Source: a virus
Length of the DNA: 64,000 bases
Direction: 5' to 3' (one strand)
IMG/VR virus record: IMGVR_UViG_3300032020_000002
Of this stretch, positions 1 to 64,000 are shown piece after piece; positions within the stretch are counted from its first letter, which is position 1; the number at the start of each line of letters is the position of its first letter. The notes below the pieces were generated by a model that was not told where the DNA came from, ran no database searches, and worked only from the letters and a program-made list of their open reading frames with translations. Both the position numbers and the translations under genes were made by a program.

Positions 1-54
1 CCTCCTCCTTGTTCCTTTAAACCTATTTAAGTATTTTTATATGTTTCTTATTGA

Positions 55-117
55 CTACACAACTCAACACAACACAACTCAACTCGCAACTCATAGCTCA
101 TAGTTCAATTTACGCAG
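55..117. repeat. CAACA/CAACT pentamer microsatellite block ending CATAGTTCAAT; direct-repeat copy 1
   Basis: Read directly; near-duplicate at 725-794. Confidence 0.7.
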
Positions 118-454
118 TTTCTATGTATGTTACATGGTGGGAAGAACATTTTTAAAAATTAAATTTTTGGTCAGTTTTCCCTACTATATAATAATAAAAA
201 TAAAAAATAATATAGTTAAAACTAAAAAAGCGACAATTACTCCACCTTTCCAGTCGCATTTCATGTTTATTTATCGCACTACTTTGCAACATTCATCAAA
301 GGTTTCTTTGACTTGTCATCAAGGGCAATCAGTTGACCTTACTCAACCAGAATACATGGCTTGGTAGTCAACCCCACCCTTTCACACATTTCAAATTGGG
401 ATAACTATAATTATGTTTTCTGTATTTAAATAGCTTGGTAATGCAATTTATATT

Positions 455-616
455 ATGGCTCTTAACTTTTTGTGCGTGTCCTGTGGCGAACCTCTTTCTG
501 ACGAAGATTTAAGGAAAAATCATAACAAGTGTGAAATTTGCAGGGAGAAAAAAATCACTTCGGGGGAGATGGAAGACATACAACGCTGGAAAGAAAGGGA
601 AGATGCAGGATGGTAG
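455..616 (+). CDS. small zinc-ribbon protein (CxxC...CxxC)
   Basis: ATG 455, stop 614-616; CVSCGE...CEICREKK motif. Confidence 0.45.
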   Translation: MALNFLCVSCGEPLSDEDLRKNHNKCEICREKKITSGEMEDIQRWKEREDAGW

Positions 617-724
617 TAATCATATGACAATAAAAGTTATAGTATCGCTGGCGGTGAGTCTGTTATTTGAGGTGAATAATAATCATATGATATATATCAG
701 TTAACTGTTGGACTTGTAAATTTA

Positions 725-794
725 ACACAACTCAACACAACACAACACAACTCAACTCAACACAACACAACACAACATAACACATAGTTCAATA
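725..794. repeat. CAACA/CAACT pentamer microsatellite block ending CATAGTTCAAT; direct-repeat copy 2
   Basis: Same composition and same 3' end as 55-117. Confidence 0.7.
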
Positions 795-816
795 TAATAA
801 ATATTTTTAAACAATA

Positions 817-834
817 GAAACCTTTATAAATCTT
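817..834 (+). promoter_or_regulatory. archaeal-type BRE/TATA promoter (AACCTTTATAAATCTT) ~25 bp upstream of ATG 853
   Basis: Motif recurs at 20753 and 22144 at the same distance from ATGs; implies leaderless mRNA. Confidence 0.55.
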
Positions 835-852
835 CGGTCACTTACTTTAGTA

Positions 853-1092
853 ATGGATGAAACTTCTAATTTAACCGAGGTCAAAGACCTTATTGTTACA
901 CAGCTTAAGGCAAACAGGGGGAGAAGATTTTCCGTTCTTGAACTGTATCGAATTTTGAAGGAAAAATACAACATCCAAACAACATATCAATCCCTTTTGA
1001 AATATGTTGAAATTATGGCTGTCTATGGCGACCTCAGATGCGAGGACTACCAGTCTGTAAAACTTATATGGATAGAAGAGGAAACAAAATGA
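853..1092 (+). CDS. small winged-helix-like DNA-binding protein
   Basis: ORF directly after promoter motif; basic helix-turn-helix-like segment. Confidence 0.5.
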   Translation: MDETSNLTEVKDLIVTQLKANRGRRFSVLELYRILKEKYNIQTTYQSLLKYVEIMAVYGDLRCEDYQSVKLIWIEEETK

Positions 1093-1505
1093 CAATAAAA
1101 CCTGAAATCCAAAAAATAATGGAAGAAGAGGAAAAGAGATACGAAGAAAAAACAAAAAGTGAATTAATTCAAAATTGGCACAATAAATTGTTTATAAATG
1201 GAGAAATAAAGAGGGCAATTTGGGCGATTGCATCAAAAGTAAAAAAGGAGAAAGGATTGTTTAAAGCCAATAACCTCATTGAAGCCATGCCTTCTCTAAA
1301 GAGATATGAGGCATATAACATTTTGGAAGACCTCGCTATTCATAGAATTCTTAAAAAAGAAAAACTTCACAGAAGGGAACTTCATTATCATGTGAACATT
1401 AATGAAGGCAAGGATATGCTCGAACTGGCTTTGGAAGAAATGACCAAAGATTTACTTCCAAAAGTTGTTACTGATAAAAAGCAAAAAGGAGCAGATAAAG
1501 TATGA
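1089..1505 (+). CDS. hypothetical protein
   Basis: ATGA overlap with upstream stop; start trimmed from track ORF 1038. Confidence 0.55.
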   Translation: MTIKPEIQKIMEEEEKRYEEKTKSELIQNWHNKLFINGEIKRAIWAIASKVKKEKGLFKANNLIEAMPSLKRYEAYNILEDLAIHRILKKEKLHRRELHYHVNINEGKDMLELALEEMTKDLLPKVVTDKKQKGADKV

Positions 1506-1696
1506 AAACATCAGCGAAAATAACTCAAGAACAGCTTGAAACACTGTGCTGGGCATTCCACAAATGGTGGCGTTCCGCAGATGCCAAAAACGACATAGCG
1601 ATGATAAAAGCTATAGATGGAACTGATGATAAAGAATATGGACAGGCAATGCAAGATTCTCTTGAAGAAATAGGGATAAAAGTTGTCAAGGGATGA
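1502..1696 (+). CDS. hypothetical small protein
   Basis: ATGA overlap chain. Confidence 0.5.
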   Translation: MKTSAKITQEQLETLCWAFHKWWRSADAKNDIAMIKAIDGTDDKEYGQAMQDSLEEIGIKVVKG

Positions 1697-1907
1697 AAAC
1701 ATGGAAATAAAACCTTTGGGCGATAATGCCTTTTCAGCAGATAAGGATAAGCTGGAAGTTGAAGCGATGGCATTGGAAATCAGTGATTTGGCTTTCATTT
1801 CGGGCTTTATCCACAAGAAACTTAATGAAACCGATAGGTATGAAGCAATGCTTGAAAAGTGCATCAATCAGCGATTTGACAAAATAAGGGATATTTTGAA
1901 ACTTTAA
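1683..1907 (+). CDS. hypothetical small protein
   Basis: co-directional ORF; alternative ATG at 1701. Confidence 0.45.
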   Translation: MSRDENMEIKPLGDNAFSADKDKLEVEAMALEISDLAFISGFIHKKLNETDRYEAMLEKCINQRFDKIRDILKL

Positions 1908-1910
1908 CAG

Positions 1911-2255
1911 GTGAAACAAGTGCAACTACTCGATTCAGACAGATACCCGACACAATATGCTCTGCAATTAATCAGGGATTGGGACTGCCAAAAGGATTTG
2001 CGGGGGCTTGTGGAGTTGCTTCGGGAGATATGGAATTTTGATGACTACATGATACTGAAAACTGGAAAAAACCACTTGGGGGAAAAGGTAAATATTTTGG
2101 AATTACATTGTGGCGGGTGGAGTGGTAACGAGGACATAATAGGGGCATTGGAAAAGAACGAAATGTTTTTCATGCTTTACTGGCAGAAAACCGAAAGGGG
2201 TGGGCATTATTATTTTGAGTTGCCATTTAAGGAGAAGATAAAATGTTCCAAGTAA
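1911..2255 (+). CDS. hypothetical protein
   Basis: ORF track; co-directional. Confidence 0.5.
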   Translation: MKQVQLLDSDRYPTQYALQLIRDWDCQKDLRGLVELLREIWNFDDYMILKTGKNHLGEKVNILELHCGGWSGNEDIIGALEKNEMFFMLYWQKTERGGHYYFELPFKEKIKCSK

Positions 2256-3037
2256 AAATGAAAGATGGTAGCATTTACGCCATGAGCAAAATGTGGGAGA
2301 AGGCACTTGAAATGAAATATCCCAGAAAGGAATGGAATAAAGTAAAGCAGTCTTTCATCGAAGAGACCGAAACCCATTGGAATGCAAAGACAGTCCCGAC
2401 AAAGTTCGGTGTGGAAAGCTGGGAAAGCAATGTCAGTGATGATTTATGGTTTAAGCAATACAGGAAGGCAGAAAAGTTTGAACACGAAGAAACCAAAAAA
2501 ATGCTCAACAGGAAATTCGGCAAAATGTTCGGCATGAAAGTAGAAGGATTGAGTTGCACCTGCCCCAAAGGAACAGCCTGCGAACACGCAAAGGAACAAT
2601 TATTCAAAGGGGAAAGGTTGATAAAAACCATAAGCAAGGGCGTTCATCTCATCAAAGAAGAATACAACAAAAAAGTTTACATAGTTCACGAACATGGCGA
2701 CACAATTGACAAGGAATGCGAAAAAATAAGGGACAAATGGAGAAAAATAGTCAGAAAAGCAACAGAGAAAGAAGTTAAAAAACTGGCAAAAGAGGGCAAG
2801 ATAAGTTATCAAAACCAAGCAGAACTCGGTCACGATGTCATGTATTCAGTATTAAGAGTTCCCATTATGTCGCTGGCTTTGGAAATGATGAACAAGGAGG
2901 AAAAGACCAAAAACAAAATGAAAATCATCGGTCTTGATGACGAAGGCGGAGCTTCCGTTTATGAAGGAAAAAAGGTCAAAAAGGTCAAAGATGTCCAAAA
3001 ATATTTGACAGGCGAGGCAAAACATGACGGAGATTGA
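2243..3037 (+). CDS. hypothetical protein (K/E-rich, CTCPKGTACEH motif)
   Basis: ORF track 264 aa. Confidence 0.55.
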   Translation: MFQVKMKDGSIYAMSKMWEKALEMKYPRKEWNKVKQSFIEETETHWNAKTVPTKFGVESWESNVSDDLWFKQYRKAEKFEHEETKKMLNRKFGKMFGMKVEGLSCTCPKGTACEHAKEQLFKGERLIKTISKGVHLIKEEYNKKVYIVHEHGDTIDKECEKIRDKWRKIVRKATEKEVKKLAKEGKISYQNQAELGHDVMYSVLRVPIMSLALEMMNKEEKTKNKMKIIGLDDEGGASVYEGKKVKKVKDVQKYLTGEAKHDGD

Positions 3038-3197
3038 TATAAAGCTAATGGAGAAGATTAAGCTCCTTGAAAGCGAGGACTGGGAGATAGAAAAAGTCAT
3101 AGCGGGAGAAAGGTATATGGGGACAAGGGGAGACTACCGTGCAGAAATGGAAATACGCCTTTTGCATAAACCAGAGAAGATAAAGGAGGTGAAGTAA
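3024..3197 (+). CDS. small protein ending ...EKIKEVK
   Basis: ATG 3024, stop 3195-3197 computed by hand; GGAGGTGAAGTAAGATG junction. Confidence 0.45.
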   Translation: MTEIDIKLMEKIKLLESEDWEIEKVIAGERYMGTRGDYRAEMEIRLLHKPEKIKEVK

Positions 3198-3198
3198 G

Positions 3199-3444
3199 AT
3201 GTTGGAATTAAAGAAGTTGTCGTTGACGGCGGTTGAGTTTGCAGTTGGTGACTTGGTGGTAACGAAAATGGGGGATAACGCATATTTCATCCAGAAAATC
3301 ACGAAAACGCTGTTGCATAAGCATTGTGTGTTTCATACCGTATATTTGTTTGGATGTCAGAATGATGTTAAGTTTTACGAACATGAAATTCATGGAAGAA
3401 GAACCGTTTACAGGTTTAGCCGTTGTGAAAAGGAGAAGCAATGA
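3199..3444 (+). CDS. hypothetical small protein
   Basis: ORF track; SD GGAGGTGA upstream. Confidence 0.5.
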   Translation: MLELKKLSLTAVEFAVGDLVVTKMGDNAYFIQKITKTLLHKHCVFHTVYLFGCQNDVKFYEHEIHGRRTVYRFSRCEKEKQ

Positions 3445-3584
3445 ACAAATGCAAAATATGTGGGCAGGAGATAATATCAGAAGGCATTTGCTGTGAATGT
3501 AGCAACAAAGCCTATGATTTGGGCATTCAGGAACTTTTCAGAGAAAAAGAATACAGAGATAGGATTATTAAGGGGAAAGTATGA
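3441..3584 (+). CDS. small zinc-ribbon protein (CKICGQ...CCECS)
   Basis: hand-translated; ATGA overlaps. Confidence 0.45.
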   Translation: MNKCKICGQEIISEGICCECSNKAYDLGIQELFREKEYRDRIIKGKV

Positions 3585-3742
3585 CGACAGACGCAGAGAT
3601 AAGGTTAAAAATGAAAATGTGGGATGGCGAAGAATGCCCTTACTGCGGTTCAAGAGTTATCTATCTTTGCCCTGTTCATGGTTGGTCTTGCAGACTTTGT
3701 GGCAAAATGGAGAAGGCGAAGGTATGTTAAGAGTAGTAAAGC
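3581..3742 (+). CDS. small zinc-ribbon protein (CPYCGS...CRLCGK)
   Basis: hand-translated 53 aa. Confidence 0.45.
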
Positions 3743-3915
3743 CAAAACAAAAGACGCATAGTGGTCGTTCTTTTGGCGAATGCAAGGTATGTGGAAACCA
3801 ATTCAAATTAAAGCGTAAGACAAAGCACAGCCATTTGAAGATTTTATCTGGTGTAATATGTTCCAAGTGCGGGAAGCCAAATCCATCCACCCAGAAGAAG
3901 GAGGAGAAGGTATGA
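3736..3915 (+). CDS. small zinc-ribbon protein (CKVCGN...CSKCGK)
   Basis: C-terminal half of track ORF 3493..3915 from internal ATG. Confidence 0.4.
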   Translation, partial: VKPKQKTHSGRSFGECKVCGNQFKLKRKTKHSHLKILSGVICSKCGKPNPSTQKKEEKV

Positions 3916-4034
3916 AATGCAAGAAATGTCGGACAGATATGCTGATGATTATCGAAGGAAGCGTGATACTTGGAACTGGCGACATAACAACATATTATGT
4001 CTGTCCCAAATGCGGAGAGGAGTGGAAGCCATGA
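3912..4034 (+). CDS. small zinc-ribbon protein (CKKCRT...CPKCGE)
   Basis: hand-translated 40 aa; TGA overlaps ATG 4031. Confidence 0.45.
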   Translation: MKCKKCRTDMLMIIEGSVILGTGDITTYYVCPKCGEEWKP

Positions 4035-4711
4035 ACGACCAACAGATAAGTTATTTGAAAAAGAGATTAGCTATGCTTGAAAAGTCTCTTAAGGAAAGGG
4101 AAGATGCAATTCAAAAAGCCCGCCAAGACGAAAGGGAGAAGTCAAAGAAACAACTTGATGTTGCTCATACGCTACTCGGAAAGGAAACCCTTATAAATAG
4201 AGAATTGGAAGCCGAGGTAAAATCACTCAATAAAGACTATCATTATTTACAGAATAAATGTGAAAGCCAAAGAGCCGAGAACGCAGACCTGAAAAAACAG
4301 TTGGAATATTCAAACAAGTGCTTCCAAAATACGGAGAAGGAACTGGATAAAATCAAGTCCATAATGCAGAAATCTGACAAGTTCCGTGCTTCAATGGTAG
4401 AGGAGAATATAAAACTCAAGGAACTTCTGCGAAAACAGCAGATTCTTACTGTCGAGGCTGTAGATGTGGCAAAAGAACTCGAAGCGAGATGGGGGAAGCT
4501 GGAACTTAAATTCAAATCAGAGAGTTATTATAATGGAGATAGGGTTTTGGCTATAATCAAAGAACTCTCCCCCGATGGCGAAGTCCCTAAAGGTTCACTG
4601 GAAATACTTTCTGTAAAAGAAATAAAGGATGCGAAAGACTTCGGAGATGAATTGTGGAAAAAGCCAAAGTCGAGGAATTTCAATTGGGAAGAACGGAAGG
4701 AGAAAGCATGA
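4031..4711 (+). CDS. coiled-coil protein
   Basis: heptad-like K/E/L-rich sequence; start from internal ATG of track ORF 3917. Confidence 0.5.
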   Translation: MNDQQISYLKKRLAMLEKSLKEREDAIQKARQDEREKSKKQLDVAHTLLGKETLINRELEAEVKSLNKDYHYLQNKCESQRAENADLKKQLEYSNKCFQNTEKELDKIKSIMQKSDKFRASMVEENIKLKELLRKQQILTVEAVDVAKELEARWGKLELKFKSESYYNGDRVLAIIKELSPDGEVPKGSLEILSVKEIKDAKDFGDELWKKPKSRNFNWEERKEKA

Positions 4712-4968
4712 TAATTGACAAAATCATCGAAAAGAAAGACCTGCTTGCCTATATCAACTTCAGGAAGAAGGTTCTCGGAATGGAACAATACCTGATACCA
4801 TTCCAACTCAAGCCGAAGGACAGGGAGGGGGCTATAAGGCAGGTCAAGGGAAGGGTGAAGGAACTCCGCATGATGTCAGAAGTCATACATGGTGATGTCA
4901 AAGCACACAGCAAGGAAATGTGCAGGAGATTTTATGAATTGAAAAAAAAGTCGGAGGTGAAAGTATGA
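4708..4968 (+). CDS. hypothetical small protein
   Basis: ATGA overlap. Confidence 0.5.
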   Translation: MIIDKIIEKKDLLAYINFRKKVLGMEQYLIPFQLKPKDREGAIRQVKGRVKELRMMSEVIHGDVKAHSKEMCRRFYELKKKSEVKV

Positions 4969-5255
4969 TAATTGACAAACTTTTCGACAGGGAAGGCATT
5001 ATTGACATAGTTATCAAATGCCTAAAAGCCAAAACAAAGGGGGAAAGCCTCGATATTATGAAGGAAGAGACAAAAAAATTCACAGAAAGCGAAAAAATAG
5101 AAATGGCTTATATTATTGGCGTTATACACGGGGCAGACGAGGGGGTATATAACAGAAAAGAAAGCGAAGAATTCCTGAAAAACTTGAACCTTCGCATGAA
5201 GTTGGGTGAATTAAAGGAAAGTATGAATGAAAAAAACAAATGCTGTGGAGGGTGA
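4965..5255 (+). CDS. hypothetical small protein
   Basis: ATGA overlap. Confidence 0.5.
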   Translation: MIIDKLFDREGIIDIVIKCLKAKTKGESLDIMKEETKKFTESEKIEMAYIIGVIHGADEGVYNRKESEEFLKNLNLRMKLGELKESMNEKNKCCGG

Positions 5256-5261
5256 AACAAC

Positions 5262-5360
5262 ATGAAAAAAAGAAAAACAGAAGAACGGGAAATTGTAAGG
5301 TGTGGCTTTTGCGGAACTGAACATTATATAGAGGATGATTGTCCGAGTTGCGGGTGGTAA
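5262..5360 (+). CDS. tiny zinc-ribbon protein (CGFCGT...CPSCG)
   Basis: hand-translated 32 aa. Confidence 0.35.
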   Translation: MKKRKTEEREIVRCGFCGTEHYIEDDCPSCGW

Positions 5361-5361
5361 A

Positions 5362-5577
5362 ATGAAAAAAATAAATCCCAATTGCGATTATATTGTCGCT
5401 TCCAGAGAGAATTACGGCAAATGTTTAAAGAGGAAGTGCATCTACTGTAAAAACCCAGTCTATCCTATGGATAAAACAGTTGTGTATGCAAAGAAAACAC
5501 TAAAAAATCCAAGAAGAAAAAGTTTATATGCTTTGAGTGCTTCACGCAACGCTATGACGAAAAGAAACACAAATTAA
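5362..5577 (+). CDS. small Cys-containing protein
   Basis: ATG within track ORF 5335. Confidence 0.4.
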   Translation: MKKINPNCDYIVASRENYGKCLKRKCIYCKNPVYPMDKTVVYAKKTLKNPRRKSLYALSASRNAMTKRNTN

Positions 5578-5696
5578 TGATAACACCAGAAACAGTTAAA
5601 ATGTTCGGCATATCAAAAAGCGAAATCAGGAAATTCACAAAAATATTGGTCGAAGCTGAAAAAGAAGAAAAAAAGATAATAGCAATAGCGGGATGA
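5577..5696 (+). CDS. tiny hypothetical protein
   Basis: hand-translated 39 aa. Confidence 0.3.
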   Translation: MITPETVKMFGISKSEIRKFTKILVEAEKEEKKIIAIAG

Positions 5697-5741
5697 TTAT
5701 TATCAAGGTGAGCGAGAAAACCCACAGCCTTTAGGCGTGGG

Positions 5742-6872
5742 ATGAGAGCGAACAGGTGGAATATGCAAAGAGCAATAAGATTGAAGATAGAAAATCAGGA
5801 TGTGAAGGATACGGTTGAGCAGTATTTCAAAGCATACTGCTTCTGCATAGACAAAGGAACGGAGATGCACACAGCGAACAAGAAGAAAATCCATAATGCA
5901 ACATATTTCCCGTTACGCAAGATATATCCAACCATTCCATCAGCACTCTTGCAGACCATCCGAGATGTGGCTTGCGAAAACCTCAAGGCTGTCAAACTCA
6001 AGGTTAAGCCAATTCCGAAGAACAAATTCATTCGCTATGACAGACGGACATTCTCATATAAGAACGGCATAGTGAGTCTCTCCACGATAAATGGAAGACG
6101 GAAATTCCAGATAAGTCTTCCTAAGTTCGCAGAGAGATACAACTCATGGGACAGCAAAGCGGGAACAGTCACTTTGCGAGATGGTCAGTTGTGGCTGAAT
6201 ATAATCTTCAACAAGGAAAACCAAATCAAAAGTCCAGATACATTCATAGGCATAGACAGAGGGATAAACAAGATAGCAGTCTGCTCTGATAACTCGTTCT
6301 ACAACTCGAAACAACTGAAGTCGGTCAAGGGAAGATACCAATTCCTCAAGGCAAAACTTCAGTCAAAAGGCACAAAATCTGCCAAGATACACCTGAAACA
6401 TTTGTCTGGCAGAGAGAGACGGTTCGTTAGGGATGTGAACCATGTAATCAGCAAGCAGATAGTGAAGAAGCCATATGACTGCTTCGTTCTGGAAGACCTG
6501 AAGAATATACCGAGGAACAAAGGCAGGCGGTTCAACAGAAAACTTGGTGGATGGTCGTATTTCCAACTCGGCAATTTCGTGGATTACAAATCCGAAGAAC
6601 TTGGAAAGACAACTATCAAAGAAAATCCAAGGCACACAAGCCAGATGTGTTCCAGATGCGGACATATAGAGAGGTTGAACAGAAAGGGCAGTCGGTTCAA
6701 ATGCAAAAAGTGTGGCTTTGAACTGGATGCGGATTTGAACGCATCGAGGAACATCGCCAATTTGGGTATATCCCGATTTGGCAGGCTGAATGTCATCCAG
6801 CCAATCGTGTCGGTTAACCAAAATGAATACAAGCCAGATGCAAGCCCACACTCTTCAGAGGTGGGTAGATGA
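5742..6872 (+). CDS. tnpB: TnpB (OrfB) RuvC-like RNA-guided nuclease with C-terminal zinc finger
   Basis: RuvC-I GIDRGINK, RuvC-II VLEDL, zinc finger CSRCGH...CKKCGF, RuvC-III DADLNASRNIA. Confidence 0.85.
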   Translation: MRANRWNMQRAIRLKIENQDVKDTVEQYFKAYCFCIDKGTEMHTANKKKIHNATYFPLRKIYPTIPSALLQTIRDVACENLKAVKLKVKPIPKNKFIRYDRRTFSYKNGIVSLSTINGRRKFQISLPKFAERYNSWDSKAGTVTLRDGQLWLNIIFNKENQIKSPDTFIGIDRGINKIAVCSDNSFYNSKQLKSVKGRYQFLKAKLQSKGTKSAKIHLKHLSGRERRFVRDVNHVISKQIVKKPYDCFVLEDLKNIPRNKGRRFNRKLGGWSYFQLGNFVDYKSEELGKTTIKENPRHTSQMCSRCGHIERLNRKGSRFKCKKCGFELDADLNASRNIANLGISRFGRLNVIQPIVSVNQNEYKPDASPHSSEVGR

Positions 6873-6990
6873 CAAGTGCGGAAGATTCCCCGTAATCATT
6901 ACTGATGATGGAAATGTTGCGTGGTGTGCTTTAGGCTGTGGAAAAACACTAACCAAGGGGGCTATAATATAATCGTCATCGAGGAGAAAG
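6873..6990 (+). ncRNA. putative omega-RNA / right-end element of the TnpB element
   Basis: Position immediately 3' of tnpB plus a hairpin related to the left end; inferred from family knowledge. Confidence 0.3.
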
Positions 6991-6994
6991 AACT

Positions 6995-7450
6995 ATGAGC
7001 TATTATGTGAAGGACATAGAATTTTTGAGGAAACAGGTTCGGTTACTTGCAATAGTGACGGTTGCTTTAGCCATAGCTGTCGTCATATTATATTGCGGAG
7101 TAGTTGCCAATGTCACTGTAGTTGGCGTAACGATAGGAACGAAGTCTGGTGATTGGGAAAATGGGACATGGGATTGCGACCAGTATAAGGATACGGACAC
7201 GGTGCAGTCTTGTTTCCTCACACTCAACGAGCCGAGATATAATTGTAGCATGACCTTTTATTACAATTACAAGATTTGCGAACAAATTGGAGAGCAGTTG
7301 GTAAACAAGACCGTGAGTATTGATGAATGCAAGTATTTGGTCAACAACGAAGGGGCTGTCGTGATTCATTTCAATTATAAGCAGGAATGCGTGGAGTGGA
7401 CATGGAAGAAATACAAGAACGCAGACATTAAGGTGAAAAAATGGGGATAG
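6995..7450 (+). CDS. membrane-anchored Cys-rich protein
   Basis: N-terminal TM helix; many Cys/Trp. Confidence 0.5.
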   Translation: MSYYVKDIEFLRKQVRLLAIVTVALAIAVVILYCGVVANVTVVGVTIGTKSGDWENGTWDCDQYKDTDTVQSCFLTLNEPRYNCSMTFYYNYKICEQIGEQLVNKTVSIDECKYLVNNEGAVVIHFNYKQECVEWTWKKYKNADIKVKKWG

Positions 7451-7632
7451 GATTAACTGGTGGCGTATTCAATATCGTAGGGGCTGTGATGTGCAACCTG
7501 ACGAAAGATGAAATGGCTATCAGATTTTGGATTATTATTGTCCTTTTAGGAATAATATTCATATCAATGAGTGGAGAGAAGGAGGGAAATTGTGGCACTC
7601 AAAAGGGTAAAAGTTCGTTGTCCAGTCGTTGA
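7441..7632 (+). CDS. small membrane protein
   Basis: two hydrophobic segments. Confidence 0.4.
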   Translation: MGIGLTGGVFNIVGAVMCNLTKDEMAIRFWIIIVLLGIIFISMSGEKEGNCGTQKGKSSLSSR

Positions 7633-7734
7633 CCATGCTTATCAAGATGAAAAGGGCAAAATAATAGCTTGGATTGTCACATCTGAATCTTGGAAAAGGA
7701 GACCTTTGAAAAAGTCAGAAGGGAAGGAGATAAA

Positions 7735-7911
7735 ATGATAATTGGAATGATTTGCGAGAAATGTAAAGAAAGAATGCATCAGTTTGAAATCACAAACCTC
7801 ACTCCGAGCATATTCGATGAAATGGTGCGGGAAGTGGTGTTTGGGCATGGAAGCGACCAGAAATGCAAAAACAGGGTGAAATTATGGATAGTGGAACAAA
7901 AATGGAAATAG
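7735..7911 (+). CDS. small zinc-finger protein (CEKCKERMH)
   Basis: ATG within track ORF 7690. Confidence 0.4.
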   Translation: MIIGMICEKCKERMHQFEITNLTPSIFDEMVREVVFGHGSDQKCKNRVKLWIVEQKWK

Positions 7912-8111
7912 CAACCTGTGACAACTGCGGTCATAAACAGGATGCAAGAAAGGGTTTTGAGTGCGAGAAATGCGGAGGGCAAACATTCACGGAAAAAGAA
8001 GAGAAAGAGCTTATAGCAGAAAAGCCGTCAAAGTTTGTTCCCTTAAACAAAAACGAGGATAAATGTGGCAAGAACAGACATCTCAAACAAAGAATACATG
8101 AGGGAATATAA
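7863..8111 (+). CDS. small zinc-ribbon protein (CDNCGH...CEKCGG)
   Basis: ORF track. Confidence 0.45.
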   Translation: MQKQGEIMDSGTKMEIATCDNCGHKQDARKGFECEKCGGQTFTEKEEKELIAEKPSKFVPLNKNEDKCGKNRHLKQRIHEGI

Positions 8112-8206
8112 CTCAAAACCAGAAACAAAGTCAAAGGCAAAAGAAAAGTATGGAAAGCGTAAACAACGCAAAAAGGAAATCTGGTTAAAGGTCAGGGGAT
8201 GGTAAA

Positions 8207-8512
8207 ATGCCTGAAGAAAAGCAAAGCAATCTGATAGGTGAATACCTACCGCAATATTCAAGCTATAAGGCGATAGTAGGCAAGGTGCTGAAGGAATGCC
8301 CAGAAACAAGGGGAAATGACAGCCTGCTCATCAAAAAGGTCGTGGAACACTGCTTCAAATACGAACTCAACCCGCCAAGCTATGAGACAATAACGAGGGC
8401 GAGAAGGAAATTCAACGAGGAAGGGCGATTTTTACCAGATAACCAGACAATTGAGCAAAGGAGAAAAAAGGAGCAGTTTTTCAGGGAAGCAGGCAAAGAG
8501 GGACTACTTTAA
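8207..8512 (+). CDS. hypothetical protein
   Basis: ORF track. Confidence 0.45.
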   Translation: MPEEKQSNLIGEYLPQYSSYKAIVGKVLKECPETRGNDSLLIKKVVEHCFKYELNPPSYETITRARRKFNEEGRFLPDNQTIEQRRKKEQFFREAGKEGLL

Positions 8513-8550
8513 TAGTAAGGTATTTAAACCTTTTCACTAAAATAATAGTT

Positions 8551-8937
8551 ATGTGTCCAAAAACTGCGTGTTCAGTTGTCGGATGCCAAGAAATACACTA
8601 CTCTCATGGCTATTGCAGAAAACACTGGGCAAAAAACAAATATGATACAGACCCCGTTTTCAGGGAGGCAAGAAAGAAGTCATCAAGGAAATGTTCCAAA
8701 AAATATTACTACAAGATGCTGGAAGAAGACCCCAAATGGAATACGAAGAGACAAAAGAAATACAGGAAAATGCACAAAGACAAATTCAATTACATACAGT
8801 GCAGGTATTATTTCAGAAGACTGACTTGCGAGCAAAGGCTGAAAATGATAACCGATGTGATGAAGGAGGAACACTATGGTAAAAACATCATACCAATGCC
8901 TGCTCAAAAGCAAGCAGTTGAGCAAGAGCGAGCTTGA
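8551..8937 (+). CDS. Cys/His zinc-binding protein (CSVVGCQEIHYSHGYCRKHW; HNH-associated-like motif)
   Basis: motif resembles zinc knuckle found N-terminal in phage HNH proteins. Confidence 0.4.
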   Translation: MCPKTACSVVGCQEIHYSHGYCRKHWAKNKYDTDPVFREARKKSSRKCSKKYYYKMLEEDPKWNTKRQKKYRKMHKDKFNYIQCRYYFRRLTCEQRLKMITDVMKEEHYGKNIIPMPAQKQAVEQERA

Positions 8938-9095
8938 ACTGCACCATTGCTTCAAAAGGCAAAAGGGAAGGAACAAGGGGAGAGTCTGCAAGTATTTGGT
9001 GAACATATGATTATGAATGGAAAAAACATTGTCATCTTGGCAGTCGCAAGAAAGGTAATCTACGATATGATAAAGAAGGCGGAAAGGGGGAAAAC

Positions 9096-9323
9096 ATGAA
9101 AGAGGATTTAATATTATGCGATGAATGCAGAGATAGGATATACAATGCAGAATGTCATGTATTACAGATGAGATTCATCGTCACAGAGAACATGGATGAA
9201 GGTGTCCAATATCATTTTTGTGGGGCAGAATGCCTTAAACATTTCATCGCTAAAAAAGAATTTGAATCCAGATTTTACAGATTCGGCAAGCCCAAAACAG
9301 ACAATGCGGAGGGGAAAACATGA
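9096..9323 (+). CDS. small zinc-finger protein
   Basis: CDECRD...HFCGAECLKH. Confidence 0.45.
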   Translation: MKEDLILCDECRDRIYNAECHVLQMRFIVTENMDEGVQYHFCGAECLKHFIAKKEFESRFYRFGKPKTDNAEGKT

Positions 9324-9514
9324 AAATAGGCATAGTCGGCAACAGGACAGGCTGGACATACGAAGAAGTGAAAAAGCAACTCGATACACTCGGAGTTTAC
9401 AAGACAGATATGCTCATTAGCCACAACATAAGTCTTGAATCGAAGCAGAAATACCTCGACAAGTTTTCTTCTTTGGAAAAAACATTAAGCGATATTGAGG
9501 AGAGATACAAATGA
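9320..9514 (+). CDS. hypothetical small protein
   Basis: ATGA overlap. Confidence 0.45.
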   Translation: MKIGIVGNRTGWTYEEVKKQLDTLGVYKTDMLISHNISLESKQKYLDKFSSLEKTLSDIEERYK

Positions 9515-9852
9515 TGCCCAAAATACGCTTTTCGCACAAATATTACAAAATGCCGACACAGGAAGCAATAGAAAAGGGAAAGCACACCTTAATCGGCATC
9601 CAGATACATGAAGATATTTACAAGCTCCCAGAGGAGTTCCTTCATTATGACGCATCTTTCTGGAACGGCAAGGAGACGGAAGAATACCCGATACCGCTTG
9701 GCAAAGGCATTGTGATTTTCATTTTTACTTGTTATGTAGCGGAAAATAAGGTTTGGACGAGCATCAGAAGGTGGACACCTTGGAAGGAGAAATATTATCG
9801 TGACTTGAAAGGAAAAGAAGTTGAAATCGTCATAGAGAAGGGGAAGGGATGA
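9511..9852 (+). CDS. hypothetical protein
   Basis: ATGA overlap. Confidence 0.45.
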   Translation: MMPKIRFSHKYYKMPTQEAIEKGKHTLIGIQIHEDIYKLPEEFLHYDASFWNGKETEEYPIPLGKGIVIFIFTCYVAENKVWTSIRRWTPWKEKYYRDLKGKEVEIVIEKGKG

Positions 9853-9901
9853 GCGTGTATATGGAATGTGATAGGGAATGTTATGATTGCGAAAATAGAG
9901 A

Positions 9902-10162
9902 ATGTCCATATCTGCCATTGATAATAGAAGCAGAGTTAATTACAAGAGAAATAAAGGAGAAGGCGAAGCAATGAAAATTAATACAAGCAAATTTACAGAA
10001 AAAGAAATGGATATATGGAAAAATGGAATAGATTATGGATTAGCGATGGCTTCAAATATATTTCTTTGCCAAGCACAAGATGGCTTGGAACTGATAAAAA
10101 TAAAAATGGAAGATGAAGATATATTGTGGAAATTCGTGGAATGGAAGAAGCGAAAGAAATGA
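9902..10162 (+). CDS. hypothetical small protein
   Basis: ORF track; alternative ATG ~9971. Confidence 0.4.
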   Translation: MSISAIDNRSRVNYKRNKGEGEAMKINTSKFTEKEMDIWKNGIDYGLAMASNIFLCQAQDGLELIKIKMEDEDILWKFVEWKKRKK

Positions 10163-10410
10163 AAAATAATTTAAAATTGTTCGGCAAACTCACGCTAATA
10201 CAGGCGTTAAAATCAACAGGCTATGTGTGCATCATAGTTTTCATAATCAATGTTTTGGTGGCAATGATGATTAATTGGATGAATATCAATGCACTTGGGT
10301 CAAACTTAATATCAAACATAATTTCTTGGCTGTGGTTCGGTTTATTCGCAATCTTTGAAAGCAGAAAACTGGAAAATTTGAATTCTGGAAGCGGGAGGGT
10401 AATAAGATGA
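10126..10410 (+). CDS. small membrane protein
   Basis: two TM segments. Confidence 0.4.
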   Translation: MEIRGMEEAKEMKNNLKLFGKLTLIQALKSTGYVCIIVFIINVLVAMMINWMNINALGSNLISNIISWLWFGLFAIFESRKLENLNSGSGRVIR

Positions 10411-10471
10411 AGAAAGGGAAAAGGAAGGAAAGGAGACAGAACAGACCCAATTGGAGAAAGGTTGACGGTCA

Positions 10472-11044
10472 ATGGACGAAGGTGGGGAACACATGAGCTA
10501 TATGGCAGTTTATTTGATAATTGTTGGTATAATAGGGCTTTTGTCAATTCCTATTATTGAGTGTTGCAACCCATCGTGGTTAGTCACGCTTATCGGTGTC
10601 CTTTCAACGATTGCGTTTGGTTTGGGATTATACCGATTGATAGTTATCGGAGCAAACAGAGGCGAAGGGATGAACAAGAGTGGAATAAGGCACGATTCTT
10701 ATTGTTCCAGATTCAGTAGTTCCTTCTCTTCTTGCCTATCCGATTTAAAGTGGAAGTGGTTTCTTTGGAGAACATTCAGGTCATGGGAACATCATAATAA
10801 AAGCGTGTATAAAAAATACTGCAAAAAGGGATTCCACCAGTTAAACAGAATGGTGCAAATTTTGTGGCTTCCAAACAAAAAAGAATACAAAGTCGAATAT
10901 CTGAAATGCCCCTATTGCAACTACCTGTTTTTCTCAACAGTTGAAGATAAGAGGCTATATCTTGCTTTAACTGGAACGCACAGAAAGAAGATGTTGCAAG
11001 CGTTTGATAAAATAAGGAAACAGAGGAGAGTTCGGAATGTTTGA
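10472..11044 (+). CDS. membrane-anchored zinc-finger protein
   Basis: N-terminal TM; CPYCNYLF motif. Confidence 0.45.
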   Translation: MDEGGEHMSYMAVYLIIVGIIGLLSIPIIECCNPSWLVTLIGVLSTIAFGLGLYRLIVIGANRGEGMNKSGIRHDSYCSRFSSSFSSCLSDLKWKWFLWRTFRSWEHHNKSVYKKYCKKGFHQLNRMVQILWLPNKKEYKVEYLKCPYCNYLFFSTVEDKRLYLALTGTHRKKMLQAFDKIRKQRRVRNV

Positions 11045-12101
11045 AAGAAAACTTGTCACAATCAGAAAAGTGTCAAAAATCCTGCCCATAGAAAATGCAG
11101 ATTTGATAGAACTTGCCCTGATAGACGGGTGGCAGTGCGTAGTAAAAAAGGGCGAATTCAAAACAGGGGCTTTTGGGTTGTTTTTCGAGATTGATAGCTT
11201 CCTTCCCATTGAAGAAAGATACGAATTCTTGAGAAAATCAAGCTATAAAAAGTTGCCTGACGGCTCTGAAGGTTTCAGGTTGAAAACAGTAAAATTAAAA
11301 AGAAAATTAAGTCAGGGATTGCTCCTTCCTTTAAGCCTGTTCCCCGAAATCAAAAAACCCGAAGTTGACAAGGATTACGCTGAAATATTGAAAGTAGTAA
11401 AATATGAGCCACCGTTACCTGCCAATTTGAGAGGAATCGCAAAGGGGCTGTTTCCGTCATTCATTAAAAAATCAGACCAAGAAAGGATACAGAACTTGCC
11501 CGAATTTTTTGTAATCCATAAGGACATGGAGTTTGAAATGACAGAAAAAGAGGATGGAAGCTCTGCCACCTATTACTGTCTGGATGGGGCATTCGGATAC
11601 TGCTCAAGAAACCTCGAATTGAAAGAAGAGGGAGAAAACACATACCTCAAAATAGCACAGGAACTCGGCTTAAAAGAAACCTTTTCGCAACTCACAGGAA
11701 AATTTTCGCAAAGCAAAGGAAATTTCGCAATACAGGGAGAAATAGTTGGAGAGGGAATCAACAAAAATCACTTGAAAATAAAAGGTGCGGAATTCCATGT
11801 GTTCGACATATACGACATTGACACGCAAAGATTACTATTGCCCGAAGAAAGGATGTTTTTGATTAAACACATGAACAATCCTAAAATCAAGCACATCCCA
11901 ATCCTGAAGTCAAGCGTCAAAATATTCCAGATTTGCAAAACAATGCAGGAATTACTCGATTATGCAAAAGGGAAATCATTTTTCAACCCAAGCACAGAAA
12001 GAGAGGGCTTGGTTTTCAAATCACTCAAATTTGATGATAATGGTCAGGTAATTTCCTTCAAGGTCGTCAATAATGATTACTTGCTGAAATCTGGGGAATA
12101 A
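11037..12101 (+). CDS. ATP-dependent RNA ligase-like nucleotidyltransferase
   Basis: motif I KEDGS (KxDG) in MTEKEDGSSATYY; size and layout like Rnl-family ligases. Confidence 0.6.
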   Translation: MFERKLVTIRKVSKILPIENADLIELALIDGWQCVVKKGEFKTGAFGLFFEIDSFLPIEERYEFLRKSSYKKLPDGSEGFRLKTVKLKRKLSQGLLLPLSLFPEIKKPEVDKDYAEILKVVKYEPPLPANLRGIAKGLFPSFIKKSDQERIQNLPEFFVIHKDMEFEMTEKEDGSSATYYCLDGAFGYCSRNLELKEEGENTYLKIAQELGLKETFSQLTGKFSQSKGNFAIQGEIVGEGINKNHLKIKGAEFHVFDIYDIDTQRLLLPEERMFLIKHMNNPKIKHIPILKSSVKIFQICKTMQELLDYAKGKSFFNPSTEREGLVFKSLKFDDNGQVISFKVVNNDYLLKSGE

Positions 12102-12103
12102 GC

Positions 12104-12298
12104 ATGAATAAGAAAGAAAGAAATTTGTTCTTTATGGCGAAGGGCGGTAAAGAGTTATTCAGAGTCGGCTCTATAGTGTTATTGTTATTTTCATGGATTG
12201 GTCAGGGAAAGCTCGGCGTGGCACTAATATGGCTTCTGATATGGATTTTACTTGATGAATCAGACAGGAGAAAAATATGGAAAAAAAGGAAAGCATGA
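12104..12298 (+). CDS. small membrane protein
   Basis: hydrophobic. Confidence 0.4.
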   Translation: MNKKERNLFFMAKGGKELFRVGSIVLLLFSWIGQGKLGVALIWLLIWILLDESDRRKIWKKRKA

Positions 12299-12368
12299 AA
12301 GTCGAGCAAATTTATGTAGAAATTGATGGATTATTGATACCACTCGACATGGAAAGGGTAAACAAAGA

Positions 12369-13247
12369 TTGGTTAAATACATTGGAGAAGCAACTATGTT
12401 GAATAAAGTAAAAACTGGAAGCAATATGTATGAATTTTTGAACGAAAACGGTAAAGGATATACTTGGAATATTATTAAGGGAGAATGCACAGCCCACAAC
12501 TGTAGTTATTGTTACATGAAAAAGTTTAAGGTCGGAAAATTGCGTTTTGATGAAAAAGCACTATTCGACAATCTCGGCAAAGAGAATTTTATATTTTGCG
12601 GAAGTTCGACAGATATGTGGGCTGGAAATGTCCCTGCTGAATGGATAGTGTTGGTGTTATCAAGGTGTAACGAATGCCCAGAAAACACTTACCTTTTTCA
12701 GACAAAAAACCCAAAGAGGTTTGAAGAATTCTTGCCGATTTTGCCACCTAAAACCATACTTGCTACAACTATTGAAAGCAACAGGGATTATAAAGTGTCA
12801 TCAGCCCCACCACCGCTTAAAAGGGCGGAAGATTTCATGGCTATTGACTGGAAAAGGAAAATGTGCAGTCTTGAACCCTTAATGGATTTTGACTTGGAAG
12901 CTATGACAACAATCATCAAGAACATCAAACCAGAATTCATCAGCATCGGTGCGGACAGCCAAAAACACAACTTACAAGAGCCATCACCAGAAAAGGTCAA
13001 GAAGCTGATAGATGAACTTGCAATTTTCACAAGAGTTCATGTTAAAAACAACCTGAAAAGGATAACAGATAAATATAAAATGACAGTGGGCTGTGGCAAA
13101 ATAGTCAAACATTATTACGACCCGCATCCGTGCAACGAACTACTCAATATTGGTTTTTGGAAGTGGTTAAAATGCGGTGAACAAGACCCCTGTTTGCCAA
13201 ACCACTTGGTTTTATGTAAAAAATGCAAGGGAAGTGATGTAAAATGA
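12369..13247 (+). CDS. Gp37/Gp68-like (DUF5131) three-Cys protein, radical-SAM-related
   Basis: N-terminal CTAHNCSYCY cluster followed by FCGSSTDMW; phage-associated family. Confidence 0.4.
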   Translation: MVKYIGEATMLNKVKTGSNMYEFLNENGKGYTWNIIKGECTAHNCSYCYMKKFKVGKLRFDEKALFDNLGKENFIFCGSSTDMWAGNVPAEWIVLVLSRCNECPENTYLFQTKNPKRFEEFLPILPPKTILATTIESNRDYKVSSAPPPLKRAEDFMAIDWKRKMCSLEPLMDFDLEAMTTIIKNIKPEFISIGADSQKHNLQEPSPEKVKKLIDELAIFTRVHVKNNLKRITDKYKMTVGCGKIVKHYYDPHPCNELLNIGFWKWLKCGEQDPCLPNHLVLCKKCKGSDVK

Positions 13248-13576
13248 AACTGCTACATGAAAAGACGATAAGCGAATTGGTATTGTTTTGGGCAGATGAA
13301 TATGGTGGAGATTCAGTATGTTTAGATGAACTCAAACAATGGATAATAGCAATAGTGAAGAATTGTAATATTTGTTCCAAACACAGAGGTTGCAAGCATA
13401 AATGGATTGACGACCCGAAAACTCAATTTTCACCGCCGTTATATCTCTGCGCCAAGTGCGGAAAGCGTGATATGGATGATGATTTGAAAGGATGCGAAGG
13501 GTGCAAGAGGATTATGGAAATGTTTGAAATTGCCGAGGAGGATTTGAATGCAAACGACAAAAAAGACCAAAATTAA
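13244..13576 (+). CDS. Cys-rich small protein
   Basis: multiple CxxC pairs. Confidence 0.45.
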   Translation: MKLLHEKTISELVLFWADEYGGDSVCLDELKQWIIAIVKNCNICSKHRGCKHKWIDDPKTQFSPPLYLCAKCGKRDMDDDLKGCEGCKRIMEMFEIAEEDLNANDKKDQN

Positions 13577-13708
13577 CGGAAAGGAAGAAGTCATAGTTGA
13601 ACCGCAATTAGCCAACTTGATACTGGAATTAAACAAAAAGTTGGTCGAAGCAAAGAAACTTAACCATAAAATATTGAAAATGATAAGCGAACAATGAGGG
13701 GGTGAAGC

Positions 13709-14011
13709 ATGAAATTAGTGATAGAGGTCAATGAGATACCGAAAGAAGTCATGGAAGAGTTCGCACACATAGTGACGCAGTTCGTCAACGAATACTTCGA
13801 GTTCATAAACGCCGTCAAAATAGAATACGAAGAGGAACTGCCGAGGAAACCGCTTGTAATACCTTACCAACCGTTGCCATTTGACGAATGGGTTAAAAAA
13901 CACCAGCCGATATACCAATGGCAAAGGAAATGGGATTTTGAGAAGTATTATTGCGAGAAAACAAAGAAGCCACATAAATATCTCACGACCAAATTAAGAT
14001 TAAGAAGTTAG
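13709..14011 (+). CDS. hypothetical small protein
   Basis: SD GAGGGGGTGA upstream. Confidence 0.5.
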   Translation: MKLVIEVNEIPKEVMEEFAHIVTQFVNEYFEFINAVKIEYEEELPRKPLVIPYQPLPFDEWVKKHQPIYQWQRKWDFEKYYCEKTKKPHKYLTTKLRLRS

Positions 14012-14085
14012 GTGGGACAATCGCAAAGCCAATCGAAGGGACACCAGCATTAAAGGGGAAAGAAGCAGAGGAATTTATAAAAAAC

Positions 14086-14298
14086 ATGATTAAAAGGACA
14101 GAGGGAAAGCCAACAGAAAAGGACAGGGAAATGTTCAGAAGGATAATGCGGATGGATGACGGCAGACCGAGATGCCACCATTGCGGGAGAGCCATGATTC
14201 AAGTCAGGGACAAGACTTGTGGGAAGTTCACAGGTCATAACTGGAAATGCAACTGCAAGGATTTTCCTAAACATTTAGTAATTGGAACATTAGGTTAA
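14086..14298 (+). CDS. small zinc-finger protein
   Basis: CHHCGR...CNC. Confidence 0.45.
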   Translation: MIKRTEGKPTEKDREMFRRIMRMDDGRPRCHHCGRAMIQVRDKTCGKFTGHNWKCNCKDFPKHLVIGTLG

Positions 14299-14307
14299 GG
14301 AGGAATT

Positions 14308-14601
14308 ATGGATGAAAAATTAAGCGAAAAGGACAAGAAGGAACTCTATGAGATACGGGAGGCACAGTTCAAGGAAGTCGTGGATAGCGTCATGGAAAAG
14401 GGAGAAGAGACAAAGACTGAAATTTATAACGCCATAAAGGAATTGCCACAAGACCTGATTGATGACCCAGAAAAGGACAAAGAAAGGAAGATGATACTGA
14501 AAATGCTAAAGAACATAGTGCTGTCCAACGAGAAGATAGTGGATAATGTGTCCAAAATAGTTATCAGGGGTGCTGAACAGGAGATAGAAAAAGGCTTATA
14601 G
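14308..14601 (+). CDS. acidic small protein
   Basis: SD TAAGGAGGAATT upstream. Confidence 0.5.
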   Translation: MDEKLSEKDKKELYEIREAQFKEVVDSVMEKGEETKTEIYNAIKELPQDLIDDPEKDKERKMILKMLKNIVLSNEKIVDNVSKIVIRGAEQEIEKGL

Positions 14602-14644
14602 GTAAAAGCTATAAGTTTATAGTAAAAAGCTATAAAGGAACAAT

Positions 14645-15421
14645 ATGCCTATGTTCAATTTACTCGAATTAAGCAGTTATGAATTTTTGCAGTTCCTTGC
14701 AGTCTTTTTTATCGCAATCACAGCATTTTATTTTTTAGCTTACATAAGAAACTCAAGAAAACTTGCGAAAAAAACCAAAGGAAGGACATCGGTTTCATTT
14801 ACAGTGAAAAAGCTAAAAAAGAAAGAGAGAATGCAAATTTTCAGCAATTTGGCTTTCACATTCACGCTACTTTTTGCGTTATATGCATTGCATTTCCAAT
14901 ACCAGTATTACAACAACAGGGCGAGTGTATATTCATCGCTGGTCAGTAATTATGAAAAGCTGATACAGTTGAAAAACGAGCAGACAGAAGCCATTTCCAC
15001 AGACTGCATGAACATCATCCAGAACAGCGAAATGAAAATGGAAGACATAGAAAATCTTGTTCAGGACATAAGGCTGAATTATGACAGCTTGCAGGAAAAC
15101 TATTCAGATTGCCAGCAAAAACTTGACCAAATTTCTTTTATTAAAGCCGTAGAACCATTTGCGAGTAACCACACCTACGACAGTCATTTTTTCAACTGCG
15201 TAGATTATAGCCGAGGTTGTGTTGACATATGGACAGAAATGGGTTATCAGGCTTATACTAAATCTGTCCGTGTTGACTGCTCGTCAGGCTTGTTCGGTTG
15301 CGAAAAGGGGGACAATAATCGTCACATGATTGCTATGATTGAAGTCCCAGTCGAATGCACTTCCTCATATCCGTTCATCATTCCGCCTTCGGAGTTTTAC
15401 GCATACGGACTGACGGGTTAG
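14645..15421 (+). CDS. membrane protein with Cys-rich extracytoplasmic domain
   Basis: 2 N-terminal TM helices. Confidence 0.5.
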   Translation: MPMFNLLELSSYEFLQFLAVFFIAITAFYFLAYIRNSRKLAKKTKGRTSVSFTVKKLKKKERMQIFSNLAFTFTLLFALYALHFQYQYYNNRASVYSSLVSNYEKLIQLKNEQTEAISTDCMNIIQNSEMKMEDIENLVQDIRLNYDSLQENYSDCQQKLDQISFIKAVEPFASNHTYDSHFFNCVDYSRGCVDIWTEMGYQAYTKSVRVDCSSGLFGCEKGDNNRHMIAMIEVPVECTSSYPFIIPPSEFYAYGLTG

Positions 15422-15450
15422 TTTATTAAAATATAAGAATAAGGATAATC

Positions 15451-16032
15451 ATGGCGAGAATACCAAAGCAAAGGGTGAGATATGATATTTTCTGGAAAAT
15501 CGGAATCGTCAGAATGTGGTATTCGGTAAGTCCCAAAACGGACACGCCAATCCCCTTCTGCGAAATGCGTTGCATAATTTTTGCTCGCAGGAAGCCCAGA
15601 ACTATAACGGAGAAATTGCTTCTGATTGACAAGCTCAAAAAGAAGCTGGACACACTGGTTTTACTGACAACCACAGGCTTTCAGGATGCGGAAATAGGTG
15701 GGTTCATATATGGTGATGACAGCCCATTAAGGGAAGTAGAAGTGAAGGTAAAGAAAAAGCAAATCGGCAAGCTGATGGTGGAGATAAACGGACATGAAGC
15801 AGAACCGCTTGCTGTGATAAAAGCATACAGGATGGTCAATAAAGAGCCAGTGCAGACATACATCTTCAAGACAATCCCAAGACCGATTGAGCTTTATGAG
15901 AAATACGGAACGATTTACAGGTATATGGCGTTTTTTGATAAATTTGGGTTGCTCCGTGCCGATTATGATGAACAACAAATTAGAGAAATTGAAAAAAAGG
16001 TCTTTGCGTCATTTTTAGGTGCTAAACCATGA
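15451..16032 (+). CDS. hypothetical protein; homing-endonuclease target gene (ends ...YDEQQIREIEKKVFASFLGAKP)
   Basis: C-terminal 22 aa duplicated at end of next ORF. Confidence 0.55.
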   Translation: MARIPKQRVRYDIFWKIGIVRMWYSVSPKTDTPIPFCEMRCIIFARRKPRTITEKLLLIDKLKKKLDTLVLLTTTGFQDAEIGGFIYGDDSPLREVEVKVKKKQIGKLMVEINGHEAEPLAVIKAYRMVNKEPVQTYIFKTIPRPIELYEKYGTIYRYMAFFDKFGLLRADYDEQQIREIEKKVFASFLGAKP

Positions 16033-17117
16033 AAAAGGATTCACATCATAAACCAGCCAGCATAGAAAAAATGAGAATATCTCATATAGGTAAAAGGAAG
16101 TCACCAGAATCAATTAAAAATCAATCGGAAAGTTTAAAGGAATTTTATAAAACACACCAACATTGGCAAAAAGGTGTCCCAAGACCGCAATGGGTAAGGG
16201 AAAAAATAAGTAAAACTGAAAAAGGTCGTCCAAGCCCAATGAAAGGAAGGCATCATACAGAAGAAACTAAAAGGAAAATAGGGATTGCATTTAAAGGTAA
16301 AACTGGATTTAAACATTCTGAAGAAAATAAAGAGAAAATGAGTTTATCCGCTAATAAAAAATTCCAAAATGGGTATATACATCCAATGAAAGGCAAAAAA
16401 CATACCAGAGAGAGTAAATTAAAAATGTCAATTTCACAAAAGAAATTATATGTCGAAGATAAAAGGAAAATTTCCAAAGAAACACAATTTAAAAAGGGAC
16501 AAAAAAAACTACCCCATAAAATTGATTGCCAATGCTTCTTTTGCACGGGTAAGCCTCCACCTTGGACTGGTAAAACATTAGAAGAAATTGTCGGAGTTGA
16601 AAGAGCAAAACAAATAAGATTAAAACAATCAGAACGATTAAAAAATGAATATAAAAATGGCAAAAGGATTAGCCCACTTAAAAAATTAAGAAACACACCA
16701 GAATTTTCTCAAAAAATCATAAAAGGCATTGTTAAAAAACCGAATAAATGTGAACAGAAGTTAATTAACATAATTAATGATAATAGTTTGCCATACAAAT
16801 ATGTTGGAAATGGAAATTTCATGGTAGGGAACAGATGCCCAGATTTTATCAATTCAAATGGCTCTAAAAAAATCATTGAATTATTTGGCAGAACATATCA
16901 TTCTCCTCGTCATTCGTTTTTCAAAATATCTTATAATCATACAGAAAATGGAACAAAGGAATACTACAAAAATTTTGGTTATTCATGTTTAGTAATTTGG
17001 GATTATGAATTAAAAGAAAGAGCAATCGTTATTAACAAAATAAAAGATTATGATGAATTTGAAATTCGCAAATTGGAAAAGCAGGTTTTCGCATCATTCT
17101 TGGGGGCGAAGCCATGA
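16029..17117 (+). CDS. free-standing homing endonuclease-like protein with NUMOD3 repeats and C-terminal nuclease-like domain; carries recoded copy of upstream gene's C-terminus
   Basis: tandem KxGxxHSEETKxKIS NUMOD3-like motifs; ends YDEFEIRKLEKQVFASFLGAKP. Confidence 0.6.
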   Translation: MKKDSHHKPASIEKMRISHIGKRKSPESIKNQSESLKEFYKTHQHWQKGVPRPQWVREKISKTEKGRPSPMKGRHHTEETKRKIGIAFKGKTGFKHSEENKEKMSLSANKKFQNGYIHPMKGKKHTRESKLKMSISQKKLYVEDKRKISKETQFKKGQKKLPHKIDCQCFFCTGKPPPWTGKTLEEIVGVERAKQIRLKQSERLKNEYKNGKRISPLKKLRNTPEFSQKIIKGIVKKPNKCEQKLINIINDNSLPYKYVGNGNFMVGNRCPDFINSNGSKKIIELFGRTYHSPRHSFFKISYNHTENGTKEYYKNFGYSCLVIWDYELKERAIVINKIKDYDEFEIRKLEKQVFASFLGAKP

Positions 17118-17650
17118 ACTACTTTTTGCATGATAACAGGATAACAGCCGATTACGATTTTGAAAACGAATTAAAACTATCATTCTACATACTCAAGGGC
17201 ATTCTATTGCTCAAAAAACTTCCGAGCAAAATCAGGCAGACAGAAAGGGGATACCATGTCATCTTTTCTGGAATTGACACTTCAGATGAAAAAAGGTTTA
17301 CCCGAAGATTACAGCTTGGAGATGACAAAAATAGAATAAGGTTGGATAGGTCGAGTGAGAAAAGGCAGAAGCAAGTGCTTTTTTCAGAAAAAACAGTAAC
17401 CACTTTCGGATATATGCATCCAGTTTGGTTCAAAATAGTAAAAATCGAAAGCCCATCAAAGCATTTTAATGTCTGCCCGTTCTGTCATAAAAAAATAAGC
17501 CAAGCGAAGAAAATATGGACAGACGAATTGAGGGCGATACAGGTTTTCCATAAAAACTCACAACACATATGCGAATACAAATTACGCATGAAACCTCTTC
17601 CGACAATAATAAAGCTACTTAAAAAAACAGGAACAGAGGTGGTAACATGA
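17114..17650 (+). CDS. hypothetical protein
   Basis: ATGA overlap. Confidence 0.5.
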   Translation: MNYFLHDNRITADYDFENELKLSFYILKGILLLKKLPSKIRQTERGYHVIFSGIDTSDEKRFTRRLQLGDDKNRIRLDRSSEKRQKQVLFSEKTVTTFGYMHPVWFKIVKIESPSKHFNVCPFCHKKISQAKKIWTDELRAIQVFHKNSQHICEYKLRMKPLPTIIKLLKKTGTEVVT

Positions 17651-17937
17651 TGGTAAAATGCTATTACTGCGGTCAGCAAATAGACGGCGATGCCTATAGC
17701 TTACATCTGTGGAATATACACGATAAAGACATCAGGCATTTAGCCAAGCATAAAAAAAGAGGGATTATCAAGAAAATACCACTTTTGAACCGCAAGAAAG
17801 AGAGGGATTACAGCAAGGTCAAGGATTTCTTCAAGCCACCGAGAGAAAGGAAAACCTTAAAAATGGACTTTTTCAGGGGAATCATTTTCGGCTCTTTGCT
17901 GACGCTTGCTGGAATATTAATTTATCTTGTGATATGA
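17647..17937 (+). CDS. zinc-ribbon protein with C-terminal TM anchor
   Basis: CYYCGQ; hydrophobic C-terminus. Confidence 0.45.
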   Translation: MMVKCYYCGQQIDGDAYSLHLWNIHDKDIRHLAKHKKRGIIKKIPLLNRKKERDYSKVKDFFKPPRERKTLKMDFFRGIIFGSLLTLAGILIYLVI

Positions 17938-18123
17938 ATGCAGGTAATAGACGGAAGAAGGAAGATAACCTTCACGGACAAATACACAACGAGCTACAAC
18001 AAGGCAAAGGGGACATGGGGTTGCGACTGCAAGCACGGAAGCATAAATTCGTGCAAGCTCAAGGAACATCCGTGCAGGCATATCAAAAAGGCACAGGAAT
18101 TACTTAAAATTAATTTCATATGA
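17938..18123 (+). CDS. small Cys-containing protein
   Basis: ORF track. Confidence 0.4.
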   Translation: MQVIDGRRKITFTDKYTTSYNKAKGTWGCDCKHGSINSCKLKEHPCRHIKKAQELLKINFI

Positions 18124-18269
18124 AAAGACTAAAAGCTATTTTCGGGCTATCAAAACAGGAAAAATATTATATCCTGATATGCCTTTTCATAATCATCATA
18201 TTAATCACACTCCAAATACTCAATGATAATGGCACAATCAATGTTTGAACTCATGGAACAAATGCGAAC

Positions 18270-18660
18270 AAAATGTTAATCATATGATAATTTTAAGTTA
18301 CATATGCCTATTTCCTTCTGTGGGTTTTTTGTCATTTTGTTTTCGTTTGCACTTTTAATCGTCATGTGATAAAAAATAGCACATTAACCTATTAACACAA
18401 GACAGTTAGTTGGTTAAGCCAGCCCAGCGAAAAATCATCATGTGATAATTATGGATGACCGTAAAAAGGCACAGTCCCCAATTTGTTAATCATCATGTGA
18501 TAATAAACAGCACAATAACCTATTAACAGATGTCGGTTAGTTGGTTAAGGGAACAGGGAAAATAATCATGTGATGATAAAAGCTCAAACGGCACAGTAAC
18601 CTATTAACTGGGAGGGTGGCAATCATGTGATAAATAATGATAAAACTATAATAATAGTAT
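18270..18660. repeat. tandem array (~5 units, ~60-80 bp) built on AATCAT(CAT)GTGATAAT palindrome-like core plus CACAGTAACCTATTAAC and GTTAGTTGGTTAAG boxes
   Basis: Read directly; motif copies at ~18276, 18356, 18432, 18486, 18563, 18621. Confidence 0.7.
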
Positions 18661-18705
18661 CCCTTTTTAAATCTTATTGCGAAAATAATCATAAAAGGAA
18701 AAACA

Positions 18706-18914
18706 TGGGCGATACGACAGCTTATCTGCGAACAAGGTCTCAAGTTGTGGACAGGGGAATAGACATCCGTTCTTATGCAACTGTCAGCGATTCTGATAAT
18801 GATGTTGCGCTGAAGGTCGCTGTGGCAGGCGTGGTCGGGCAGGCTTCCGAACACATAGCGGTCAGACACGCACACAACCTTAAACAGCCTTATGCTTGGG
18901 GGAAGCAGTGGTAA
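18706..18914 (+). CDS. hypothetical protein in GC-rich block
   Basis: GC ~50% vs ~35% elsewhere; ATG within track ORF 18627. Confidence 0.45.
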
Positions 18915-18916
18915 AT

Positions 18917-19123
18917 ATGCCAGTTTCAATAAGGGTAAAGGAAGGGGGCAGTTCTGGTTCAGCCGAAAGCACCCGCACTTACCAGATAGATGGGGATATA
19001 AATTATAGGCGTAGCGCAGTCCCCACTCTTGCAAGATTGTCGCAAGCCGTTGAGCATAATATGGATTTTTACAGGGAGAAGGTCGCAAGGGATAGGATTG
19101 AAGCCATGCGGGGTGTTATGTAA
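18917..19123 (+). CDS. hypothetical protein in GC-rich block
   Basis: ATG 18917 after TAA 18912-14. Confidence 0.45.
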   Translation: MPVSIRVKEGGSSGSAESTRTYQIDGDINYRRSAVPTLARLSQAVEHNMDFYREKVARDRIEAMRGVM

Positions 19124-19503
19124 TGAGCGGAGGATGGTTCGATGCTTTCAAGGGGTTTGCTTTCCAAGGCAAGGGAGTCAAGATAGCCACTAATGCAGAC
19201 GGCTCGAAGGTTTGGGTCGAGAGGGAAGGCGAGACGCATATACTATCTGCTACCGAGAGAGCCATGCTCGTTGACACTGCGAGGGATATGGGAGCAGTTC
19301 TTGTTGACCCAGATGGCGTTTACAGGGATTCGGTCAGGTTTGAAGCGCATCTTGAAAGTCAGAGTGCGGATGTTCATTATCGTGCCAATATTCATAGTGA
19401 CTTTTTCGGCGGTGCTTACAACGAGCGAACCTACAGGGAGATGCAACAGAACATCGCCGACAAGGAACGGGAAGAACTGGCTAAAGTGGGGAGGCGTGGC
19501 TAA
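19123..19503 (+). CDS. hypothetical protein in GC-rich block
   Basis: ATGA overlap. Confidence 0.5.
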   Translation: MSGGWFDAFKGFAFQGKGVKIATNADGSKVWVEREGETHILSATERAMLVDTARDMGAVLVDPDGVYRDSVRFEAHLESQSADVHYRANIHSDFFGGAYNERTYREMQQNIADKEREELAKVGRRG

Positions 19504-19737
19504 ATGACTGATGATAAGCAGGTCGAATGCTGGGTTAGCACCCATGCGTCATTGCCGAGGTATGTCAAACCAGATGAACGCTATCCTGCTGATGTGACCA
19601 CCCATGCGGTAGCGAGAGGCGATACTGCCGTTGACAGAAGTGTAGCTTCCCAAATGGCAGGGCAGATAGGTAGCGGTCACGGCATTGGGGCTTTCCAATA
19701 CCTGTCCGATATGAAAAGGCATAAGGATAATGAGTGA
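19504..19737 (+). CDS. hypothetical protein in GC-rich block
   Basis: TAAATG junction. Confidence 0.45.
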   Translation: MTDDKQVECWVSTHASLPRYVKPDERYPADVTTHAVARGDTAVDRSVASQMAGQIGSGHGIGAFQYLSDMKRHKDNE

Positions 19738-19993
19738 TATGGGCGACACGGTAACTTTCAGAAGGCATCTGCACCTCGATTCATCACCACAGGGAGAATT
19801 AGTGCCGACTTTCTGCTCGGAATATGTTTCATACGGCAGGCATCATTTCTACACGGACACCAATATGAAACCGCCAACAAATGAAGAACTGTTTTCAAGA
19901 TACCCGCTTGACTTCATTGGCTACATAGGGGCATGGGTTTCCAGCTTCACAAAGAAACTGTGGAGAAAAAGGCAAGCCACCGATGGGATTTGA
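19730..19993 (+). CDS. hypothetical protein in GC-rich block (3' end overlaps tRNA)
   Basis: ORF track; overlap with tRNA makes 3' end uncertain. Confidence 0.35.
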   Translation: MSDMGDTVTFRRHLHLDSSPQGELVPTFCSEYVSYGRHHFYTDTNMKPPTNEELFSRYPLDFIGYIGAWVSSFTKKLWRKRQATDGI

Positions 19994-20060
19994 ACCCACG
20001 ACCTTTCGCTTTCCTGAATAATATACAGGGCGATTGCTCTTTCCGTTGAGCTACGGTGGC
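19975..20060 (-). tRNA. tRNA with ~13-nt intron-like insertion in anticodon arm; isotype unresolved
   Basis: Reverse complement reads GCCACCG-TA-GCTCAACGGAAAGAGC-...-GTGGGTTCAAATCCCAT-CGGTGGC-T: perfect acceptor, D and T arms. Confidence 0.65.
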
Positions 20061-20069
20061 AGAAACAGA

Positions 20070-20195
20070 TGGCGGAGAAGGGAATCGAACCCTTTTTGGG
20101 ACTAACCCACAGATTTCTCATAAAGAGTTTGAGTTTCAACCTTAACCAGACAACAAGTCTTTAAGTCTGTCGCATCTCCAACCTGCCCCCCCGCC
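20070..20195 (-). tRNA. long (~126 nt) tRNA-like gene, probably type II (Leu/Ser class) with intron(s)
   Basis: Reverse complement has GGCGGGG...AAGGGTTCGATTCCCTT-CTCCGCC-A (acceptor and T-arm); internal structure unresolved. Confidence 0.45.
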
Positions 20196-20486
20196 TTCGG
20201 AGTAAGAACCAATGCATAGCGTTTAGCATAACGCTAAAACGCTTGTCGTGGTGGTGAGCAAGTGTGCCATTTTCATCACAATTTTGGAGAGGGGCTATTC
20301 GCCCCAACTCCTATTTCATTTAACCAAACTACGAAGCAAAGGTTAACCTTTCTATTAATTATTATTATTTTGGCAGTTAAATTTAAATATCATTGCATTA
20401 CAATTTACTTATGCGCTGTCCATTGTGCTACGGCAAAAACTCCACTATGTAGGCTCTGACGAAGGGCTGGATAGTGGGGTGATTAG

Positions 20487-20747
20487 TTGAAGAAAATAGG
20501 AATGTCGTATTCAGATGGAGAAAAGCACATACAAGCGGACAACTTCTTGCCAAAAGAAAAACTCCGTGAACTATTTCCTGACGCAGAATATGTAACCCTC
20601 TCAATAACCATGAGAAGAAGGAGATATGCGAGGAAATCAGGCGGAGACGAAGAAGGTGGCAAGAAGAGGCAAAAGAAAAAGAAAAAAAGGTCATATGGAC
20701 TGTCCAGAGAAAAAATAACAATCAAGAATAAGGCAATCCATCTATAA
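20487..20747 (+). CDS. small basic protein
   Basis: ORF track. Confidence 0.4.
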   Translation: MKKIGMSYSDGEKHIQADNFLPKEKLRELFPDAEYVTLSITMRRRRYARKSGGDEEGGKKRQKKKKKRSYGLSREKITIKNKAIHL

Positions 20748-20752
20748 AAATA

Positions 20753-20776
20753 GTAACCTTTATAAATCTTGTTGCT
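20753..20776 (+). promoter_or_regulatory. BRE/TATA promoter AGTAACCTTTATAAATCTT
   Basis: ~25 bp upstream of ATG 20789; same motif as 817 and 22144. Confidence 0.55.
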
Positions 20777-20788
20777 AAAAAAATAGTC

Positions 20789-21007
20789 ATGGCTCGAAAG
20801 AAGAAAAATGAAATCACATCATACCAGTTGTTTTTCTTCATTATTTTCGCCTTTTTTGTGGTAGGCATAGCTGTGGCTCTGATTGACAGGGCAAGAATAA
20901 TGGCGGTAATCCTTGTCATTTTATTGGCATTAAATTTTGCACTTTTTAAAATTGGAGGTAAATATGGCAACAGCAGAAGAATTCAACCCATTAAGAACCG
21001 CCGTTAA
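20789..21007 (+). CDS. small membrane protein
   Basis: two TM helices. Confidence 0.5.
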   Translation: MARKKKNEITSYQLFFFIIFAFFVVGIAVALIDRARIMAVILVILLALNFALFKIGGKYGNSRRIQPIKNRR

Positions 21008-21845
21008 AACAGTGGCTTTTCTGCTTGTTATTGGCGTTGTTGCTTCCCTTGTTTTCGGAAGCATAGCGGTGATACCAGCAGGACACAGGGGCGTATTATT
21101 GACTTGGGGTAAAGTGGAAGACAGGATACTCGGAGAAGGAATAAGCACCATTACACCATTTTTGAATCAGGCGGTGCTGATGTCTGTCCAGACAATGAAA
21201 TATTCGGCAAAGGCGAGTTCCGCTTCCGCAGACCTTCAGATAGTAACCACCGAAGTGACCCTAAACTACCACATAGACCCTGCACAAGTGAACAGAATAT
21301 ACCAGCAATTGACTGTGGCTTACGAAGACAGGGTTATATCACCCGCAATTCAGGAAGCGGTAAAAGCCTCGACAGCCGAATTTACAGCAGAGGAACTGAT
21401 AACAAAAAGACCCATGATTAAAGAGGCAATAGAAACAGCATTAAAAGAAAAGTTAGTGAATCATGGAATAATCGTGGAAAGCGTCTTTTTGACCGATTTC
21501 AAATTCAGTCCAGAGTTCGAGACGGCAATAGAGTCGAAGGTTACTGCACAACAGCTTGCACAGAAAGCAGAAAACGACCTAAAGAGAATAAAGGTCGAGG
21601 CAGAACAGGTGATAGCACAAGCAAACGGAACGGCAACTGCAAAGCTGACAATAGCCACAGCAGAGGCACAGGCAATCAAACTACAGGGTGAGGCATTAAG
21701 ATTAAACCCCGAAGTAATTCGTCTCCGTGCAGTGGAGAAATGGACGGGATTAATGCCACAATATCTCATAATGGGTAGCGGACAAGATAACGGTCTTGCT
21801 GGACTCATTTTGAATATGCCCACGCCACAAAAAGAAGGGGGGTAA
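20964..21845 (+). CDS. SPFH/band-7 (stomatin/prohibitin-like) membrane protein
   Basis: N-terminal TM then AVIPAGHRGVLLTWGKV...; SD TGGAGGTAAAT upstream of ATG 20964. Confidence 0.75.
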   Translation: MATAEEFNPLRTAVKTVAFLLVIGVVASLVFGSIAVIPAGHRGVLLTWGKVEDRILGEGISTITPFLNQAVLMSVQTMKYSAKASSASADLQIVTTEVTLNYHIDPAQVNRIYQQLTVAYEDRVISPAIQEAVKASTAEFTAEELITKRPMIKEAIETALKEKLVNHGIIVESVFLTDFKFSPEFETAIESKVTAQQLAQKAENDLKRIKVEAEQVIAQANGTATAKLTIATAEAQAIKLQGEALRLNPEVIRLRAVEKWTGLMPQYLIMGSGQDNGLAGLILNMPTPQKEGG

Positions 21846-21847
21846 AC

Positions 21848-22141
21848 ATGGACATTACCCTCCTTTTTCTTTTATTTTTTGGAATTTTTGGTTGGTTTAT
21901 GTGGAAAACTGATTTCGAGCATCCCATAGCTGGAATAACAATTTTTATCATAATTCTTACAGTGTTGACAACAATTTCCCCACAAGTTTTTGTTTTATCA
22001 TCTATTTTCAACAGCACTTGGGAAGAGAATTCCACGCAAAACCTCACGCAGAATCATACGCCGAATCCTTATTTGACCAATCTGACGCAACCAAATATAA
22101 TAGAAGCGAAAGAGCCTTGGTCAAATGACTGGCTAAAATGA
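21848..22141 (+). CDS. small membrane protein (possible SPFH partner)
   Basis: two TM helices; immediately downstream of SPFH gene. Confidence 0.45.
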   Translation: MDITLLFLLFFGIFGWFMWKTDFEHPIAGITIFIIILTVLTTISPQVFVLSSIFNSTWEENSTQNLTQNHTPNPYLTNLTQPNIIEAKEPWSNDWLK

Positions 22142-22143
22142 TA

Positions 22144-22160
22144 GTAACCTTTATAAATTT
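22144..22160 (+). promoter_or_regulatory. BRE/TATA promoter AGTAACCTTTATAAATTT
   Basis: upstream of ATG 22179. Confidence 0.55.
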
Positions 22161-22178
22161 GAAAGCTATTTTAATAGT

Positions 22179-22331
22179 ATGGAAGAAAAGAAAACCCTTT
22201 TTTTGAAGTATAAATGCCCATATTGCGGTGCGGTCAATGTCACCAAAAAGCAGAATCCTCTTCAGTGTCCGAAATGCCACACCAAATACAAAAAAAAGAA
22301 GCCTGAAGTGATAAGGACAGTGGAAGTGTGA
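22179..22331 (+). CDS. small zinc-ribbon protein (CPYCGA...CPKCH)
   Basis: hand-translated 50 aa. Confidence 0.45.
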   Translation: MEEKKTLFLKYKCPYCGAVNVTKKQNPLQCPKCHTKYKKKKPEVIRTVEV

Positions 22332-22720
22332 ATTACTTCCGAATCAAAGAAATATTGAAAGAGAAGGACATTTTGAACAATGGGCGTGATTTCAAATATG
22401 GTTATAATCGCACAAAATTTCACAGTAAGTATGAAGGAATTGGGCATTTCATATCAAAGGCAATGCTTTCATTCCTGATTTTCAGCAAGAAAGGAGACGG
22501 AGTTGTCACGGAGTGCGAAATGAGCAATGGAAGGGTCATAGATATACTCGCAATTACAAAAAGTGGGAATTTAATCGGTTACGAGCTAAACAACACAAAA
22601 CCAGACAAATTGGAAGTAAAAGGAGTGGATACCGTTGACATACCGCTTGAGGAGATGCCAAGTGAAGCTAAAATAGGTCTGCTGGCACTTAAAAAATGGC
22701 TTGAGGAATACATGGTGTGA
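22328..22720 (+). CDS. hypothetical protein, possible PD-(D/E)xK nuclease fold
   Basis: GRVIDILAITKSGNLIGYELNN segment; GTG start. Confidence 0.35.
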   Translation: MNYFRIKEILKEKDILNNGRDFKYGYNRTKFHSKYEGIGHFISKAMLSFLIFSKKGDGVVTECEMSNGRVIDILAITKSGNLIGYELNNTKPDKLEVKGVDTVDIPLEEMPSEAKIGLLALKKWLEEYMV

Positions 22721-22724
22721 TGAT

Positions 22725-23042
22725 ATGAAAATAAAGCAAATTGACTATTCCGAACTGAAAAGCATAGAAGGGACTTTCAACAATGTCAGAATAGGCATGA
22801 TAGCAGAATTGCAGAAAGGGGAAGACCCAGATGCCGTCATGGTCAACCTGAAAAATAAGGTGAGGGAGGAAATAGCCAAAGTCGTTTTCGATGGCAACTG
22901 GAAAATTCACGAATATAACCAGCAATACGATAAGCTGAAAGAGGATGTAAAATCACTCAAGGAAATCAAGGACACACTTGAGAAGGAAATCTCTGAACTA
23001 AAAGTTGTCAAAAATTACTTCAAAAATAAAGTGAAAAAATGA
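22725..23042 (+). CDS. coiled-coil small protein
   Basis: ATG within track ORF 22701. Confidence 0.45.
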   Translation: MKIKQIDYSELKSIEGTFNNVRIGMIAELQKGEDPDAVMVNLKNKVREEIAKVVFDGNWKIHEYNQQYDKLKEDVKSLKEIKDTLEKEISELKVVKNYFKNKVKK

Positions 23043-23296
23043 ACACATTTGAAAAATTTGGAATAGCCATCGGACTTTCCTTAATCATTACCTGCCTCTT
23101 TGAGATTTATTTCATTTACACGCTTTACATAAATGCGGATTATGTCAAGTGCAACTGGCTGTGGTGCGACTTCGTGACGCAAACTGGTGAAATAATCATA
23201 AACCAGACCATGACAAAGACCTGCTATCTTGATGGTGTTCAAGTGAATTGTTCAGAGCTAAAAGATGCAGGTGCTACTGATGGCTGGCGAACTTGA
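23039..23296 (+). CDS. small membrane Cys-rich protein
   Basis: N-terminal TM. Confidence 0.45.
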   Translation: MNTFEKFGIAIGLSLIITCLFEIYFIYTLYINADYVKCNWLWCDFVTQTGEIIINQTMTKTCYLDGVQVNCSELKDAGATDGWRT

Positions 23297-23380
23297 CGCT
23301 TGGGTGATGTTTTATGTTTATGCATTGCTTATAATGTCATTGTGTGCTTTAATTGCATTATATAAACTTGGGGTGATTAA

Positions 23381-23806
23381 ATGAAATTCAATAGGAGAAT
23401 GAATATCGCTAACCGATGGCAAAATGTGGAACTTTCAGACGAGGAAGTGGATAAAGCTATCGAAGAGCTTCTGGAAAAAAATTACATACAACTTAAACTA
23501 TGTATGCAAAAAGTTTCCGAGCTTGATTTAAGCGATGACCAAAAGATAGAATTGGCAACAGCGTTGTTCAACAGTTCGTCAATAGCCTGCTACACCATGC
23601 TGGGCAGTAAAATCGAAGAAAAAGCGTCAGAAATAAAAGGCGGAAAACCATACAAGCCAGTCCAGCCTGAAACCATCAAAAAGGCAGAGGAAGTCGCTGA
23701 AAAGAAACTTTCTGAAAAGCCCGAAATAGAAGAAGAGCATGAGCCATCACTGATAGATGTGGCGTTTTCGCAAATAAATGACGGAAAAATGCGAACAGGG
23801 TCTTGA
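23381..23806 (+). CDS. acidic hypothetical protein
   Basis: ORF track. Confidence 0.5.
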   Translation: MKFNRRMNIANRWQNVELSDEEVDKAIEELLEKNYIQLKLCMQKVSELDLSDDQKIELATALFNSSSIACYTMLGSKIEEKASEIKGGKPYKPVQPETIKKAEEVAEKKLSEKPEIEEEHEPSLIDVAFSQINDGKMRTGS

Positions 23807-23836
23807 GAAACTCGAAAATGATAAGAAGGGGAAGGG

Positions 23837-24076
23837 ATGCGGACAAGAGAGTTCAGTAAATCGTGCAGATTCAGGTATAACGAGTTCAGGACAGGCGATA
23901 CAAGAAAGGGGGCAGGCGAACACACCATCTATGATAGATGCCTACTGATAAAAACTGGCAACAGCAAATGCCTTTTTATGGACTGCACACATCAGGATTG
24001 CCCACTTTCAACCGAAAAGAAACACAAAGTAAAGGGAGGAACTGCAAGATTCAAAGGGAAACATAGAAATAATTAA
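23837..24076 (+). CDS. small basic Cys-containing protein
   Basis: ORF track. Confidence 0.4.
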   Translation: MRTREFSKSCRFRYNEFRTGDTRKGAGEHTIYDRCLLIKTGNSKCLFMDCTHQDCPLSTEKKHKVKGGTARFKGKHRNN

Positions 24077-24100
24077 TAATGCATTACCATCCTTTTTATA
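24070..24100 (+). promoter_or_regulatory. promoter class 2: GCATTACCA box + TTTTTATATT
   Basis: AAACGCATTACCAAC-TATA motif also at 26655, 27565, 45647, 47248, 47685. Confidence 0.45.
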
Positions 24101-24121
24101 TTCTCCGATTGAATTAATTTT

Positions 24122-26653
24122 ATGAACAAGACGATTTTTTTAGTTTTAGTTATATTTTTAGCTTTCATTCCGTTTGCAGGCGCAGTCCCAAGCCCCTATT
24201 TCGTATCCCCGACACCAAATAATATGACAACTGTTAACGGTGCTAAATATTTTTTAATAAATGTCAGCGATGCTGGAACAATCTCTTCATGCATTTTGAC
24301 CAATTCCACTGGCGGAATATCGCCAGCCAATTATTCAATGACAGTAGATGCAAGTGGAACATACTGCTACATAAATCTCACTACAATTTATTCCCCAATT
24401 GATTATCAGGTTTATGTCAATGACGGGGTGAATACAAACGCAACCGAGTATAGAACAGCTTCACCATTTTTCTGCGGTGTTGTTGATAGGGCGCATTCCA
24501 TTTGGATTCTTGACCGTGATTACAATTGCACTGGTGTTGGTTTCATTATCACCAGCTATTCAATTCTTAATGGCAGAGGTCATTATGTTGATAGCACAAG
24601 CTATACTATGCAGACAAATGGTGAATCTTGGTTCGGCGCATCAACTTGGTTCAATTCGCTTGTCTATAACATCACTCTTTATAATGGCATTGCATCTTCA
24701 AGCAATGCTTTCCCTCAAGGATATAGCCAAATAATCAATTCCACAATTTACTCTGATAGTCATGGGACTGCGAGAAGCAGGTTTGGGACTTATAGCATGA
24801 CCCCGATGTTGCAGAATGTTGTGCTTTATGGATACATTTATGATGATTTGTCTGGTAGTGATATTGTTATCAGAAATGTGACTGCCATATCCACATCGCC
24901 ATTGGGATTTCCAACATTTGAAGTTTCGGCATTAGCAAACAACGAACTTTATATTTATGATTCAACAATTTTTGGAGCTTTGAAAAGTTATGGCGCTCTT
25001 TTTGTTGATAAAGTCATATTGAATGGAATGGGTCGCAGTTGGTGTATCCAGTTTGGCTTTCAAGGATATATTGTCCAGTCGGCTACAAATTCAATAATTT
25101 TCAACTGCACTCTCGCATTTGTCGGGGGAACAGACGGTTCATGGTCAGGCAACACCATCAATTCCACTATAGGCGCTGATTTCATTGATAGCTCATTTAG
25201 TGGAATTTTTAATGACAACAAGTTCGGAACTAACAACATACTCGCAATGGGCAGTAGAAGCGATGCTGGGTGTTTTTTCGTATCGAATCCAATAAATAAC
25301 ACACAAGACGGTTTCGCCGACCCGATTATGGTAAGGACTTCAGCCCCGCTTAATTGCACCAATATCAATGGAGGAAATCCTGCACAAGTGTTGCTTTTTA
25401 CTGGCTGTCCTTACATAGGCGTGAAAAATGTCAACACGAAAACAATCCTCATCCACAGGAACAATGCCACGATAGAGAACGCCAATATGCAATATTTTTT
25501 CGACACTAACCAATACTCCTATGGGACTAACAGCCTCGTCAACAATTCCGTCATAAGCAATTACGCCAACCTTACTTATTCGAGGAACATCACATTACTC
25601 AATGTCACAGTCCCAGTCATAAATAATATAGGTAACAATTCCCAATATTACAGGAAATGGTATGTAGTTTACAGGGTCGTTGACGCTGACGGCTATCCGA
25701 TAAGCGCAGACACAATCAACATAAAAAATGTGTTCGCAACACAAGTTTACTCCTCAACCAATAAGATTACAGAAGCCACACCACAGACGCAGTATTATGA
25801 TGACAAGGGAAGCGTAACGACATACGAGCCTTACAACATATCTGGAACGAAAGCTGGCTATGTGCCGAATTATACAAGTGGAATAACTTTTTCAAGCGAT
25901 GCACACCCGATTTTACAGCTATCAAAAATACCAACAATAACCATACATTCACCGATTTCAAGAAAATATGCAAAATATGTCATTGATTTGAATGTTTCGG
26001 CGGATACGATTATCAATACTTGGTGGCATAACATCAACAACACGGCAAATGTGACTTTCACTCCCAATAGCACAATCAATCTTACGAGCATGGGCGATGG
26101 CGAATATACTGTTTATGTGTATGCCAATGGAACGACAGGAATACAGAACTATTCAAAGGTCTATTTCACAGTTGACACCACAAGACCTCTCGTTTTTATC
26201 ACTTCTCCAACTAACGGAACAGTAATTGATTTAATAGAAAGCGGAGCAAAAGATGTAAGCATAATAGGAATCGGCGAAAACATACACCTCGACAGCGTTT
26301 GGACATCCAACCCAGATTTCGGTGCGAATCTTGGCACTTCTGAAAACTGGAAATTCACATATTCAAACACACCAGACGGAAGCTATTCAATAACAATTTA
26401 TGTCAATGACACATATGGAAACATAGGCGAAGCGGAAGTCAATTTCGTGGTAAAAAGCCTTTTCGTAAGGGGAAATGCGTTATTTGGTGGAATAATTCCC
26501 CTCATAATAGCCCTCGGATTAATCTTTTCACTTATATCGTTATTCGTTTCCACCAATCTCGAAAATCCAAAAGATTATTTCGTTGAAATTGTCGGAACAA
26601 TATTATTATTGATGGTTGTCGCTTCAGCTTTAGTGGTGTATTTCACTTTCTAA
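24122..26653 (+). CDS. giant surface glycoprotein-like protein (signal peptide, N-x-S/T-rich ectodomain, C-terminal TM anchor)
   Basis: N-terminal hydrophobic leader, dozens of NxS/T sequons, C-terminal GGIIPLIIALGLIFSLISLFV. Confidence 0.7.
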   Translation: MNKTIFLVLVIFLAFIPFAGAVPSPYFVSPTPNNMTTVNGAKYFLINVSDAGTISSCILTNSTGGISPANYSMTVDASGTYCYINLTTIYSPIDYQVYVNDGVNTNATEYRTASPFFCGVVDRAHSIWILDRDYNCTGVGFIITSYSILNGRGHYVDSTSYTMQTNGESWFGASTWFNSLVYNITLYNGIASSSNAFPQGYSQIINSTIYSDSHGTARSRFGTYSMTPMLQNVVLYGYIYDDLSGSDIVIRNVTAISTSPLGFPTFEVSALANNELYIYDSTIFGALKSYGALFVDKVILNGMGRSWCIQFGFQGYIVQSATNSIIFNCTLAFVGGTDGSWSGNTINSTIGADFIDSSFSGIFNDNKFGTNNILAMGSRSDAGCFFVSNPINNTQDGFADPIMVRTSAPLNCTNINGGNPAQVLLFTGCPYIGVKNVNTKTILIHRNNATIENANMQYFFDTNQYSYGTNSLVNNSVISNYANLTYSRNITLLNVTVPVINNIGNNSQYYRKWYVVYRVVDADGYPISADTINIKNVFATQVYSSTNKITEATPQTQYYDDKGSVTTYEPYNISGTKAGYVPNYTSGITFSSDAHPILQLSKIPTITIHSPISRKYAKYVIDLNVSADTIINTWWHNINNTANVTFTPNSTINLTSMGDGEYTVYVYANGTTGIQNYSKVYFTVDTTRPLVFITSPTNGTVIDLIESGAKDVSIIGIGENIHLDSVWTSNPDFGANLGTSENWKFTYSNTPDGSYSITIYVNDTYGNIGEAEVNFVVKSLFVRGNALFGGIIPLIIALGLIFSLISLFVSTNLENPKDYFVEIVGTILLLMVVASALVVYFTF

Positions 26654-26654
26654 A

Positions 26655-26690
26655 TGCATTACCAACTTTTAAATATCATTTCAGTAATAT
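26655..26690 (+). promoter_or_regulatory. promoter class 2 (AAATGCATTACCAACTTTTAAATA)
   Basis: upstream of ATG 26698. Confidence 0.45.
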
Positions 26691-26697
26691 TAATCAC

Positions 26698-27561
26698 ATG
26701 ATTAAGATTTTCATATTGGCAATTATAGCCTGTCTTTTAATTTCTTTAGGCACGGCAAGTGCAATCCCTTATAAAGACAAGGACATACAGAAAATAGAAT
26801 TCGTTCACTATAAGGATGTCAAAAATGCCAAATCGACACCGCAAGCAGTTGAAAAGTGCTATAAAACCCTCGGATACAAATGGGGCGTTTTGCCAGTAAG
26901 TTATATGATAAATCCGATAAACCCTGATGGTTTAAGCGACAATTTCATAAAATCGGCGATTGTCAGTTCCACCGAGACTTGGGATATTGCAGTCACCAGC
27001 AACCTATTCCACGATTATCCGAGCATCAGCTATTTAGTCAGTTATGGCGTTCAGGACTTCAACAATGCAATCGTATTCGGAGATTATCCAGACAACAATG
27101 TTATAGCAGTAACAAGCCTGTGGGTCACATCAAAAAAGAAGCAGATTGTAGAATTCGACATAAAATTCAATACGAGGTTCAAATGGGGCGATGCGACAAA
27201 CCCGCCTACGAACACATCCTGCACACAGTGGGAACAGCAATGCCAGTGGTTGTATGATGAGTGCGCAAAATGGGACAATATAACTTATGAGAACGGAACA
27301 GTTGAGGAAATATGCGTTGAATGGCAACCCGTCTGTTGGGATTGGCAGGATGTCTGCGTAAACTGGCAAACTGACATAATTCCAGTAATGGATTTGCAGA
27401 ACATAGCGACACATGAACTCGGTCACGCAGTGGGTCTCGATGACATTTACACTTCAACTTGTTCAGAAGTTACCATGTATGGATACTCAACTTACATGGA
27501 AACCAAAAAGAGGACACTTGAACAGCCCGACATCAAAGGGATTTCGGGCATTTACCCATAA
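26698..27561 (+). CDS. secreted metzincin-type zinc metalloprotease
   Basis: signal peptide; HELGHAVGLDD zinc-binding motif followed by Met-turn-like TMYGY. Confidence 0.7.
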   Translation: MIKIFILAIIACLLISLGTASAIPYKDKDIQKIEFVHYKDVKNAKSTPQAVEKCYKTLGYKWGVLPVSYMINPINPDGLSDNFIKSAIVSSTETWDIAVTSNLFHDYPSISYLVSYGVQDFNNAIVFGDYPDNNVIAVTSLWVTSKKKQIVEFDIKFNTRFKWGDATNPPTNTSCTQWEQQCQWLYDECAKWDNITYENGTVEEICVEWQPVCWDWQDVCVNWQTDIIPVMDLQNIATHELGHAVGLDDIYTSTCSEVTMYGYSTYMETKKRTLEQPDIKGISGIYP

Positions 27562-27604
27562 ACGCATTACCAACTTATTTAAATAAAGGGAGCAAAAGAA
27601 TACT

Positions 27605-30271
27605 ATGAATAAATTAATCTGGTTATTCCCAATTCTATTTTTAGCCATATTTTTAATCCCCCCAGCATCGGCAACGCTTGGAATAACTTGCGATAGCGAG
27701 GAATACGGAATGCTTTCCAGTTTCGAGGTCGTGTGTCAGGTCAATACAACAGACAATGTTGATATAACTATTGAGCTTCCCTCGTTGTTAACTTCTTCAT
27801 CTGCCGAATTTTCAGTCCTTTCAGCCGTATCCGATATGGTCGCTTTTGATAATTACACTTCTGTGCTTGCGAATGAGACCTGCGCTGGAGTGTGGGAAGA
27901 TATAGGTGGAATTTACAACTGCACCGACAATGGGTCTATATATAATTGTCTGGAGCTTTATGATTCCAACACTACCTGCGAATATCCCATATATACAAAC
28001 GAAGGGACTTACGATGTGCCGAGAAGCGATTACATACAATCTGAATACAAGCCAGTTGCGTCAACAGACCTCGGAGGAAACAAGCACAAGATAACCGTGA
28101 ATTCCGATTACGCCGACACCAAATTCAAAGCAAAACTGTCAGTCCCAAGCGGTTCTATCGGCAAGTTCAGCATTTTGGCAGAGACGGCAACCGATTCTGG
28201 TGAGCTTGACCCAGTGTGGCTTTCCGATTACAATTACAGGAGACCAATCACTCTAACAGTATCGTCAGGCGCATCCCCATCAGGCTACCAAAAGGAAATC
28301 ATACTCAATGCTGGAAATGTGGGTGCTAATTACAACTGGACTAATGAATGCGTTAATTCCAATGCCACAAAGACGAGGCTGACAAATGCAAGTGCTGTGG
28401 AGCTTCCGTTCTGGGTTAAGTCCTGTTCCGTTTCTGGACAGAATATGACGGTGTGGGTGAAGGCTGACCAGCCCATAAACACGACTGGCTACACAATTTA
28501 CGCCTATTACGATTCGCCTACGGCAATTCCAATGAGAGGCAATGCTTCTCTTGTCTTCGAGTTCTTCGATGACGCTTCGACAGACCAGAGATACCTTTAC
28601 AACACAGTCGGTGTTCCTTCTGGAACTTTCACATGGGTTAACAAAACAGAATACAGGATTTGGTCAAGCACCAGCAACATAGAGGTCTTCATACTCTCCA
28701 AACAGAAGGTTAATGCAACCCAAATGCCATACAAACTCATAGCTTCCGTGTTGTTCCAACCATCGGCGAGAAATACGAGGGTCGGCGTGTCAAATACGGG
28801 TTCGAGTGGCATAATGCCTTGGTATGCTCAAGTCATATTCACTTCAAACCAGCAGAATTTCAGGGGTAGTGATGTCTTCAGCTATGTGCCACCTTCATAT
28901 CTTGCTTGCACCACTGGCAATTTGGCTGGTCATCTTGATGGTGTTTATCATACTATCAAGATAACGAGCAACAGCACTTCGACATTTTCATATGTTGACG
29001 GCTCACTTTATAAGGACTGCTACCCTCCGCAATACACACCAAATGCATTAAACAGCCTTTATGGATACACATACAAAGCAGGTCTCGCTTACGCTTCCAT
29101 CACATATATAGATTACTGGATGGTAGCCAAGCATTACAGCCCAGAGCCGACTTACACAATAGGAGCAGAGGAAATATTCGGCTATGTCATCGAGTTCACC
29201 AAATTCGCTGGTGGAAACGAAACAATCACTCTTCATGGAAACGCAACAACGAGCTTCACCGTTTCACCAGAAATCACATACACGGAATCAAAAATAAATC
29301 TGACGGGAACTCAGGCTTCCCCATATCCGCTTAATCCGAAAGTTTATGTCGGGAACACTCTCATCTTCAATTATTCTGGAAACTATTCTGGAAGCCAAAT
29401 AGTCAGTTTCAATGTCAGCATAATCAATGATTGGTTCACCGACCACCCATCAGGAGAAGTCCCAGTAATCACCCTCATGGACAACGCTGGCGGTATGCTT
29501 ATGACAGACTTGTATGTGAAGTCAATATCTCCAACGCCAGTGACTTATTGTGACGGAAGTGAGTATTACGACCCAGTTGACAAGGTGTGCAGGAAAGGAA
29601 GCACGACAATGGCTTCAACCAAAGACAAGAACTACTATGCTTTCAGGATAACCACGACATTATCGAACTGGTATTCGACTGACCCGTTCAGGTGGGAGAG
29701 GGAAAACCAATCGCTTCCAGTCTATGTGAGCGCAGATTTCCATGTCCCAGAACATACCCTTAACATTAATGAAACAAATGCAAGGAGGGTTTACATAGAT
29801 TTCAACAAGGTGTCACAATATACAAAATATGACATCTGGAATTCTCTGCTGACAAGGAAGGATTTCTACCTGAGAATAATGGGAGACGGAACGAATGATT
29901 ATTATGTCGTAGGCATACCTTCGCCGAAAGAAATATTCAAAGACAATGTGGTTTTCACCAATTGGAACTACAATTCAATTACGAAGACAATAACAATCAA
30001 TAATGTCGCAATGTCCCCGCATGAATTCACATTCGTATTCGGCGAAGCGACAGAAGTAAGGCAGGATTTCATACTTGGAGGAATATTGCCATTACTGATA
30101 GGCATCGGACTTCTGTTATTCGTAGTGACCACAGCTTTCAGCCTCGGAGAAACACAGTCATCAGACCCGAAGGAAGCACTGAAAGAAATACTGGCAAATG
30201 TAATAGGCATAGTAGTTATACTAATCGTAGTGGCAACGGCGCTCACCATGTATCTCGGTCTTCCGCTTTGA
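27605..30271 (+). CDS. giant surface glycoprotein-like protein (signal peptide, C-terminal TM anchor)
   Basis: as 24122; C-terminal ILGGILPLLIGIGLLLFVV. Confidence 0.7.
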   Translation: MNKLIWLFPILFLAIFLIPPASATLGITCDSEEYGMLSSFEVVCQVNTTDNVDITIELPSLLTSSSAEFSVLSAVSDMVAFDNYTSVLANETCAGVWEDIGGIYNCTDNGSIYNCLELYDSNTTCEYPIYTNEGTYDVPRSDYIQSEYKPVASTDLGGNKHKITVNSDYADTKFKAKLSVPSGSIGKFSILAETATDSGELDPVWLSDYNYRRPITLTVSSGASPSGYQKEIILNAGNVGANYNWTNECVNSNATKTRLTNASAVELPFWVKSCSVSGQNMTVWVKADQPINTTGYTIYAYYDSPTAIPMRGNASLVFEFFDDASTDQRYLYNTVGVPSGTFTWVNKTEYRIWSSTSNIEVFILSKQKVNATQMPYKLIASVLFQPSARNTRVGVSNTGSSGIMPWYAQVIFTSNQQNFRGSDVFSYVPPSYLACTTGNLAGHLDGVYHTIKITSNSTSTFSYVDGSLYKDCYPPQYTPNALNSLYGYTYKAGLAYASITYIDYWMVAKHYSPEPTYTIGAEEIFGYVIEFTKFAGGNETITLHGNATTSFTVSPEITYTESKINLTGTQASPYPLNPKVYVGNTLIFNYSGNYSGSQIVSFNVSIINDWFTDHPSGEVPVITLMDNAGGMLMTDLYVKSISPTPVTYCDGSEYYDPVDKVCRKGSTTMASTKDKNYYAFRITTTLSNWYSTDPFRWERENQSLPVYVSADFHVPEHTLNINETNARRVYIDFNKVSQYTKYDIWNSLLTRKDFYLRIMGDGTNDYYVVGIPSPKEIFKDNVVFTNWNYNSITKTITINNVAMSPHEFTFVFGEATEVRQDFILGGILPLLIGIGLLLFVVTTAFSLGETQSSDPKEALKEILANVIGIVVILIVVATALTMYLGLPL

Positions 30272-30285
30272 TAGTTACCATTTTC

Positions 30286-31029
30286 TTATTTCCACATAAT
30301 CTCAAGGAAAGGAACGAAAAGGAAGGCGACCAAGCTGAAAAACACCAAAAACCTGATAATTCTATCGTTCTCCAGCTTCTCCAACCCTTCCGATGATACG
30401 AAATCAAGGTAAATCGCATATATCAGCAGGGGAAGCGAGTTGGTGACATACTTGCCTGTGGGGAAAACCAGCACCGAAGCCAAAATCAGCGTTAAAATGA
30501 CAAACTGCCTTCTCTTGGCGAGAATATAATATGTCGGCAGGAGATAGCCTAAAACAAGCAAATTTGGCGTTAAATCAGCATATCCGTTGGGATTCACCAT
30601 GACAAATCCCCTATAGGCAAAATAAATGAAAACTGTGAATATCCCTACTGTTATGTGGTTAATATGAAACCTTTTAATTGGGTTATTCTTGAAATACAGT
30701 ATTATGAACATTCCAGCGAGTAGGAATATCCAGTTATCAGGTTCGGGCATCAGCAAACGGATATTGAAAAGATTCAGCAAAAAAAGAGAGCCAATAAACA
30801 ACGGATTTTGTTTCTTATCTTCCACCATAGTGAAAGAAAACAGGGTTGCATACCACACGGCAATGACAAACAGATTGGCTATGAGAGGGCTGTGATATAT
30901 CCCAAAAAGACCATTAAGATAACGGGCATCATGCCCAAAAATCCAGTTATTTGCGGTAAAAACAACAAAGTAGAAGATTGGAATAATGATTACGGAAATA
31001 AGGGCGAATCTTTTATTGTTTTTGGGCAT
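30286..31029 (-). CDS. polytopic integral membrane protein (~7 TM)
   Basis: hydrophobic throughout. Confidence 0.6.
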   Translation of the reverse strand: MPKNNKRFALISVIIIPIFYFVVFTANNWIFGHDARYLNGLFGIYHSPLIANLFVIAVWYATLFSFTMVEDKKQNPLFIGSLFLLNLFNIRLLMPEPDNWIFLLAGMFIILYFKNNPIKRFHINHITVGIFTVFIYFAYRGFVMVNPNGYADLTPNLLVLGYLLPTYYILAKRRQFVILTLILASVLVFPTGKYVTNSLPLLIYAIYLDFVSSEGLEKLENDRIIRFLVFFSLVAFLFVPFLEIMWK

Positions 31030-31079
31030 TTTTCAATTTTAACATATTAATTTATAAATTTAACTGTTATAATTATTTT

Positions 31080-31778
31080 ATGAAAAATAGATTTTCTGCA
31101 ATCGAAACCCTTAAAAATATAGTAAAAGATGAAAGCGTTCAGTTAAGTTCACTTATTCCTAAAAAGTCATATGCAAACAAGCATAAAGCAATCAGAGGCA
31201 AAAAACCACTCATTCTCAAAAGGCTGATAGACATTATGGATGGAACTGGCAATACTTGGGAAACTGGAAAAACGACAAGGGAAATAGCTATGGAACTCTA
31301 TGATAATTATGAAAAGGATATTGAGGAGGCAGGGAAACTCGGTGCTAAAGTAGGTCAGAAGGAAGAATATGAGTATTATGTCATTAATAGATATTGCATA
31401 AAAACGAGGCAACAGATAGCTTTTGCAAGGAAAAGGTTAGCTGAAAAAATGAAAGAATTAAATGCAATGCAGAAGAAGCCGTTTGTCCCCTTTTATTCTG
31501 GGAAAGCCAGTCCTAAAGTGTATTTCAGGAAAGATTTCAAAAACACCATTGGCGACAAAGTAACAGAAGTCAGGTATTTTTGGCATACCGACAACGATTC
31601 GCTTGATGCGCTTCGTGAAATGTTCAAAAAGTTAAAGGAAAAATTCGCTTACCTTGAAGATGAAGTGAAAACAGCCAAACGGCAAAACAATTTGGATGAA
31701 AATATTAAATTGGGATTGATGTCAATGAGAATTGATAACTTAAAAAATGAAAGGAAGAAAAAGGTGATTTACACATGA
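31080..31778 (+). CDS. hypothetical basic protein
   Basis: ORF track. Confidence 0.5.
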   Translation: MKNRFSAIETLKNIVKDESVQLSSLIPKKSYANKHKAIRGKKPLILKRLIDIMDGTGNTWETGKTTREIAMELYDNYEKDIEEAGKLGAKVGQKEEYEYYVINRYCIKTRQQIAFARKRLAEKMKELNAMQKKPFVPFYSGKASPKVYFRKDFKNTIGDKVTEVRYFWHTDNDSLDALREMFKKLKEKFAYLEDEVKTAKRQNNLDENIKLGLMSMRIDNLKNERKKKVIYT

Positions 31779-32866
31779 AATTAAAAGTAAAAGAGTTAAA
31801 CCCCAATCCATTCAAAAAGTTCATAAACAACGGAAAATTGGACAACGAAAGGGTAGATAAACTCAAGGAAAGCATCGAGCATGGCACACTTCCAGAAAAT
31901 TTCACAGTGAGGAAGAACGATGATGGAAAATATGAGCTTACATCTGGACATCACAGGCTTGAGGCAATAAAGCAGGTCAAAGGCAATGATTATGAAGTTC
32001 CTGTAGAAGAAGTCAATTACAACGATGAAACCATGCTCATAGACATGGTAAGGGAGAACCTGACGCAAAGGAACACGGATTTCAGGGATACCGAGGAAAG
32101 CATAGTGCTGGCAAGGGCATGGTTACAAAGTGGAGAGAGTAATTTCAAACGGTTTGAAAAAACTGCTTTCGTCTCTAAAAGAGGACGAATCGGAGAGGGC
32201 AGACCAGAAGAACCAGACACTTTATACAAGATAGCTCAATTTCTTTCAAAACAGGGGAAAACAATCAGTCACGAAACAATAAGGTCATATCTTAATATTC
32301 ACGACAAACTCGACCCAGAACTGCATGAAAAAGTCCAAAACCTTGAATCAGCTACAAAAGAAGAGAGGGAAGAAGCATTGCCTAAAAGGGTAGCTTCCGA
32401 GCTTGCCCAGATAGAGCAGGAATACCAGAAGCCAGTTTTTGAGCAAATCAAAAAAGAAAGGCTCAACAAAGAAGATTCGATTAAAGCCATAAGCGCATTC
32501 AAAAAAGCTCCAGAAGAATTGAAAGAGAAGGTCGTGGCTGGCGAAGTGCCAATAACCGATGTAGAACATGAAATGAAAATAAGGGAAATTAGTGTAAAAC
32601 TTGGTTCGCTGGCACAGGAAGAACAAGGAGAACCCAACATTTCTTTGGAAATTAGGGAATTGGTCAACTATTTCATAGACGGATTTATGAAAATAGGAAG
32701 AAAATTTGGCGACAAATCCTTTATATCCGAAGATATGATGCCAAACATCCCAATAGAAAAAGCGGAAAGTTTAATGGAAGAAATGGAACACACCATCTAT
32801 GAAGTGCTGATACCCTTCTACCAAGAACTGAAATTGCAAATAGAATTAAGGAAGGAAAAACCCTAA
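31775..32866 (+). CDS. ParB/Sulfiredoxin-fold (ParB-like nuclease domain) protein
   Basis: N-terminal LNPNPF...YELTSGHHRLEAI (GxxR box). Confidence 0.65.
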   Translation: MKLKVKELNPNPFKKFINNGKLDNERVDKLKESIEHGTLPENFTVRKNDDGKYELTSGHHRLEAIKQVKGNDYEVPVEEVNYNDETMLIDMVRENLTQRNTDFRDTEESIVLARAWLQSGESNFKRFEKTAFVSKRGRIGEGRPEEPDTLYKIAQFLSKQGKTISHETIRSYLNIHDKLDPELHEKVQNLESATKEEREEALPKRVASELAQIEQEYQKPVFEQIKKERLNKEDSIKAISAFKKAPEELKEKVVAGEVPITDVEHEMKIREISVKLGSLAQEEQGEPNISLEIRELVNYFIDGFMKIGRKFGDKSFISEDMMPNIPIEKAESLMEEMEHTIYEVLIPFYQELKLQIELRKEKP

Positions 32867-33504
32867 AATATCAATGGTTTTATCTTGTTAATATTTGCAG
32901 AGTAAAATTGGGAAGCGTGATTTTCGCAGTCCTTCCAGTCAGCAAAAAACTTCGTCTTACACTCATCGCACTCGCATAAATATCCATGCTTCCTGTTGAA
33001 GCTCTCCTGAAAGCAGGGTCTTAAAGGCTCTTTGCTCTCCTCTTCCATTTGAACTTCCTCGTCTGTATCATAAAGCGTTTGGACAAATGGGGTTTTGTAG
33101 TAAAAAGCCTTCATATAATGGCTCAATTTCTTTACATTCCCGCCCCTAAATACAAGAATCTTCGCAATCGAATTATCTATGTTCAACATAGGATAGAAGG
33201 TAAAATCAAGGACTCTCCTTACTCTTCCTTCTATGGAATCGGCAACCTGCGAAGTAAAAACATAAGTCAAATGCCTCTTCCTCGATTTCGCCAAAATGTT
33301 AGCAACGAATATGTTTTTATTTGTCCTTGACATTCTTGAGTCAGCGATTGTCCAAAGCTCGTCCATAGCGATGTAGCGCCACTGTTCATCATCACTTTTA
33401 ATGGTGTTAAGCTGGTTGATACCACTGATAAAATGATAAGGGATTTTGAACAGATGTATGTTTGAGTAAATCATCATTCCCTTGAAAAACCAGTTACGCC
33501 ACAA
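32863..33504 (-). CDS. P-loop NTPase-like protein lacking recognisable Walker A (Walker-B-like AMDEL present)
   Basis: YIAMDELW...SRKRHLTYVFTSQ; no GKS/T seen. Confidence 0.4.
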   Translation of the reverse strand: MWRNWFFKGMMIYSNIHLFKIPYHFISGINQLNTIKSDDEQWRYIAMDELWTIADSRMSRTNKNIFVANILAKSRKRHLTYVFTSQVADSIEGRVRRVLDFTFYPMLNIDNSIAKILVFRGGNVKKLSHYMKAFYYKTPFVQTLYDTDEEVQMEEESKEPLRPCFQESFNRKHGYLCECDECKTKFFADWKDCENHASQFYSANINKIKPLIF

Positions 33505-33565
33505 CTACAAGAGGTAAGTAAGAGTTCACTTTATAACTACTAATCAGTTATTATAATTTAGCGTC

Positions 33566-34057
33566 TTACCTACCCCCAGTTCGCCTACTACATTGGTTAA
33601 AGGCATTTTCATCACCTCCTCTTTTGTATGCAAGAAATTTACCTTGAAAATTCCTCTCCCGCCTTTTTGCTATTATACTATTTTTCATCGCTGTCTTGAC
33701 ATACCATTCTGGTTTAGTTACTCTTCCTGTCATCAATTTTCTCATTTTTTCTGTATATTCTTTGCTTTTCATGTAATCCTTACCATTTGGAAATTGCACT
33801 TTTTGGTGGCATTTTCTACAAAGATTTTGTAAATTTTCAAGTCTGTTATCCCAAACATTATGATTTTTATGATGTGTGTCCACTTTTCCCCCTTTCCAAA
33901 ATTTCCCACACGAAGAACACCTTTTACCAATAAGGTTTCTTCCTATTATATTAGCATATGTTTTTACAGTTGTTTCTTTATAATTTTTATTGTAAATTTT
34001 GGGTTCTGGTGTCCAATTCGGATTATAATAATAATGTCCACTTCTCATAATAATCAT
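33566..34057 (-). CDS. HNH endonuclease (free-standing homing-type)
   Basis: CSSCG...DTHHKNHNVWDNRLENLQNLCRKCH. Confidence 0.7.
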   Translation of the reverse strand: MIIMRSGHYYYNPNWTPEPKIYNKNYKETTVKTYANIIGRNLIGKRCSSCGKFWKGGKVDTHHKNHNVWDNRLENLQNLCRKCHQKVQFPNGKDYMKSKEYTEKMRKLMTGRVTKPEWYVKTAMKNSIIAKRRERNFQGKFLAYKRGGDENAFNQCSRRTGGR

Positions 34058-34434
34058 TTCTTAATATCCTCATCACCCCAACTTACAAATTTTACCTTTA
34101 CCTTTTCACAGCCAGCGTCCTTGAATATCTGCTCGAATGTCTTCGTAAGTTTGCGCTTCAGCAGGAATCTGACCATGCTTGGCACGAACACTGGAATATT
34201 GAGCAACACAGCTTTGTCGCCCTGCTTCTCGTAAACTATGGCAAAAGAGCCAAAAATATCGTCATAGTTCATACCGCCAGTCATCGAAGCCGATAGGTTT
34301 GCTATCGTTTTTGCTGATTTCTGTTTAAGCCCAGATTTCACTATTGCGTCTTTCTCCGTTTCCTTTATTCTGGTTATCTCTTGGCAGACCGCTATAATTT
34401 TCTCTTGATTGTCTCCCTCTACGAGTAATTTCAT
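34054..34434 (-). CDS. hypothetical protein
   Basis: ATGA overlap. Confidence 0.5.
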   Translation of the reverse strand: MKLLVEGDNQEKIIAVCQEITRIKETEKDAIVKSGLKQKSAKTIANLSASMTGGMNYDDIFGSFAIVYEKQGDKAVLLNIPVFVPSMVRFLLKRKLTKTFEQIFKDAGCEKVKVKFVSWGDEDIKK

Positions 34435-34440
34435 ATACCT

Positions 34441-34659
34441 TTACCTGCCCAGTATGTTTTTAAGTGCTGGCTTTTGTTTCTGCTTCCTGTGTTCCATGTA
34501 TGCGTCAAATAGCTGTGAAAGCTCGCCCTTATCTTCCTCTTCCTTTGGCTCTTCTTTATCCGCTTCTCCGTAATACATCTCGTCAACCATAGCCTTCCTC
34601 TTGTCTGCTTCCTTATCAGCCATTGACTTGTTCAGTCCGAAATCCGTTGTCATACTCAC
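34441..34659 (-). CDS. acidic small protein
   Basis: ORF track. Confidence 0.45.
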   Translation of the reverse strand: MSMTTDFGLNKSMADKEADKRKAMVDEMYYGEADKEEPKEEEDKGELSQLFDAYMEHRKQKQKPALKNILGR

Positions 34660-34778
34660 ACCTCCAATTTTAAACTCCGTAAACTTTGTTCAATACCATC
34701 AAAGATATTATGATGGCTAAAAAAGATAACGCTATCAATCCATCCTTGTTGGAAGTTGTCAGGAAAAGCCTCATTTTA

Positions 34779-37299
34779 TTACCTTCTTACCTCTATTTTA
34801 AAACCTCTTTCTGTTATAGCGAAAAAGCGTTTACCATAAGATTCGTATTCTTTTTCTGTTATCAAAATAATATGCTCCCCTTTCTTTTCTCCATGAAAAA
34901 GCCTTCCCATCCTCTGTCCTTCCTGCCTGCGACTCCCAAAAAGGAAATCAATTTCAATGACCCTTTCTATATCTGGAAGGCTTAACCCCTCGTCTCCCAC
35001 TCTACTCACTACGGTAACATCGCTTTTATTGATTATTTCAAGCCTGTCCTTTGTCTGTCCGTAAACGAACGGTATCTCAAATTTCTTTGATAGGCTTTTA
35101 CCTAAATTTATTTTGTCGCAGAACACTATGGTCTTCTTTTCCTGCTGTAAAAGCTCCGCAAGTTTGCTTTCTTTTGCTTTATAATCACTCAATATATACA
35201 ATATCACATCGGGGACTTCTATTATCCCTTCTTCTATCAGGCTATCCCATGATATTCCTATGGGGAATCCTGTGAGAGCAAAAATATAATTCTCCCTCTG
35301 GTCTTCCCTAAAAGGCGAGCCTGAATTATGCGTTAAAACTTTGTTTGCAAAAAAGTTATGATTGTCGGCAATTTCCAAGTCGTAAAATGTTCTATTTTCT
35401 TTTCTTACTCTTACTTTTTCAATTCCGATGACTATGCCCTTTTCAATACGCATGAACACCACTCCTATTATGACAAGAGAAACACAGTGTTGTGCCATTG
35501 TTTACATCTAATCTGAATTCGGGATATTTTGAGAATAATTTTTTATGATGAGCATGAAGGTTTTTTTTACTACCACAACTTGTGCAGGTGAAATTGTCAT
35601 GTTTGAATACATCTCTTCTCCATTTCTTGTATTCCAAAGAATTAGAATATTCCTTTCTCCAGTAAGATACTCCTCCTTGCCAGTTCGGATTAAGTTGTCC
35701 TTTCTTACCATACATTCCATTGTTTTTTCCGCTTAGACAGCCTGTAATTTTTAATGTAGCTAATCTTTTTGCCATTATTCTCTCGTCTTTCCAAAGAGTG
35801 TGTCCTTTTTTGAATTCCGTATTAGGAGAATATCTTTTTCCTTTATGTATTTTTGATAATTTATTCCGTGTTTTTCTGTCATGGGTTTTGCCAAAAAACG
35901 GATTCTTCTCTCCGACAAGTTTCCCTTTCAGTGATTTCGATATATTTTTTCTATGGTTTTCGGTAAATTCCCTTCCCTTCAATGAGTGACTTATCTTGTC
36001 TCCAGCGTATTTTGCTGGATTGTTCAAAGTGCAATGCGGGTGAACCAATATCGTAGTTTCATCTCCTTCTATTAGCTCACTTGCCTTTTTGTATTTACCT
36101 GAAACAAAGAACTCGTGGTCTGGTGAGCAGAGTATTTCTTTTATTCCAAATTTTGTTTTTATTTTAACTTTCAGTATTTCGTTAACTTCCCTCTTGTAAT
36201 AATCGAGTATAGGTTTAGCTTCTATCTGTCCTGTTCCATGATTGAAAGACAGAACCTTCACTGGCAATTTATTATCAACGATTTCACTTATTTTCATCAC
36301 ACTTCCATCTTCCAGTGTTACCGTAGTTCTTTTATGTAAACATAATCCAATCCTGTATCGTGTGTTTAAGGTCGCAAATCGTGAGAACTGGTTGGCTGGT
36401 AAGTGATGGACTTCATCAAAAATCACTAAAGCCCATTCCTTGTCCCTCACCTTATCAAAAGAGTGATATGTAACGATAGATGTTTCCCCTTCCCTCAAAT
36501 CGGTATATTCTTTTATTCTTTCTGTCCATTGCTCTACAAGCGTCACTGTCGGGACAACTATGAGCTTATTGCCCTTTATTGAGGATAGTGCCTTCAGACC
36601 AAAAAATGTTTTGCCTGCGCTGAATGCCCAAAAAACTCCAGTCGCACCAGTCTCAAGGAATTTATCCCACGCCTCTTTCTGATAATCCCTCAAAGTGAAT
36701 TTTACTGGTCTCTCAAGAAGGTCTTCAGTTTGGACTGGTTGTTTCATAAAAGGCAATATTCCGTTATCTATAAGCTCCGCAAGTAGCTGAAATTCATATC
36801 CCTTTTTGATTTTTATTTTGTCTGTCCCTTCCCTTCTGCTTAAAAATTTACCAAATTTATTCCAAGCATCTTCCTGATGCTCTTTTCCTGTAAGTAGCAT
36901 TCCATCGAACACCTGTAAGGGCAATTTCATTTTGCCTTTGAATTTCCCTTCCAATTCTGCTGGCAATTCACCGAGCCAGTTCATGTATTTGTTTATCTTG
37001 AAAATGTTATAGGTGTCCGTTGAGAAATCGAGCCACCCCAAATTCATTCGTATAAATTTCGGAACAGGAACATACCATTCTTCGTGTTTGCCAGTAGGTA
37101 TAAGGACATAAGGTTTGTTAAGGAAAGGCATGAAGTTGTCTTGGTCAATCTTTATCCTCATTTTGTCTGATATTTCCGATAATTTTTCCGCATTGGCTTT
37201 TTGTGATACTTCCAACTCTGTCTTCATCTCCTCTATCCTTTTGGAATAATCCTGCGATATTTGTCGCAATTCCTTCAATTTCTCTTCATTGACCATTTC
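34779..37299 (-). CDS. SF2 (DEAH-type) helicase interrupted by an intein; single frameshift inside the intein HNH domain near 35445-35500
   Basis: Walker A GVFWAFSAGKT, motif II DEVHH, motif III RIGL|intein|SGSP, motif VI QRMGRLFH in downstream ORF. Confidence 0.7.
35325..36342 (-). mobile_element. intein (Hint domain + NUMOD3-like + HNH endonuclease) inserted in helicase motif III; HNH frameshifted
   Basis: starts CLHKRTTVTLEDG, block B SPDHEF, ends VLTHN|S; HNH LCFSCHN. Confidence 0.65.
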
Positions 37300-37313
37300 A
37301 TCACCATCAAAAA

Positions 37314-37670
37314 TCAAAAACCGCCAAAAAGGTCTTTGGTCGTCTTTGCCCCTCCCTTCATGGCGCTTATCTGCTGTAACCCTCCAAGTATGAGCAGGAA
37401 TTCCTTCCTTCCGAGCCTGAACCTTGACACCCTTAACAACAGGAAATGCCTCACCCACTGCCTTATGAGGTCGCTATCCAGATAATCGGCATATGATAAC
37501 ATAGCAGACATACCGAATATCTCTTCTGGTGTCAAATCAGAAACGGTGTGCAGTCTTTCATCTGCTGGCTTCATAAGCTCAAGAGACACCTTTGCAAGTG
37601 CCTCATCGAGACCTACTATTCCCATCTCTTCCGATTCCTTTTTCAATTTTTGCCTCATCTCAAGCGTCAT
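37314..37670 (-). CDS. hypothetical protein
   Basis: ORF track. Confidence 0.45.
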   Translation of the reverse strand: MTLEMRQKLKKESEEMGIVGLDEALAKVSLELMKPADERLHTVSDLTPEEIFGMSAMLSYADYLDSDLIRQWVRHFLLLRVSRFRLGRKEFLLILGGLQQISAMKGGAKTTKDLFGGF

Positions 37671-37678
37671 TCATCCAC

Positions 37679-38212
37679 CTAAAATTTCAACAGCCCCATC
37701 ACACTCGCTATGTATAATCCACCCACAGCCAACGCACCGTAAAGAAGAACCCTCGTCATCATTTTTTTATCCATTCCCACCTTTTTTGGCTCGGAATATG
37801 TTTTTAATATTTTCAGGAATCTCATTTCCCCAGTTTCCTTTTGCATTTTCGGGCTTAACATGGTCTTGTATGTTTTCAAATCAAGAGGCTCGACTGTCTT
37901 TTTAATGACTGGATAAGTAGCCACAATTTTACCACATTCGCACACAACATTGAATTTTTGGTTCTCCTCTTTTTTTACAAGAATCACTGGAAGTGCCGTG
38001 CTTTGCTTCATAAAATAAAAAGGCAGATGCTTACTTTTCGATAGTTTCCTTCGTATAAACCCTCCAGCACTGGGCATTTCAATCAAAATCGGCTTAACCC
38101 TTTCGACATCCCATTCTGAATTCTCAATTATAATCTTACCATCATCATCGCTTTCCGCATCCTGCATTTTACCAGTATATTCCGTATTGAAAACAACCAC
38201 TTTAGCCTTCAT
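37679..38212 (-). CDS. hypothetical protein with C-terminal TM anchor
   Basis: C-terminal hydrophobic helix. Confidence 0.5.
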   Translation of the reverse strand: MKAKVVVFNTEYTGKMQDAESDDDGKIIIENSEWDVERVKPILIEMPSAGGFIRRKLSKSKHLPFYFMKQSTALPVILVKKEENQKFNVVCECGKIVATYPVIKKTVEPLDLKTYKTMLSPKMQKETGEMRFLKILKTYSEPKKVGMDKKMMTRVLLYGALAVGGLYIASVMGLLKF

Positions 38213-38496
38213 TCATCCACTCCCGTTTTTTTCATAATTTCATTTATTGCCTTCAAGTGAACTGCCACTTCTTTCCCGATTGGCGACAAAAACCACTGTT
38301 TTTGGTTTCTGTCATTAAACCCATTACATTCTATCAGCTTCATATCTTTTGCCATTCCGAGATAATTGTAATAAGTAAGCGTTGTAAAAAATGGCTTGGT
38401 TGTTTTTGTCACAAACCCCTCTTTATCAATATGAAGTAATAGTTTAATCAATTTCGGTGAAAATTCAATCGTCATGTGATAAATTTTGTAATGCAA
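38209..38496 (-). CDS. hypothetical small protein
   Basis: ATGA overlap. Confidence 0.45.
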   Translation of the reverse strand: MHYKIYHMTIEFSPKLIKLLLHIDKEGFVTKTTKPFFTTLTYYNYLGMAKDMKLIECNGFNDRNQKQWFLSPIGKEVAVHLKAINEIMKKTGVDE

Positions 38497-38592
38497 TCTT
38501 AAAAAGGAATATGTTTTTTAACAGCACTCCTATATTTTTTCCATATCGCCTCTTTATTAATCATGTGATTAATTCTAATTTGGTGAAACATC

Positions 38593-38796
38593 ATGGCAGT
38601 AGCAGAAGCAGTTAAGGACAAGATAGTTTCCGTTTTGGGACTTATCGTGGTTCTTATCGCTGTAGCACAGATGCTTCCCACTTTGAAGACAGGTCTCGCC
38701 AGCATCACACCCGATGTCCCTATACTATCGTTCACGCTGATAGGGCTTCTGGTCGGTATTGGGCTGATAATCTTCGTTGTGGAAGCTGTGTTTTAA
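38593..38796 (+). CDS. small two-helix hydrophobic protein (archaeal-virus capsid-like), paralog A
   Basis: 67 aa; ~85% identical to 38888..39091. Confidence 0.6.
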   Translation: MAVAEAVKDKIVSVLGLIVVLIAVAQMLPTLKTGLASITPDVPILSFTLIGLLVGIGLIIFVVEAVF

Positions 38797-38887
38797 GCAG
38801 ATAAAGACCAGTCCAGAAATCGTTGGGTAAAACCAACATGAAACCTTTGTTTAATTTAAAATTTAAAATTTAGTAGAGAGGAAAAAC

Positions 38888-39091
38888 ATGGCAGTAGCAG
38901 AAGCAGTAAAAGATAAGATTGTGTCCGTATTGGGTCTCATCGTAGTCCTGATTGCGGTAGCACAGATGCTTCCGACCCTGAAAGATGGTTTAGCGGTAAT
39001 AACACCAGATGTCCCCATTTTGAGCTTCGGGCTGATTGGGATGCTGGTCGGTATTGGGCTAATCATCTTCGTTGTCGAAGCGGTATTCTAA
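38888..39091 (+). CDS. small two-helix hydrophobic protein, paralog B
   Basis: tandem duplicate; SD GAGAGGAAAAAC upstream. Confidence 0.6.
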   Translation: MAVAEAVKDKIVSVLGLIVVLIAVAQMLPTLKDGLAVITPDVPILSFGLIGMLVGIGLIIFVVEAVF

Positions 39092-39216
39092 AGCAGAATA
39101 CCACCCAATTACATTTTTTCAGTCTTTTTTCTATCTTTTTGCTCGAAGTAATTGTTATCTGTAACGCAAGTAACTGCAACGCAATAACATTTAAATATAC
39201 CAATTAAAACAAATAT

Positions 39217-41835
39217 ATGCGATATTACATTATATTAGTCACGGCTATGATTTTTAGCTTCCTATTCCTGCAAAATGCACAGGCATCATGGACATATTAT
39301 TCTGTTGGGGCAGATGTCGGTGATGCTTCGCACACAACTATCGTGCCACCAATTGCGCCATATGCTCCCATTACTTGTTCTCATACATTCACAGAATATG
39401 CCAGCATAGGAGCAAACTCATTTCCTTATACTGCGAGCTTCCAATGGTATTCACCAGACAATACTCTGCTTTTGAATTTCCCAGCCGAATACACTTCAAA
39501 TCTCTCTTGTATGCTGATAGGTAGTCAGACGACCTCAAACCGCAGGAATAATTCCTTGACATATGAATCAAAGACAACGATGACAACAAGCGCAACAACT
39601 CATGGCACATGGGTTCTTGATACATATACCTGTTCCGACCCACCGAACAACAAACTGGTTATCGCCAACAATGGTTCTATTAAGGATTACTATGGAAACT
39701 ATCTTTGGGGATACACAACAGTCTTTTCATGTGCAAACTTTGGAGGATGCAGTCTTCCCACAGAATCGTTAATGCTTAATACGGTAATAGACCGCATAAA
39801 TAAATTCTATTATGGGATGAAAAACACCCCGAAAACTTGCCCGACAGGAACATCAATAACTAATTCTTATGAAGGCTCAACAGGCGCAACATTAGGAACT
39901 GCGGGTCAAATCAAACTCGCCTCTTGGTATATTGTTCCGTTTTATAATTATTATGCAAGTCAGGTCAACATCTCTGTATTAGAAGCAACAAATTATTTTA
40001 CCAGTTTAACAGGTTGCGCCACCCCTTCTTACACCATATACGATTATGATACTGTGGCAAACACGACCACACTCCTTTCATCCACAGCCCCCTATAATGG
40101 ACAACTGACATTAAGCAGAAACAGGGAACATATGCTTTTCATAAAAAAAGAATGTTGGGGAAGCAGAGGAGATTTCGGATTCGCAATATATGGCAATTAT
40201 AGCGATTATAACATTTCTGTCAATACATATCAGCCAAACCTAAACTGCACGGCTTGGGGTGCTTGTGTAAGCAACCAGCAAACAAGATACTGCGAAGACT
40301 TAAATCATTTAATTGACCCATTCATAGACCAGAGAAGTTGTTTTAGTTATGCACAACAGTCATATTTCTTGGGATTTGACACATACACATCAACAAAGTC
40401 ATGGTATTGCACACAAGGCACAGGGCTTTTCATCCCTCCCATAACTTTCCTCGGTTGTGCAAGAGACCCGCTTTTGCGGGATAGGAAAACCCCGTCAGGA
40501 TGGTTAAGGGGAGGGCAGTTCATCACAGACACTTACGGAAATAGCGGATGGATAGAAGATTACATTGATGTTAGCGAAAGCACATATTATGCACCAGACG
40601 AAGGTGGCATCGAGACGAGCCTGAAAATGTGGTATTTGCCGAGAAAGACATATCTGCCAGTATGGAATGCCACAGGGGACAACAGGGTTTGGTGCAACGA
40701 AACAACGGAAGGACAAGTCGGTTCGGTTTACAAGGACATCAATAACACTTTCTGGATAGCAAGAAATGTAACAGCATTTAGCCCATATATGTCGTTGAGT
40801 TACAGGGTAAGAAGTTGCGATTCGGCTGAAACACAGACAACTGGTGGCTTTTCATGCTGGTCTGGTTGCCAGTGGTTCGGCACTTGCGCCAATATAGGCG
40901 TTTGCAATTACACAGGAACAGACCTATACACTTGGAACGGTTGCCCCGAAAAGCCAAAAGCATCATTAGGAATTAGGGTAAAGGATTTGGACACTGGAAT
41001 ATATCCATTGCAAATAGTCATCCCAGACGACAAAATACCAGCATTTTTTCCCACCGACCCCTTCGTTGGAACAGGGTATCAAGAACACAGAATGAACAAT
41101 TTGACATATAATCACACCTATGAAATAACATTTGCAGTCCCTCCACCCAACGGTCTTCAGGAAAAAGACGCTTACTGCGTTTATCTCGATGATGTCAACA
41201 TAAATTTCAGGAACGAACCATTCATCTGCGGTGGCTCGCAGTGCTATGACGACTATAATACAAATGGAATCAACGATTATACTTTCGTTCAAGTAACGCC
41301 GTTGTCATCAAACAGTTGCACCATCGAGACCACCTGCATGGATACGGCGTGTGTCCCCAATAAGCTGGCTACGGATGTCCAACAGATGTTGCTCGGCAGA
41401 CAGAATTATACCTGCGATGGAACTACTTACATAACGATAAACCCGACCACAAGGGAATGCTCATACCTTCAGGACAATGCAATATGCATAGCACAACAGG
41501 AACAAGAACAGGCAGGGGAGAACATGACAAATGTGAACGATTACCTATGTTCACTCATCAACTCATCTGGGTTCGATGTTTGTGATACAGCAAAAAAGGC
41601 AGGCTTCTCATTCGCTTTCAGCACAATCTTCATAGTTTTCCTGATTGACTTGGCGATAGGCAGTTTGTTGGCATTCAAAATAAAGCACTGGGAAGTGTTA
41701 CCAATCACTTTAATTGGGTTAATGCTAATAGAAACATTATTCGGCGTTTTCCCAGCATGGTTCGCAATATTGTTCGGCGTATTTTTGGCATTGTTCTTGG
41801 CTGAATTCATTGCAAGAAGATACAGGGGTGGATAG
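39217..41835 (+). CDS. giant Cys/N-glycosylation-rich surface protein with C-terminal TM helices
   Basis: signal peptide; many NxS/T; C-terminal double TM. Confidence 0.65.
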   Translation: MRYYIILVTAMIFSFLFLQNAQASWTYYSVGADVGDASHTTIVPPIAPYAPITCSHTFTEYASIGANSFPYTASFQWYSPDNTLLLNFPAEYTSNLSCMLIGSQTTSNRRNNSLTYESKTTMTTSATTHGTWVLDTYTCSDPPNNKLVIANNGSIKDYYGNYLWGYTTVFSCANFGGCSLPTESLMLNTVIDRINKFYYGMKNTPKTCPTGTSITNSYEGSTGATLGTAGQIKLASWYIVPFYNYYASQVNISVLEATNYFTSLTGCATPSYTIYDYDTVANTTTLLSSTAPYNGQLTLSRNREHMLFIKKECWGSRGDFGFAIYGNYSDYNISVNTYQPNLNCTAWGACVSNQQTRYCEDLNHLIDPFIDQRSCFSYAQQSYFLGFDTYTSTKSWYCTQGTGLFIPPITFLGCARDPLLRDRKTPSGWLRGGQFITDTYGNSGWIEDYIDVSESTYYAPDEGGIETSLKMWYLPRKTYLPVWNATGDNRVWCNETTEGQVGSVYKDINNTFWIARNVTAFSPYMSLSYRVRSCDSAETQTTGGFSCWSGCQWFGTCANIGVCNYTGTDLYTWNGCPEKPKASLGIRVKDLDTGIYPLQIVIPDDKIPAFFPTDPFVGTGYQEHRMNNLTYNHTYEITFAVPPPNGLQEKDAYCVYLDDVNINFRNEPFICGGSQCYDDYNTNGINDYTFVQVTPLSSNSCTIETTCMDTACVPNKLATDVQQMLLGRQNYTCDGTTYITINPTTRECSYLQDNAICIAQQEQEQAGENMTNVNDYLCSLINSSGFDVCDTAKKAGFSFAFSTIFIVFLIDLAIGSLLAFKIKHWEVLPITLIGLMLIETLFGVFPAWFAILFGVFLALFLAEFIARRYRGG

Positions 41836-41836
41836 A

Positions 41837-42154
41837 ATGCGTTTCAAAGGACAAGGATTGACATCAGAAGGGTTTCTCCTTTCTTATACAACTTTCATAA
41901 TGATAGTCGTTTACTTTAGCGGTCTCATAGGTCAGGCGATACTTACAGGTGTCCCAGAAAAGCCGACAGCGACAGGGGACACATTCATGGACGCTTTAAC
42001 AAATTTCATATCACCTTTCACTTATTTCATAGCACTTTTGACGACAGACGCAATTCCAGAATTCAAGTCAATAATGGCAATATTAATAACACCAGCAGTA
42101 GTGATGCTGATATTCATAATAGCAAAACATTTGCCAGTCATAGGAACTGGGTGA
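41837..42154 (+). CDS. small integral membrane protein
   Basis: three hydrophobic segments. Confidence 0.45.
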   Translation: MRFKGQGLTSEGFLLSYTTFIMIVVYFSGLIGQAILTGVPEKPTATGDTFMDALTNFISPFTYFIALLTTDAIPEFKSIMAILITPAVVMLIFIIAKHLPVIGTG

Positions 42155-42163
42155 TTATAATTG

Positions 42164-44842
42164 ATGAAAAACACAGCATTTTTGGCAATTTTGGTTTTTT
42201 CAGCAGTATTTTTAGTTTCAATTAACCTTTCATCATCTTCCTCATTTTCAACCAAAACCATTGAGGGCAACATCAAATTCATAGAATTGCCTGTCAGCGA
42301 TTTCCCGTATGAAATACCTATAAAATTCCAACCGACAGAAGGAGTCTCAAAAATACTCAATATGGAAATAGAATTGCAGGGGGATTTCCAGTTCGTATCT
42401 TCGGCAACCACATCAGTGTATGTAAAGGTCAACGGATTCGACTGCGACCCAAGAGTTTGGTCAGTTCCAGCTTTCAATGTGGCTGGATACAAGATGTATT
42501 TCGACTGCACGAACACGATGTCACCAACAACAGACATGAATATAATCCTTGTCATAAGTAGCAATGAAATCAAACAAAATATTGTAAGGAATGTCAAAGG
42601 GAAATATAGGATAACATACATAGACAACACCGATTTGCCGAGTGAAGTTGCAAGAGAAGTGTCAAAACCAGCATTGTCGTTTTTCGGGACTGAATACAAT
42701 GTAGGTGAAAACGGGACAATGTTCTTGCAATTGCTCGATACAAATTTAAATCCAATAAACAATGGCTATTGCCAAATAACGGCATATTATCCAGACAAGA
42801 CATATTACCTTAATAGTGTCCCGATGACTTTCTTGGATAGGGGAATATATTACAGGGATTTCATAGCACCATCAATAACTGGCGTATATATACTCAACGC
42901 TTACTGCTTTTATTCAGATGTCGAGTATTATTTCGATTTGCCTTATAATTTATCATATGATGGAAGCAAGCTCTTCGACAGCACAGACCAGCCAGTGAAT
43001 GTCCAGAATACCGACTGCACTTTATTCGCAACCGAAGGTGGTCGCTATCAGGAATACATTTTCAACCAGTCGGAAATAGGCAACATAAACCTTTCCGCAA
43101 TAACCGCATTGGATTTGCTCTGGGTCGGGCAGAACGACAAGACAAACAATTACTTGCAGATTTGGAATTTCACAAGCAGTAGTTGGGTGAGTGTCGGTAG
43201 CAGTTTCGACCAAGCACCAACCCTCTCAAAGTGCGAAGACAGCAGGGGTTTCACGAAAACTCTTGCATACGGCTTCAACAATGTTGTAAGCGGAAATGTG
43301 GTGAAATTCAGATTTTATGGCGGTCAGACTGAAAAAATATACACAGACCAAGCAAACATAATATTCCATAATAATGGTTCTATCGTATCGGATATAAGGG
43401 GTTCAGGAGAATTGCACATATCAGACAGATTCAGCAACCTGACTGGTGCTGTTTTCAACATAACGCAGAACATACAATACAACCAGTCAACACTCATAGA
43501 GAATATGTGGAACTTCACAAACAGGACACTGGATGAATTCAAGCTAATCTTTGTAAGCGGGACTGAATACATAAGCGGGGAAAGGGGAATCTCCTCGGCG
43601 CAGTTTTTGAAAGGCGGAGACCCAGTAATTGACGGAAGTTGCTCTGTTTCCATTTTCTACCCAAATGATACAATCTTTGTCAGATACCAGAACACCAATT
43701 ACCTTACAAATAGCAACGGAATATACAGATACAATTTCACAGTTCCAAATACCGAAGGCGTTTACGATGTAGATTTCAACTGCTCAAGAGGAGGCAATGT
43801 CGTTTACATAGCTGGAAGTTTCCATGTGGCTTCTTGGGCTAATTCAATCATTCAGATAAATACAACCATAGTCAACCTATCCGCAATAATGAACAAGCTA
43901 AACGAAATACAGGTAAATATAAGCTCAATAAATTCATCAATATATAACATCGTTTCAAGCACAAACCAGTCAATAATGAACAAATTATACATGATGCAAG
44001 GCGAACTGGCTGGAATATACAACATAAGCCTTCAGATAAACCAAACGGTATCAAATTTCAGCGTCAATTTAACGCCAGTTCTGGATTTAATCAGCGAAGT
44101 GAACATTTCCATCAACAACAGGCTAAATGACATAAACTCATCAATTTTCACCAAATTATACGCCATACAAGGAGATTTGTCGGACATAGTAAGCAGGCTC
44201 ATCAACCTCACAAGTCTTGTGGAAGGCACAAATTCAAGCATTATGAATAAGCTGTATGGGATACAGTCGGAAATAACAGGTCTCGGAAACCAAATAGATG
44301 CAGTCAATAACACAGTAATGATGAAATTATATCTGATGCAGGATGAGATAGCTTCGGTCAATAACACCGTTATCCAGTCAAACCAGAGCATTATGAACAA
44401 GCTCTACCTGATACAAGACGATTTGGAAAACCTGTTAAACAACCTAACAAACCAGCTTGCAAATGTATCGAACCTGACATTCAACATAACGACAGACCTC
44501 AAAACAGTAGCAACAGATGTCTGGGAACTGTTCTTCATAAGGGGAACGCCACCATTAGCACCTTCAACTGATTACTACTGTAAGATAGATGACCCGAACA
44601 CACTGGTGAAGAACATAACATATGATTATAGGGGGCAGGCATTTGGCGGGTATTTCACAAAAACAGAGGATGTCCATTGTTCCTATGGGTGCGTCAACGG
44701 GACAATCTTTAGCACACAGGCATACTGCGACTATGACCCGACCACAAAAATCGGGGTGGCAATTGCCGTCATCGTGGCGCTGATGGTGATAACATGGTTC
44801 GTATTAAGGTCAAAAGAAGAAGGTGGTGTTTCATATGAGTAA
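42164..44842 (+). CDS. giant surface protein with signal peptide, internal ~40-aa NKLY-x-QxE repeats and C-terminal TM anchor
   Basis: five repeats (SIMNKLYMMQGEL, TKLYAIQGDL, MNKLYGIQSEI, MMKLYLMQDEI, MNKLYLIQDDL). Confidence 0.65.
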   Translation: MKNTAFLAILVFSAVFLVSINLSSSSSFSTKTIEGNIKFIELPVSDFPYEIPIKFQPTEGVSKILNMEIELQGDFQFVSSATTSVYVKVNGFDCDPRVWSVPAFNVAGYKMYFDCTNTMSPTTDMNIILVISSNEIKQNIVRNVKGKYRITYIDNTDLPSEVAREVSKPALSFFGTEYNVGENGTMFLQLLDTNLNPINNGYCQITAYYPDKTYYLNSVPMTFLDRGIYYRDFIAPSITGVYILNAYCFYSDVEYYFDLPYNLSYDGSKLFDSTDQPVNVQNTDCTLFATEGGRYQEYIFNQSEIGNINLSAITALDLLWVGQNDKTNNYLQIWNFTSSSWVSVGSSFDQAPTLSKCEDSRGFTKTLAYGFNNVVSGNVVKFRFYGGQTEKIYTDQANIIFHNNGSIVSDIRGSGELHISDRFSNLTGAVFNITQNIQYNQSTLIENMWNFTNRTLDEFKLIFVSGTEYISGERGISSAQFLKGGDPVIDGSCSVSIFYPNDTIFVRYQNTNYLTNSNGIYRYNFTVPNTEGVYDVDFNCSRGGNVVYIAGSFHVASWANSIIQINTTIVNLSAIMNKLNEIQVNISSINSSIYNIVSSTNQSIMNKLYMMQGELAGIYNISLQINQTVSNFSVNLTPVLDLISEVNISINNRLNDINSSIFTKLYAIQGDLSDIVSRLINLTSLVEGTNSSIMNKLYGIQSEITGLGNQIDAVNNTVMMKLYLMQDEIASVNNTVIQSNQSIMNKLYLIQDDLENLLNNLTNQLANVSNLTFNITTDLKTVATDVWELFFIRGTPPLAPSTDYYCKIDDPNTLVKNITYDYRGQAFGGYFTKTEDVHCSYGCVNGTIFSTQAYCDYDPTTKIGVAIAVIVALMVITWFVLRSKEEGGVSYE

Positions 44843-45008
44843 AATTTTTTATTATCCCCTCGTCTTGGCACTTTTCATATTTTTCCTTGCCTTTGTGAAT
44901 TCACTCGTATTCCTTCAATCATCACAACTAAAAATACTCAATTTAGGCACTGTGGTAGTTTTCATCATGTGGCTCGCAATCTCGGTAATTCACTGGGGAA
45001 GAGACTGA
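44835..45008 (+). CDS. small membrane protein
   Basis: two TM helices. Confidence 0.4.
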   Translation: MSKIFYYPLVLALFIFFLAFVNSLVFLQSSQLKILNLGTVVVFIMWLAISVIHWGRD

Positions 45009-45403
45009 ACTGGTTTGCCGAATGTCTTTAGCCTTTTCTCCTGCCCGTATTTTTCATCAAACTTCTTCTGCATATCGCCATATGATAGCGATATTTCCCC
45101 CGAAATCCATCCTAAAAAAAAGTAATGTAAAATATCTATGACCATTTCCCTGACATTGCATTTGCAGTCCTTTGCCACGATTTCAAGGAAATTCTTCATC
45201 CTCTCCTCGACCACTATGAATATCACTTCATTCTTCATCGTCTTTTCCGTGTTGTTGCCTTTCAGCGTGTCAAGGTAGAAGTTCTCAATCAGCTTGGTCA
45301 TTATGTCAGTCTTGTCATAAGGCTTGTCTTTCGTGTAATCGTTCAAGAAATCGTAAAGGTATTTCTTTATCCTGAAGCTAACATTTCTCTCCTTCTTCGT
45401 CAT
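44990..45403 (-). CDS. hypothetical protein
   Basis: ORF track. Confidence 0.5.
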   Translation of the reverse strand: MTKKERNVSFRIKKYLYDFLNDYTKDKPYDKTDIMTKLIENFYLDTLKGNNTEKTMKNEVIFIVVEERMKNFLEIVAKDCKCNVREMVIDILHYFFLGWISGEISLSYGDMQKKFDEKYGQEKRLKTFGKPVQSLPQ

Positions 45404-45453
45404 ATGATTGATAAATGGGGCAAGGATTTAAAAGTGTAATGCATATTTCAATT

Positions 45454-45641
45454 AGCGGGGTATTCTCAACGGCAGAGGGTCGGTCTCATAGCCAAGCGGG
45501 TTTGGAAAGGGGAAAACATTGAAGGTAAAACTTCACGGTGGGAGACCCAGAACCCTTCCAGTAAAAGGTGTGTGAGAACCAAAGCACGATAACCTGTGGT
45601 GTGAAAACCGAAGGCTGGAAGTTCAACTCTTCCCCCCGCTA
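45454..45641 (+). tRNA. tRNA(CAU) (Met or Ile2) with 115-nt intron at canonical 37/38 position (intron 45491-45605)
   Basis: acceptor AGCGGGG/CCCCGCT, anticodon stem TCGGT/ACCGA, loop CUCAUA|intron|A, T-arm GGAAG-TTCAACT-CTTCC; CCA not encoded. Confidence 0.6.
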
Positions 45642-45689
45642 TGCCAAAACGCATTACAATTGAATAAATATCACCGATACATATTTCTT

Positions 45690-46110
45690 ATTAGGTGATT
45701 TAAAATGGCAGGAATTAGACTTCAGGAAGCAGGTAAGGCAATAGTGTATCAGTCAGTTCCTTGGTCAAAGCATCTCACCAGCTTGAAGACAGAGAGCTTC
45801 CCCAAGGGGGCAGTTCCTCCGCACCTTGTGAAGTATCTTTTCAAGGCAGGCGGTCTTCCAGCCGAGTGTGCGAAAAAGACTGAGGGTCTGAAAGGTTCTA
45901 CGAGGGTAACAGCCATGAATGCCTGCGTTTCCGCAAGGAAAAAGCTCGGCAAGGTCATGTAATTACAAGCAAGAACCTAAAGTTGACGGGACTGAACAGA
46001 GGTTGGTAGAGATACCCTGTGTATCGCCCAAATAGCCTAAAGGCGAAAGGGCGTTGCGGGGCTTTGGAGCAATGGCTCGGTCTCTTCCTGTCTGTAATGA
46101 AACCCACTCA
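45690..46110 (+). ncRNA. GC-rich island; candidate structured RNA (SRP-RNA-like CAGGAAGCAGGUAAGGCA motif), strand uncertain
   Basis: ~52% GC over 45750-45960; motif resembles conserved SRP domain IV GGAAGCAGCCAAGGCAG; overlaps track ORF 45705..45962. Confidence 0.3.
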
Positions 46111-46148
46111 ACTAAACCTTTTTAAGTTAGACTTTGTTATATTTTTTT

Positions 46149-46343
46149 ATGACGCATGAAAAATCAATTCAGGTTTCTGACGATTTGATAGCTGGAAGAG
46201 CCATAGCCGATTGTCCAGACATGAGAGAACTGGTCAGAAAAGTGAAAAAGGGCGAACTTCCAAAAGAAGACCTGATAGATGTCGTTGATATTTCTTTGGA
46301 TGAACAGGAAAAAATGGAAAAATTAAAAAAATATATCCTGTAG
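46149..46343 (+). CDS. small acidic protein (ends KLKKYIL)
   Basis: ATG within track ORF 46134. Confidence 0.45.
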   Translation: MTHEKSIQVSDDLIAGRAIADCPDMRELVRKVKKGELPKEDLIDVVDISLDEQEKMEKLKKYIL

Positions 46344-46344
46344 T

Positions 46345-46575
46345 TTACAGCGTCTTTTCGCTTAACATCTTTTTAGCCCGTTCCTCTACCCTTAAATTGT
46401 CTATCTCCTTTCTTATATCCCTTTGCTTGTCCAATAATTCTTGGGCAGTTTCACGCAGTTCTGGGTCATCTTTACTGGCTGAAACGAGGTCTTCCCCATG
46501 ATGCTCCATTCTCTGTGCGTGTTTGCTCATACATTCGAGGCAGTAAGGCTTATTCATGTAATCTTTTTCAGGCAT
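46345..46575 (-). CDS. small zinc-finger/coiled-coil protein
   Basis: internal ATG of track ORF 46345..46800; CLECMSKH. Confidence 0.45.
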   Translation of the reverse strand: MPEKDYMNKPYCLECMSKHAQRMEHHGEDLVSASKDDPELRETAQELLDKQRDIRKEIDNLRVEERAKKMLSEKTL

Positions 46576-46633
46576 CAATTCACCTCCTTTTGCATTACAA
46601 TTATATTTTAGTATCCCGACCTTTATATTAATT

Positions 46634-46795
46634 ATGACTTTCGACTTTCCAATAAAGAAGAAATTCAAGCTCACTATGGGAGGGTTGCCTATAGCTACTT
46701 TTGAAAGTAGGGACACGGCAGAACTTGGCAAACTGATATGGGGAGCTTCTAATAGGGAAATGGCAGAGCTTAAAATCAACGAAGTTGTGGGTTGA
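46634..46795 (+). CDS. array gene; ends KINEVVG
   Basis: hand-translated 53 aa; TGATG junction. Confidence 0.45.
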   Translation: MTFDFPIKKKFKLTMGGLPIATFESRDTAELGKLIWGASNREMAELKINEVVG

Positions 46796-47016
46796 TGCAA
46801 CAGACAGAATTAGCCACAGTTACAGAGTTAGGCGAGATTGGTAAAGCTGAAGCGTTCTCCGAAGAGGAACTCAAGAAAATCAAGGAAATGTTTGACCTTT
46901 TTACTTCCGCTTATGCAAAGGTGGCAGTCCCGTTTCTCGTATTCGACAGAAAAGAAGTGAAACAGAAGTTTTTAAAGTCAAAAAAACTGCTCGAAGAGGT
47001 GGTTTCCAGTGGTTAA
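46795..47016 (+). CDS. array gene; ends LLEEVVSSG
   Basis: ORF track. Confidence 0.5.
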   Translation: MQQTELATVTELGEIGKAEAFSEEELKKIKEMFDLFTSAYAKVAVPFLVFDRKEVKQKFLKSKKLLEEVVSSG

Positions 47017-47245
47017 AATCGAAGCACATTCCCTATTCGGAAAAAAGCCACTCATTCAGGAGCAGGAAGAGCTTTATTTCACATTTGGGAACTTGAGCAA
47101 AGGGATTTTATGGGCAGACCCCAGAATAGCTGAAACATACTACGCCGAAAGCCTTTTAAGGGCATTTTCGCCAAAATCAAGGAGAAAAAATGCAATTAGG
47201 CAGTTCAACAAAGCACTTTTCCTGTTCAACAGTATAGTCGGCTAA
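47009..47245 (+). CDS. array gene; ends NSIVG
   Basis: ORF track. Confidence 0.5.
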   Translation: MVKIEAHSLFGKKPLIQEQEELYFTFGNLSKGILWADPRIAETYYAESLLRAFSPKSRRKNAIRQFNKALFLFNSIVG

Positions 47246-47247
47246 AA

Positions 47248-47275
47248 CGCATTACCAACAAATATTAACTTAAAT
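47248..47275 (+). promoter_or_regulatory. promoter class 2 (AAACGCATTACCAAC...TTAAATATTAATAAA)
   Basis: upstream of ATG 47291. Confidence 0.4.
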
Positions 47276-47290
47276 ATTAATAAACTTTTC

Positions 47291-47671
47291 ATGGCGGGAT
47301 TTAAGCTACATTTTCGTGACGGCAAACTCGTAGTCCATGAGGCAAAAGTCATTGAAGAGAAGCTCGAAGGGATGTTCAAGCACATAGCCAAAATTCGCAA
47401 GGAAAACGCAGAAAAAATCAAAGAAAGGTATTACAAATATGTTCCCAAGTGGGTAAGGGACAAGATTGAGGAAGAAGCACCTTATGTTGAAGCACCAGCG
47501 CTTGCAATGCTTATGGCTTTGAATGCGCCGATGGGTGTATTCACCTGTTTTGTCCTTGGCAGTGAGATACCAGCATTCGCTTCGCATTGCGAAATAGTCG
47601 CAAAGCATAAAAAAGAGGCAGAACAGGCAAAAGCGAGAGCCGAAAGACAGTTAAAGCAGGCATTCGGCTAA
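47291..47671 (+). CDS. array gene; ends LKQAFG
   Basis: ORF track. Confidence 0.5.
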   Translation: MAGFKLHFRDGKLVVHEAKVIEEKLEGMFKHIAKIRKENAEKIKERYYKYVPKWVRDKIEEEAPYVEAPALAMLMALNAPMGVFTCFVLGSEIPAFASHCEIVAKHKKEAEQAKARAERQLKQAFG

Positions 47672-47684
47672 ATCTTCAACGAAA

Positions 47685-47712
47685 CGCATTACCTTCTTTT
47701 TTAAGGCAATTT
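47685..47712 (+). promoter_or_regulatory. promoter class 2 (AAACGCATTACCTTC-TTTTTTAAGG)
   Basis: upstream of ATG 47727. Confidence 0.4.
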
Positions 47713-47726
47713 GACCAATTCTATTC

Positions 47727-47921
47727 ATGGCAGAGGAAGTTCTATCATATCAGGCGTTGAACGATGTCGGCGACACGGAAGGGGGGCATATAATAGTGAG
47801 GACTACTGGTCTTGACGAGATTGGCGTGTTAAGCAGTGCAAAAAAGGTGGGCGTTTACTGGGGCATGGAAGATACCGACAAGGTAATCAACGCCTTAAAA
47901 AAATTAAGCAGGGTGGTGTAA
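47727..47921 (+). CDS. array gene; ends KKLSRVV
   Basis: ORF track. Confidence 0.5.
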   Translation: MAEEVLSYQALNDVGDTEGGHIIVRTTGLDEIGVLSSAKKVGVYWGMEDTDKVINALKKLSRVV

Positions 47922-47922
47922 A

Positions 47923-48066
47923 ATGGGTTTTGAATTTGGTGATATAGGTGACATAATAGAAGATGCTTCTAAAAAGTCAGGAACATTTGCACAAGGAGAC
48001 GCTTTAACAGCTATTGCGATGATGATGTTCAATTTAAATGAAAAGAAGCTCAAGGAGGTGGTGTAA
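47923..48066 (+). CDS. array gene (47 aa); ends KKLKEVV
   Basis: hand-translated; TAATGG junction. Confidence 0.45.
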   Translation: MGFEFGDIGDIIEDASKKSGTFAQGDALTAIAMMMFNLNEKKLKEVV

Positions 48067-48308
48067 TGGCAGAAAAAACGAAATTCGGCATACTGAAGCC
48101 TACTGGCGAAGAAGTAAAAACGCATGGGATTGACCTGTCAAAAATAAAGTCCCCAGACCCGATTGCTTATGCTTACGGTCTTGTTCATGGAGAGGGGGGA
48201 GAACCACTCGGCAAACCAGAAAAAGGAGAAAAGTTCGCACCCGAATTCATAAGGGGCTGGAAAGAAGGTCATAAAAAATACACTGAAAACCTCAAGGATG
48301 TGATGTAG
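48066..48308 (+). CDS. array gene; ends NLKDVM
   Basis: ORF track. Confidence 0.55.
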   Translation: MAEKTKFGILKPTGEEVKTHGIDLSKIKSPDPIAYAYGLVHGEGGEPLGKPEKGEKFAPEFIRGWKEGHKKYTENLKDVM

Positions 48309-48509
48309 ATGGCAACGAAATGGGAAGTTAAAGGATTCGTAGCTACTGGCGATTCATTGACAGCAGGAAATTTGATAATCGAATTAGGAGACAAAGCCGA
48401 TAAAAATGATGTTCTTGAAGAATTGAACAGGAGATATGGCTTCAGAAGATACGATAAAAGACCTGTTTTTGAAGCGACTTCAATAAAAAAACTCAAGGAA
48501 GTGGTTTAA
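48309..48509 (+). CDS. array gene; ends KKLKEVV
   Basis: ORF track. Confidence 0.55.
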   Translation: MATKWEVKGFVATGDSLTAGNLIIELGDKADKNDVLEELNRRYGFRRYDKRPVFEATSIKKLKEVV

Positions 48510-48694
48510 TGGCAATAAAAGAAAGAGTAGATTTGAAAAAAGGATTGTTCGTTGAAGTCAAGGAAAGCGCAGAAGAACCGCCAATGGGCTTCATAATAGA
48601 TGTCTTTCATGGTGATGAACTGGTAAATACATATCCGTATTGGTATGATGACTTTGAGGAAATTAAAAAGAAAAAATTAAAGAAGGTGGTGTAA
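48509..48694 (+). CDS. array gene; ends KKLKKVV
   Basis: ORF track. Confidence 0.55.
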   Translation: MAIKERVDLKKGLFVEVKESAEEPPMGFIIDVFHGDELVNTYPYWYDDFEEIKKKKLKKVV

Positions 48695-48835
48695 ATGGAT
48701 AAAAAAATAGCAAGCGGTAAGGAATTTTTGGTATCAGGTGACGGTTTCTATCCAATGAAAGCATCGAACATAAAGGAACTTCTGAAAGAGAAAGTGTCCG
48801 AAACGAGTGACATTAAATTGAAAAAGGTGGTATAA
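48695..48835 (+). CDS. array gene (46 aa); ends IKLKKVV
   Basis: hand-translated. Confidence 0.45.
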   Translation: MDKKIASGKEFLVSGDGFYPMKASNIKELLKEKVSETSDIKLKKVV

Positions 48836-49344
48836 TGCCTGACGGAATTGTTCGTGGATTTAGGAAAATAGGCGAATGGGAAGTGAAAGAAGCCAAAAAG
48901 GTTGGCGGGTTCATCAAAAAGGAAGCACCAAAAGTAAAGGCTTTCATAGAAAAAGAAGCACCCAAAGTGAAGGAATTCATAAAAAGGGAAGCACCCGTAG
49001 TGCAGAGGGCAATAAGGAAAGGCATACTGACTTCTGGGGAGCTTACGACACAAGGAATAGTTTATATTGAAAAAGACAAGCTGAAAAAACTTGAGGCTAT
49101 TCAGGCGAAAAGACCGCTAACAACATCGGAGACAAGGGAAGTGGAAATCACAAAAGGACGCATAGTAAAACTCGAAAAGGTCGTTTCAAAGGCGAAGGAA
49201 AAGCTGGAAAAATTCAAGGCAGAAGAAGGCGAAACGGAGGTAGAAACATATACAGAGCAACCGCCCACGATGATTCAGGAAGTCATTGTGAATTATCCTG
49301 AAATCGAGGCAAGAAGCGAAAAAAGGCTTGAGGAAGTGGTTTAA
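48835..49344 (+). CDS. array gene (K/E-rich repeats); ends RLEEVV
   Basis: ORF track. Confidence 0.55.
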   Translation: MPDGIVRGFRKIGEWEVKEAKKVGGFIKKEAPKVKAFIEKEAPKVKEFIKREAPVVQRAIRKGILTSGELTTQGIVYIEKDKLKKLEAIQAKRPLTTSETREVEITKGRIVKLEKVVSKAKEKLEKFKAEEGETEVETYTEQPPTMIQEVIVNYPEIEARSEKRLEEVV

Positions 49345-49345
49345 T

Positions 49346-49600
49346 ATGGCACACTTTTATGGAACTCTTCAGGGAGGCGGGAAACAATTAACCCAAACAG
49401 GAACGAAGAATTCAGGGATGTTGGCGACAGTAGCAAGTTGGGAGGGGGCAGTAAGATGCTTCGCATATCACGATGAAAAAACAGGAAAAGACATGGTTGA
49501 GTGCGAAAAGATAAAATGGGAAGGCGCAGGGGAAAACAAGCTCCTTCACAAAGGGTTAATCGGAAAATCAGAAGAGAAATTAAAGGAATCGGTGGGTTAA
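49346..49600 (+). CDS. array gene; ends KLKESVG
   Basis: ATG within track ORF 49328. Confidence 0.5.
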   Translation: MAHFYGTLQGGGKQLTQTGTKNSGMLATVASWEGAVRCFAYHDEKTGKDMVECEKIKWEGAGENKLLHKGLIGKSEEKLKESVG

Positions 49601-49810
49601 ATGAGAAAAGCGGGAAAATTTGAGGTCGGAGAAGCAGAAACACCGATAAAATATACGATGATGGAAGATTTGGATACTGGAAAAAATGTAGTCATGTTAA
49701 CTTTTGGTTATCCGCATGAGGAAAGGGCATGGTTTGATAAAGAGAGACTTGATGATTTCATAGACAAGCTAAAGAATGTCAGAGTCAAAATGGAAAGTGT
49801 GGTGGGTTAA
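49601..49810 (+). CDS. array gene; ends KMESVVG
   Basis: ORF track. Confidence 0.55.
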   Translation: MRKAGKFEVGEAETPIKYTMMEDLDTGKNVVMLTFGYPHEERAWFDKERLDDFIDKLKNVRVKMESVVG

Positions 49811-50011
49811 ATGGTCGTATCAAATGAACAGGAACTTCACAAGAAGACACAGGAATTAAGGAGTGCGTTCCATAATCACATGATGGAATTGAAGGAAGCC
49901 ACAAGCGATTTTGCAGAGATGCAGAGAATAGACACACAGATAAACAACAAGCTGGTCGAAGTCCTCATACTCAATGAACTGGCGCATGAAAAGCTCAAGG
50001 AAGTGATATAA
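49811..50011 (+). CDS. array gene; ends KLKEVI
   Basis: ORF track. Confidence 0.55.
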   Translation: MVVSNEQELHKKTQELRSAFHNHMMELKEATSDFAEMQRIDTQINNKLVEVLILNELAHEKLKEVI

Positions 50012-50012
50012 A

Positions 50013-50195
50013 ATGGTAAAAAAAACACCATGCAAATTTGAATTTGAAGTGCAGGGAAAATATGGTCTTGGGTGGGAATGTGTGACAAGTGAGGGAACTA
50101 AAGCTGAAGCATTAAGAAGACTGAAAGAATATAATGAAAACGAACCGATTTATCCGCATAGAGTAGTAAGAAAGACTCTCAAGGAGGTGATGTAA
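50013..50195 (+). CDS. array gene; ends TLKEVM
   Basis: ORF track. Confidence 0.55.
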   Translation: MVKKTPCKFEFEVQGKYGLGWECVTSEGTKAEALRRLKEYNENEPIYPHRVVRKTLKEVM

Positions 50196-50392
50196 TGTTA
50201 CAATGGAAAAAGGATTTGAAAGCCATGTTGGACAACCCAGATTACATAGAGGAAAAAATCGAGGCAATACAGAAAGAATTGACACATGAAAATCCAAACA
50301 CAAATTATCTCCGTGAAAAAGTCGCATCCATAAACAAATGGCTCGGCGAGATTGACTTGGCACGGAAAAGGAAACTCGAAGGGGTAATGTAA
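50195..50392 (+). CDS. array gene; ends KLEGVM
   Basis: ORF track. Confidence 0.55.
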   Translation: MLQWKKDLKAMLDNPDYIEEKIEAIQKELTHENPNTNYLREKVASINKWLGEIDLARKRKLEGVM

Positions 50393-50393
50393 A

Positions 50394-50573
50394 ATGGGAC
50401 TGCTGAAAAAAGCACAGGAAAAGGAACATTTGCAGAAGAAGCTCGATGTGATAAGGGAAATCAGGGACAAGGGCTGGAACATTAATGATTTTCAGGCAGT
50501 ATGGTATGGCATAGGCAGAATTGAAGAGGAGATTGAAAGCATTAAAAAGAAGGTGTTAGGGAAGGCGATTTAA
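50394..50573 (+). CDS. array gene (59 aa); ends KKVLGKAI
   Basis: hand-translated. Confidence 0.45.
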   Translation: MGLLKKAQEKEHLQKKLDVIREIRDKGWNINDFQAVWYGIGRIEEEIESIKKKVLGKAI

Positions 50574-50574
50574 A

Positions 50575-51033
50575 ATGGCAGATTATGAATCAGTTACAAT
50601 TCCGAAGGAAGTGAGGGAGAAGGAGTTTTGCAAAAAGCTCTTCAAGATAGAGCCAATAGTGGACTTGGCACATGATGTTACAGGATGCGGAAGGTTTGCC
50701 GAGGTCACGGAAACTTCTGATGGTTTTTTTCTTGGACGGGCAAGGAAAGACATAGGATTTAATGAATTTTTGGCGCAACCATCTCCGAGGGCATTGGAAA
50801 ACACAAAAAGGATATTTGACCAGCTTGATAGTGAAGGCAAGATTGAATTCTGCTCAAGAGTGATAGTCCAGAGGATAACACCAGAGGACATAAACATAAA
50901 CTGCGAAAGGCTCAAATCGCTTCAAGCAATAGTGATGGGTGATTCCGAAGCAGACAAAGCAGAGAGGGGAGAAGAAATGAGGCACAGCCGAGCAATGAGA
51001 ATGAATGTCGAGGAAGCAGAGGGTGGATGGTAA
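50575..51033 (+). CDS. array gene (152 aa); ends EAEGGW
   Basis: ORF track. Confidence 0.55.
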   Translation: MADYESVTIPKEVREKEFCKKLFKIEPIVDLAHDVTGCGRFAEVTETSDGFFLGRARKDIGFNEFLAQPSPRALENTKRIFDQLDSEGKIEFCSRVIVQRITPEDININCERLKSLQAIVMGDSEADKAERGEEMRHSRAMRMNVEEAEGGW

Positions 51034-51191
51034 TGTCAAATTTCATAGTCGAATCAATATGTGCAGGAGAAGTAAGTGCCAAAGACGAAGATGAAGCACT
51101 TGAAAAATTTGACAAATGGCTTAATCACAGGGAATTGCATAATATAGAATGTAGCGGTGAGGCAAGAAAGATTAAGGAGGTGTTGGGTTAA
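51033..51191 (+). CDS. array gene (52 aa); ends KIKEVLG
   Basis: hand-translated. Confidence 0.45.
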   Translation: MSNFIVESICAGEVSAKDEDEALEKFDKWLNHRELHNIECSGEARKIKEVLG

Positions 51192-51379
51192 TGGAAAAAA
51201 CAATATTGGGCGAAAGTTTATCTGGGGATAGAATTGTTGAAGTGGAATTTCTTGGTAAACCGCATTTTGTCATAATAAGAGAAAATTTCCCTGAAGAAAA
51301 AATAAAAAACGAAATAAGGCTGGACTTTGATGAAATTGATGAATTATGTAGACTTAAAAAGCTCAAGCAGGTGGTATAG
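51191..51379 (+). CDS. array gene; ends KLKQVV
   Basis: ORF track. Confidence 0.55.
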   Translation: MEKTILGESLSGDRIVEVEFLGKPHFVIIRENFPEEKIKNEIRLDFDEIDELCRLKKLKQVV

Positions 51380-51380
51380 A

Positions 51381-51632
51381 ATGGCAGGATTTGAGCATGA
51401 AAAAATCAGGGGGGCAAAAATATACTTCGGACAGGGAATAACAGAGAAGGAGAAAGAAGAAATCAGGGAATGGTTTAAAAAAGGTCATGCGGGTGCTACT
51501 GATACGCATTTTTGGAAATCAGACAGCAAAATAAGGTTTCAGCAAGTAATTGGTAAAGAATATGTCGGTTATGTGTGTGAAATTGGAAGCACAAAAGACC
51601 TCGCAGAAGGTAAACTGAAAGTGGTGATGTAA
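51381..51632 (+). CDS. array gene; ends KLKVVM
   Basis: ATG within track ORF 51327. Confidence 0.5.
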   Translation: MAGFEHEKIRGAKIYFGQGITEKEKEEIREWFKKGHAGATDTHFWKSDSKIRFQQVIGKEYVGYVCEIGSTKDLAEGKLKVVM

Positions 51633-51818
51633 ATGGCAGAAGATGTTGTTGATGCTGTAATAAATTGGGAAGAAACTGATAGAGCAGGGTATGTCGTAGT
51701 CAATCGTATTGGTTCTACGCTTTATGTCGCAGTAAGAAATTTTGAAAACCCAAAAGGAACATTGACAGCAAAAGAGTTACAAGCAATAGCCAAACTTAAA
51801 CTGGAGGGGGCGATATGA
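51633..51818 (+). CDS. array gene; ends KLKLEGAI
   Basis: ORF track. Confidence 0.55.
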   Translation: MAEDVVDAVINWEETDRAGYVVVNRIGSTLYVAVRNFENPKGTLTAKELQAIAKLKLEGAI

Positions 51819-52066
51819 TGGAAAAATATTTCAGGGTTACACACAGCACAGGTGTTTTTGGTGAAGTTGGTGGCAAACAAATCGGCTCTATACAAAAGGC
51901 AAGAGTTTCTGCTTTTAATATGGAAGAGGCGAAGGAACTGGTCGAAAAACATTTCGGAACAATCGCAATAAACATAGAGGAGATAACAGACCCCAAAGAG
52001 ATAAGGGAATTGGAAATGAAAATCAAGAAAAAGGATTATATACTTAAGAAGGAAGTGATTGGTTAA
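51815..52066 (+). CDS. array gene; ends LKKEVIG
   Basis: ORF track. Confidence 0.55.
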   Translation: MMEKYFRVTHSTGVFGEVGGKQIGSIQKARVSAFNMEEAKELVEKHFGTIAINIEEITDPKEIRELEMKIKKKDYILKKEVIG

Positions 52067-52393
52067 ATGGTCGGCGTAGAAATCTCAATGATGTTTTTTG
52101 CTGAATGGTATAAGAAAGATGTAGCTCCAAAACTCACAAAGGAACAGAAAGAAAAACTGCTGAAAAAGATTTCCGAGCTATCATTGAGAATACCTATTTT
52201 TGAGGCTGGAGTGGAAGTTGACAAAAAAGATTTCCCCGAATTAGCCCCATATGCTCACACCGACAAGATAAGCGGACTTCAGCTTTATGCCGTTATGACC
52301 GAGTTATTTGAGGAAATACATCCAAAAATGATACCGAAGCCATACCCAGAGTTTCCAACGGCAAAGAAGAAGTTAAAGGAAGTGGTGGGTTAA
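52067..52393 (+). CDS. array gene; ends KLKEVVG
   Basis: ORF track. Confidence 0.55.
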   Translation: MVGVEISMMFFAEWYKKDVAPKLTKEQKEKLLKKISELSLRIPIFEAGVEVDKKDFPELAPYAHTDKISGLQLYAVMTELFEEIHPKMIPKPYPEFPTAKKKLKEVVG

Positions 52394-52543
52394 ATGGAAA
52401 AAATAACAGAAATTTTCCCCAAAGGAACTATGATAGATGAGATAATGGATTTCCCGCATGACAATATAAAATGGGATAAATGGGAAGAACATACTGCTGA
52501 AAATGTAAAAATGACTATTGAAAAACTCAAGGAAGTGATGTAA
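52394..52543 (+). CDS. array gene (49 aa); ends KLKEVM
   Basis: hand-translated. Confidence 0.45.
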   Translation: MEKITEIFPKGTMIDEIMDFPHDNIKWDKWEEHTAENVKMTIEKLKEVM

Positions 52544-52711
52544 ATGGCAGATAAATTTAAAGCATTATTGAAGGAAGCGATTTGGCAGTTGAATGGATTC
52601 GTTGAAGAGAAAAAATCAGAGCCAGTCCTTACACCAGAAGGAGAATCCATGCTTGAGAGCGCAGAAAATTTTTTAATTAAAGCAAGAAAATCACTCAAGG
52701 GGGTAATGTAA
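52544..52711 (+). CDS. array gene (55 aa); ends SLKGVM
   Basis: hand-translated. Confidence 0.45.
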   Translation: MADKFKALLKEAIWQLNGFVEEKKSEPVLTPEGESMLESAENFLIKARKSLKGVM

Positions 52712-52939
52712 ATGGTGTTGACAGAAGATGATTTAAGAAGGATAGCATATGAGGCAGGACTGCGTAACAATTCCCTATTTGTAGCCTTTATGAAGGAAAG
52801 ATTTCCGCAAGAAGGAGACAAATATTATGCAAGGGAATGGGCAGACAGGTTCGCAAGCGGAGACCCGACAGGTTACATGGACAATCAGTCGCTTGGGGCA
52901 TACATAAATCAAATCAAAAAGTTGAGAAAGGTGATGTAA
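52712..52939 (+). CDS. array gene; ends KLRKVM
   Basis: ORF track. Confidence 0.55.
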   Translation: MVLTEDDLRRIAYEAGLRNNSLFVAFMKERFPQEGDKYYAREWADRFASGDPTGYMDNQSLGAYINQIKKLRKVM

Positions 52940-53149
52940 ATGATTTTCGACTGGCTTTGGAAAAGAGATAAGGACAAAACACCCAAAAAACTGCCAGTCG
53001 TAGCCATAGAAGGCAAAAAGTATTACCGTGATGACAGGCTTGAGGAATTCAGGGCGGTTGACAACCCGCATGACAGGATACCCTTTTCGGTGTGGGGCTT
53101 CAAGCCAAACATAGTTGAAATGAAAAAGCTCGACAATGTGGTGGGTTAA
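52940..53149 (+). CDS. array gene; ends KLDNVVG
   Basis: ORF track. Confidence 0.55.
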   Translation: MIFDWLWKRDKDKTPKKLPVVAIEGKKYYRDDRLEEFRAVDNPHDRIPFSVWGFKPNIVEMKKLDNVVG

Positions 53150-53329
53150 ATGGTGAAATTAAATATTTCCGAAAGAGAAGTTAATCTTATGTGGGAGGCA
53201 TTGGAGAATCTGAAGAGATTTTGGTCAGAGCAATCTAAAGAATTTCCTACAATGGAAGGCAAAGATATTGCAAAGAAATATGAAAGAGAAGTCGAAAATT
53301 TACTTGAAAAACTCAAGGAAGTGATGTGA
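53150..53329 (+). CDS. array gene (59 aa); ends KLKEVM
   Basis: hand-translated. Confidence 0.45.
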   Translation: MVKLNISEREVNLMWEALENLKRFWSEQSKEFPTMEGKDIAKKYEREVENLLEKLKEVM

Positions 53330-53539
53330 ATGGCAAAAGAAAAAGTCGCAAAAGGTCTTTATGTGGAAGTTGGAGCTTACAAAGGAAAAGAAATAATGGA
53401 TGGATACTACAAAGAAGCAAAACATGAGCCACATCTTTACATAGGAAGTGCTGACAAGCAAGACATGGAAAAAATGTTGAATGCGGTAAAAGAAAAGATA
53501 ACAGAGCTTAAAAAGAAAGGGTTAGACAAGGTGATTTGA
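53330..53539 (+). CDS. array gene; ends GLDKVI
   Basis: ORF track. Confidence 0.55.
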   Translation: MAKEKVAKGLYVEVGAYKGKEIMDGYYKEAKHEPHLYIGSADKQDMEKMLNAVKEKITELKKKGLDKVI

Positions 53540-53805
53540 TGGAAATAGAAAAGGGAGAAATTGCCCCGCAGACAATCAAACAAATTGAAAAATGGCTCGA
53601 TGAAGGAAATGAAATAGCAGTTTATAGGAATGTTGATTTATCAAGCCCCGAAATCGGGAAACTGGTATTTTTAAAAGTGGGCAAAACAGCCACACTCAAA
53701 GTAGCTCCAAAAACATTGCCCGACAATCCAGTAATTCCGATTGCTTGGCGTTACTACCTTCAAAGCGTGATTAAAAGCAAGGAGAAACTCAAGGAAGTGG
53801 TTTAA
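53539..53805 (+). CDS. array gene; ends KLKEVV
   Basis: ATG within track ORF 53536. Confidence 0.55.
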   Translation: MEIEKGEIAPQTIKQIEKWLDEGNEIAVYRNVDLSSPEIGKLVFLKVGKTATLKVAPKTLPDNPVIPIAWRYYLQSVIKSKEKLKEVV

Positions 53806-54026
53806 TGGCAGAAGAAAAATATTCAACTTGGAAAGAATGGGAGGAGGACAGAGACACAGTAGAAGGCATACTCGATAAAAGGGACATGAAGGGAATGATT
53901 GAGATGCTTGCCGATATATCATATTTAAAGGCTGAACATTTAAGGTCAGATTGGCAGGATGAAGTGTCGGCTAAAACATGGGAAAAGATAGCAAGCAGGC
54001 TTGAAAAGCTCAAGGAAGTGGTTTAA
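53805..54026 (+). CDS. array gene; ends KLKEVV
   Basis: ORF track. Confidence 0.55.
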   Translation: MAEEKYSTWKEWEEDRDTVEGILDKRDMKGMIEMLADISYLKAEHLRSDWQDEVSAKTWEKIASRLEKLKEVV

Positions 54027-54029
54027 ATT

Positions 54030-54206
54030 ATGAAATTGGCAATACTTACAGATGATGTCCCATTAGGTTATCATGGGCAAGTAATGAGAATACCGAAGGG
54101 AATGGAAGTAAAAATAATCAGGGAAAGACCAGAAGGTATTGATGTTGAATTAGCGGAGAAAATAATATTCACTGTCCAGAAAGACAGGCTAAAGGAAGTG
54201 GTGTAA
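54030..54206 (+). CDS. array gene (58 aa); ends RLKEVV
   Basis: hand-translated. Confidence 0.45.
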   Translation: MKLAILTDDVPLGYHGQVMRIPKGMEVKIIRERPEGIDVELAEKIIFTVQKDRLKEVV

Positions 54207-54422
54207 ATGGCGACATATTGCGAATATCTCTTCATGGGGAATCCGATTGAAATGGAAATGTCCGCAAAAGACGCAATGAAGCGTTTCAAGTCGAAAATGG
54301 AAGCCCTCGAAAAATACAAAGGAACGATTGTATATGATGGTAGTTTCGTTGGTGTGAAGGATGAAAAAGGAAAATGGCTTATCACAAATAGGGGAGAAGA
54401 AAAATTGAAGGAAGTGATATAG
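54207..54422 (+). CDS. array gene; ends KLKEVI
   Basis: ORF track. Confidence 0.55.
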   Translation: MATYCEYLFMGNPIEMEMSAKDAMKRFKSKMEALEKYKGTIVYDGSFVGVKDEKGKWLITNRGEEKLKEVI

Positions 54423-54423
54423 A

Positions 54424-54606
54424 ATGGCAAATGAAGAGGAAAAATATGCAGAAGAGTTGAGGGCAAGGGGCGTTTTTATCCAGCCCGAACAGGCAAGAGA
54501 ATTCGTTGAAAGGGGCATAATCCCCGAACACGCAATCTGCATAATGAGGGAAAGGGAAGCAGAAGAAGAAAGGTCAAGAGAAAGATTGAGAAAGAAGGTG
54601 ATGTAA
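54424..54606 (+). CDS. array gene; ends LRKKVM
   Basis: ORF track. Confidence 0.55.
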   Translation: MANEEEKYAEELRARGVFIQPEQAREFVERGIIPEHAICIMREREAEEERSRERLRKKVM

Positions 54607-54612
54607 GTGAAA

Positions 54613-54777
54613 ATGCATAGTCTCGATTGCTTTTGCGGAGAAGTAGAAACAGCGAAGGAATCGGCTTACGGAACGAAATGCAAATGCTTCGGGATAGATG
54701 ATAAAGCCAACTCGGTCATTTGTGACATCGCCATGATAGATATAGCAAAAAAAGAAAAGCTCAAGGGAGTGGTCTGA
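54613..54777 (+). CDS. array gene (54 aa, Cys-containing); ends KLKGVV
   Basis: hand-translated; possible GTG start at 54607. Confidence 0.4.
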   Translation: MHSLDCFCGEVETAKESAYGTKCKCFGIDDKANSVICDIAMIDIAKKEKLKGVV

Positions 54778-55013
54778 TGACATATTACAGAGACGGAAAA
54801 ACAGTCATTGATGCTTTGACAGAAACTCAAATAGGCGTTTTCCCGACAATAGAACAAGCAGAATTATTCATAAGAAGCGTGGTTGGATGCGAAGAATCGG
54901 CAGGGGTGTTATTTAGTAAATGTGGAAAAATCGCAAATAAAATCGCATTACTTCCAGAAACACATAAAATGTTGCCCGATGGTTCATGGATGAAGCTCAA
55001 GGAAGTGGTTTGA
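54777..55013 (+). CDS. array gene; ends KLKEVV
   Basis: ORF track. Confidence 0.55.
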   Translation: MTYYRDGKTVIDALTETQIGVFPTIEQAELFIRSVVGCEESAGVLFSKCGKIANKIALLPETHKMLPDGSWMKLKEVV

Positions 55014-55175
55014 ATGGTCTTGACGGAAAAAGAAGTAAAAGAAATAAACACGGAAGCAGAAAATAGGATAGGCGCATTAATGTATCTTGCCACATATGAG
55101 GAGAAGACAGCGTGGACTGACGGTTTCATCAGTGGATACGCCTATGCGAAAGAAAAGTTCAAAAAGGTGGTTTGA
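55014..55175 (+). CDS. array gene (53 aa); ends KFKKVV
   Basis: hand-translated. Confidence 0.45.
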   Translation: MVLTEKEVKEINTEAENRIGALMYLATYEEKTAWTDGFISGYAYAKEKFKKVV

Positions 55176-55245
55176 TGCTTTTCGAGGATGATGACGAAGA
55201 GGATTACGGAGAAATTTGGACAGAATAGCAATAATGGTGATTTAA

Positions 55246-55527
55246 ATGATGTCGGCAATACCGTTTGAAATATCAAAGGAAAATCAGGAGAAGCAGATAT
55301 TAAGGACAGGCGCAATAGCGGAGCTTGACGCAATCAGCCTTTACGAGCAGATGGCTGACAGGTCAAAAAACCCAGATGTCCAGAAGATACTGCTTGACAT
55401 AGCGAAAGAGGAGAAAACGCACATGGGAGAATTCCTCACACTCCTGTCCAATAAGGACACCGAACAAAGGAACGAGATTGAGAAAGGAAGGGCAGAAGTA
55501 ATGGAGAAACTGGGAAAGGTGATGTAA
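55246..55527 (+). CDS. array gene; possible ferritin-like/four-helix diiron motif (ExxH); ends KLGKVM
   Basis: AELDAISLYEQMAD...EEKTHMGEF. Confidence 0.5.
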   Translation: MMSAIPFEISKENQEKQILRTGAIAELDAISLYEQMADRSKNPDVQKILLDIAKEEKTHMGEFLTLLSNKDTEQRNEIEKGRAEVMEKLGKVM

Positions 55528-55797
55528 ATGGAATTTCCTCCAATGTCATTTATAAAAGAATTTAATGTGGCGATAGAAAAGACTATGAATAAAACAAGAA
55601 AACAAATAACCAATATCCGCTATGGCAAATTGGGAGAGATAAAATTCGATTTCAGGGGAAATACATATTCACTTGAAGAACCAGAAGATGTCATACTTGT
55701 CGGTTCTCCGAATATACTTGCTCAGAATTACATCGCAAGGAAGATAATCAGTGGAAAAACATCAGTTGATGTGAAAAAGCTAAAGGAGGTAGTGTAA
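55528..55797 (+). CDS. array gene; ends KLKEVV
   Basis: ORF track. Confidence 0.55.
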   Translation: MEFPPMSFIKEFNVAIEKTMNKTRKQITNIRYGKLGEIKFDFRGNTYSLEEPEDVILVGSPNILAQNYIARKIISGKTSVDVKKLKEVV

Positions 55798-55798
55798 A

Positions 55799-55981
55799 AT
55801 GGAAACACTGAAAGACATAGATGTAAGAACTGACAAAGTATGGATTCCACAAACGAAGGAAGGGAATTTAGAAATATTTTCTGATGAAAGCGGAACGGTT
55901 GTTGAATTGAAAACTCAAAATTTAGAATTGTCATTATTTTTCAATCCCAAACAAAGGAAAAAGCTCAAAGAGGTATTATAA
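55799..55981 (+). CDS. array gene; ends KLKEVL
   Basis: ORF track. Confidence 0.55.
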   Translation: METLKDIDVRTDKVWIPQTKEGNLEIFSDESGTVVELKTQNLELSLFFNPKQRKKLKEVL

Positions 55982-56172
55982 TGGCAACACAAACATGGGA
56001 CAGGGATACATTGGAATCACTCAAAAAGTTAGGAGATGACATAGAATTCATTATGACCAATTACTATGAGTATTATAGCAAAGAGCTTGACGAGAAACTT
56101 GGGGATGTAAGATATGCCCTTGAAGACGAAATAGACAGAATAAACAAGCAAAAGCTGAAGAAGGTGATGTAA
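55981..56172 (+). CDS. array gene; ends KLKKVM
   Basis: ORF track. Confidence 0.55.
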   Translation: MATQTWDRDTLESLKKLGDDIEFIMTNYYEYYSKELDEKLGDVRYALEDEIDRINKQKLKKVM

Positions 56173-56442
56173 ATGGTATTGGAGAGATATGGTGTAGTGC
56201 CAAGAAAGACTGAAGAAGAGTTCAAGGAAAAGATGAAAACAATTGACATTGAACCAAAATGGGTCAATCTTGCGCCATATTTAATCAGGCTCATAAGGGA
56301 AGGATGCCCCGAAAACAGAAAATATGCTGAAGAAGAAATAATGAACATGGCAAGGGTCATGGACTGGGTGAGGCAAGCCCAGAAAAGAGGAGTCCAAATG
56401 CTCCGAGTCCCTTCCGAAAAGAAGCTAAAAGAGGTGGTGTAA
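56173..56442 (+). CDS. array gene; ends KLKEVV
   Basis: ORF track. Confidence 0.55.
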   Translation: MVLERYGVVPRKTEEEFKEKMKTIDIEPKWVNLAPYLIRLIREGCPENRKYAEEEIMNMARVMDWVRQAQKRGVQMLRVPSEKKLKEVV

Positions 56443-56669
56443 TGACAACTGCAATAGTGCTTGGAAGCGAAACGCTAAAAGAGACAGGATTCGATGCCTA
56501 TGCCATTGAGAGAAATGCAAGAAGAATACAAATGCTGTTAGAAAAAAAAGTAATTGACGAAAATGTTGCCAATAAAATAGATAGCAATATAGCTGGAATA
56601 AAATATCACATTAACAGGCTGGCAGATTGGTCGGAGCATTGGAATAAAAGGATGAAGGAAGTGATGTAA
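56442..56669 (+). CDS. array gene; ends RMKEVM
   Basis: ORF track. Confidence 0.55.
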   Translation: MTTAIVLGSETLKETGFDAYAIERNARRIQMLLEKKVIDENVANKIDSNIAGIKYHINRLADWSEHWNKRMKEVM

Positions 56670-57080
56670 GTGGCAAAGAAAAAACCTTATTTCATTCCAG
56701 AGCCTTTTGGTTTGCCGTTTGAACTTACGCAGGCTGGAGAATTCAGAAAACTCAATATTAAAGAATGGCAGGACATAAAAGACCTTGATGCTCAAATAAG
56801 AACTATCATACCACCAAAAAAGAAAGGTGAACAATGGGAAGTCAAGATAGGACTTCAAGAAAGTTTGGGCGAACAAGGTGGCGACACATTAACTCAATTC
56901 TATGATGAAAAACCAACACTCGCCGAAATAAGAAAAGACATTATTGATAGTTACAAAGAGAAGAAAAAGGAAATAAATGAACCAATGGCTATGGGAGTCA
57001 TAGCAAAATCAGGCAGAGATGAGATGATAGAGAAAGCAATTGACATAGTATTAAAGAAAAAGCTCAAGGAAGTGGTGTAA
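56670..57080 (+). CDS. array gene (GTG start); ends KLKEVV
   Basis: ORF track. Confidence 0.5.
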   Translation: MAKKKPYFIPEPFGLPFELTQAGEFRKLNIKEWQDIKDLDAQIRTIIPPKKKGEQWEVKIGLQESLGEQGGDTLTQFYDEKPTLAEIRKDIIDSYKEKKKEINEPMAMGVIAKSGRDEMIEKAIDIVLKKKLKEVV

Positions 57081-57271
57081 TGCCAACATTCAAAGTGTTC
57101 CTGAAAAAAGTCAATGTGATAGAACCAGTAGAAATAGGCGAATTTGAAGCCAAAAACGAAGAAAAAGCAATAGAAGGGGCATCATTTGAATTAGGTCTTC
57201 ACGAACAAAGGTATTTCAATATAGAAAATCTTATGCCCGAACTTGAAGCGAAGCTGAAGAAGGTGGTCTGA
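57080..57271 (+). CDS. array gene; ends KLKKVV
   Basis: ORF track. Confidence 0.55.
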   Translation: MPTFKVFLKKVNVIEPVEIGEFEAKNEEKAIEGASFELGLHEQRYFNIENLMPELEAKLKKVV

Positions 57272-57522
57272 TGGGACATTATACAATTACAACTTTAAAG
57301 ACAAAGGCAGAATGGGTTAAGCAGGCAAAGAAAGCCATCGGAGTCATGCTGTCTAAAGGTTACAAGAACATAAATGAATTCGCCGACAAAGACAAAGAAA
57401 ACTGCCAAAAGCTCGTTCAGGCTTGGGATGCCCTCGGAATGCCTGTAGAAAAGCAACTCATCAAAAGATGTGGAATCAGAAGGCATCTTGATGAAGAGAA
57501 ATTTGAGGAAGTGACGGGATGA
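57271..57522 (+). CDS. array gene; ends KFEEVTG
   Basis: ORF track. Confidence 0.55.
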   Translation: MGHYTITTLKTKAEWVKQAKKAIGVMLSKGYKNINEFADKDKENCQKLVQAWDALGMPVEKQLIKRCGIRRHLDEEKFEEVTG

Positions 57523-57743
57523 AATGCCAAAAATGCGAAATAAAATTCAATTGTCCATTCTGGTGCAATGAATTGGCAGAGGGAAGATTATCACTCAAAA
57601 TTCATAAAGGGAAACCGACAAAGGAAGATTATCTGGAAATACAGAAAATGATTAATGAAGGTTATCATACTGGAATAGACAGCCCTCATGGAATAAATTG
57701 GGAATTGAAGAGAGTGGAGAAGCTCAAGGAAGTGACGGCATGA
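57519..57743 (+). CDS. array gene (Cys-containing); ends KLKEVTA
   Basis: ORF track. Confidence 0.55.
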   Translation: MKCQKCEIKFNCPFWCNELAEGRLSLKIHKGKPTKEDYLEIQKMINEGYHTGIDSPHGINWELKRVEKLKEVTA

Positions 57744-57976
57744 AAGGATTATCAGCGATGATTGGCGAAGTCCCGCATGACATCAGGGAATTCGTCAGCA
57801 AGGAAGCGGATGAAACAAGGGCAGTCGCCAAAGTAGAGTGTGCGGACAAATCAGGATTATCATATGATTTATGCGAGGCAAAGCTGTTCATTGAATTGAA
57901 CCCAGAAATACTCGAAGCCATTCTCATCGGGAACTGGGCAGGGGTGCTTGAAAAATTCAAAAGGGTGACTGGTTAA
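57740..57976 (+). CDS. array gene; ends KFKRVTG
   Basis: ATG within track ORF 57698. Confidence 0.5.
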   Translation: MKGLSAMIGEVPHDIREFVSKEADETRAVAKVECADKSGLSYDLCEAKLFIELNPEILEAILIGNWAGVLEKFKRVTG

Positions 57977-58869
57977 TGGAAGAAAAAAACTGGATAATAC
58001 ACAACAGAACCTTCATTTTTGGTGGCGGGGAAGTTTGGCAACCAGACTGCAATAAAACAAGGACTGAAATACTTTCAGATTTTACTACCAAACCAGATGA
58101 ATTTTTGCCTAATGGTAAGTGTTTCGGAAGGTTAGTGGGGAAAGTTATGGGCGATGTATGCACACCATTGCTACAAGAAGGAGTGGCATTCGTTGAAAGC
58201 ATACCAGAAAACATGAAAATAGGTTTGGGTCATGGTGGAATGCTTGGCGGTTTAGACAAAGAAATGACTTGGATACCCGTTGATGAGCAAAAATGCAAGG
58301 AAGCACAAAAATTGGATGAAAAAAGAAAGGAATTGGAGTCGTGGGAGTTGTCAAAGAAGATACCCGATGTCTATTTTGCGCCAAGCACTTTACAGGAAGC
58401 AGAAGAATGTAAAAAATACAAGGAAAACATTGAAAAGATTGACAAGCCCATTCTGGATGCCATAAGGAAATGCTTTCTTTTGGAAGATGGCAAATTTATC
58501 AATAAATCACCATCCGCAATTTCAGCAAAAATAACAACTGAATGCGACCTTGCGCCATTCCGAATTTCGGACAATATAACGGAACTTGTGGAAAGGGGAA
58601 TAACCAATCCAGAAACAGTAAAAAGCGAGCTTAAAAACTGGGGTAAAACCATGAGGGACATCAAAAAGGTTTACCACAATACTGAAACGCCATTTATCAT
58701 TGAAACGAAAGACGGGCAAAGATTTCTTGTTGCTCCCCGTGTCGGTCAAAAATCCGATGATTGTTATAGCGTGGAAAGCCACATAAAATATGAATTGAGA
58801 AAAAAAGCAGAAGCCATAAACAACCAGATTGAAGAGTTGGCGAGCAAAAGGCTTGAAAAGGTTTATTAA
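57976..58869 (+). CDS. last array gene (297 aa); ends RLEKVY
   Basis: ORF track. Confidence 0.55.
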   Translation: MEEKNWIIHNRTFIFGGGEVWQPDCNKTRTEILSDFTTKPDEFLPNGKCFGRLVGKVMGDVCTPLLQEGVAFVESIPENMKIGLGHGGMLGGLDKEMTWIPVDEQKCKEAQKLDEKRKELESWELSKKIPDVYFAPSTLQEAEECKKYKENIEKIDKPILDAIRKCFLLEDGKFINKSPSAISAKITTECDLAPFRISDNITELVERGITNPETVKSELKNWGKTMRDIKKVYHNTETPFIIETKDGQRFLVAPRVGQKSDDCYSVESHIKYELRKKAEAINNQIEELASKRLEKVY

Positions 58870-58890
58870 TCATATGATTATAGTGATAGT

Positions 58891-59085
58891 ATGACAGGTG
58901 AACTCGGTGTATGGGGAGGACTTCTTGGCACGGTATTAGGGGCAGGATTAGTCCTTATAGCTATGGATGTCCTTTTCAACAAAACGACTGGCAAATACTA
59001 CCAGAAGTCAACTGGCAAGGAAATCAGCAAGGAAGAAGCTGAACAGAAGATGAAAAGTCAAGAGAAACTCACGCACATATTTTGA
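58891..59085 (+). CDS. small membrane protein
   Basis: N-terminal TM. Confidence 0.45.
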   Translation: MTGELGVWGGLLGTVLGAGLVLIAMDVLFNKTTGKYYQKSTGKEISKEEAEQKMKSQEKLTHIF

Positions 59086-59272
59086 TGCATTTTCTCATTT
59101 CATCTATCCTGTCCAGAACTTTTTCCATGTTGTCGTCATCAAGAGAGTTGAACCATTCTACGAATTCTTTGACTCTTGACGCTATCGCCAAATCCTTTTC
59201 GCTATCTTTTTTAGACATATTACCCTCCTTATTTATCATATGATAATTATTGGGAGGCATCAAAGCAGGCAA
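59069..59272 (-). CDS. hypothetical small protein
   Basis: ORF track. Confidence 0.4.
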   Translation of the reverse strand: MPALMPPNNYHMINKEGNMSKKDSEKDLAIASRVKEFVEWFNSLDDDNMEKVLDRIDEMRKCIKICA

Positions 59273-59321
59273 AGTGAAGACGGATTCCCTTTACTTCAAC
59301 CCACTCGAACCTTTTCCCAAT

Positions 59322-61436
59322 TTACACCTTCTTCAACACATTCGGTGTCGGGTTGAAAAGTATCCCCATGCCTTTCAACTGATTCACCCTTTGCTCCGCA
59401 TTGCTTACTCCTATGAATTTCAATTTATTAATAAGGTCATTTTCAAGTATCTCCCCGCCGTTCTCGCCCAGTTTTTCAATCATATTGAGTATTTCCTCGT
59501 TTTGGCTCTTCTTTTCGGGCTTTTTCAGTATATTCACTGCTTCCGTCAGCGTGATGCCCACCTTGCCAGCAACCGTTCTGACATCATTAACGAGTATTTT
59601 TACCATAAGCCCAGAGCTATGCTTTTTCCTTTCCTTGATAAGACCGAGCCTTTTCAATGCCCGACTTACCCATCTTTGGTTAAGCCACCTCTCATCATCT
59701 GGATTCCCCTCCTTTAATTTCTGCGTTATATCCTTTACCCTGTAGTAGTTATCTTCGTTCACAGTCTGAAGCAAAAGCTCAATCAGCAAGCTGTCCAGCG
59801 TTTCAGTCAGGTCTTCTTCCCTTCTTGTTTTTTCGTGCCTCACTGCATTAATGAATATCCTTAACAGGACTTCTTCACTGACAAGTGATGCAATCGTAAA
59901 AATCGGTCTCCACAACTCGAAACCCCTGCCTTTTATGAGACCATCAATAACATCCTTCAGTTCAATCTCCACTCCCCTTTCTATCTTGCCTGCTCCCTTC
60001 CATAAAGTTGCCTGTTTTTCTTCCCTTTCTTCGATTACGACCTTCTCATTAAGCTCTTCCTCAATAAAACCCCTGTTTTTAGCGTAAAAACCATCCATAA
60101 ATTCAATTATGTTCTCATTGCGGTCATTCACACCGTTGGCATAGAACATCAAATTTAGGTATAATTTATCACGAATTTCCTGCCATTTAGGATTACGCTC
60201 ATCAACTTCTTTATTCATTTTAACTTTATCCTTCCCCCTCGTTAAAATTATGACGATACAACGGTCTTCGAGAACATCTTCTATTCCAGAGATATTGGCT
60301 AACATTCGGGGAGAGTAGCAACAGTATGACGGTATCCCATAGGTTTTCATACCAGTTTGCCCCTTCTTTTCTTCGACTCTTGGAACTTCCGAGCCTTTTT
60401 TATAGCCAGCCAGCAACAAAGCCCTCAAGTCTCCCTCATCCTTCTTGTTTATTTTCTCCATTTCGTCTATCAGAAGCGTGGCTTTAGTCCCGTCAACCAG
60501 CCTGAAAAGGGATGCGGGTGTCATTGTAAGGGCGTTAAAGGCGTTAAATGCCATACAACCAGTAAGCATCAGAGCCTTACTTTTTCCCGACCTTTTGATA
60601 GCATTGAGAAATAACATCGGGAAGCTGGCAAATATCTCATGGAAATATGTTCCCATGCACCACACGGTCATAAGGTCATAATGCCAATCTTCAGTAAATT
60701 CCATGTATTCATCATACTGCCTTTTCACATCATCGAAAACTGCCTGAAAATTGACATCTTTGGGGTTAGCCATGTTCTCAAGGAACTTCCTCATCGAGTT
60801 CAAAGACCACCTGTTGTTGATTATCATAGGCATATTCTTTAGCCTCACACCATCGCATTTCATGTCCGTCATCGCCTTCTTGTCTATGGTTATCATTCCC
60901 CTTCTCAATTCGTTGCTGTATATTATGCACGGAATGTCAAAAGTCGCTGTTTGCTTAATTCCAGCCTTGTCAGAAGTCGCCACACTGATAGGCATCTTTT
61001 GTGTCAGAAAAACAGTCCCGTCAATATAGGAAAGTGCGGGGTTTATAACAGGTTCATCATCCGTGAATTGTGGTTCAATATTATCGAGGTTTGTTTTAAT
61101 GGTTATTTTCTGCGGGGTTTTAGCCTTGTAATTTATTCCCAATTCCTTTATCTTTTCTGCCAGCTTATCATCATACGGCTTGAATACACTCTCATCGCAA
61201 TTCTGTAAAATATGTTCTCCATATCCGTTAATTGAAACCACGCTGAAATCGCTTTCGACTATCCACAGGCAACCATCATTCTTATCGCCCAAACCCCAAA
61301 AGCCGACATTAAGGATAACCTTTAGAACATCCTCGGTCACATCAGAACGCCCAAGCACCTTTTTGAATTCTACTTCTCCACCCAATATTTTCAGTATTTT
61401 AAGCGTCTTGTAGAACGGGCTGTTCAGTTCGGACAT
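59322..61436 (-). CDS. putative replication protein with central P-loop NTPase (D5/SF3-helicase-like)
   Basis: Walker A IKRSGKSKA, Walker B TLLIDEME; 704 aa. Confidence 0.5.
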   Translation of the reverse strand: MSELNSPFYKTLKILKILGGEVEFKKVLGRSDVTEDVLKVILNVGFWGLGDKNDGCLWIVESDFSVVSINGYGEHILQNCDESVFKPYDDKLAEKIKELGINYKAKTPQKITIKTNLDNIEPQFTDDEPVINPALSYIDGTVFLTQKMPISVATSDKAGIKQTATFDIPCIIYSNELRRGMITIDKKAMTDMKCDGVRLKNMPMIINNRWSLNSMRKFLENMANPKDVNFQAVFDDVKRQYDEYMEFTEDWHYDLMTVWCMGTYFHEIFASFPMLFLNAIKRSGKSKALMLTGCMAFNAFNALTMTPASLFRLVDGTKATLLIDEMEKINKKDEGDLRALLLAGYKKGSEVPRVEEKKGQTGMKTYGIPSYCCYSPRMLANISGIEDVLEDRCIVIILTRGKDKVKMNKEVDERNPKWQEIRDKLYLNLMFYANGVNDRNENIIEFMDGFYAKNRGFIEEELNEKVVIEEREEKQATLWKGAGKIERGVEIELKDVIDGLIKGRGFELWRPIFTIASLVSEEVLLRIFINAVRHEKTRREEDLTETLDSLLIELLLQTVNEDNYYRVKDITQKLKEGNPDDERWLNQRWVSRALKRLGLIKERKKHSSGLMVKILVNDVRTVAGKVGITLTEAVNILKKPEKKSQNEEILNMIEKLGENGGEILENDLINKLKFIGVSNAEQRVNQLKGMGILFNPTPNVLKKV

Positions 61437-61629
61437 CCATTTCCTCCCTTTCCTTCTTTATTATTTCTTCCCTATTAGCGAGGTAATCCTTCGTGAAGTA
61501 GTGCAGAACGCCCCAATCAACACTTTTTGGGCAAAACAAATCAACTTTAACTGAACCTATTTGCTCGTTACATTCAACCAACACCGAACCACAAATAGGG
61601 CAATTGGACATACTTCTGATTTGGTTCAA
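61399..61629 (-). CDS. small zinc-ribbon protein
   Basis: CPICGS...CPKS. Confidence 0.45.
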   Translation of the reverse strand: MNQIRSMSNCPICGSVLVECNEQIGSVKVDLFCPKSVDWGVLHYFTKDYLANREEIIKKEREEMDVRTEQPVLQDA

Positions 61630-61839
61630 CCCTTTATAAAAATGTGTGTGTTCAAAACACAGAATTTTTTACCGCCTTTTCAATAGTGAAATTCCTTATC
61701 GGCATATTTGATTCATTTGTTATCACATGATAATTAGGGGAGCTTGATAACGATTTCAAGAAAGTGATTTTTTGTTAGGTAACGAAAACTGAAGAAACCA
61801 TTAATAAATAACTTCAGCGTTTTAATCATGTGATAATTA

Positions 61840-62037
61840 TCACTTTTCAGCAGGCAATCTGGTTTCCTTCCACTTTTGCAGAAGGGGAACAAAGTCCTCA
61901 AATTTTATTATGGCGAATTTGCTGTTTTTATAATTAAATTCAATCCAGCCGTAATCTTCAAGAATATTTTTCACCCTGTCAGGTATGCAGACAAACTTCT
62001 TTCCTTTGGTTTCCAAAATATAAGGTTCACTTTTCAT
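61840..62037 (-). CDS. hypothetical small protein
   Basis: ORF track. Confidence 0.4.
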   Translation of the reverse strand: MKSEPYILETKGKKFVCIPDRVKNILEDYGWIEFNYKNSKFAIIKFEDFVPLLQKWKETRLPAEK

Positions 62038-62296
62038 TTTTTATTCCCTTCCATTTTGAGTTCGCATAAGGATTTATAACCTCCGTCTTACAGTTGATTT
62101 TAGTAACCATATTGCAGTTGCCATCATAAACCATCTGTTCCAAATTCTCTTTAAGAAATTCCTCAAGAGTTTTCTTGTTATCGCCTGTTCCCCAAAAATT
62201 GTCCGTTAGCACATTATCCAGCAAGACAAACAGCTTATCATTCTTCCTTGTGAACTGCACTTCCTCGCTGGCAAGAACGATTACTATGTTGCTCAT
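62027..62296 (-). CDS. hypothetical small protein
   Basis: ORF track. Confidence 0.4.
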   Translation of the reverse strand: MSNIVIVLASEEVQFTRKNDKLFVLLDNVLTDNFWGTGDNKKTLEEFLKENLEQMVYDGNCNMVTKINCKTEVINPYANSKWKGIKNEK

Positions 62297-62392
62297 CTTC
62301 TTTTACCCCGTATGTTTTCAGGAAATCCCGTATTTTATGTTTCATGTGATTAACACCGAATCAGATGGGCTTCAGAAGCACCCGTCTAAAAA

Positions 62393-62704
62393 TCATGTGT
62401 TAACTATCTTTTTAAGTTCCTTCGTAATCGCCTTTTCGTCAAACCCGACAATCATCTTTCCGTTTATACTGATTTGAGGCAGAAGAATACTACCATTAGT
62501 TTCAACGAGATTTTGCTCTACTTCGGGCTTCTCGTCTATGCTTACTTCTTCAAAATCAACCCACAGACTTTTAAGAAAATACTTCACTTTACTGCAAAAT
62601 GGGCAATACTTTGAAGTGTAAACAACAATACTGTTTTTTCTATCCATATCTTTTCCTTCGGTAAGGTCGGGTGGGAAGGAAATGACCGTAACCCAACCAC
62701 CCAA
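62393..62704 (-). CDS. glutaredoxin/NrdH-like thiol-disulfide oxidoreductase
   Basis: VYTSKYCPFCSKVKYFL active-site CPFC in thioredoxin-fold context. Confidence 0.65.
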   Translation of the reverse strand: MGGWVTVISFPPDLTEGKDMDRKNSIVVYTSKYCPFCSKVKYFLKSLWVDFEEVSIDEKPEVEQNLVETNGSILLPQISINGKMIVGFDEKAITKELKKIVNT

Positions 62705-62732
62705 ACCTACCTTTATGGGAAAATGGTCAGAT

Positions 62733-63212
62733 TTACCTTTCTTTCAGCAGGTCGAACAGAAGTCCAGCGAGCATTTTCGTTCTCACTTTTTCATTCATCA
62801 GTTGTTCTTTCAGGCTGGCATTTTCCATTTTTATTTTCTGCGTTTCTGCGAATTTGTCGCTTCTAACCACTTTGTCCCTGTTTTCGAGTTCCCCTTTCAG
62901 GGTGTTTATTTCCGTGTTCAGCATATCTATAACCTTTTCGTTCCTTTTTTCAACCATTTCTTCATTTCCTGCATAGTTATAGAAGCTGTGTTTCGTGTCT
63001 GAATAGTGGCAACTTGTCTTTTCCAAAGTTTTGGTCGCATAGCCACTTTTTATCAGATATGTAAGCAAACTGCTCGTATCCTTTTCAGATACGCCATTCA
63101 GTTCTAATGCGACCTCATGGACACATACAGGTTTGCCTCTTTTCAGTATTTCACGGATTTTTCCCGCAACAGAGTTTTCTTTTATGTGATTGTTCATGTA
63201 TTTTACCTCCAT
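62733..63212 (-). CDS. winged-helix DNA-binding protein with C-terminal coiled coil
   Basis: N-terminal HTH-like segment. Confidence 0.5.
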   Translation of the reverse strand: MEVKYMNNHIKENSVAGKIREILKRGKPVCVHEVALELNGVSEKDTSSLLTYLIKSGYATKTLEKTSCHYSDTKHSFYNYAGNEEMVEKRNEKVIDMLNTEINTLKGELENRDKVVRSDKFAETQKIKMENASLKEQLMNEKVRTKMLAGLLFDLLKER

Positions 63213-63228
63213 AATTTATAATACTATT

Positions 63229-63996
63229 TTAGTAGTTAGACTTATAAATGTTACTATTTGGATAGTTTGCAAGCATTTCTGCCTTTATTCCATATTTTTC
63301 ATAAAGTTCTTTGCCATTAACTTCATTAAAACATTCTAAATGTTTGGCTATATCAACAGTTTGAACCTTAAATTTCCGTTTCTCAATCTCATTCCAAATA
63401 TTACTATTAGGCATCTCATAAACAATTATCCTTCTATTATTTTCATCAAATTTGCCGACAAAAACGCATTTCGCATGAATTTTTCCAGCTTCAGCACCCA
63501 TGCCATCAGAAGTAATGAAAGACACATTTTTGATTGTGTGTTTTATCCTTTTAGGCAGTAGTTCCTTCAAGGCTTTTCTTCTTTTTCCATTCGCCTTGTG
63601 TTCTATCTCTTTCCACCTTTCGGGATTTTTTGCTCTCCATTTCGCACAGCTTTTTTTCCACCCTTCCCTGAACCTTTCAGGATTTCTTTCTCTCCATCTT
63701 TTTTCTGAAATCTTGTGATAACAAATACGGCACAGACCTTTTGCATAATGGTATTTCTCCTTTCCACACTTTTCACAGATGATTATTTTACTGCTATAAC
63801 CAAGAGAATAATAACAATAATGGCACACGCCTTTGCCCTGCATTTGCCCCAATCTACCGCACTTATCACAAATTGACAATTTTTTAGTCCTGTCATAACA
63901 AGTTCTACAACGAGTATGGTTGCCTTTTATAAATAATTTCATATAGCGACCACATCTGCTACAAATTCCGAAATCAGGCAGTTTCTTTCTTCCCAC
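63229..63996 (-). CDS. multi-zinc-ribbon (8+ CxxC pairs) protein
   Basis: CSRCGR...CRTCYD...CDKCGR...CHYCYY...CEKCGK...CRICYH. Confidence 0.5.
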   Translation of the reverse strand: MGRKKLPDFGICSRCGRYMKLFIKGNHTRCRTCYDRTKKLSICDKCGRLGQMQGKGVCHYCYYSLGYSSKIIICEKCGKEKYHYAKGLCRICYHKISEKRWRERNPERFREGWKKSCAKWRAKNPERWKEIEHKANGKRRKALKELLPKRIKHTIKNVSFITSDGMGAEAGKIHAKCVFVGKFDENNRRIIVYEMPNSNIWNEIEKRKFKVQTVDIAKHLECFNEVNGKELYEKYGIKAEMLANYPNSNIYKSNY

Positions 63997-64000
63997 AATA

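Follow-up and report, generated by a model that had tools for sequence, protein, structure and literature searches.

How can a homing endonuclease gene (HEG) lie inside a viral coding sequence and leave the invaded gene whole? HEGs are thought to spare their host gene only when housed in an intron or intein or placed between genes, and we asked how the gene was spared at one locus in 64,000 nt of viral DNA (IMG/VR record IMGVR_UViG_3300032020_000002; hereafter the window). Three ORFs follow one another on the + strand. Gene A (15451..16032, 193 aa), the host gene with the occupied 3′ end, ends in its ORF translation with DYDEQQIREIEKKVFASFLGAKP; the next ORF (16029..17117, 362 aa, identical to P0004) ends with DYDEFEIRKLEKQVFASFLGAKP; and gene B (17114..17650, 178 aa) lies immediately 3′ of A in every HEG-free genome. 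An ATGA overlap joins the stop of A to the HEG start at 16029–16032, as an earlier note on this DNA had recorded, and a second joins the HEG stop to the start of B at 17114–17117. A is ended by a TGA stop, and the HEG is read in a different frame. The HEG has a GC content of 0.30, compared with 0.37–0.43 in the flanks. A scan of the region found no promoter- or terminator-like sites on the + strand inside the HEG, and the idea that the HEG has its own promoter was dropped.

The earlier note took the middle ORF for a homing endonuclease, and domain and fold comparisons bear this out. The N-terminal region (16029..16730, + strand, residues 1–234) is predicted to bind DNA from its Pfam match to NUMOD3 repeats (E=3.9e-14), which falls in two stretches within residues ~11–155, the best of them covering residues 57–84. 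A Vsr-like nuclease domain of the EDxHD type (16731..17051, + strand, residues 235–341) follows, assigned by fold and profile. Because a single-sequence phmmer search against the PDB returned nothing meaningful, this assignment needed a family profile and a fold search; PHROG matches were weak as well. Several of the 480 homologues are annotated as Vsr or DUF559 proteins, and in the family NUMOD3 was matched in 36 of 40 members and DUF559 in 13 of 40. The family profile matched 3r3p, the catalytic domain of I-Bth0305I, with E=1.7e-8 and Vsr with E=0.009, and Foldseek ranked 3r3p_A first in the PDB (TM 0.77, prob 1.00), followed by Vsr (1cw0/1vsr) and 3hrl; the AlphaFold2 (AF2) block-mean pLDDT is 91–98 over residues 241–360. 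Candidate catalytic residues are E242 (16752), D272 (16842, within PDF), E284 (16878) and H291 (16899, within ..YH), the last aligning with H213 of I-Bth0305I. E242, P271, D272, F273 and E284 are invariant in the family and H291 nearly so, all are present in the window protein, and E306, D325 and E327 are candidates for the last acidic residue of the motif. Together, these comparisons of sequence and predicted structure show the ORF to be intact and free-standing and place it among homing endonucleases of the I-Bth0305I/Vsr-like (EDxHD) family.

The window protein resembles I-Bth0305I in having N-terminal NUMOD-type modules followed by a C-terminal Vsr-like nuclease, the reverse of the order in I-TevI and I-HmuI, and the two share a PD..(I)E..G..H core and a C-terminal ..I.KF helix. 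Another EDxHD member, Hef of phage U5, is free-standing in a phage or phage-like genome, as is the window gene. I-Bth0305I is described as an intron-encoded EDxHD enzyme with NUMOD2-like motifs (Taylor et al. 2011; PMC3239194), whereas the window protein has NUMOD3 repeats, is encoded outside an intron and bears 21 extra C-terminal residues of host-gene origin.

The tail shared by A and the endonuclease (15961–16032 and 17046–17117) is a real duplication, as the earlier note had reported, but spans 23 codons and not 22. Eighteen of the 23 residues are identical and 22 similar (BLASTP E=5e-9 for this single comparison). In nucleotides, 53 of 72 positions match, with a longest exact run of 12 nt (GATTATGATGAA), and different synonymous codons are used at 10 of the 18 conserved residues, so two versions of the end of A, distinct at synonymous positions, do flank the HEG. 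In A the same residues make up its C-terminal helix, and the family-wide conserved C-terminal motif of A reads YRYVAFFD..G.IK.DYDE..IR.LE. Nothing but the shortness of the match speaks for an origin of this similarity in chance, low complexity or assembly chimerism, to which we give practically no credence. Chance and low complexity are refuted by the E value, by the position of both copies at the extreme C-termini of adjacent ORFs and by nucleotide matches to independent alleles. The A–HEG–B arrangement is not an assembly artefact, since the identical 362-aa ORF recurs in the same context on 17 contigs, which come from three assembly sources and represent at least 7 independent samples.

Comparison with close relatives placed the insert inside A, not behind it as the earlier note had supposed. 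Aligned with the nearest HEG-free allele, L001, the window has an extra 1,085 bp, cleanly inserted six codons short of the stop of A. The left flank (15531–16013, 483 nt) is 100% identical and the right flank (17094–18217) has a single SNP; the two genomes are thus close to identical apart from short mosaic patches. L001–L005 are almost identical siblings without the HEG, and the insertion is thus missing from close relatives, as had been proposed; B directly follows A in L001–L007 and L016–L020. Relatives with the same end of A and no nuclease, which the earlier note had named as evidence against an insertion, do exist (L001–L005), but their end matches 17094–17117, as expected of empty-site alleles, and they do not refute it. 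A itself is collinear with its HEG-free homologues and encodes a full-length protein ending in VFASFLGAKP. Samples in which one or other of the alleles occurs include JGI 3300035659, 3300035660 and 3300035179 as well as SRR11721627 and SRR11714386. Wider searches added no alleles: megablast of 14600–18200 against 50,697 phage records gave no match, a scan of IMG/VR viral contigs for A gave no relative, and metagenome contigs scanned with an alignment of A gave a single locus, on the same contig as L011.

The continuity of A in HEG-free alleles also bears on whether the locus is the remnant of a group I intron or intein that once interrupted A, an intron-like arrangement being the alternative that the earlier note had offered. 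The prototype I-Bth0305I is intron-encoded (PMC3239194), and another part of the window contains an intein-like element. However, the two tails are redundant copies and not two exons, A has its own stop with the HEG in another frame, no Rfam family is matched at E<=1 in 15000–18700, and a Pfam search found no intein or Hint domain in the HEG ORF. We consider such a remnant highly improbable.

The two tails correspond largely to two versions of the end of A, which we call QQ and FE. The QQ patch (15955..16013, + strand; RADYDEQQIREIEKKVFAS) is a divergent version of the tail that is also present in the HEG-free siblings L001–L005; it is 100% identical to L001 and differs from FE-type alleles at ~46% of positions, whereas the last 200 nt of the body of A upstream of it are 88–94% identical to those alleles. 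All FE-type relatives are empty, and the four other A variants are all FE-type (4/4). A search for distant A homologues found the combination of a QQ-type tail with VFASFLGAKP in none of 39 representatives. By these comparisons, most differences between the two tails represent two natural allele types, both present in HEG-free genomes, rather than recoding. The recoding that the earlier note had proposed holds for five changes only. In the HEG-linked substitute for the last six codons and stop of A (16014..16032, + strand), native TTC TTG GGG GCG AAG CCA is replaced by TTT TTA GGT GCT AAA CCA, through five synonymous G/C-to-A/T changes (16014, 16017, 16020, 16023 and 16026) confined to HEG-bearing contigs; no HEG-free allele departs from the native version. 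The same segment holds the HEG start ATG (16029) and an AGGTG Shine–Dalgarno-like motif.

The polarity of the substitution appears to be the reverse of that first proposed, in which the recoded copy was the one on the endonuclease. The downstream tail (17046..17117, + strand), which supplies the endonuclease in frame with its last 23 residues and has a stop that overlaps the start of B, matches HEG-free L020 at 70 of 72 nt and L006 at 68 of 72, is 100% identical to L001 from 17094 onward and has a host-like GC content at third codon positions (GC3; 10/23, 43%). The stretch 17052–17133 is 100% identical to L020, slightly (and weakly) above what vertical inheritance would predict. In tests based on just 20–25 codons, the upstream tail has a GC3 of 16%, near the 22% of the HEG and unlike the 52% of the body of A (p=0.001), and the QQ patch one of 4/20 compared with 87/168 in the body of A (p=0.009). 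Judged from these matches and this composition, the tail fused to the HEG is probably native-type host sequence, the displaced FE end of A, and it is the divergent, AT-rich copy that completes gene A. As regards a foreign origin of the upstream copy, we observe that L001, which is HEG-free, shares the QQ patch and that the adjoining gene B is also diverged: window B is 100% identical to that of L001 and shows 52–53% amino acid identity to B of the FE lineage.

How the endonuclease acquired this tail can be approached from its relatives. HEG homologues terminate at ..KIxxF plus 0–10 residues (for example, KIRKFDDESME), and the native C-terminal helix of the family ends at ..KIKDY341 in the window protein, so D340–Y341 are native to the HEG and the rest of the tail is an add-on. 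In the AF2 model the tail continues the last nuclease helix; block-mean pLDDT is 95–98 immediately before the tail and 91 for residues 351–360, and it falls to 63 at the final two residues. P0005 and P0008, the nearest relatives of the HEG, lie at unrelated loci with neither an A-family neighbour nor a tail duplication; hence, these loci reveal no donor and tail fusion is not a habit of the family. A functional role of the tail, in which the C-terminal helix of A would let the endonuclease bind the partner of A, multimerise with A or regulate the nuclease, is suggested by the intact fusion, 100% conserved on 17 contigs, and by the modelled helix continuation together with the C-terminal helix in A. 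Yet HEG copies show no sequence variation from which selection could be read; an in-frame fusion has a prior of one in three; microhomology at DYDE explains the fusion; and homologues do without any such tail. We regard this role as very unlikely; it fits either of the histories considered below.

Taken as a whole, the 1.1-kb AT-rich block is probably a mobile homing cassette in the 3′ end of A that carries a substitute gene end. Such a cassette would bring its own replacement for the codons that it displaces, so that A is still a full-length protein. The displaced native end would stay right before B and be read as the C-terminal 23 residues of the endonuclease, ending at the original ATGA; its retention would keep the native upstream sequence of B and its stop/start coupling, yielding a chain from A through the HEG to B.

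For the origin of this arrangement, we lean towards a history in which the upstream tail (15955–16032) arrived with the HEG from a diverged relative, in a manner resembling the 'C-terminal carry-over' of fungal mitochondria. In an FE-type allele, the cassette would have entered ahead of the DYDE codons, with the right junction formed through microhomology between the ...KIKDY(DE) end of the enzyme and the DYDE codons of A. The L001-type allele, a QQ patch with a native end, would then be a secondary and probably immune scar of HEG loss or abortive homing. This history needs an extra step, be it abortive repair or loss of the HEG at a 5-nt microhomology, and the QQ patch adjoins the diverged B and could be a native mosaic module instead of a HEG import. 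Neither a QQ-tail donor in another background nor an FE-type allele in the background of the window was found in searches that included metagenome contigs scanned with the A alignment and 39 representatives of distant A homologues.

Because HEG-free L001 already has the QQ patch, the polymorphism taken by itself is read most simply as an insertion between TCATT and C into an L001-type allele. That allele would then be ancestral, the original empty site, and also the one that the enzyme cleaves, with the QQ patch native to a mosaic module that includes B, and a cassette of six recoded codons, HEG and FE patch would have come from an unsampled HEG-bearing FE-type donor and inserted between GCGTCATT and CTTGG. 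The closest-genome comparison gives exactly the clean 1,085-bp insertion so expected, and the five HEG-specific changes lie immediately to the right of the insertion point. The diverged B is next to the QQ patch, L020 matches the FE patch with 100% identity, and no additional HEG-loss step is needed. Furthermore, QQ followed by the native end is the sole combination missing from the HEG-bearing genome, as expected for a sensitive site. Against this, what sets the right junction apart from the L001 site is just 1 position within 7 nt of the insertion point and 3 within 15 nt (17093, 17090 and 17087), and such immunity would be thin for a family reported to tolerate single substitutions (PMC3239194). 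The FE patch downstream of the HEG would be left unexplained, and the duplication would still need an earlier event of the kind that we favour; a mosaic boundary would be more natural at a gene border than 25 codons into A, and the GC3 of the QQ patch is HEG-like. Weighing these points, we find an ancestral L001-type allele rather unlikely.

Returning to the homing cassette, its spread would take place during co-infection, when the enzyme may cut HEG-free alleles at or near the conserved end of A, a site that we place from the junctions only. The break would be repaired from the HEG-bearing genome, copying the cassette in, and both junction copies of the site would be altered in the occupied genome, conferring immunity. 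One candidate half of the target is a conserved island (17095..17130, + strand) in which the native end of A runs through the ATGA junction into the first codons of B; it holds the upstream context of B and is invariant over 26 nt across L001, L006, L016 and L020, and across the window, L001 and L006 to 17130, with L020 diverging at ~17134. The island alone is unlikely to be the target, because an intact copy with an FE-type left context persists in the HEG-bearing genome. The two tails are only 74% identical in nucleotides, with no exact run above 12 nt, which would limit loss of the cassette by recombination between repeats.

The principle of a substitute gene end is already known from mobile ORFs of fungal mitochondria, where C-termini are carried over and the native copy displaced in Allomyces macrogynus atp6 and in Glomus atp6, atp9, cox2 and nad3 (Beaudet et al. 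2013; PMC3630166). As in the window, an endonuclease ORF sits in the 3′ part of a gene with a duplicated C-terminal segment, a divergent copy completes the gene upstream while the native copy lies ~1 kb downstream, and protein conservation is high despite low nucleotide identity. The fungal enzymes are LAGLIDADG or GIY-YIG proteins, in contrast to the EDxHD enzyme of this prokaryotic virus-like genome. ORFs of the atp6/nad3 type are in phase with the upstream gene, whereas the window HEG is not, being separated by a stop and an ATGA restart; it instead runs in frame into the displaced downstream copy, the stop of which couples to the next gene, and a HEG-free allele with the divergent patch exists in the window case. 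A further comparison is with T4-type free-standing HEGs (mobE and seg) and intronless homing. These genes likewise lie between or within conserved phage genes, with starts that overlap upstream stops and suggest translational coupling (PMC2988022). They also show presence/absence polymorphism and HEG-linked flanking polymorphisms, but they encode GIY-YIG or HNH enzymes. In our search, the T4 review (PMC2988022) gave no account of a gene end being duplicated or substituted, and our limited literature search found no phage precedent for such an end beside a HEG, only the fungal mitochondrial cases.

Engineered home-and-rescue or cleave-and-rescue drives (for example, PMC7968924) similarly link a gene-targeting nuclease to a recoded, cleavage-resistant copy of the targeted coding segment, through which the gene continues to function; the window element differs in being natural and protein-guided and in replacing only the gene end. 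It is conceivable, and we put it forward tentatively, that the locus represents a natural home-and-rescue virus drive, in which an EDxHD enzyme would target the most conserved C-terminal motif of A, carry a portable diverged replacement for it and, upon its loss or aborted homing, leave immune, HEG-free L001-type scars behind.

A HEG that travels with a portable replacement for a gene end could enter a coding sequence with neither intron nor intein. The cassette would thus exemplify, for a prokaryotic virus-like genome, a third route, one documented earlier mainly in fungal mitochondria, and a natural counterpart of engineered home-and-rescue gene drives. With an occupied allele, its nearly identical empty counterpart and several diverged empty ones, the allele set is unusually complete and opens target specificity, immunity and the source of HEG-linked mosaic patches to direct test. 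More broadly, endonucleases may create short foreign patches at phage gene ends and, if true, a home-and-rescue drive would push gene-end replacement between phage lineages.

Gene A (15451..16032, + strand, 193 aa), a middle open reading frame (ORF; 16029..17117, + strand, 362 aa) and gene B (17114..17650, + strand), as read from the ORF listing and the sequence, adjoin one another with an ATGA stop/start overlap at both junctions. Gene A ends in DYDEQQIREIEKKVFASFLGAKP and the 362-aa ORF in DYDEFEIRKLEKQVFASFLGAKP; in this single pair compared, 18/23 residues are identical and 22/23 similar (E=5e-9). The duplicated gene end described in the earlier note is therefore present, but it spans 23 codons rather than 22. 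At the nucleotide level 53/72 positions match, the longest exact run being 12 nt (GATTATGATGAA), and synonymous codons differ at 10 of the 18 conserved residues. When the whole window was scanned for neighbouring ORFs that share similar C-termini, only this pair and one tandem pair of small paralogues emerged. Tandem 67-aa ORFs at 38593-38796 and 38888-39091 (+ strand) have hydrophobic C-termini with almost the same sequence (ITPDVPILSF.LIG.LVGIGLIIFVVEAVF) and look like paralogues of a small membrane protein.

Pfam detected NUMOD3 in the middle ORF (E=3.9e-14), and a database search yielded 480 homologues, most with NUMOD3 and some with DUF559 or Vsr domains or named by their source as very-short-patch-repair endonucleases. 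An AlphaFold model built from 40 homologues had block-mean pLDDT values of 91-98 over residues 241-360, and the closest PDB structures were the I-Bth0305I catalytic domain (3r3p, TM 0.77), Vsr (1cw0, 1vsr) and 3hrl. The family profile matched 3r3p with E=1.7e-8, and the window protein keeps E242, P271-D272-F273, E284, H291, W324 and E327, which are invariant or near-invariant in the family. The EDxHD family, as defined by Taylor et al. (PMC3239194), joins N-terminal NUMOD DNA-binding modules to a C-terminal Vsr-like nuclease and has free-standing phage members such as Hef; the middle ORF matches this architecture exactly. The NUMOD3 match, Vsr-like fold and profile score bear out the homing-endonuclease call of the earlier note: the middle ORF is a predicted homing endonuclease gene (HEG), intact and of EDxHD type, and its enzyme is a new member of an already known family. 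RNA-family searches across the region gave no match, indicating that no group I intron is present, and the intron-like remnant once entertained as an alternative is not supported. No promoter- or terminator-like sites were found on the + strand within the endonuclease ORF, which is AT-rich (GC 0.30 versus 0.37-0.43 in the flanks).

Close relatives of gene A were few, and the allele comparison rests on their fetched contigs. The siblings L001-L005, almost identical to the window outside short mosaic patches, share its divergent QQ-type A tail, and the relatives L006/L007, L016-L019 and L020, ~84-90% identical to the window, carry the other natural allele type (FE-type, DYDEFEIRKLEKQVFA(S/T)FLGAKP); in both groups the endonuclease is absent and B directly follows A. 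Seventeen contigs, drawn from three assembly sources and at least 7 samples, carry the identical endonuclease, and each has the gene order A-HEG-B; in one of them (L011) the downstream background is different. Together with the HEG-free relatives, this recurrence establishes the arrangement as real and polymorphic, and presence or absence of the HEG is precise between almost identical genomes. The window departs from L001-type genomes mainly in short, dense mosaic patches (15097-15207, 18255-18700 and 21320-21807) with almost no SNPs between them, a pattern suggestive of frequent recombination over short tracts, perhaps connected with nucleases. Otherwise identical contigs vary most at ~18250-18700, an AT-rich and apparently non-coding stretch, and GC rises from ~0.37 to ~0.51 at ~18700.

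Compared with its nearest HEG-free counterpart, the window has a 1,085-bp insertion in three parts: FLGAKP in recoded form with its stop, the endonuclease, and a DYDE..VFA segment of FE type. The insert lies within gene A, after ..GCG TCA TT and six codons before the stop when compared with L001, and not behind the gene as previously supposed. The window and L001 show 100% identity over 15531-16013, and the next 15 nt of the window contain five synonymous third-position changes (16014, 16017, 16020, 16023 and 16026; TTC TTG GGG GCG AAG to TTT TTA GGT GCT AAA) that were seen in HEG-bearing contigs only. The native version of this stretch is invariant in all HEG-free alleles, which elsewhere in A differ by up to 16%. 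As read from the sequence, the recoding also places AGGTG, a candidate Shine-Dalgarno-like motif, 7 nt upstream of the endonuclease ATG. At the other end, 17058-17093 agrees with FE-type alleles and has 14 differences from L001, and 17094-18217 equals L001 bar one SNP. Gene A is full length in the HEG-bearing genome, and the native A-end/B-start island (17095-17130) is kept in front of B.

Over 72 nt, the endonuclease tail shares 70 positions with the HEG-free allele L020. Judged by sequence, it is the native-type host segment and the divergent tail is gene A's, which reverses the polarity proposed in the earlier note, where the recoded copy was placed on the endonuclease. Third-position GC is 52% in the A body, 16% in the upstream tail (15955-16029), 22% in the endonuclease and 43% in the downstream tail; on these small codon numbers, the upstream tail departs from the A body (p=0.001) and cannot be told apart from the endonuclease, and the downstream tail resembles the host and is distinct from the endonuclease (p=0.02).

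In HEG homologues a conserved helix, ..(V)xxKIxxF, lies 0-10 residues from the C-terminus (KIRKFDDESME-stop in the homologue P0008; KFWVT in I-Bth0305I). KIKDY341 of the window enzyme fills the ..KIxxF position, so D340-Y341 are native to the enzyme and the next 21 residues are an add-on. Because native enzyme ends, (D/E)-(F/Y)-D-x-E, resemble the conserved DYDE of gene A, and the sole two differences between the downstream tail and L020 fall in the GAT TAT (DY) codons (17046-17051), we take the in-frame fusion to be the probable product of recombination at DYDE microhomology.

Duplication of the tail allows the insert to be placed in either of two registers. We favour, at somewhat better than even probability, invasion of an FE-type allele just before DYDE, with the resident tail pushed downstream. 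The invading block (15955 to ~17051) would comprise a foreign A tail (QQ patch, 15955..16013, plus AT-rich end) and the endonuclease, and L001 would be a secondary HEG-free derivative in which repeat recombination or abortive synthesis-dependent repair could have fused the QQ patch to the native end inside TCATT. The third-position composition argues for this history, as do the FE type of all four other A variants and, by analogy, the fungal mitochondrial pattern of a foreign in-gene copy and a displaced native copy (PMC3630166). Immunity would be robust, because both junction copies of the DYDE-spanning site are heavily altered, and the diverged gene B module would start at the gene border. 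Alternatively, L001 may represent the ancestral empty, sensitive site, and the cassette the recoded six codons, HEG and FE patch. In favour of such a history are its parsimony for the polymorphism as observed, the five HEG-specific changes directly adjoining the insertion point, the QQ patch adjoining strongly diverged B and the 100% identity of the FE patch to L020. Its right junction, however, would differ from the target at just one to three nearby positions, and an earlier invasion of the favoured kind would still be needed to put an FE patch behind the enzyme; we consider it rather unlikely.

At least 39 diverged clusters make up the gene A family, and the best-conserved motif of A, YRYVAFFD..G.IK.DYDE..IR.LE, extends across the occupied region. 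Homing endonucleases habitually target conserved sequence, a habit that the occupied motif fits. Among the FE-type alleles L006, L016 and L020, the least conserved stretch of A (11/30 invariant nt; codons ~161-170, window 15931-15960) lies directly upstream of the DYDE codons, where the favoured history places the insertion. Gene B proteins (window 17114-17650 versus L006 8579-9112) are 52-53% identical between lineages, neighbouring genes 82-89%, and the first 11 residues of B and the preceding 26 nt are invariant; B either evolves fast or is a swapped module adjoining the endonuclease site.

The genome is virus-like (RNA ligase, DUF5131, YopX and many small ORFs), gave no match in the phage reference collections searched, and abounds in other selfish elements (TnpB, HNH genes and an intein-like insert in a helicase). 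A TnpB-like transposase gene lies at 5742-6872 (+ strand; phrog_506, E=4e-47). On the minus strand (34779-37458), two overlapping ORFs resemble one helicase split by an intein-like element: a 671-aa ORF with the helicase N-terminal part and a C-terminal HNH domain, and a 239-aa ORF with an initial Intein_splicing match (E=2.5e-7; 31.1 bits, under the Pfam gathering cut-off of 35.8) followed by ERCC3/RAD25 helicase C. Directly upstream of A, L001 (5331-7754), L002 and L003 carry a 284-aa gene and an IS200/IS605-type pair (132-aa Y1 transposase and 377-aa, Cas12f-like OrfB/TnpB); all three genes are missing from the window junction (15421/15451), and the first ~27 codons of A differ (15455-15530). 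L001 has a further Cas12f1-like TNB gene (1061-2179), absent from the window between 12108 and 12300. After a Band_7 gene, siblings carry an extra 190-aa HNH_3 and NUMOD3 endonuclease gene (L001 13334-13906), absent from the window (gap 21820/21845), and another HNH_3 gene lies in L006 (11519-11893, minus strand), with no such gene call there in L007; these point to several independent HEG presence/absence polymorphisms in the virus group.

Mobile ORFs in the mitochondria of Allomyces and Glomus already provide examples of a carried substitute C-terminus with a displaced native copy; limited literature searches found no description of such an arrangement in phages or in the EDxHD family. Unlike the fungal cases, the window HEG is fused in frame to the displaced downstream copy, and its group has a HEG-free allele keeping the divergent patch. 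Free-standing T4 endonucleases show the same start/stop overlap (PMC2988022), and the enzyme would be translated by coupling to A. During co-infection it would cut HEG-free alleles, and repair would transfer a copy of the cassette to them. The substitute codons would change the site and leave A functional, the displaced end would preserve the upstream context and coupling of B, and the 26% divergence between the two tails would limit deletion through repeat recombination.

Follow-up and report, generated by a model that had tools for sequence, protein, structure and literature searches.

The analysed stretch of DNA (the window) is 64,000 nt long and comes from the virus record IMGVR_UViG_3300032020_000002 of IMG/VR. 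At 18249-18704 it has a 456-bp non-coding gap, the longest except for the tRNA gap, and this gap holds an array of six copies of a short palindromic motif, which we call motif B, between 18277 and 18633 (Table 1). The array stands between the T-rich end of one operon and the TATA box of the following one. The first copy (copy 0) lies 29 bp past the stop codon (18248) of the last upstream gene. Judging from its composition only, the T-rich tract would be an archaeal-type oligo-T termination zone of the 853-18248 operon; a bacterial-type terminator was looked for and none was found. On the other side, the TATA-like box at 18664 is the proximal promoter element of the plus-strand gene block, and it is kept even in the distant relatives L013 and L037, in which the array and motif B are absent. 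The tRNA genes that had been reported near the array are present on the minus strand at 19975-20060 and 20070-20195; both contain introns, and both are missed by ARAGORN with default settings.

Table 1. Positions of the array elements, of motif B sites elsewhere in the window and of associated genes.
Feature	Position	Strand	Sequence	Remarks
Two motif B sites	617-630, 680-693			Upstream of the 853-18248 operon
Motif B copy 0	18277..18290		TAATCATATGATAA	Perfect 10-bp core palindrome; invariant in all relatives
T-rich tract	18325..18349	+	TTTTTTGTCATTTTGTTTTCGTTTG	
Motif B copy 1	18359..18372		TCGTCATGTGATAA	First arm GTCA
Box C dyad 1	18379..18418	+	GCACATTAACCTATTAAC, 8-nt spacer, GTTAGTTGGTTAAG	Predicted hairpin, -10.1 kcal/mol, + strand
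Motif B copy 2	18435..18448		TCATCATGTGATAA	
Degenerate GCACA box	18469..18485	+	GCACAGTCCCCAATTTG	
Motif B copy 3	18490..18503		TCATCATGTGATAA	
Box C dyad 2	18510..18549	+	GCACAATAACCTATTAAC, 8-nt spacer, GTTAGTTGGTTAAG	-9.4 kcal/mol
Motif B copy 4	18563..18576		TAATCATGTGATGA	
Box C half-copy	18591..18608	+	GCACAGTAACCTATTAAC	Partner arm absent
Motif B copy 5	18620..18633		CAATCATGTGATAA	Centre G or A in relatives
TATA-like box	18664..18672	+	TTTTTAAAT	Centre 37 nt ahead of ATG 18705
First gene of plus-strand operon	18705..18914	+		69 aa; gene block extends to 30271
Perfect motif B	26691..26704			Overlaps ATG of 26698-27561
Two motif B sites	38469-38482, 38558-38571			Divergent gap
Perfect palindrome	58867..58880			Fused to TTTATTAA; centre 17.5 nt ahead of ATG 58891
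Motif B	59233..59246			Upstream of minus-strand gene 59069-59218
Two motif B sites	61720-61733, 61823-61836			Upstream of primase-helicase-like operon
Two weaker motif B sites	62339-62352, 62390-62403			Between minus-strand genes
Candidate binder	62733..63197	-		Predicted 154-aa winged helix-turn-helix and long coiled-coil protein

The preliminary description saw five or more tandem units here, each followed by two conserved boxes. The motif copies are real, but the units are not uniform, with motif B centres spaced at 82, 76, 55, 73 and 57 bp. The boxes do not follow every unit either: GCACAnTAACCTATTAAC stands after three of the five (18379, 18510, 18591) and GTTAGTTGGTTAAG after two (18405, 18536). 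The GCACAnTAACCTATTAAC box is degenerate in the fourth unit (18469), and immediately upstream of GCACAGTCCCCAATTTG, the GCA of GCACA included, the sequence is rewritten in relatives. A 131-bp duplication (18355-18448 and 18486-18579, 78% identical) is the sole long repeat, and Tandem Repeats Finder called no array at 18.3-18.6 kb. A CRISPR-like or IS200/605-end origin of the units was rejected: their spacing is irregular, and, judged by eye, they do not resemble either end of the TnpB element (5697-6994).

The consensus of motif B, derived from 34 oriented sites, is tTAAT(T/A)ATCA-YR-TGAT(A/T)ATTAa, which is dyad-symmetric and approximately 20 bp long. The motif is far more frequent than expected from dinucleotide composition. 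With at most one mismatch, ATCATGTGAT had 31 matches against 7.7 +/- 2.9 in dinucleotide shuffles (maximum 14), and with at most two mismatches, TAATCAYRTGATTA had 16 matches against 1.5 +/- 1.2 expected (shuffle maximum 5). The strict core (ATCA-YR-TGAT) was intergenic in 12 of 15 cases, whereas intergenic DNA makes up 8.4% of the window (binomial P = 4e-11), the gene calls being heuristic, ORF-based and made for this analysis. Shuffled intergenic DNA gave 0.036 cores compared with 11 observed. When the array was left out, six cores were still observed against 0.02 in shuffles. In an unbiased comparison of 8-mers between intergenic and coding DNA, ATCACATG and TCACATGA were also among the top-ranked families. 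The preliminary description had named a frequency no higher than in shuffled sequence, or the lack of a bias to intergenic DNA, as results that would speak against the motif; we observed an excess over the shuffles and a clear intergenic preference.

Outside the array, the motif B sites of the window are those in Table 1, and at each position listed beforehand the motif was present within a few bases. Perfect palindromes occur at 58867, 26691 and 38558. The site at 26691 is not conserved in the relative L011, and the one at 38558 is joined directly to a TTTATTAA box in front of gene 38593, which encodes a 67-aa two-helix membrane protein. At the 62339..62403 locus, the relative L065 has three sites. 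The extended genome of 73.2 kb, between the two ends of which no terminal repeats were found, holds approximately 40 motif B sites. Further arrays, each preceding an operon, have five sites at 64.2-64.6 kb, three at 67.0-67.1 kb and six at 68.3-68.6 kb. There are also pairs at 0.6, 38.5, 61.7 and 62.3 kb, and about a dozen promoters have a single site. Motif B stands at the start of most operons. The TATA-like boxes of the virus peak 24-27 nt ahead of start codons. At 58867 and 38558, and at 67006 and 68317 of the extended genome, the TATA box runs directly into the left arm of the motif, and the palindrome occupies the TATA-to-start interval. In several promoters motif B has the TATA box directly on one side and the start codon on the other, which is the position of an operator.

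The relatives of the virus show which parts of the site are kept. The close relatives L001-L010 are 96-100% identical and were uninformative. In relatives that are 10-15% diverged (12-15% at the nucleotide level for the counts given here), the arms of motif B were changed at 2 of 111 positions, against an intergenic background of 13.4% (P = 4e-5), and both changes were towards the consensus. The centre was changed at 9 of 28 positions (P = 0.009) and was always Y-R, and the flanks were changed at 7 of 56, which equals the background. For example, copy 1 of the array has A instead of G at its centre in L011 with the arms kept, and in L065 the sites at 61720 and 61823 both carry double TG-to-CA inversions of the centre. 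Arms that are nearly fixed around a YR centre that changes and inverts are the signature of a symmetric dimer site. Purifying selection on the arms is strong, and the centre drifts. In a relative with a 51% identical primase-helicase, the motif has the variant form TTATCA-YR-TGTTAA and occurs in arrays of approximately six and three copies; the winged-helix protein is encoded there too. The motif is conserved in at least two lineages. Beyond these relatives, no match to 17-21 kb was found among INPHARED phage records, and no relatives of two flanking proteins were found in IMG/VR. There, a 17-mer from the array returned only single, unrelated matches, and a metagenome pattern scan for the conserved proximal promoter returned three loci only.

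These data also bear on another reading of the locus, namely that the array is a non-functional remnant of local duplications in an A+T-rich segment and that the other matches arise from composition. The 131-bp duplication does explain some of the copies. However, the shuffle controls (16 against 1.5 and 11 against 0.036) contradict this reading, the intergenic bias persists without the array, and the arm-specific conservation extends across relatives and unrelated loci, so we regard it as scarcely credible.

The preliminary description had proposed that the motif is an operator for a dimeric regulator. Our results support this reading because the site has dyad symmetry, its arms are conserved, it is located at operon starts and it is placed between TATA box and start codon at several promoters. 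We consider it reasonably probable that the cluster at 18.28-18.63 kb represents six sites for one homodimeric regulator that controls most operons of a virus of approximately 73 kb, and "regulatory hub", the earlier term for the 18.3-18.6 kb cluster, is a fair description. The binding of a protein to the site, the identity of the binder, the sign of regulation and the cooperativity between sites are the parts that we infer. The virus is uncultivated, and its host is probably an archaeon, because the tRNA genes bear introns, the promoters have TATA geometry and the homologues have archaeal names; it is probably a sediment archaeon.

We propose that the site is a palindrome of approximately 20 bp with A+T flanks, in which the ATCA/TGAT arms would be contacted and the pyrimidine-purine centre would not. 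At the TATA-fused sites (58867, 38558 and the two beyond the window), a bound dimer would lie between the TATA box and the transcription start and would block the recruitment of TFB and RNA polymerase, and the proposed outcome there is therefore repression. The six copies of the array are located 40-390 bp upstream of the single TATA box at 18664, the presumed promoter of the 18705-30271 block; the centre of copy 5 is approximately 41 bp upstream of that box, and none of the six overlaps the TATA box or the start site. This position is unusual for simple repression. Sequential occupancy of the six copies could form a cooperative, concentration-dependent switch, either repressing or activating, which would act on the 18664 promoter through oligomerisation or looping.

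Alternatively, each unit of the array could itself be a promoter, made up of an A+T-rich flank and the palindrome, either for the downstream operon or for small RNAs from the box C hairpins. Haloarchaeal rRNA operons and the early region of T7 are known examples of such tandem promoters. Within the tandem arrays, the motif B centre is nearly always TG in one orientation, which could result from tandem duplication or from a directional function, and TG points along the downstream genes in three arrays and at 38.5 kb. In the five-site array at 64.2-64.6 kb, however, its direction is opposite to that of the gene, and two sites have changed orientation between relatives. Palindrome and GCACA box are not a fixed distance apart, the interval ranging from 13.5 to 27.5 nt. 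The only TTTWWAWW box on the plus strand of 18249-18704 is at 18664-18665, and boxes of the TATA type that the virus uses are absent from all units of this array; because of this, the units do not appear to be promoters themselves. A bacterial extended -10 promoter (TGtGATAAT) was also considered and rejected, as sigma-70-type sites are not enriched, the geometry is that of archaeal TATA promoters and the orientation inverts between relatives.

The small-RNA form of this alternative depends on box C (GTTARTWGGTTA), which has five exact copies, all in the 18.3-18.6 kb array; elsewhere in the window it is not enriched (13 matches against 18 expected, at most two mismatches). Both arms are identical in the two box C dyads, and their spacers differ at six of eight positions. 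Because of G-U pairs, the predicted hairpins are more stable on the plus strand (Table 1) than on the other strand (-8.0 and -5.1 kcal/mol), and the RNA fold of the whole gap is slightly, though not decisively, better than that of shuffles (z = -2.8), both of which would suit a transcribed RNA. On the other hand, the hairpin arms are identical between copies and therefore show no covariation, L015, L016 and L038 have lost part of one hairpin, no oligo-T run follows the hairpins, and Rfam gave no family match above noise. Taken together, we think that tandem promoters or small-RNA genes are unlikely. The regulator-site model, for its part, leaves box C unexplained.

The earlier suggestion of an iteron-type origin was not supported. 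An initiator would bind the repeats, and the box C dyads and the A+T-rich stretch at 18623-18702 would serve as extrusion or unwinding elements. Like iteron origins (lambda ori and the plasmids P1, F and R6K) and the archaeal ORB, the locus has repeats beside an A+T-rich stretch in a long non-coding gap. It is the largest repeat cluster of the window and lies at a module boundary, the box C dyads are unique to it, with conserved arms and diverged spacers, and 18623-18702 is 80% A+T, which ties it for third place among the genome's 80-bp windows. The repeats of an iteron origin are direct, 17-22 bp long and spaced regularly at approximately two helical turns, and they occupy a single locus next to the initiator gene. 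In contrast, motif B copies are palindromes at irregular intervals (55-82 bp in this array, 40-82 bp overall) and occur at four or more loci, with arrays at three or more places other than this one and with the dozen or so single promoter sites. The A+T-rich stretch includes the conserved TATA box and the ribosome-binding region of gene 18705, and the non-coding region at 57-850 is more A+T-rich and is flanked by pentamer repeats. The putative replication gene, which is primase-helicase-like (59322-61436), lies at a distance of 41 kb, with motif B sites of its own. The proposed GC-skew check gave a cumulative curve that climbs smoothly through 18.5 kb without an inflection and follows the orientation of the genes. 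We therefore see an origin at this locus as improbable.

The best candidate for the regulator is the product of the minus-strand gene at 62733-63197, which lies in an operon headed by the five-site motif B array just past the end of the window. The preliminary description had already taken 62733..63212 to encode a winged helix-turn-helix protein, and this is borne out by family members that match HTH_5, HTH_IclR and HTH_24 and by a model (pLDDT 88.8) with a winged helix and a 75-residue coiled coil. Among its fold matches are TFE-alpha, MarR, PadR and Stf76, an archaeal virus/plasmid regulator. This protein is a plausible candidate for binding motif B, and the binder could equally be a host protein. 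The 79-aa product of 853-1092 had no Pfam match; its single-sequence model had a pLDDT of 74, and Foldseek gave no hit below E = 1, with winged-helix regulators in the list. Ten small proteins encoded next to motif B sites had no DNA-binding Pfam match, and one of them is a glutaredoxin.

The virus also encodes a ParB_N-domain protein (31775-32866) with an HTH-like segment, which raises the reading that the sites are centromere-like or organise the genome. An AspA-like winged-helix protein, perhaps with the ParB_N protein, would nucleate and spread on the palindrome arrays for segregation, compaction or packaging. Dispersed palindrome arrays do resemble known centromeres: F sopC has 12 repeats of 43 bp, each with a 16-bp palindrome, the N15 centromeres are dispersed, and the sites of N15 and pSM19035 also regulate transcription. 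As in our proposal, F sopC, N15, the omega heptad arrays of pSM19035 and the AspA site of pNOB8 combine short repeated sites with a dimeric binder. The motif B core TCA-YR-TGA also resembles the centre of chromosomal parS (TCACGTGA). The pNOB8 centromere-binding protein is among the fold matches of the 154-aa protein, but at rank 22, and dozens of ordinary winged-helix regulators match at least as well as AspA. In the ParB_N protein, GHHRLEA stands in place of the GERRWRA of Noc and partition ParB, and the PDB match of this protein (E = 1e-3) covers the N domain only. No ParA-type Walker motif (GxxxxGK[ST]) was found in ORFs of at least 80 aa across 73.2 kb, which is weak evidence because the screen also missed the encoded MoxR-type AAA ATPase. 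The spacing is irregular in comparison with centromere systems, and the several sites between TATA box and start codon point to transcription. We accordingly give a centromere function little credence.

In a broader form, the arrays of five or six palindromes would be more than simple operators, namely nucleation platforms on which a virus-encoded protein with a winged helix and a coiled coil forms a higher-order nucleoprotein assembly that spreads or bridges like AspA or ParB, timing transcription and at the same time organising, replicating or segregating the genome, and the box C dyads at 18.4-18.6 kb would mark the one array that doubles as an origin or packaging entry site. This analogy is speculative and we hold it to be rather unlikely. 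If it is true, the 73-kb genome so organised would be that of a lineage of large archaeal viruses not described before.

Returning to a regulator with dispersed operators, very few archaeal virus regulators have, to our knowledge, known DNA targets, and the known ones control a handful of sites. SvtR (SIRV1), AvtR (AFV6), F55 (SSV1) and Stf76 (pSSVx) are small dimeric virus regulators with several sites each, like the one proposed here. Archaeal virus regulators bind several genomic sites, in some cases approximately 80 nt before the TATA box, and form oligomers along the DNA; AvtR has eight sites, and F55 has repeated sites at several early promoters (PMC5569661). Their sites overlap BRE, TATA box or start, or lie approximately 80 nt upstream with oligomerisation towards the promoter, which is similar to the arrangement here, and the use of host TBP, TFB and RNA polymerase would be common to both. 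The review of these systems gives three to eight sites per genome and no arrays of five or six copies, in contrast to approximately 40 sites here (PMC5569661). Most of the known regulators also belong to the ribbon-helix-helix type, and their sites are different, shorter or imperfect; the present candidate is predicted to be a winged-helix protein.

Similarly, the operators of P1 C1 and the conserved inverted repeats of phiC31 are genome-wide repressor sites of temperate phages. Such sites occur in tens of 13-17-bp copies, mostly in short intergenic gaps at operon starts, as motif B does, and one repressor silences many transcription units, as the proposed regulator might. The stoperators of mycobacteriophages L5 and Bxb1 are likewise genome-wide repressor sites, but they are asymmetric, orientation-dependent and bound by monomers (PMC9283540), unlike the dyad of motif B with its invertible centre. 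The hosts of L5, Bxb1, P1 and phiC31 are bacterial, whereas the host here is probably archaeal.

A new kind of mechanism is not revealed by these data. What they offer is a clean, testable regulon, with approximately 40 copies of a sharply defined site and a specific candidate binder, which combines obvious operator geometry at some promoters with unusual multi-copy upstream arrays at others. The virus also has a second promoter class, GCATTACC plus TATA, and together with the motif B regulon this would map its temporal programme.

A further likeness concerns the Thermococcales glycolytic motif TATCAC-N5-GTGATA, which is bound by TrmB-family regulators with a winged helix and a coiled coil. 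Its half-sites, TATCA(C)/(G)TGATA, are the same as those of motif B, but they are 5 nt apart, compared with 0 nt in motif B. No TrmB Pfam match was obtained for the 154-aa candidate; the TrmB-family architecture, a winged helix followed by a long dimerising helix, does resemble its predicted structure, and we regard this analogy as a lead.

Six copies of motif B, a palindrome of about 20 bp with an ATCA-YR-TGAT core, were read directly from the sequence between 18249 and 18704. According to our ORF-based gene calls, this 456-bp interval separates two plus-strand gene blocks and is the longest non-coding gap of the window, the tRNA gap excepted. The centre-to-centre spacings of the copies were 82, 76, 55, 73, and 57 bp, so the units are heterogeneous. 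The only long repeat in the array was a 131-bp duplication with 78% identity, and Tandem Repeats Finder made no call at 18.3-18.6 kb. The units lie 40-390 bp upstream of the single real promoter (TATA at 18664), and the type of TATA box that this virus uses is absent from all of them.

Positions of the array elements, further motif arrays and other features (L066, locus holding the DNA beyond the window end)
Feature	Position	Sequence	Remark
Motif B copy 0	18277	TAATCATATGATAA	Just past stop of last upstream gene
T-rich tract	18325-18349		Between copy 0 and the five further copies
Motif B copy 1	18359	TCGTCATGTGATAA	
Box C inverted pair	18379-18418		8-nt spacer
Motif B copies 2 and 3	18435, 18490	TCATCATGTGATAA	
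Box C inverted pair	18510-18549		8-nt spacer
Motif B copy 4	18563	TAATCATGTGATGA	
Box C unpaired copy	18591-18608		
Motif B copy 5	18620	CAATCATGTGATAA	
A+T stretch (80%)			Downstream of last motif B copy; holds TATA-like box and purine-rich ribosome-binding region
TATA-like box	18664-18672	TTTTTAAAT	Sole one in the 456-bp gap
69-aa gene	ATG at 18705		Downstream of the 80% A+T stretch
Motif B array	64.2-64.6 kb (L066 8625-8950)		Five sites; points against its downstream gene
Motif B array	67.0-67.1 kb (L066 6088-6192)		Three sites
Motif B array	68.3-68.6 kb (L066 4616-4881)		Six sites
ACAAC/ACTCA pentamer tracts	57-83, 724-784		Flank a mostly non-coding region
Most A+T-rich 80 bp of genome	149-228		87.5%
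tRNA-His-GTG	19975-20060 (-)		
tRNA-Leu-TAA	20070-20195 (-)		
tRNA-Ser-TGA	45453-45642 (+)		
Second motif	24077-24121, 26654-26697, 27562-27604, 47246-47290, 47672-47726, about 45680		
Second motif, reverse copies	near 440, 20400, 38490		

Motif B exceeds chance. Compared with dinucleotide-preserving shuffles, ATCATGTGAT with at most one mismatch gave 31 matches against 7.7 ± 2.9 expected, and the 14-mer TAATCAYRTGATTA with at most two mismatches gave 16 against 1.5 ± 1.2. Strict ATCA-YR-TGAT cores were intergenic in 12 of 15 cases, whereas intergenic DNA makes up 8.4% of the window (P = 4e-11). The number of strict cores in intergenic DNA was 11 against 0.036 in shuffled intergenic DNA, and 6 against 0.02 when the array was excluded. 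An unbiased 8-mer screen of intergenic against coding DNA placed ATCACATG and TCACATGA in the top families; other top families were the second motif GCATTACC, TATA-like words, and ACAAC repeats. All motif positions in a preliminary description of this DNA were confirmed.

The parent contig of the window, found through an exact-protein look-up, is 73,423 bp long. Once the 9.2 kb past the window end was added, there were about 40 motif B sites, and the three extra arrays, with copies 40-72 bp apart, each lie upstream of a minus-strand operon. The alignment of 34 sites gave the consensus tTAAT(T/A)ATCA-YR-TGAT(A/T)ATTAa, a palindrome of about 20 bp with A+T-rich flanks, outside which these sites showed no conservation. 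At 58867 and 38558, and at 67006 and 68317 of the extended genome, a TTTA(T/A)(T/A)A(A/T) box abuts the left arm and the start codon follows 9-21 nt past the right flank; therefore, the palindrome fills the space that separates the TATA box from the start of transcription. This space is the classic position of archaeal repressors, where the recruitment of TFB and RNA polymerase is blocked.

Nearly identical contigs were uninformative for the conservation of motif B. In relatives with 85-90% nucleotide identity (L011/L012, L063, and L065), all six array sites were kept, and all but one of the sites outside the array were also kept; site 26691 was absent in L011. The ATCA/TGAT arms had changed at 2 of 111 positions, both towards the consensus, against an intergenic background of 13.4% (P = 4e-5). 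The two centre positions had changed in 9 of 28 cases (P = 0.009 against the same background), with pyrimidine-purine always retained, and the flanks had changed at 7 of 56 positions, equal to the background. At 61720 and 61823 in L065, the centre was inverted from TG to CA while the orientation of the surrounding sequence was unchanged. Constrained arms with a freely inverting centre are the pattern that a two-fold symmetric dimer would select, and this pattern argues against a directional promoter element. It is also unlikely that the units are tandem promoters or hairpin RNAs: the TG orientation is consistent within arrays and hairpin energies are biased to the plus strand, but the units are without TATA boxes and differ in their internal distances, relatives have lost part of one hairpin, and no Rfam family was matched.

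The preliminary description had proposed an operator for a dimeric regulator, and this half of its interpretation is supported by the arm-specific conservation and the TATA-to-start placement. The best-supported reading makes the array a set of operator-type sites, as candidates for protein binding; we infer such binding, its sign, and its cooperativity. In this reading, graded occupancy of the six sites would control the 18705-30271 block. The bound protein could oligomerise towards the TATA box or loop the DNA to it, which is what has been suggested for SvtR and AvtR (PMC5569661), or could instead activate the promoter from the upstream sites. Read in this way, the system adds an example to a known kind, namely operator sets through which a viral regulator acts genome-wide; its copy number and upstream arrays are unusual, and it was found in a poorly known virus lineage with probable archaeal hosts.

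The protein encoded at 62733-63197 is the best candidate, a putative binder of motif B. Its homologues match HTH_5, HTH_IclR, HTH_24, and Z-alpha, and its model, built from 19 sequences (pLDDT 88.8), predicts a winged helix and then a 75-residue helix; these results bear out the winged-helix protein described earlier at 62733-63212. The fold matches include TFE-alpha, MarR, PadR, BlaI, and the archaeal virus/plasmid regulator Stf76. The gene belongs to an operon that has the five-site array of 64.2-64.6 kb at its head, and the protein also occurs in two relatives with the motif, L065 and L073. The other protein flagged earlier, at 853-1092, was not confirmed. An HTH-like segment is also present in the ParB_N protein (31775-32866), but this protein has GHHR where the GERR motif would be. 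A centromere-like array is quite improbable, as a weak screen of the extended genome found no ParA and this role fits the promoter geometry more poorly.

Box C (GTTARTWGGTTA, n = 5) is restricted to the 18.3-18.6 kb array and is the sole feature separating it from the other three arrays. Its two dyads have identical arms but spacers that are different at 6 of 8 positions, which suggests that the arms matter, perhaps as a second protein site or a hairpin. These dyads, unique to the locus, the adjoining A+T-rich stretch, and the large non-coding gap speak for a replication origin, and the preliminary description had named an iteron-type origin. This half of its interpretation was not supported: the palindromes are irregularly spaced, motif B is present at many loci, the replication gene is far away, and GC skew showed no inflection near 18.5 kb. 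We believe that an origin here is unlikely. Region 57-850 is at least as good a candidate, because it is non-coding, reaches an A+T peak of 87.5%, and has pentamer repeats on both flanks. It contains two motif B sites, and a weak ORF in it (134-367) probably does not represent a gene.

Operons without motif B (24122, 26698 in part, 27605, 47291, and 47727) carry GCATTACCAAC directly before the TATA box; therefore, the virus has at least two promoter-associated motif classes. The second motif, (A/T)RCGCATTACCAAC with the core palindrome TAATGCATTA, is followed directly by a TATA box 24-28 nt upstream of ATG, and GCATTACC was the most intergenic-enriched 8-mer (6 intergenic, 0 coding). Its presence at the large structural-looking genes and where the small-gene array begins suggests a separate temporal class.

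The more distant L073, whose primase-helicase is 51% identical, carries the variant TTATCA-YR-TGTTAA in an array of about six copies before the primase-helicase gene, with three more copies downstream. Motif B was not found in the still more distant contigs L013, L037, and L072; in L013 and L037, conservation ahead of the 69-aa gene is limited to its proximal TATA box and ribosome-binding region. In the array's place, L013 (5240-5620) has three copies of GGTTTGGTT(T/C)GG...TTCATG, L037 has a tRNA-like sequence, and both have an antisense 97-aa ORF.

No close relatives of the virus were found in phage records or IMG/VR. Its host is probably an archaeon, as indicated by the intron tRNAs, the TATA geometry, and the archaeal relatives of TnpB and the 704-aa protein. 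The anticodon-loop introns of the His, Leu, and Ser tRNAs are 11, 45, and 115 nt, respectively; default ARAGORN found none of these tRNAs, Rfam found His and Leu, and ARAGORN with introns allowed found all three. The distance of TATA-like boxes from the start codon peaks at 24-27 nt, and a second group of boxes lies 36-39 nt upstream; archaeal leaderless and short-leader promoters have this geometry. Sixteen of 19 genomic relatives of TnpB are archaeal, and the 704-aa protein (59322-61436) has named homologues in Bathyarchaeota, Methanomethylicaceae, and other archaea; since some of these homologues are fused to PrimPol or Toprim domains, the protein is probably a primase-helicase. Almost none of the large proteins were recognised by PHROGs or Pfam, and the proteins scanned gave no match to terminase, portal, or HK97-type capsid. 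Two 67-aa tandem paralogues with two hydrophobic helices (38593-38796 and 38888-39091) may resemble the major capsid proteins that have been described for spindle-shaped archaeal viruses (PMC10541130).

The His and Leu tRNA genes are antisense to the neighbouring plus-strand genes and have their own TATA-like promoter near 20390. The intron-bearing tRNA-Ser accounts for the 301-bp gap at 45404-45704. The G+C-richer 186-bp gap at 45963-46148, without an ORF, may hold a structured RNA; it gave no Rfam match at the gathering threshold.

A TnpB (Cas12f1-like TNB) gene lies at 5763-6872. The near-identical contigs L002, L004, and L005 have extra IS200/605 units (Y1 transposase with TnpB; additional TnpB) and also differ in homing-endonuclease genes; therefore, mobile elements are actively turning over in the viral population. 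The SF2 helicase (35443-37458, minus strand) carries an intein with an HNH/NUMOD3 endonuclease, and the primase-helicase-like protein of L065 (P0016, 4569-8075) carries a LAGLIDADG intein absent from the window's copy. The L065 Logan contig ends in the Illumina adapter AGATCGGAAGAGCACACGTCTGAA (positions about 1-35; the last ~35 nt of the reverse complement), about 60 nt past an array of four motif B copies. At the homologous position the 73-kb contig continues without a break, and an assembly artefact is a likelier explanation for this end than a genome terminus. In the small-gene array of L072 (3903-9386), nine gene junctions share GGAAGTGATGTAAATGG, in which a stop codon and a start codon are joined to a Shine-Dalgarno-like sequence; this suggests tandem duplication and translational coupling of the small genes.

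Follow-up and report, generated by a model that had tools for sequence, protein, structure and literature searches.

A Predicted Secreted Metzincin Encoded Between Two Sequon-Rich Giant Membrane Proteins in a Putative Archaeal Virus

The Gene Cluster and Its Promoters

Within the window, by which we mean the whole stretch of 64,000 nucleotides that was analysed, three consecutive genes encode two giant, predicted exported proteins (A and B) and, between them, a predicted protease (M). The three open reading frames of 843, 287, and 888 aa lie where the first-pass annotation had placed them, each preceded by a copy of the same promoter element.

24081..24102, plus strand: promoter of A, GCATTACCA followed by TATA-like TTTTTATATT; 41 nt from element start to ATG
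24122..26653, plus strand: gene A, 843 aa, 32 sequons
26656..26677, plus strand: promoter of M, GCATTACCA followed by TTTTAAATAT; 42 nt from element start to ATG
26698..27561, plus strand: gene M, 287 aa, signal peptide aa 1-22, no membrane anchor, Pfam Peptidase_M10
27564..27587, plus strand: promoter of B, GCATTACCA followed by TTATTTAAATA; 41 nt from element start to ATG
27605..30271, plus strand: gene B, 888 aa, 23 sequons

A common GCATTACCA-TATA promoter class had been proposed for the three genes, and the spacing of the element, which begins 41-42 nt before the ATG in all three cases, agrees with this. The exact element occurs five times in the window with 0.44 copies expected, a count that was reached in 0 of 100 shuffles. 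Further copies, including near-matches, are found at the following positions.

47249..47257, plus strand: fourth plus-strand GCATTACCA, 42 nt before an ORF at 47291-47671 (126 aa)
436-444, minus strand: fifth exact GCATTACCA
upstream of ORFs 45705-45962 and 46634-46795: copies with one mismatch, GCATTACAA

As the ATG of gene A lies 41 nt from the start of the element, its mRNA is probably leaderless. In L007, which carries counterparts of these genes, the equivalent sites hold the variants GCGTTACAA at A and GCATTACGA at M, and the copy at B is identical. Bacterial-type promoters and terminators occur in the region at chance level, and the intergenic gaps between A and M and between M and B are tight (43-44 nt). 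Judged from sequence, A, M, and B are co-regulated by way of the shared GCATTACCA-TATA promoter.

The Giant Proteins A and B

Kyte-Doolittle windows and the AxA rule, on which all signal and transmembrane topology given here is based, predict for A, M, and B signal peptides with the n-h-c layout and an AxA-type ending (FAGA/VPS in A, TASA/IPY in M, PASA/TLG in B), in line with what had been claimed for them. In A, the signal peptide (aa 1-21) is followed by an Ig-like N-terminal domain, a beta-rich centre (approximately aa 112-600), two Ig-like domains (approximately aa 600-780), and a C-terminal hairpin of two helices; the Ig-like matches are to Pfam Big_13 (30.1 bits) and Y_Y_Y (27.1 bits). 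B consists of a signal peptide (aa 1-23), a Cys-containing N-terminal domain, DUF2341 (approximately aa 200-328), a putative ConA-like jelly roll (approximately aa 314-523), a beta-rich region (525-815), and likewise a C-terminal two-helix hairpin.

The ectodomains were described in the first-pass annotation as rich in N, T, S, Y, and G and dense in sequons, and both points hold: the five residues make up 40-44% of the ectodomains of A and B, and N-x-S/T sequons occur at roughly double the expected frequency. Protein A has 32 of them compared with 16.3 ± 3.4 in shuffled sequences, the reversed motif S/T-x-N occurring 13 times, and B has 23 compared with 11.6 ± 3.2, with 11 reversed motifs. Almost all are kept in close homologues (31/32 of A at 83% identity, 21/23 of B at 73% identity), and 19/32 of those in A are retained at 38% identity, so that the sequons of both proteins are conserved far better than the residues next to them. 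They are evidently under selection, and A and B are predicted to be N-glycosylated.

Wide homology in B is limited to one module, into which most of its best 150 of 2584 matches fall.

28202..29173, plus strand: DUF2341 and ConA-like (LamG/glucanase superfamily) module of B

DUF2341 is matched in Pfam with 42.6 bits (cut-off 23.4) over residues 257-328, and a profile built from B 310-530 and 15 homologous segments finds GH16 glucanases in the PDB (E 2e-4), with neurexin LamG as a weak match; Laminin_G_3 is matched by 2/16 members of the module, B itself not being among them. The GH16 catalytic motif E-x-D-x(x)-E is absent from B. The region at approximately aa 200-523 resembles the giant surface proteins with DUF2341 and LamG of archaea and bacteria, many of the matched proteins being very large, but the N-terminal 200 aa of B and residues 525-888 with the hairpin anchor were seen only in related virus-like contigs.

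Sequence and profile searches of the PDB with A and B returned nothing credible, and five ectodomain fragments of the two proteins gave no Pfam match at E up to 10. AlphaFold2, run with few homologues, reached a pLDDT of 38 for A and 32 for B, and most of both ectodomains is therefore left without an assigned fold. A parallel beta-helix that we considered for A 120-500 found no support in the Pfam fragment scan, which was empty. PHROGs gave no match for A, M, or B, nor for the proteins D and E and the 67-aa protein described below; in NCBIfam, B, D, E, and the 67-aa protein were without match, and the matches of A and M lay far below the curated cut-offs.

The Protease M

The first-pass annotation had recognized a metzincin signature HELGHAVGLDD in M, and this assignment is borne out by Pfam and by the alignment. 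Peptidase_M10 (PF00413) is matched with 34.6 bits (cut-off 24, E 2e-8) in one stretch covering profile positions 90-158, and the residues H239, E240, H243, G246, D249, and M260 are invariant in an alignment of 14 homologues.

27412..27444, plus strand: zinc-binding motif H239-E-L-G-H243-A-V-G246-L-D-D249
27475-27477, plus strand: Met-turn M260, in TMYGYS
27214..27384, plus strand: insertion at approximately aa 173-229, directly before the catalytic helix

The third zinc ligand, for which the earlier annotation allowed His or Asp, is present as Asp249, as in snapalysin, and is invariant across the clade. In alignment, M260 coincides with the Met-turn region of MMP-16 and MMP-10, and the C-terminal half of M aligns to the catalytic domains of MMP-16, MMP-10, and MMP-8, while its N-terminal half scores 2 bits against solved MMPs and gives no reliable alignment. 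The cysteine switch PRCGxPD is absent from M. An invariant Cys54, in a C-Y-K context, sits five residues before the segment aligning with the mature N-terminus of MMPs; as Cys255 is invariant too, a C54-C255 disulfide is equally possible. With HExxHxxGxxD and Met-turn, M is by its sequence features a secreted metzincin.

Matrixins (M10A) share with M the PF00413 match, the HExxHxxGxx motif, the Met-turn, and secretion, but M differs from them in its Asp third ligand, in having neither cysteine switch nor hemopexin domain, and in its archaeal host domain. Snapalysin (M7) is likewise a small secreted enzyme with HExxHxxGxxD and Asp as third ligand; M scores far below threshold with both snapalysin profiles (PF02031, 16.1 vs. 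25; NF033628, 21 vs. 300), and its best NCBIfam match is a myxosortase-dependent metalloprotease family (45 vs. 250). By homology, the overall family of M is a matrixin-like clade of DPANN archaea and CPR bacteria and not snapalysin. Among 1954 homologues, the named ones belong mostly to DPANN (37-47% identity) and CPR bacteria (27-33%), and in cellular genomes the homologue stands alone amid housekeeping genes. Relatives are also found in MAGs labelled Methanosarcinales, Methanoperedens, Archaeoglobus, and Bathyarchaeia, which weighs against fixing a host.

The insertion before the catalytic helix has six cysteines (175/182/189/206/213/220) with a spacing of 7-7-17-7-7 and a Trp at position +3 after each of them, and its turn holds two sequons. 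It is complete only in the homologues P0002 and P0003, shorter in P0004, a mere vestige in P0014, and absent in the other nine aligned homologues, and it is confined to virus-like contigs. The segment may form a disulfide-stapled hairpin beside the active site, perhaps a substrate-binding exosite, and it is located where gelatinases carry their fibronectin type II exosite. Betabaculoviruses possess a captured MMP that acts on extracellular barriers of the host. The MMP of a granulovirus is an example of a viral MMP-like enzyme (PMC4500397).

Hairpin Anchors and a Candidate Capsid Protein

The one feature of the giant proteins for which the first-pass annotation had to be corrected is their membrane attachment: where a single C-terminal transmembrane anchor had been claimed, there are two hydrophobic helices at the end of both A and B, with a short charged loop between them that carries no clear positive-inside signature.

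26477..26650, plus strand: hairpin of A, aa 786-843; TM1 791-809, loop STNLENPKDYFVE, TM2 823-841
30056..30268, plus strand: hairpin of B, aa 818-888; TM1 823-841, loop GETQSSDPKEALKE, TM2 862-880
38593-38796 and 38888-39091, plus strand: two tandem genes of 67-aa two-helix hydrophobic proteins
39217..44842, plus strand: D and E, a further set of giant proteins, likewise secreted, anchored, and sequon-rich
39217-41835, plus strand: D, 872 aa, two C-terminal helices
42161-44842, plus strand: E, 893 aa, 37 sequons, one C-terminal helix, repeated NKLYxxQxE heptad-like units

The two hairpins align with a score of 100, compared with 30.1 ± 5.4 in shuffles, and are by this comparison homologous to each other. 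They further resemble, at the level of sequence, the 67-aa protein with the order of the helices swapped. Among 426 TM-like segments, those of the 67-aa protein's own two copies being excluded, helix 2 of the 67-aa protein is matched best by TM1 of B and helix 1 by TM2 of B, with TM2 of A second-best for helix 1; in the hairpin of A solely this second helix resembles the 67-aa protein. In the distant contig L013, the A homologue is immediately preceded by the gene of a small two-helix protein similar to the 67-aa protein.

The 67-aa protein has no match in Pfam or PHROGs. Compared with VP21 of the lemon-shaped virus His1 (Halspiviridae), a capsid protein of approximately 70 aa that also has two hydrophobic helices, it reaches a Smith-Waterman score of 63 vs. 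26.5 ± 4.8 (z 7.6, 0/3000 shuffles), a value to be read with the short, hydrophobic nature of both sequences. The two are reciprocal best matches when all His1 ORFs are compared with all 268 ORFs of the window, and composition-adjusted BLASTP finds nothing. We regard the 67-aa proteins as candidate major capsid proteins of the His1 VP21 type.

Gene order adds to this likeness. Behind its capsid gene, His1 encodes larger proteins that begin with a signal peptide and end in a hydrophobic anchor. In the window, the genes of D and E, with that of a 114-aa membrane protein between them, come immediately after the 67-aa genes, and the two proteins have the signal plus C-terminal anchor architecture common to A and B. 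The anchor of D was considered as kin of the A and B anchors and rejected, the comparison showing it to be unrelated, and paralogy among the ectodomains of A, B, D, and E was rejected as well. The element differs from His1 (14.5 kb) in being 4-5 times larger, in encoding four giant proteins of 843-893 aa where His1 has proteins of 281 and 505 aa, in its composition, which with 39.5% GC is not halophilic, and in encoding a protease, M, where His1 encodes none. A protein-primed polymerase, found in His1, was not found in the window, and no sequence similarity of window proteins to His1 VP26 or VP27 was detected.

Multi-helix hydrophobic tails as in A and B also terminate C792 of SSV1 and VP27 of His1. 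The fusellovirus VP4 proteins (SSV1 C792, SSV19 VP4), large, hydrophobic, and glycan-facing terminal proteins that start with a signal-like sequence and finish in several hydrophobic helices, can be likened to A and B, although no sequence similarity exists between them and window proteins. SSV19 VP4 has a predicted endo-mannanase domain and SSV19 virions hydrolyse a glycan of the host surface (PMC12042106), which offers a precedent for the reading favoured below; in contrast, the putative surface-degrading activity in the window would reside in a separate secreted protease instead of a glycosidase domain within the adhesin.

Relatives and Identity of the Element

The same element was found again in at least 20 contigs from several samples, the longest of 73 kb. 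The counterparts in L007 are 83% (A), 67% (M), and 70% (B) identical, compared with 85-97% for most flanking genes, and the A-M-B module evidently diverges at an accelerated pace. In L099, where the B homologue is 38% identical, M lies one gene away from it. L013 carries a giant-protein pair, the A homologue and a second protein, with no protease among the genes called within 10 kb.

The window looks like an archaeal virus of approximately 60-73 kb. In the family scans, mobile-element genes are the sole kind of gene that it holds, and its content comprises homing endonucleases, an intein-split helicase, a TnpB gene, ParB, and dozens of tiny ORFs. That the element is instead a plasmid or a vesicle-forming plasmid, the giant proteins of which decorate cells or vesicles, we consider improbable. 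Such an identity would fit the ParB-like gene, the lack of any match to recognised capsid, packaging, or integrase families in Pfam, PHROGs, and NCBIfam, and the searches of IMG/VR by protein patterns and by an exact 41-mer and of INPHARED phage records at the DNA and protein level, none of which returned the element or a relative. However, the tandem VP21-like genes and the His1-like gene order speak for a virus, as do the dense homing endonucleases, inteins, and tiny-ORF array that are typical of viruses, and families of conjugation or plasmid replication were not seen in the window. An ORF at 32863-33504 was considered as a split packaging ATPase and dropped, the upstream 126-aa ORF being without a Walker A motif. 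The searches of virus collections point to a virus group missed by current catalogues. GTDB genomes, which were searched for the host, yielded cellular homologues of M only, the element itself not being found there. Far less probable still is that the genes belong to an archaeal cell and build its S-layer or cell wall: the signal peptides, sequon-rich ectodomains, and C-terminal anchors do resemble archaeal surface glycoproteins, but no S-layer or PGF-CTERM profile is matched in Pfam or NCBIfam, no housekeeping family was found among approximately 50 window ORFs scanned, and homologues of A and B were found solely in similar mobile-element contigs. From the first-pass annotation, which had offered S-layer protein, adhesin, and viral spike side by side, the context thus favours a viral or virus-like structural adhesin, and the S-layer part is not upheld by any family match.

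Proposed Function and Alternatives

The reading that we tentatively favour, with a confidence somewhat short of even, is that A, M, and B constitute a co-regulated, fast-evolving host-surface module of an archaeal virus or virus-like element of approximately 60-73 kb, made up of adhesins of the virion or envelope and an extracellular protease. Within it, we infer the virion location, the glycosylation and adhesin role of A and B, the direction of gene transfer, the substrate of the protease, and the host. The candidate capsid protein of the element would be of the type found in His1. A and B would be exported by the Sec pathway, N-glycosylated by the machinery of the host, and held in a membrane-like virion shell by their shared two-helix hairpin, related to the small capsid protein, and their ectodomains, Ig-like in A and DUF2341 plus ConA-like lectin in B, would act as adhesins or receptor-binding proteins. 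M would be a soluble, secreted zinc endopeptidase, probably captured from a DPANN-type cell, which later may have gained the disulfide-stapled hairpin next to the active-site helix. It would most likely act extracellularly on a proteinaceous surface layer, aiding entry or release. Sequence does not separate maturation of A and B from attack on the host surface, and M could equally act on A and B.

Two other accounts of the module itself have to be weighed, and both appear unlikely to a similar degree. According to one, M is a maturation protease that would process A and B or a capsid precursor outside the membrane, by analogy with the priming of viral spikes. The shared promoter and the 43-44 nt gaps between A, M, and B, the persistence of M near the B homologue in L099, the similar divergence of M and B (67 and 70%), and an insertion that is specific to virus-like contigs and could dock A or B are all compatible with such a role. 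Against it, the giant proteins of L013 occur with no protease among the genes called within 10 kb, so that the glycoproteins may not require it, cellular M homologues occur without A/B-like partners, a conserved cleavage motif was not identified, and the 67-aa protein has no obvious pro-segment. According to the other account, A, B, and M would sit on or be secreted by the infected cell and remodel its surface instead of being virion components. Such remodelling could serve to exclude superinfection, to alter the cell-cell contacts of a symbiotic DPANN host, or to scavenge nutrients in the manner of auxiliary genes. DPANN and CPR episymbionts characteristically possess the M family as a secreted cellular enzyme, the more classical structural block (capsid-like genes followed by D and E) lies 8 kb away, and lectin and Ig-like domains suit cell-cell adhesion too. 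However, the anchors of A and B are closer to the candidate capsid protein than to ordinary TM helices, the GCATTACCA element also drives small ORFs adjoining the structural block, and accelerated divergence is typical of receptor-binding proteins.

Significance

According to a 2024 review of archaeal virus entry, no archaeal virus was known at that time to encode an enzyme that degrades the S-layer (PMC10791045). M is a concrete candidate for an enzyme by which an archaeal virus would cross the protein coat, being a predicted secreted metzincin that shares its regulation and its gene neighbourhood with fast-evolving, adhesin-like predicted glycoproteins. The cluster is further suggestive of genes having passed between viruses and DPANN-type cells, and the capsid-protein-like hairpin represents a possible way in which large proteins could be fixed to the lipid-like capsids of lemon-shaped viruses. 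In its most far-reaching form, which we judge rather doubtful, the host-surface reading would make M the first virus-encoded protease to breach an archaeal protein envelope, the element a member of an uncatalogued, 60-73 kb family of lemon-shaped DPANN viruses, and A and B giant adhesins plugged into the capsid lattice by a capsid-derived anchor of swapped helix order.

Downstream of B, the cluster meets a convergent gene, the place of which in the A-M-B module is uncertain.

30286..31029, minus strand: 247-aa polytopic membrane protein with 6-7 hydrophobic segments and no family match

This neighbour is 91% identical to its counterpart in L007.

Organization and Predicted Glycoprotein Character of the Cluster

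ORF calling returned two giant surface proteins (A and B) and the metzincin protease between them (M) exactly at the positions proposed in the first-pass annotation, with intergenic gaps of 43–44 nt:

24122-26653, + strand, giant surface protein A (843 aa)
26698-27561, + strand, metzincin protease M (287 aa)
27605-30271, + strand, giant surface protein B (888 aa)

All three proteins begin with a short basic stretch and a hydrophobic core of 15–17 residues, closed by an AxA site (FAGA/V in A, TASA/I in M and PASA/T in B), in agreement with the signal peptides predicted earlier. N, T, S, Y and G dominate both giant proteins as had been described, with shares of 44% in A and 40% in B, and the dozens of N-x-S/T sequons reported amount to 32 in A and 23 in B, above the 16.3 ± 3.4 and 11.6 ± 3.2 obtained in composition-preserving shuffles; the reversed pattern S/T-x-N is rarer (13 in A, 11 in B). 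Homologues of A keep 31 of the 32 sequons at 83% identity and 19 of 32 at 38% identity, and a homologue of B at 73% identity keeps 21 of 23. This conservation is far above that of the adjacent residues, which argues for selection on the predicted glycosylation sites. The cluster is thus genuine and not a chance arrangement; a single point of fact, the membrane anchor, needs correcting.

C-terminal Hairpins and a Candidate Capsid Protein

Instead of the single C-terminal transmembrane (TM) anchor assumed before, A and B each end in two strongly hydrophobic segments (791–809 and 823–841 in A; 823–841 and 862–880 in B), separated by a short acidic loop with P-K-D/E. The last 60–70 residues of A and B align with a score of 100 compared to 30.1 ± 5.4 in shuffles (0 of 2000 reach it), and judged by this alignment they are homologous. 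The ectodomains of A, B and of two further giant secreted proteins, D (39217-41835) and E, were also considered as paralogs, a reading that was rejected. Upstream of D lie two nearly identical small genes:

38593-38796 and 38888-39091, + strand, tandem ORFs of a 67-aa protein with two hydrophobic helices

With 428 real TM-like segments taken from the window and cellular loci as background, the two copies of the 67-aa protein included, helix 1 of this protein finds, after its own copies, the second terminal segment of B (59) and then that of A (44; 99th percentile 37.7), and helix 2 finds the first terminal segment of B (56; 99th percentile 40.5). The other helix pairings and the D anchor gave no significant similarity. 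From these matches, the hairpins resemble the 67-aa protein with the order of its two helices exchanged, clearly for B and partially for A. Similar hairpins terminate an 895-aa B homologue and a 560-aa LamG protein (contigs L009/L099) as well as a 1202-aa A homologue of the more distant contig L013, in which a 70-aa two-helix protein with the same loop motif, DVP(L/I)(L/I)S, is encoded directly upstream.

The 67-aa proteins are candidate major capsid proteins. Aligned end-to-end with VP21, the major capsid protein of the lemon-shaped archaeal virus His1, the 67-aa protein scores 63, compared to 26.5 ± 4.8 in 3000 shuffles, none of which reaches it. In both proteins helix 1 ends with A-x-x-(M/L)-L-P-T, and they are reciprocal best hits when all His1 ORFs are compared with all 268 six-frame ORFs of the window. 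Composition-adjusted BLASTP returned nothing for this pair, and no profile library (Pfam, PHROGs, NCBIfam) recognised any structural protein of the element, the 67-aa protein included. His1, too, encodes proteins with a signal sequence and C-terminal anchor downstream of its capsid gene, and multi-helix hydrophobic tails also terminate C792 of the fusellovirus SSV1 and VP27 of His1.

Domains of A and B

A word-indexed search detected only seven homologues of A and two of B, and an exhaustive profile search with B gave 2584 matches, of which most of the 150 best align inside residues ~200–525. This region consists of DUF2341 (42.6 bits) and a following domain that starts with FEFFDD and finishes with VRKYxxPEPTxxxGxEE. 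In the PDB its profile matches LamG proteins and GH16 glucanases, the latter with E 2e-4, and Laminin_G_3 or 3-keto-disaccharide hydrolase is recognised in some members, which together suggest a ConA-like lectin/glucanase fold; the GH16 catalytic motif is absent from the B sequence. Near its C-terminus A carries two Ig-like domains (Big_13 and Y_Y_Y, just over threshold), and a low-confidence model suggests a third at the N-terminus. PDB and Pfam searches assigned no fold or family to A residues ~112–600, and the AlphaFold models of A and B were unusable (pLDDT 38 and 32).

The Protease M and Its Six-Cysteine Insertion

M matches Pfam Peptidase_M10 with 34.6 bits (threshold 24) and aligns to matrix metalloproteinase (MMP) catalytic domains across the zinc helix and Met-turn. 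H239, E240, H243, G246, D249 and M260 are invariant in M and 13 homologues, so that the metzincin assignment holds including its third ligand: by this alignment M is a metzincin with Asp in that position, like snapalysin, from which it differs in scoring far below the threshold of the snapalysin profiles. The PRCGxPD switch is absent from the M sequence; Cys54 and Cys255 are both invariant in the same alignment, which would allow either a disulfide between them or a role of Cys54 as latency cysteine. The family comprises 1954 matches, whose named members are mostly Woese-, Pace-, Nano-, Alti-, Micr-, Iain- and Aenigmatarchaeota (37–47% identity), followed by Patescibacteria (27–33%), with a minority of MAGs labelled Methanosarcinales, Methanoperedens, Archaeoglobus or Bathyarchaeia.

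Directly ahead of the catalytic helix, M and its close relatives P0002–P0003, which derive from similar virus-like contigs, contain a 57-residue insertion with six Cys (175/182/189/206/213/220; spacing 7-7-17-7-7), a Trp at +3 of each and the turn N-I-T-Y-E-N-G-T. In P0004 the insertion takes a two-plus-two Cys form, and P0014 keeps a one-plus-one vestige; the remaining nine aligned homologues lack it. We read the insertion as an antiparallel hairpin stapled by three disulfides. MMP-2 and MMP-9 carry a fibronectin type II exosite inserted at the equivalent point, which makes a substrate-docking role plausible by analogy.

A Shared Promoter Element

As had been proposed, A, M and B share a promoter class. 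The exact element GCATTACCA occurs five times in the window (shuffle mean 0.44; 0 of 100 shuffles reach five), and three of these copies stand 41–42 nt ahead of the start codons of A, M and B, with an A/T-rich TATA-like box 3–6 nt further on in each case. With the box ~25–30 nt from the ATG, these look like archaeal promoters whose mRNAs have no leader or almost none. ORF 47291-47671 has a fourth copy of the element, again 41–42 nt upstream, and two further small ORFs have one-mismatch copies in front of them. In the relative L007 the positions before A, M and B carry GCGTTACAA, GCATTACGA and GCATTACCA, respectively; by this comparison the element is kept in place while its sequence diverges. 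The fifth exact copy with TATA (436-444, − strand) has no obvious ORF at 41–42 nt, the first ATG being at +55 in a frame of only 16 codons; it may serve a non-coding RNA or a gene that starts at a codon other than ATG.

Identity of the Element and Host

The genes of the window include a TnpB, an RNA ligase, an SPFH protein, a ParB-like protein, an intein-split XPB-type helicase, HNH/NUMOD3 endonucleases, an intron-containing tRNA and ~45 tiny back-to-back ORFs. The element was found neither in INPHARED (DNA, protein) nor in IMG/VR (protein patterns, exact 41-mer). With moderate confidence we regard it as a virus of the lemon or spindle type, apparently belonging to an undescribed group. Judged by the TATA promoters and the tRNA intron, the host is archaeal, with DPANN as leading candidate.

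Proposed Function and Alternative Explanations

The best explanation, which we hold tentatively, is that A and B are hairpin-inserted glycosylated adhesins acting with a co-secreted, envelope-cleaving M in entry or release. A and B would be exported and glycosylated, inserted into the virion shell or budding site through hairpins that resemble the capsid protein, and there bind host surface structures; M, secreted simultaneously, would cut proteinaceous envelope components and open a path for entry or release. A precedent for surface-degrading activity in an archaeal virus is SSV19, whose tailspike VP4 has a predicted endo-mannanase domain and whose virions hydrolyse host N-glycans (PMC12042106); an S-layer-degrading enzyme had not yet been identified in archaeal viruses according to a review (PMC10791045). 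The components would be of known kinds, spindle-virus terminal/adhesin proteins and virus-captured MMP-like proteases, here in an apparently undescribed virus group.

The distant contig L099 encodes, in this order, an E-like protein, a LamG-hairpin protein, a B homologue (38% identical), a 117-aa gene and a protease (59% identical), so that the linkage of protease and B-type glycoproteins outlasts deep divergence; L013 has a giant protein pair, and none of its genes within 10 kb encodes a protease, by which M is an accessory rather than an obligatory partner. Towards L007 most flanking genes are 85–97% identical in protein sequence, compared with 83% for A, 67% for M and 70% for B; other divergent genes reach 52%, 59% and 77%. 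That M instead matures A, B or the capsid protein is less likely than the adhesin explanation, and remodelling of the infected cell surface by the module, outside the virion, we consider as likely as maturation. A plasmid or vesicle-forming plasmid is improbable, and a cellular S-layer cluster highly so. Of the earlier topological reading, viral spike or adhesin is supported and S-layer is not. The window holds no recognisable housekeeping genes, and cellular M homologues stand alone among housekeeping genes in all ten loci inspected. The identical protease occurs on at least 20 contigs of up to 73 kb from several samples, and a relative with the same A-M-B order on a 58.7-kb contig.

Further Features of the Element

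Convergent with B, 30286-31029 (−) encodes a 247-aa polytopic membrane protein without family match, 91% identical in L007 and much more conserved than A, M and B. The SPFH/Band 7 (stomatin/prohibitin-like) protein (20937-21845, +; 92% conserved in L007) is an unusual viral gene, which may be connected with how membrane microdomains are organised where assembly takes place. E (42161-44842, +; 893 aa) has a signal peptide, a single C-terminal helix, 37 sequons and, at residues ~590–790, about six repeats N-x-S-I-M-N-K-L-Y-x-x-Q-x-E-(L/I) with a weak Baculo_PEP_C match, which look like coiled-coil or heptad units; its Cys-rich C-Y-G-C-x-N-x-(T)-C just ahead of the anchor is common to L009 and L013 proteins, and E could be a fibre or fusion-type protein.

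The tRNA gene (19975-20060, −; Rfam 53.5 bits), missed by default ARAGORN, is read in an intron search as tRNA-His(GTG); its 11-nt intron lies next to the anticodon, as is characteristic of archaea. The XPB/ERCC3-type helicase (34779-37458, −) is split by an intein that includes parts of a NUMOD3/HNH homing endonuclease; gene calling gives two ORFs for the helicase in the window and a single 729-aa ORF in L007. Otherwise near-identical contigs differ in the presence of free-standing HNH genes (33566-34057; an extra HNH_3 gene in L004), and the TnpB/Cas12f-like gene (5742-6872, +; OrfB_IS605 and TNB domain) has a similar gene in L013, an unrelated virus-like contig. Finally, nearly all of the ~45 back-to-back ORFs (47700-57980, +; 50–110 aa) terminate in ...(K)LKEV(V/M/I)(G), a C-terminus conserved because of an embedded Shine-Dalgarno-like GGA(A/G)GTG in the last codons, which at no fewer than 20 junctions lies 5–9 nt ahead of the following ATG; L009 and L099, both distant relatives, have ...KLKEVV endings as well.
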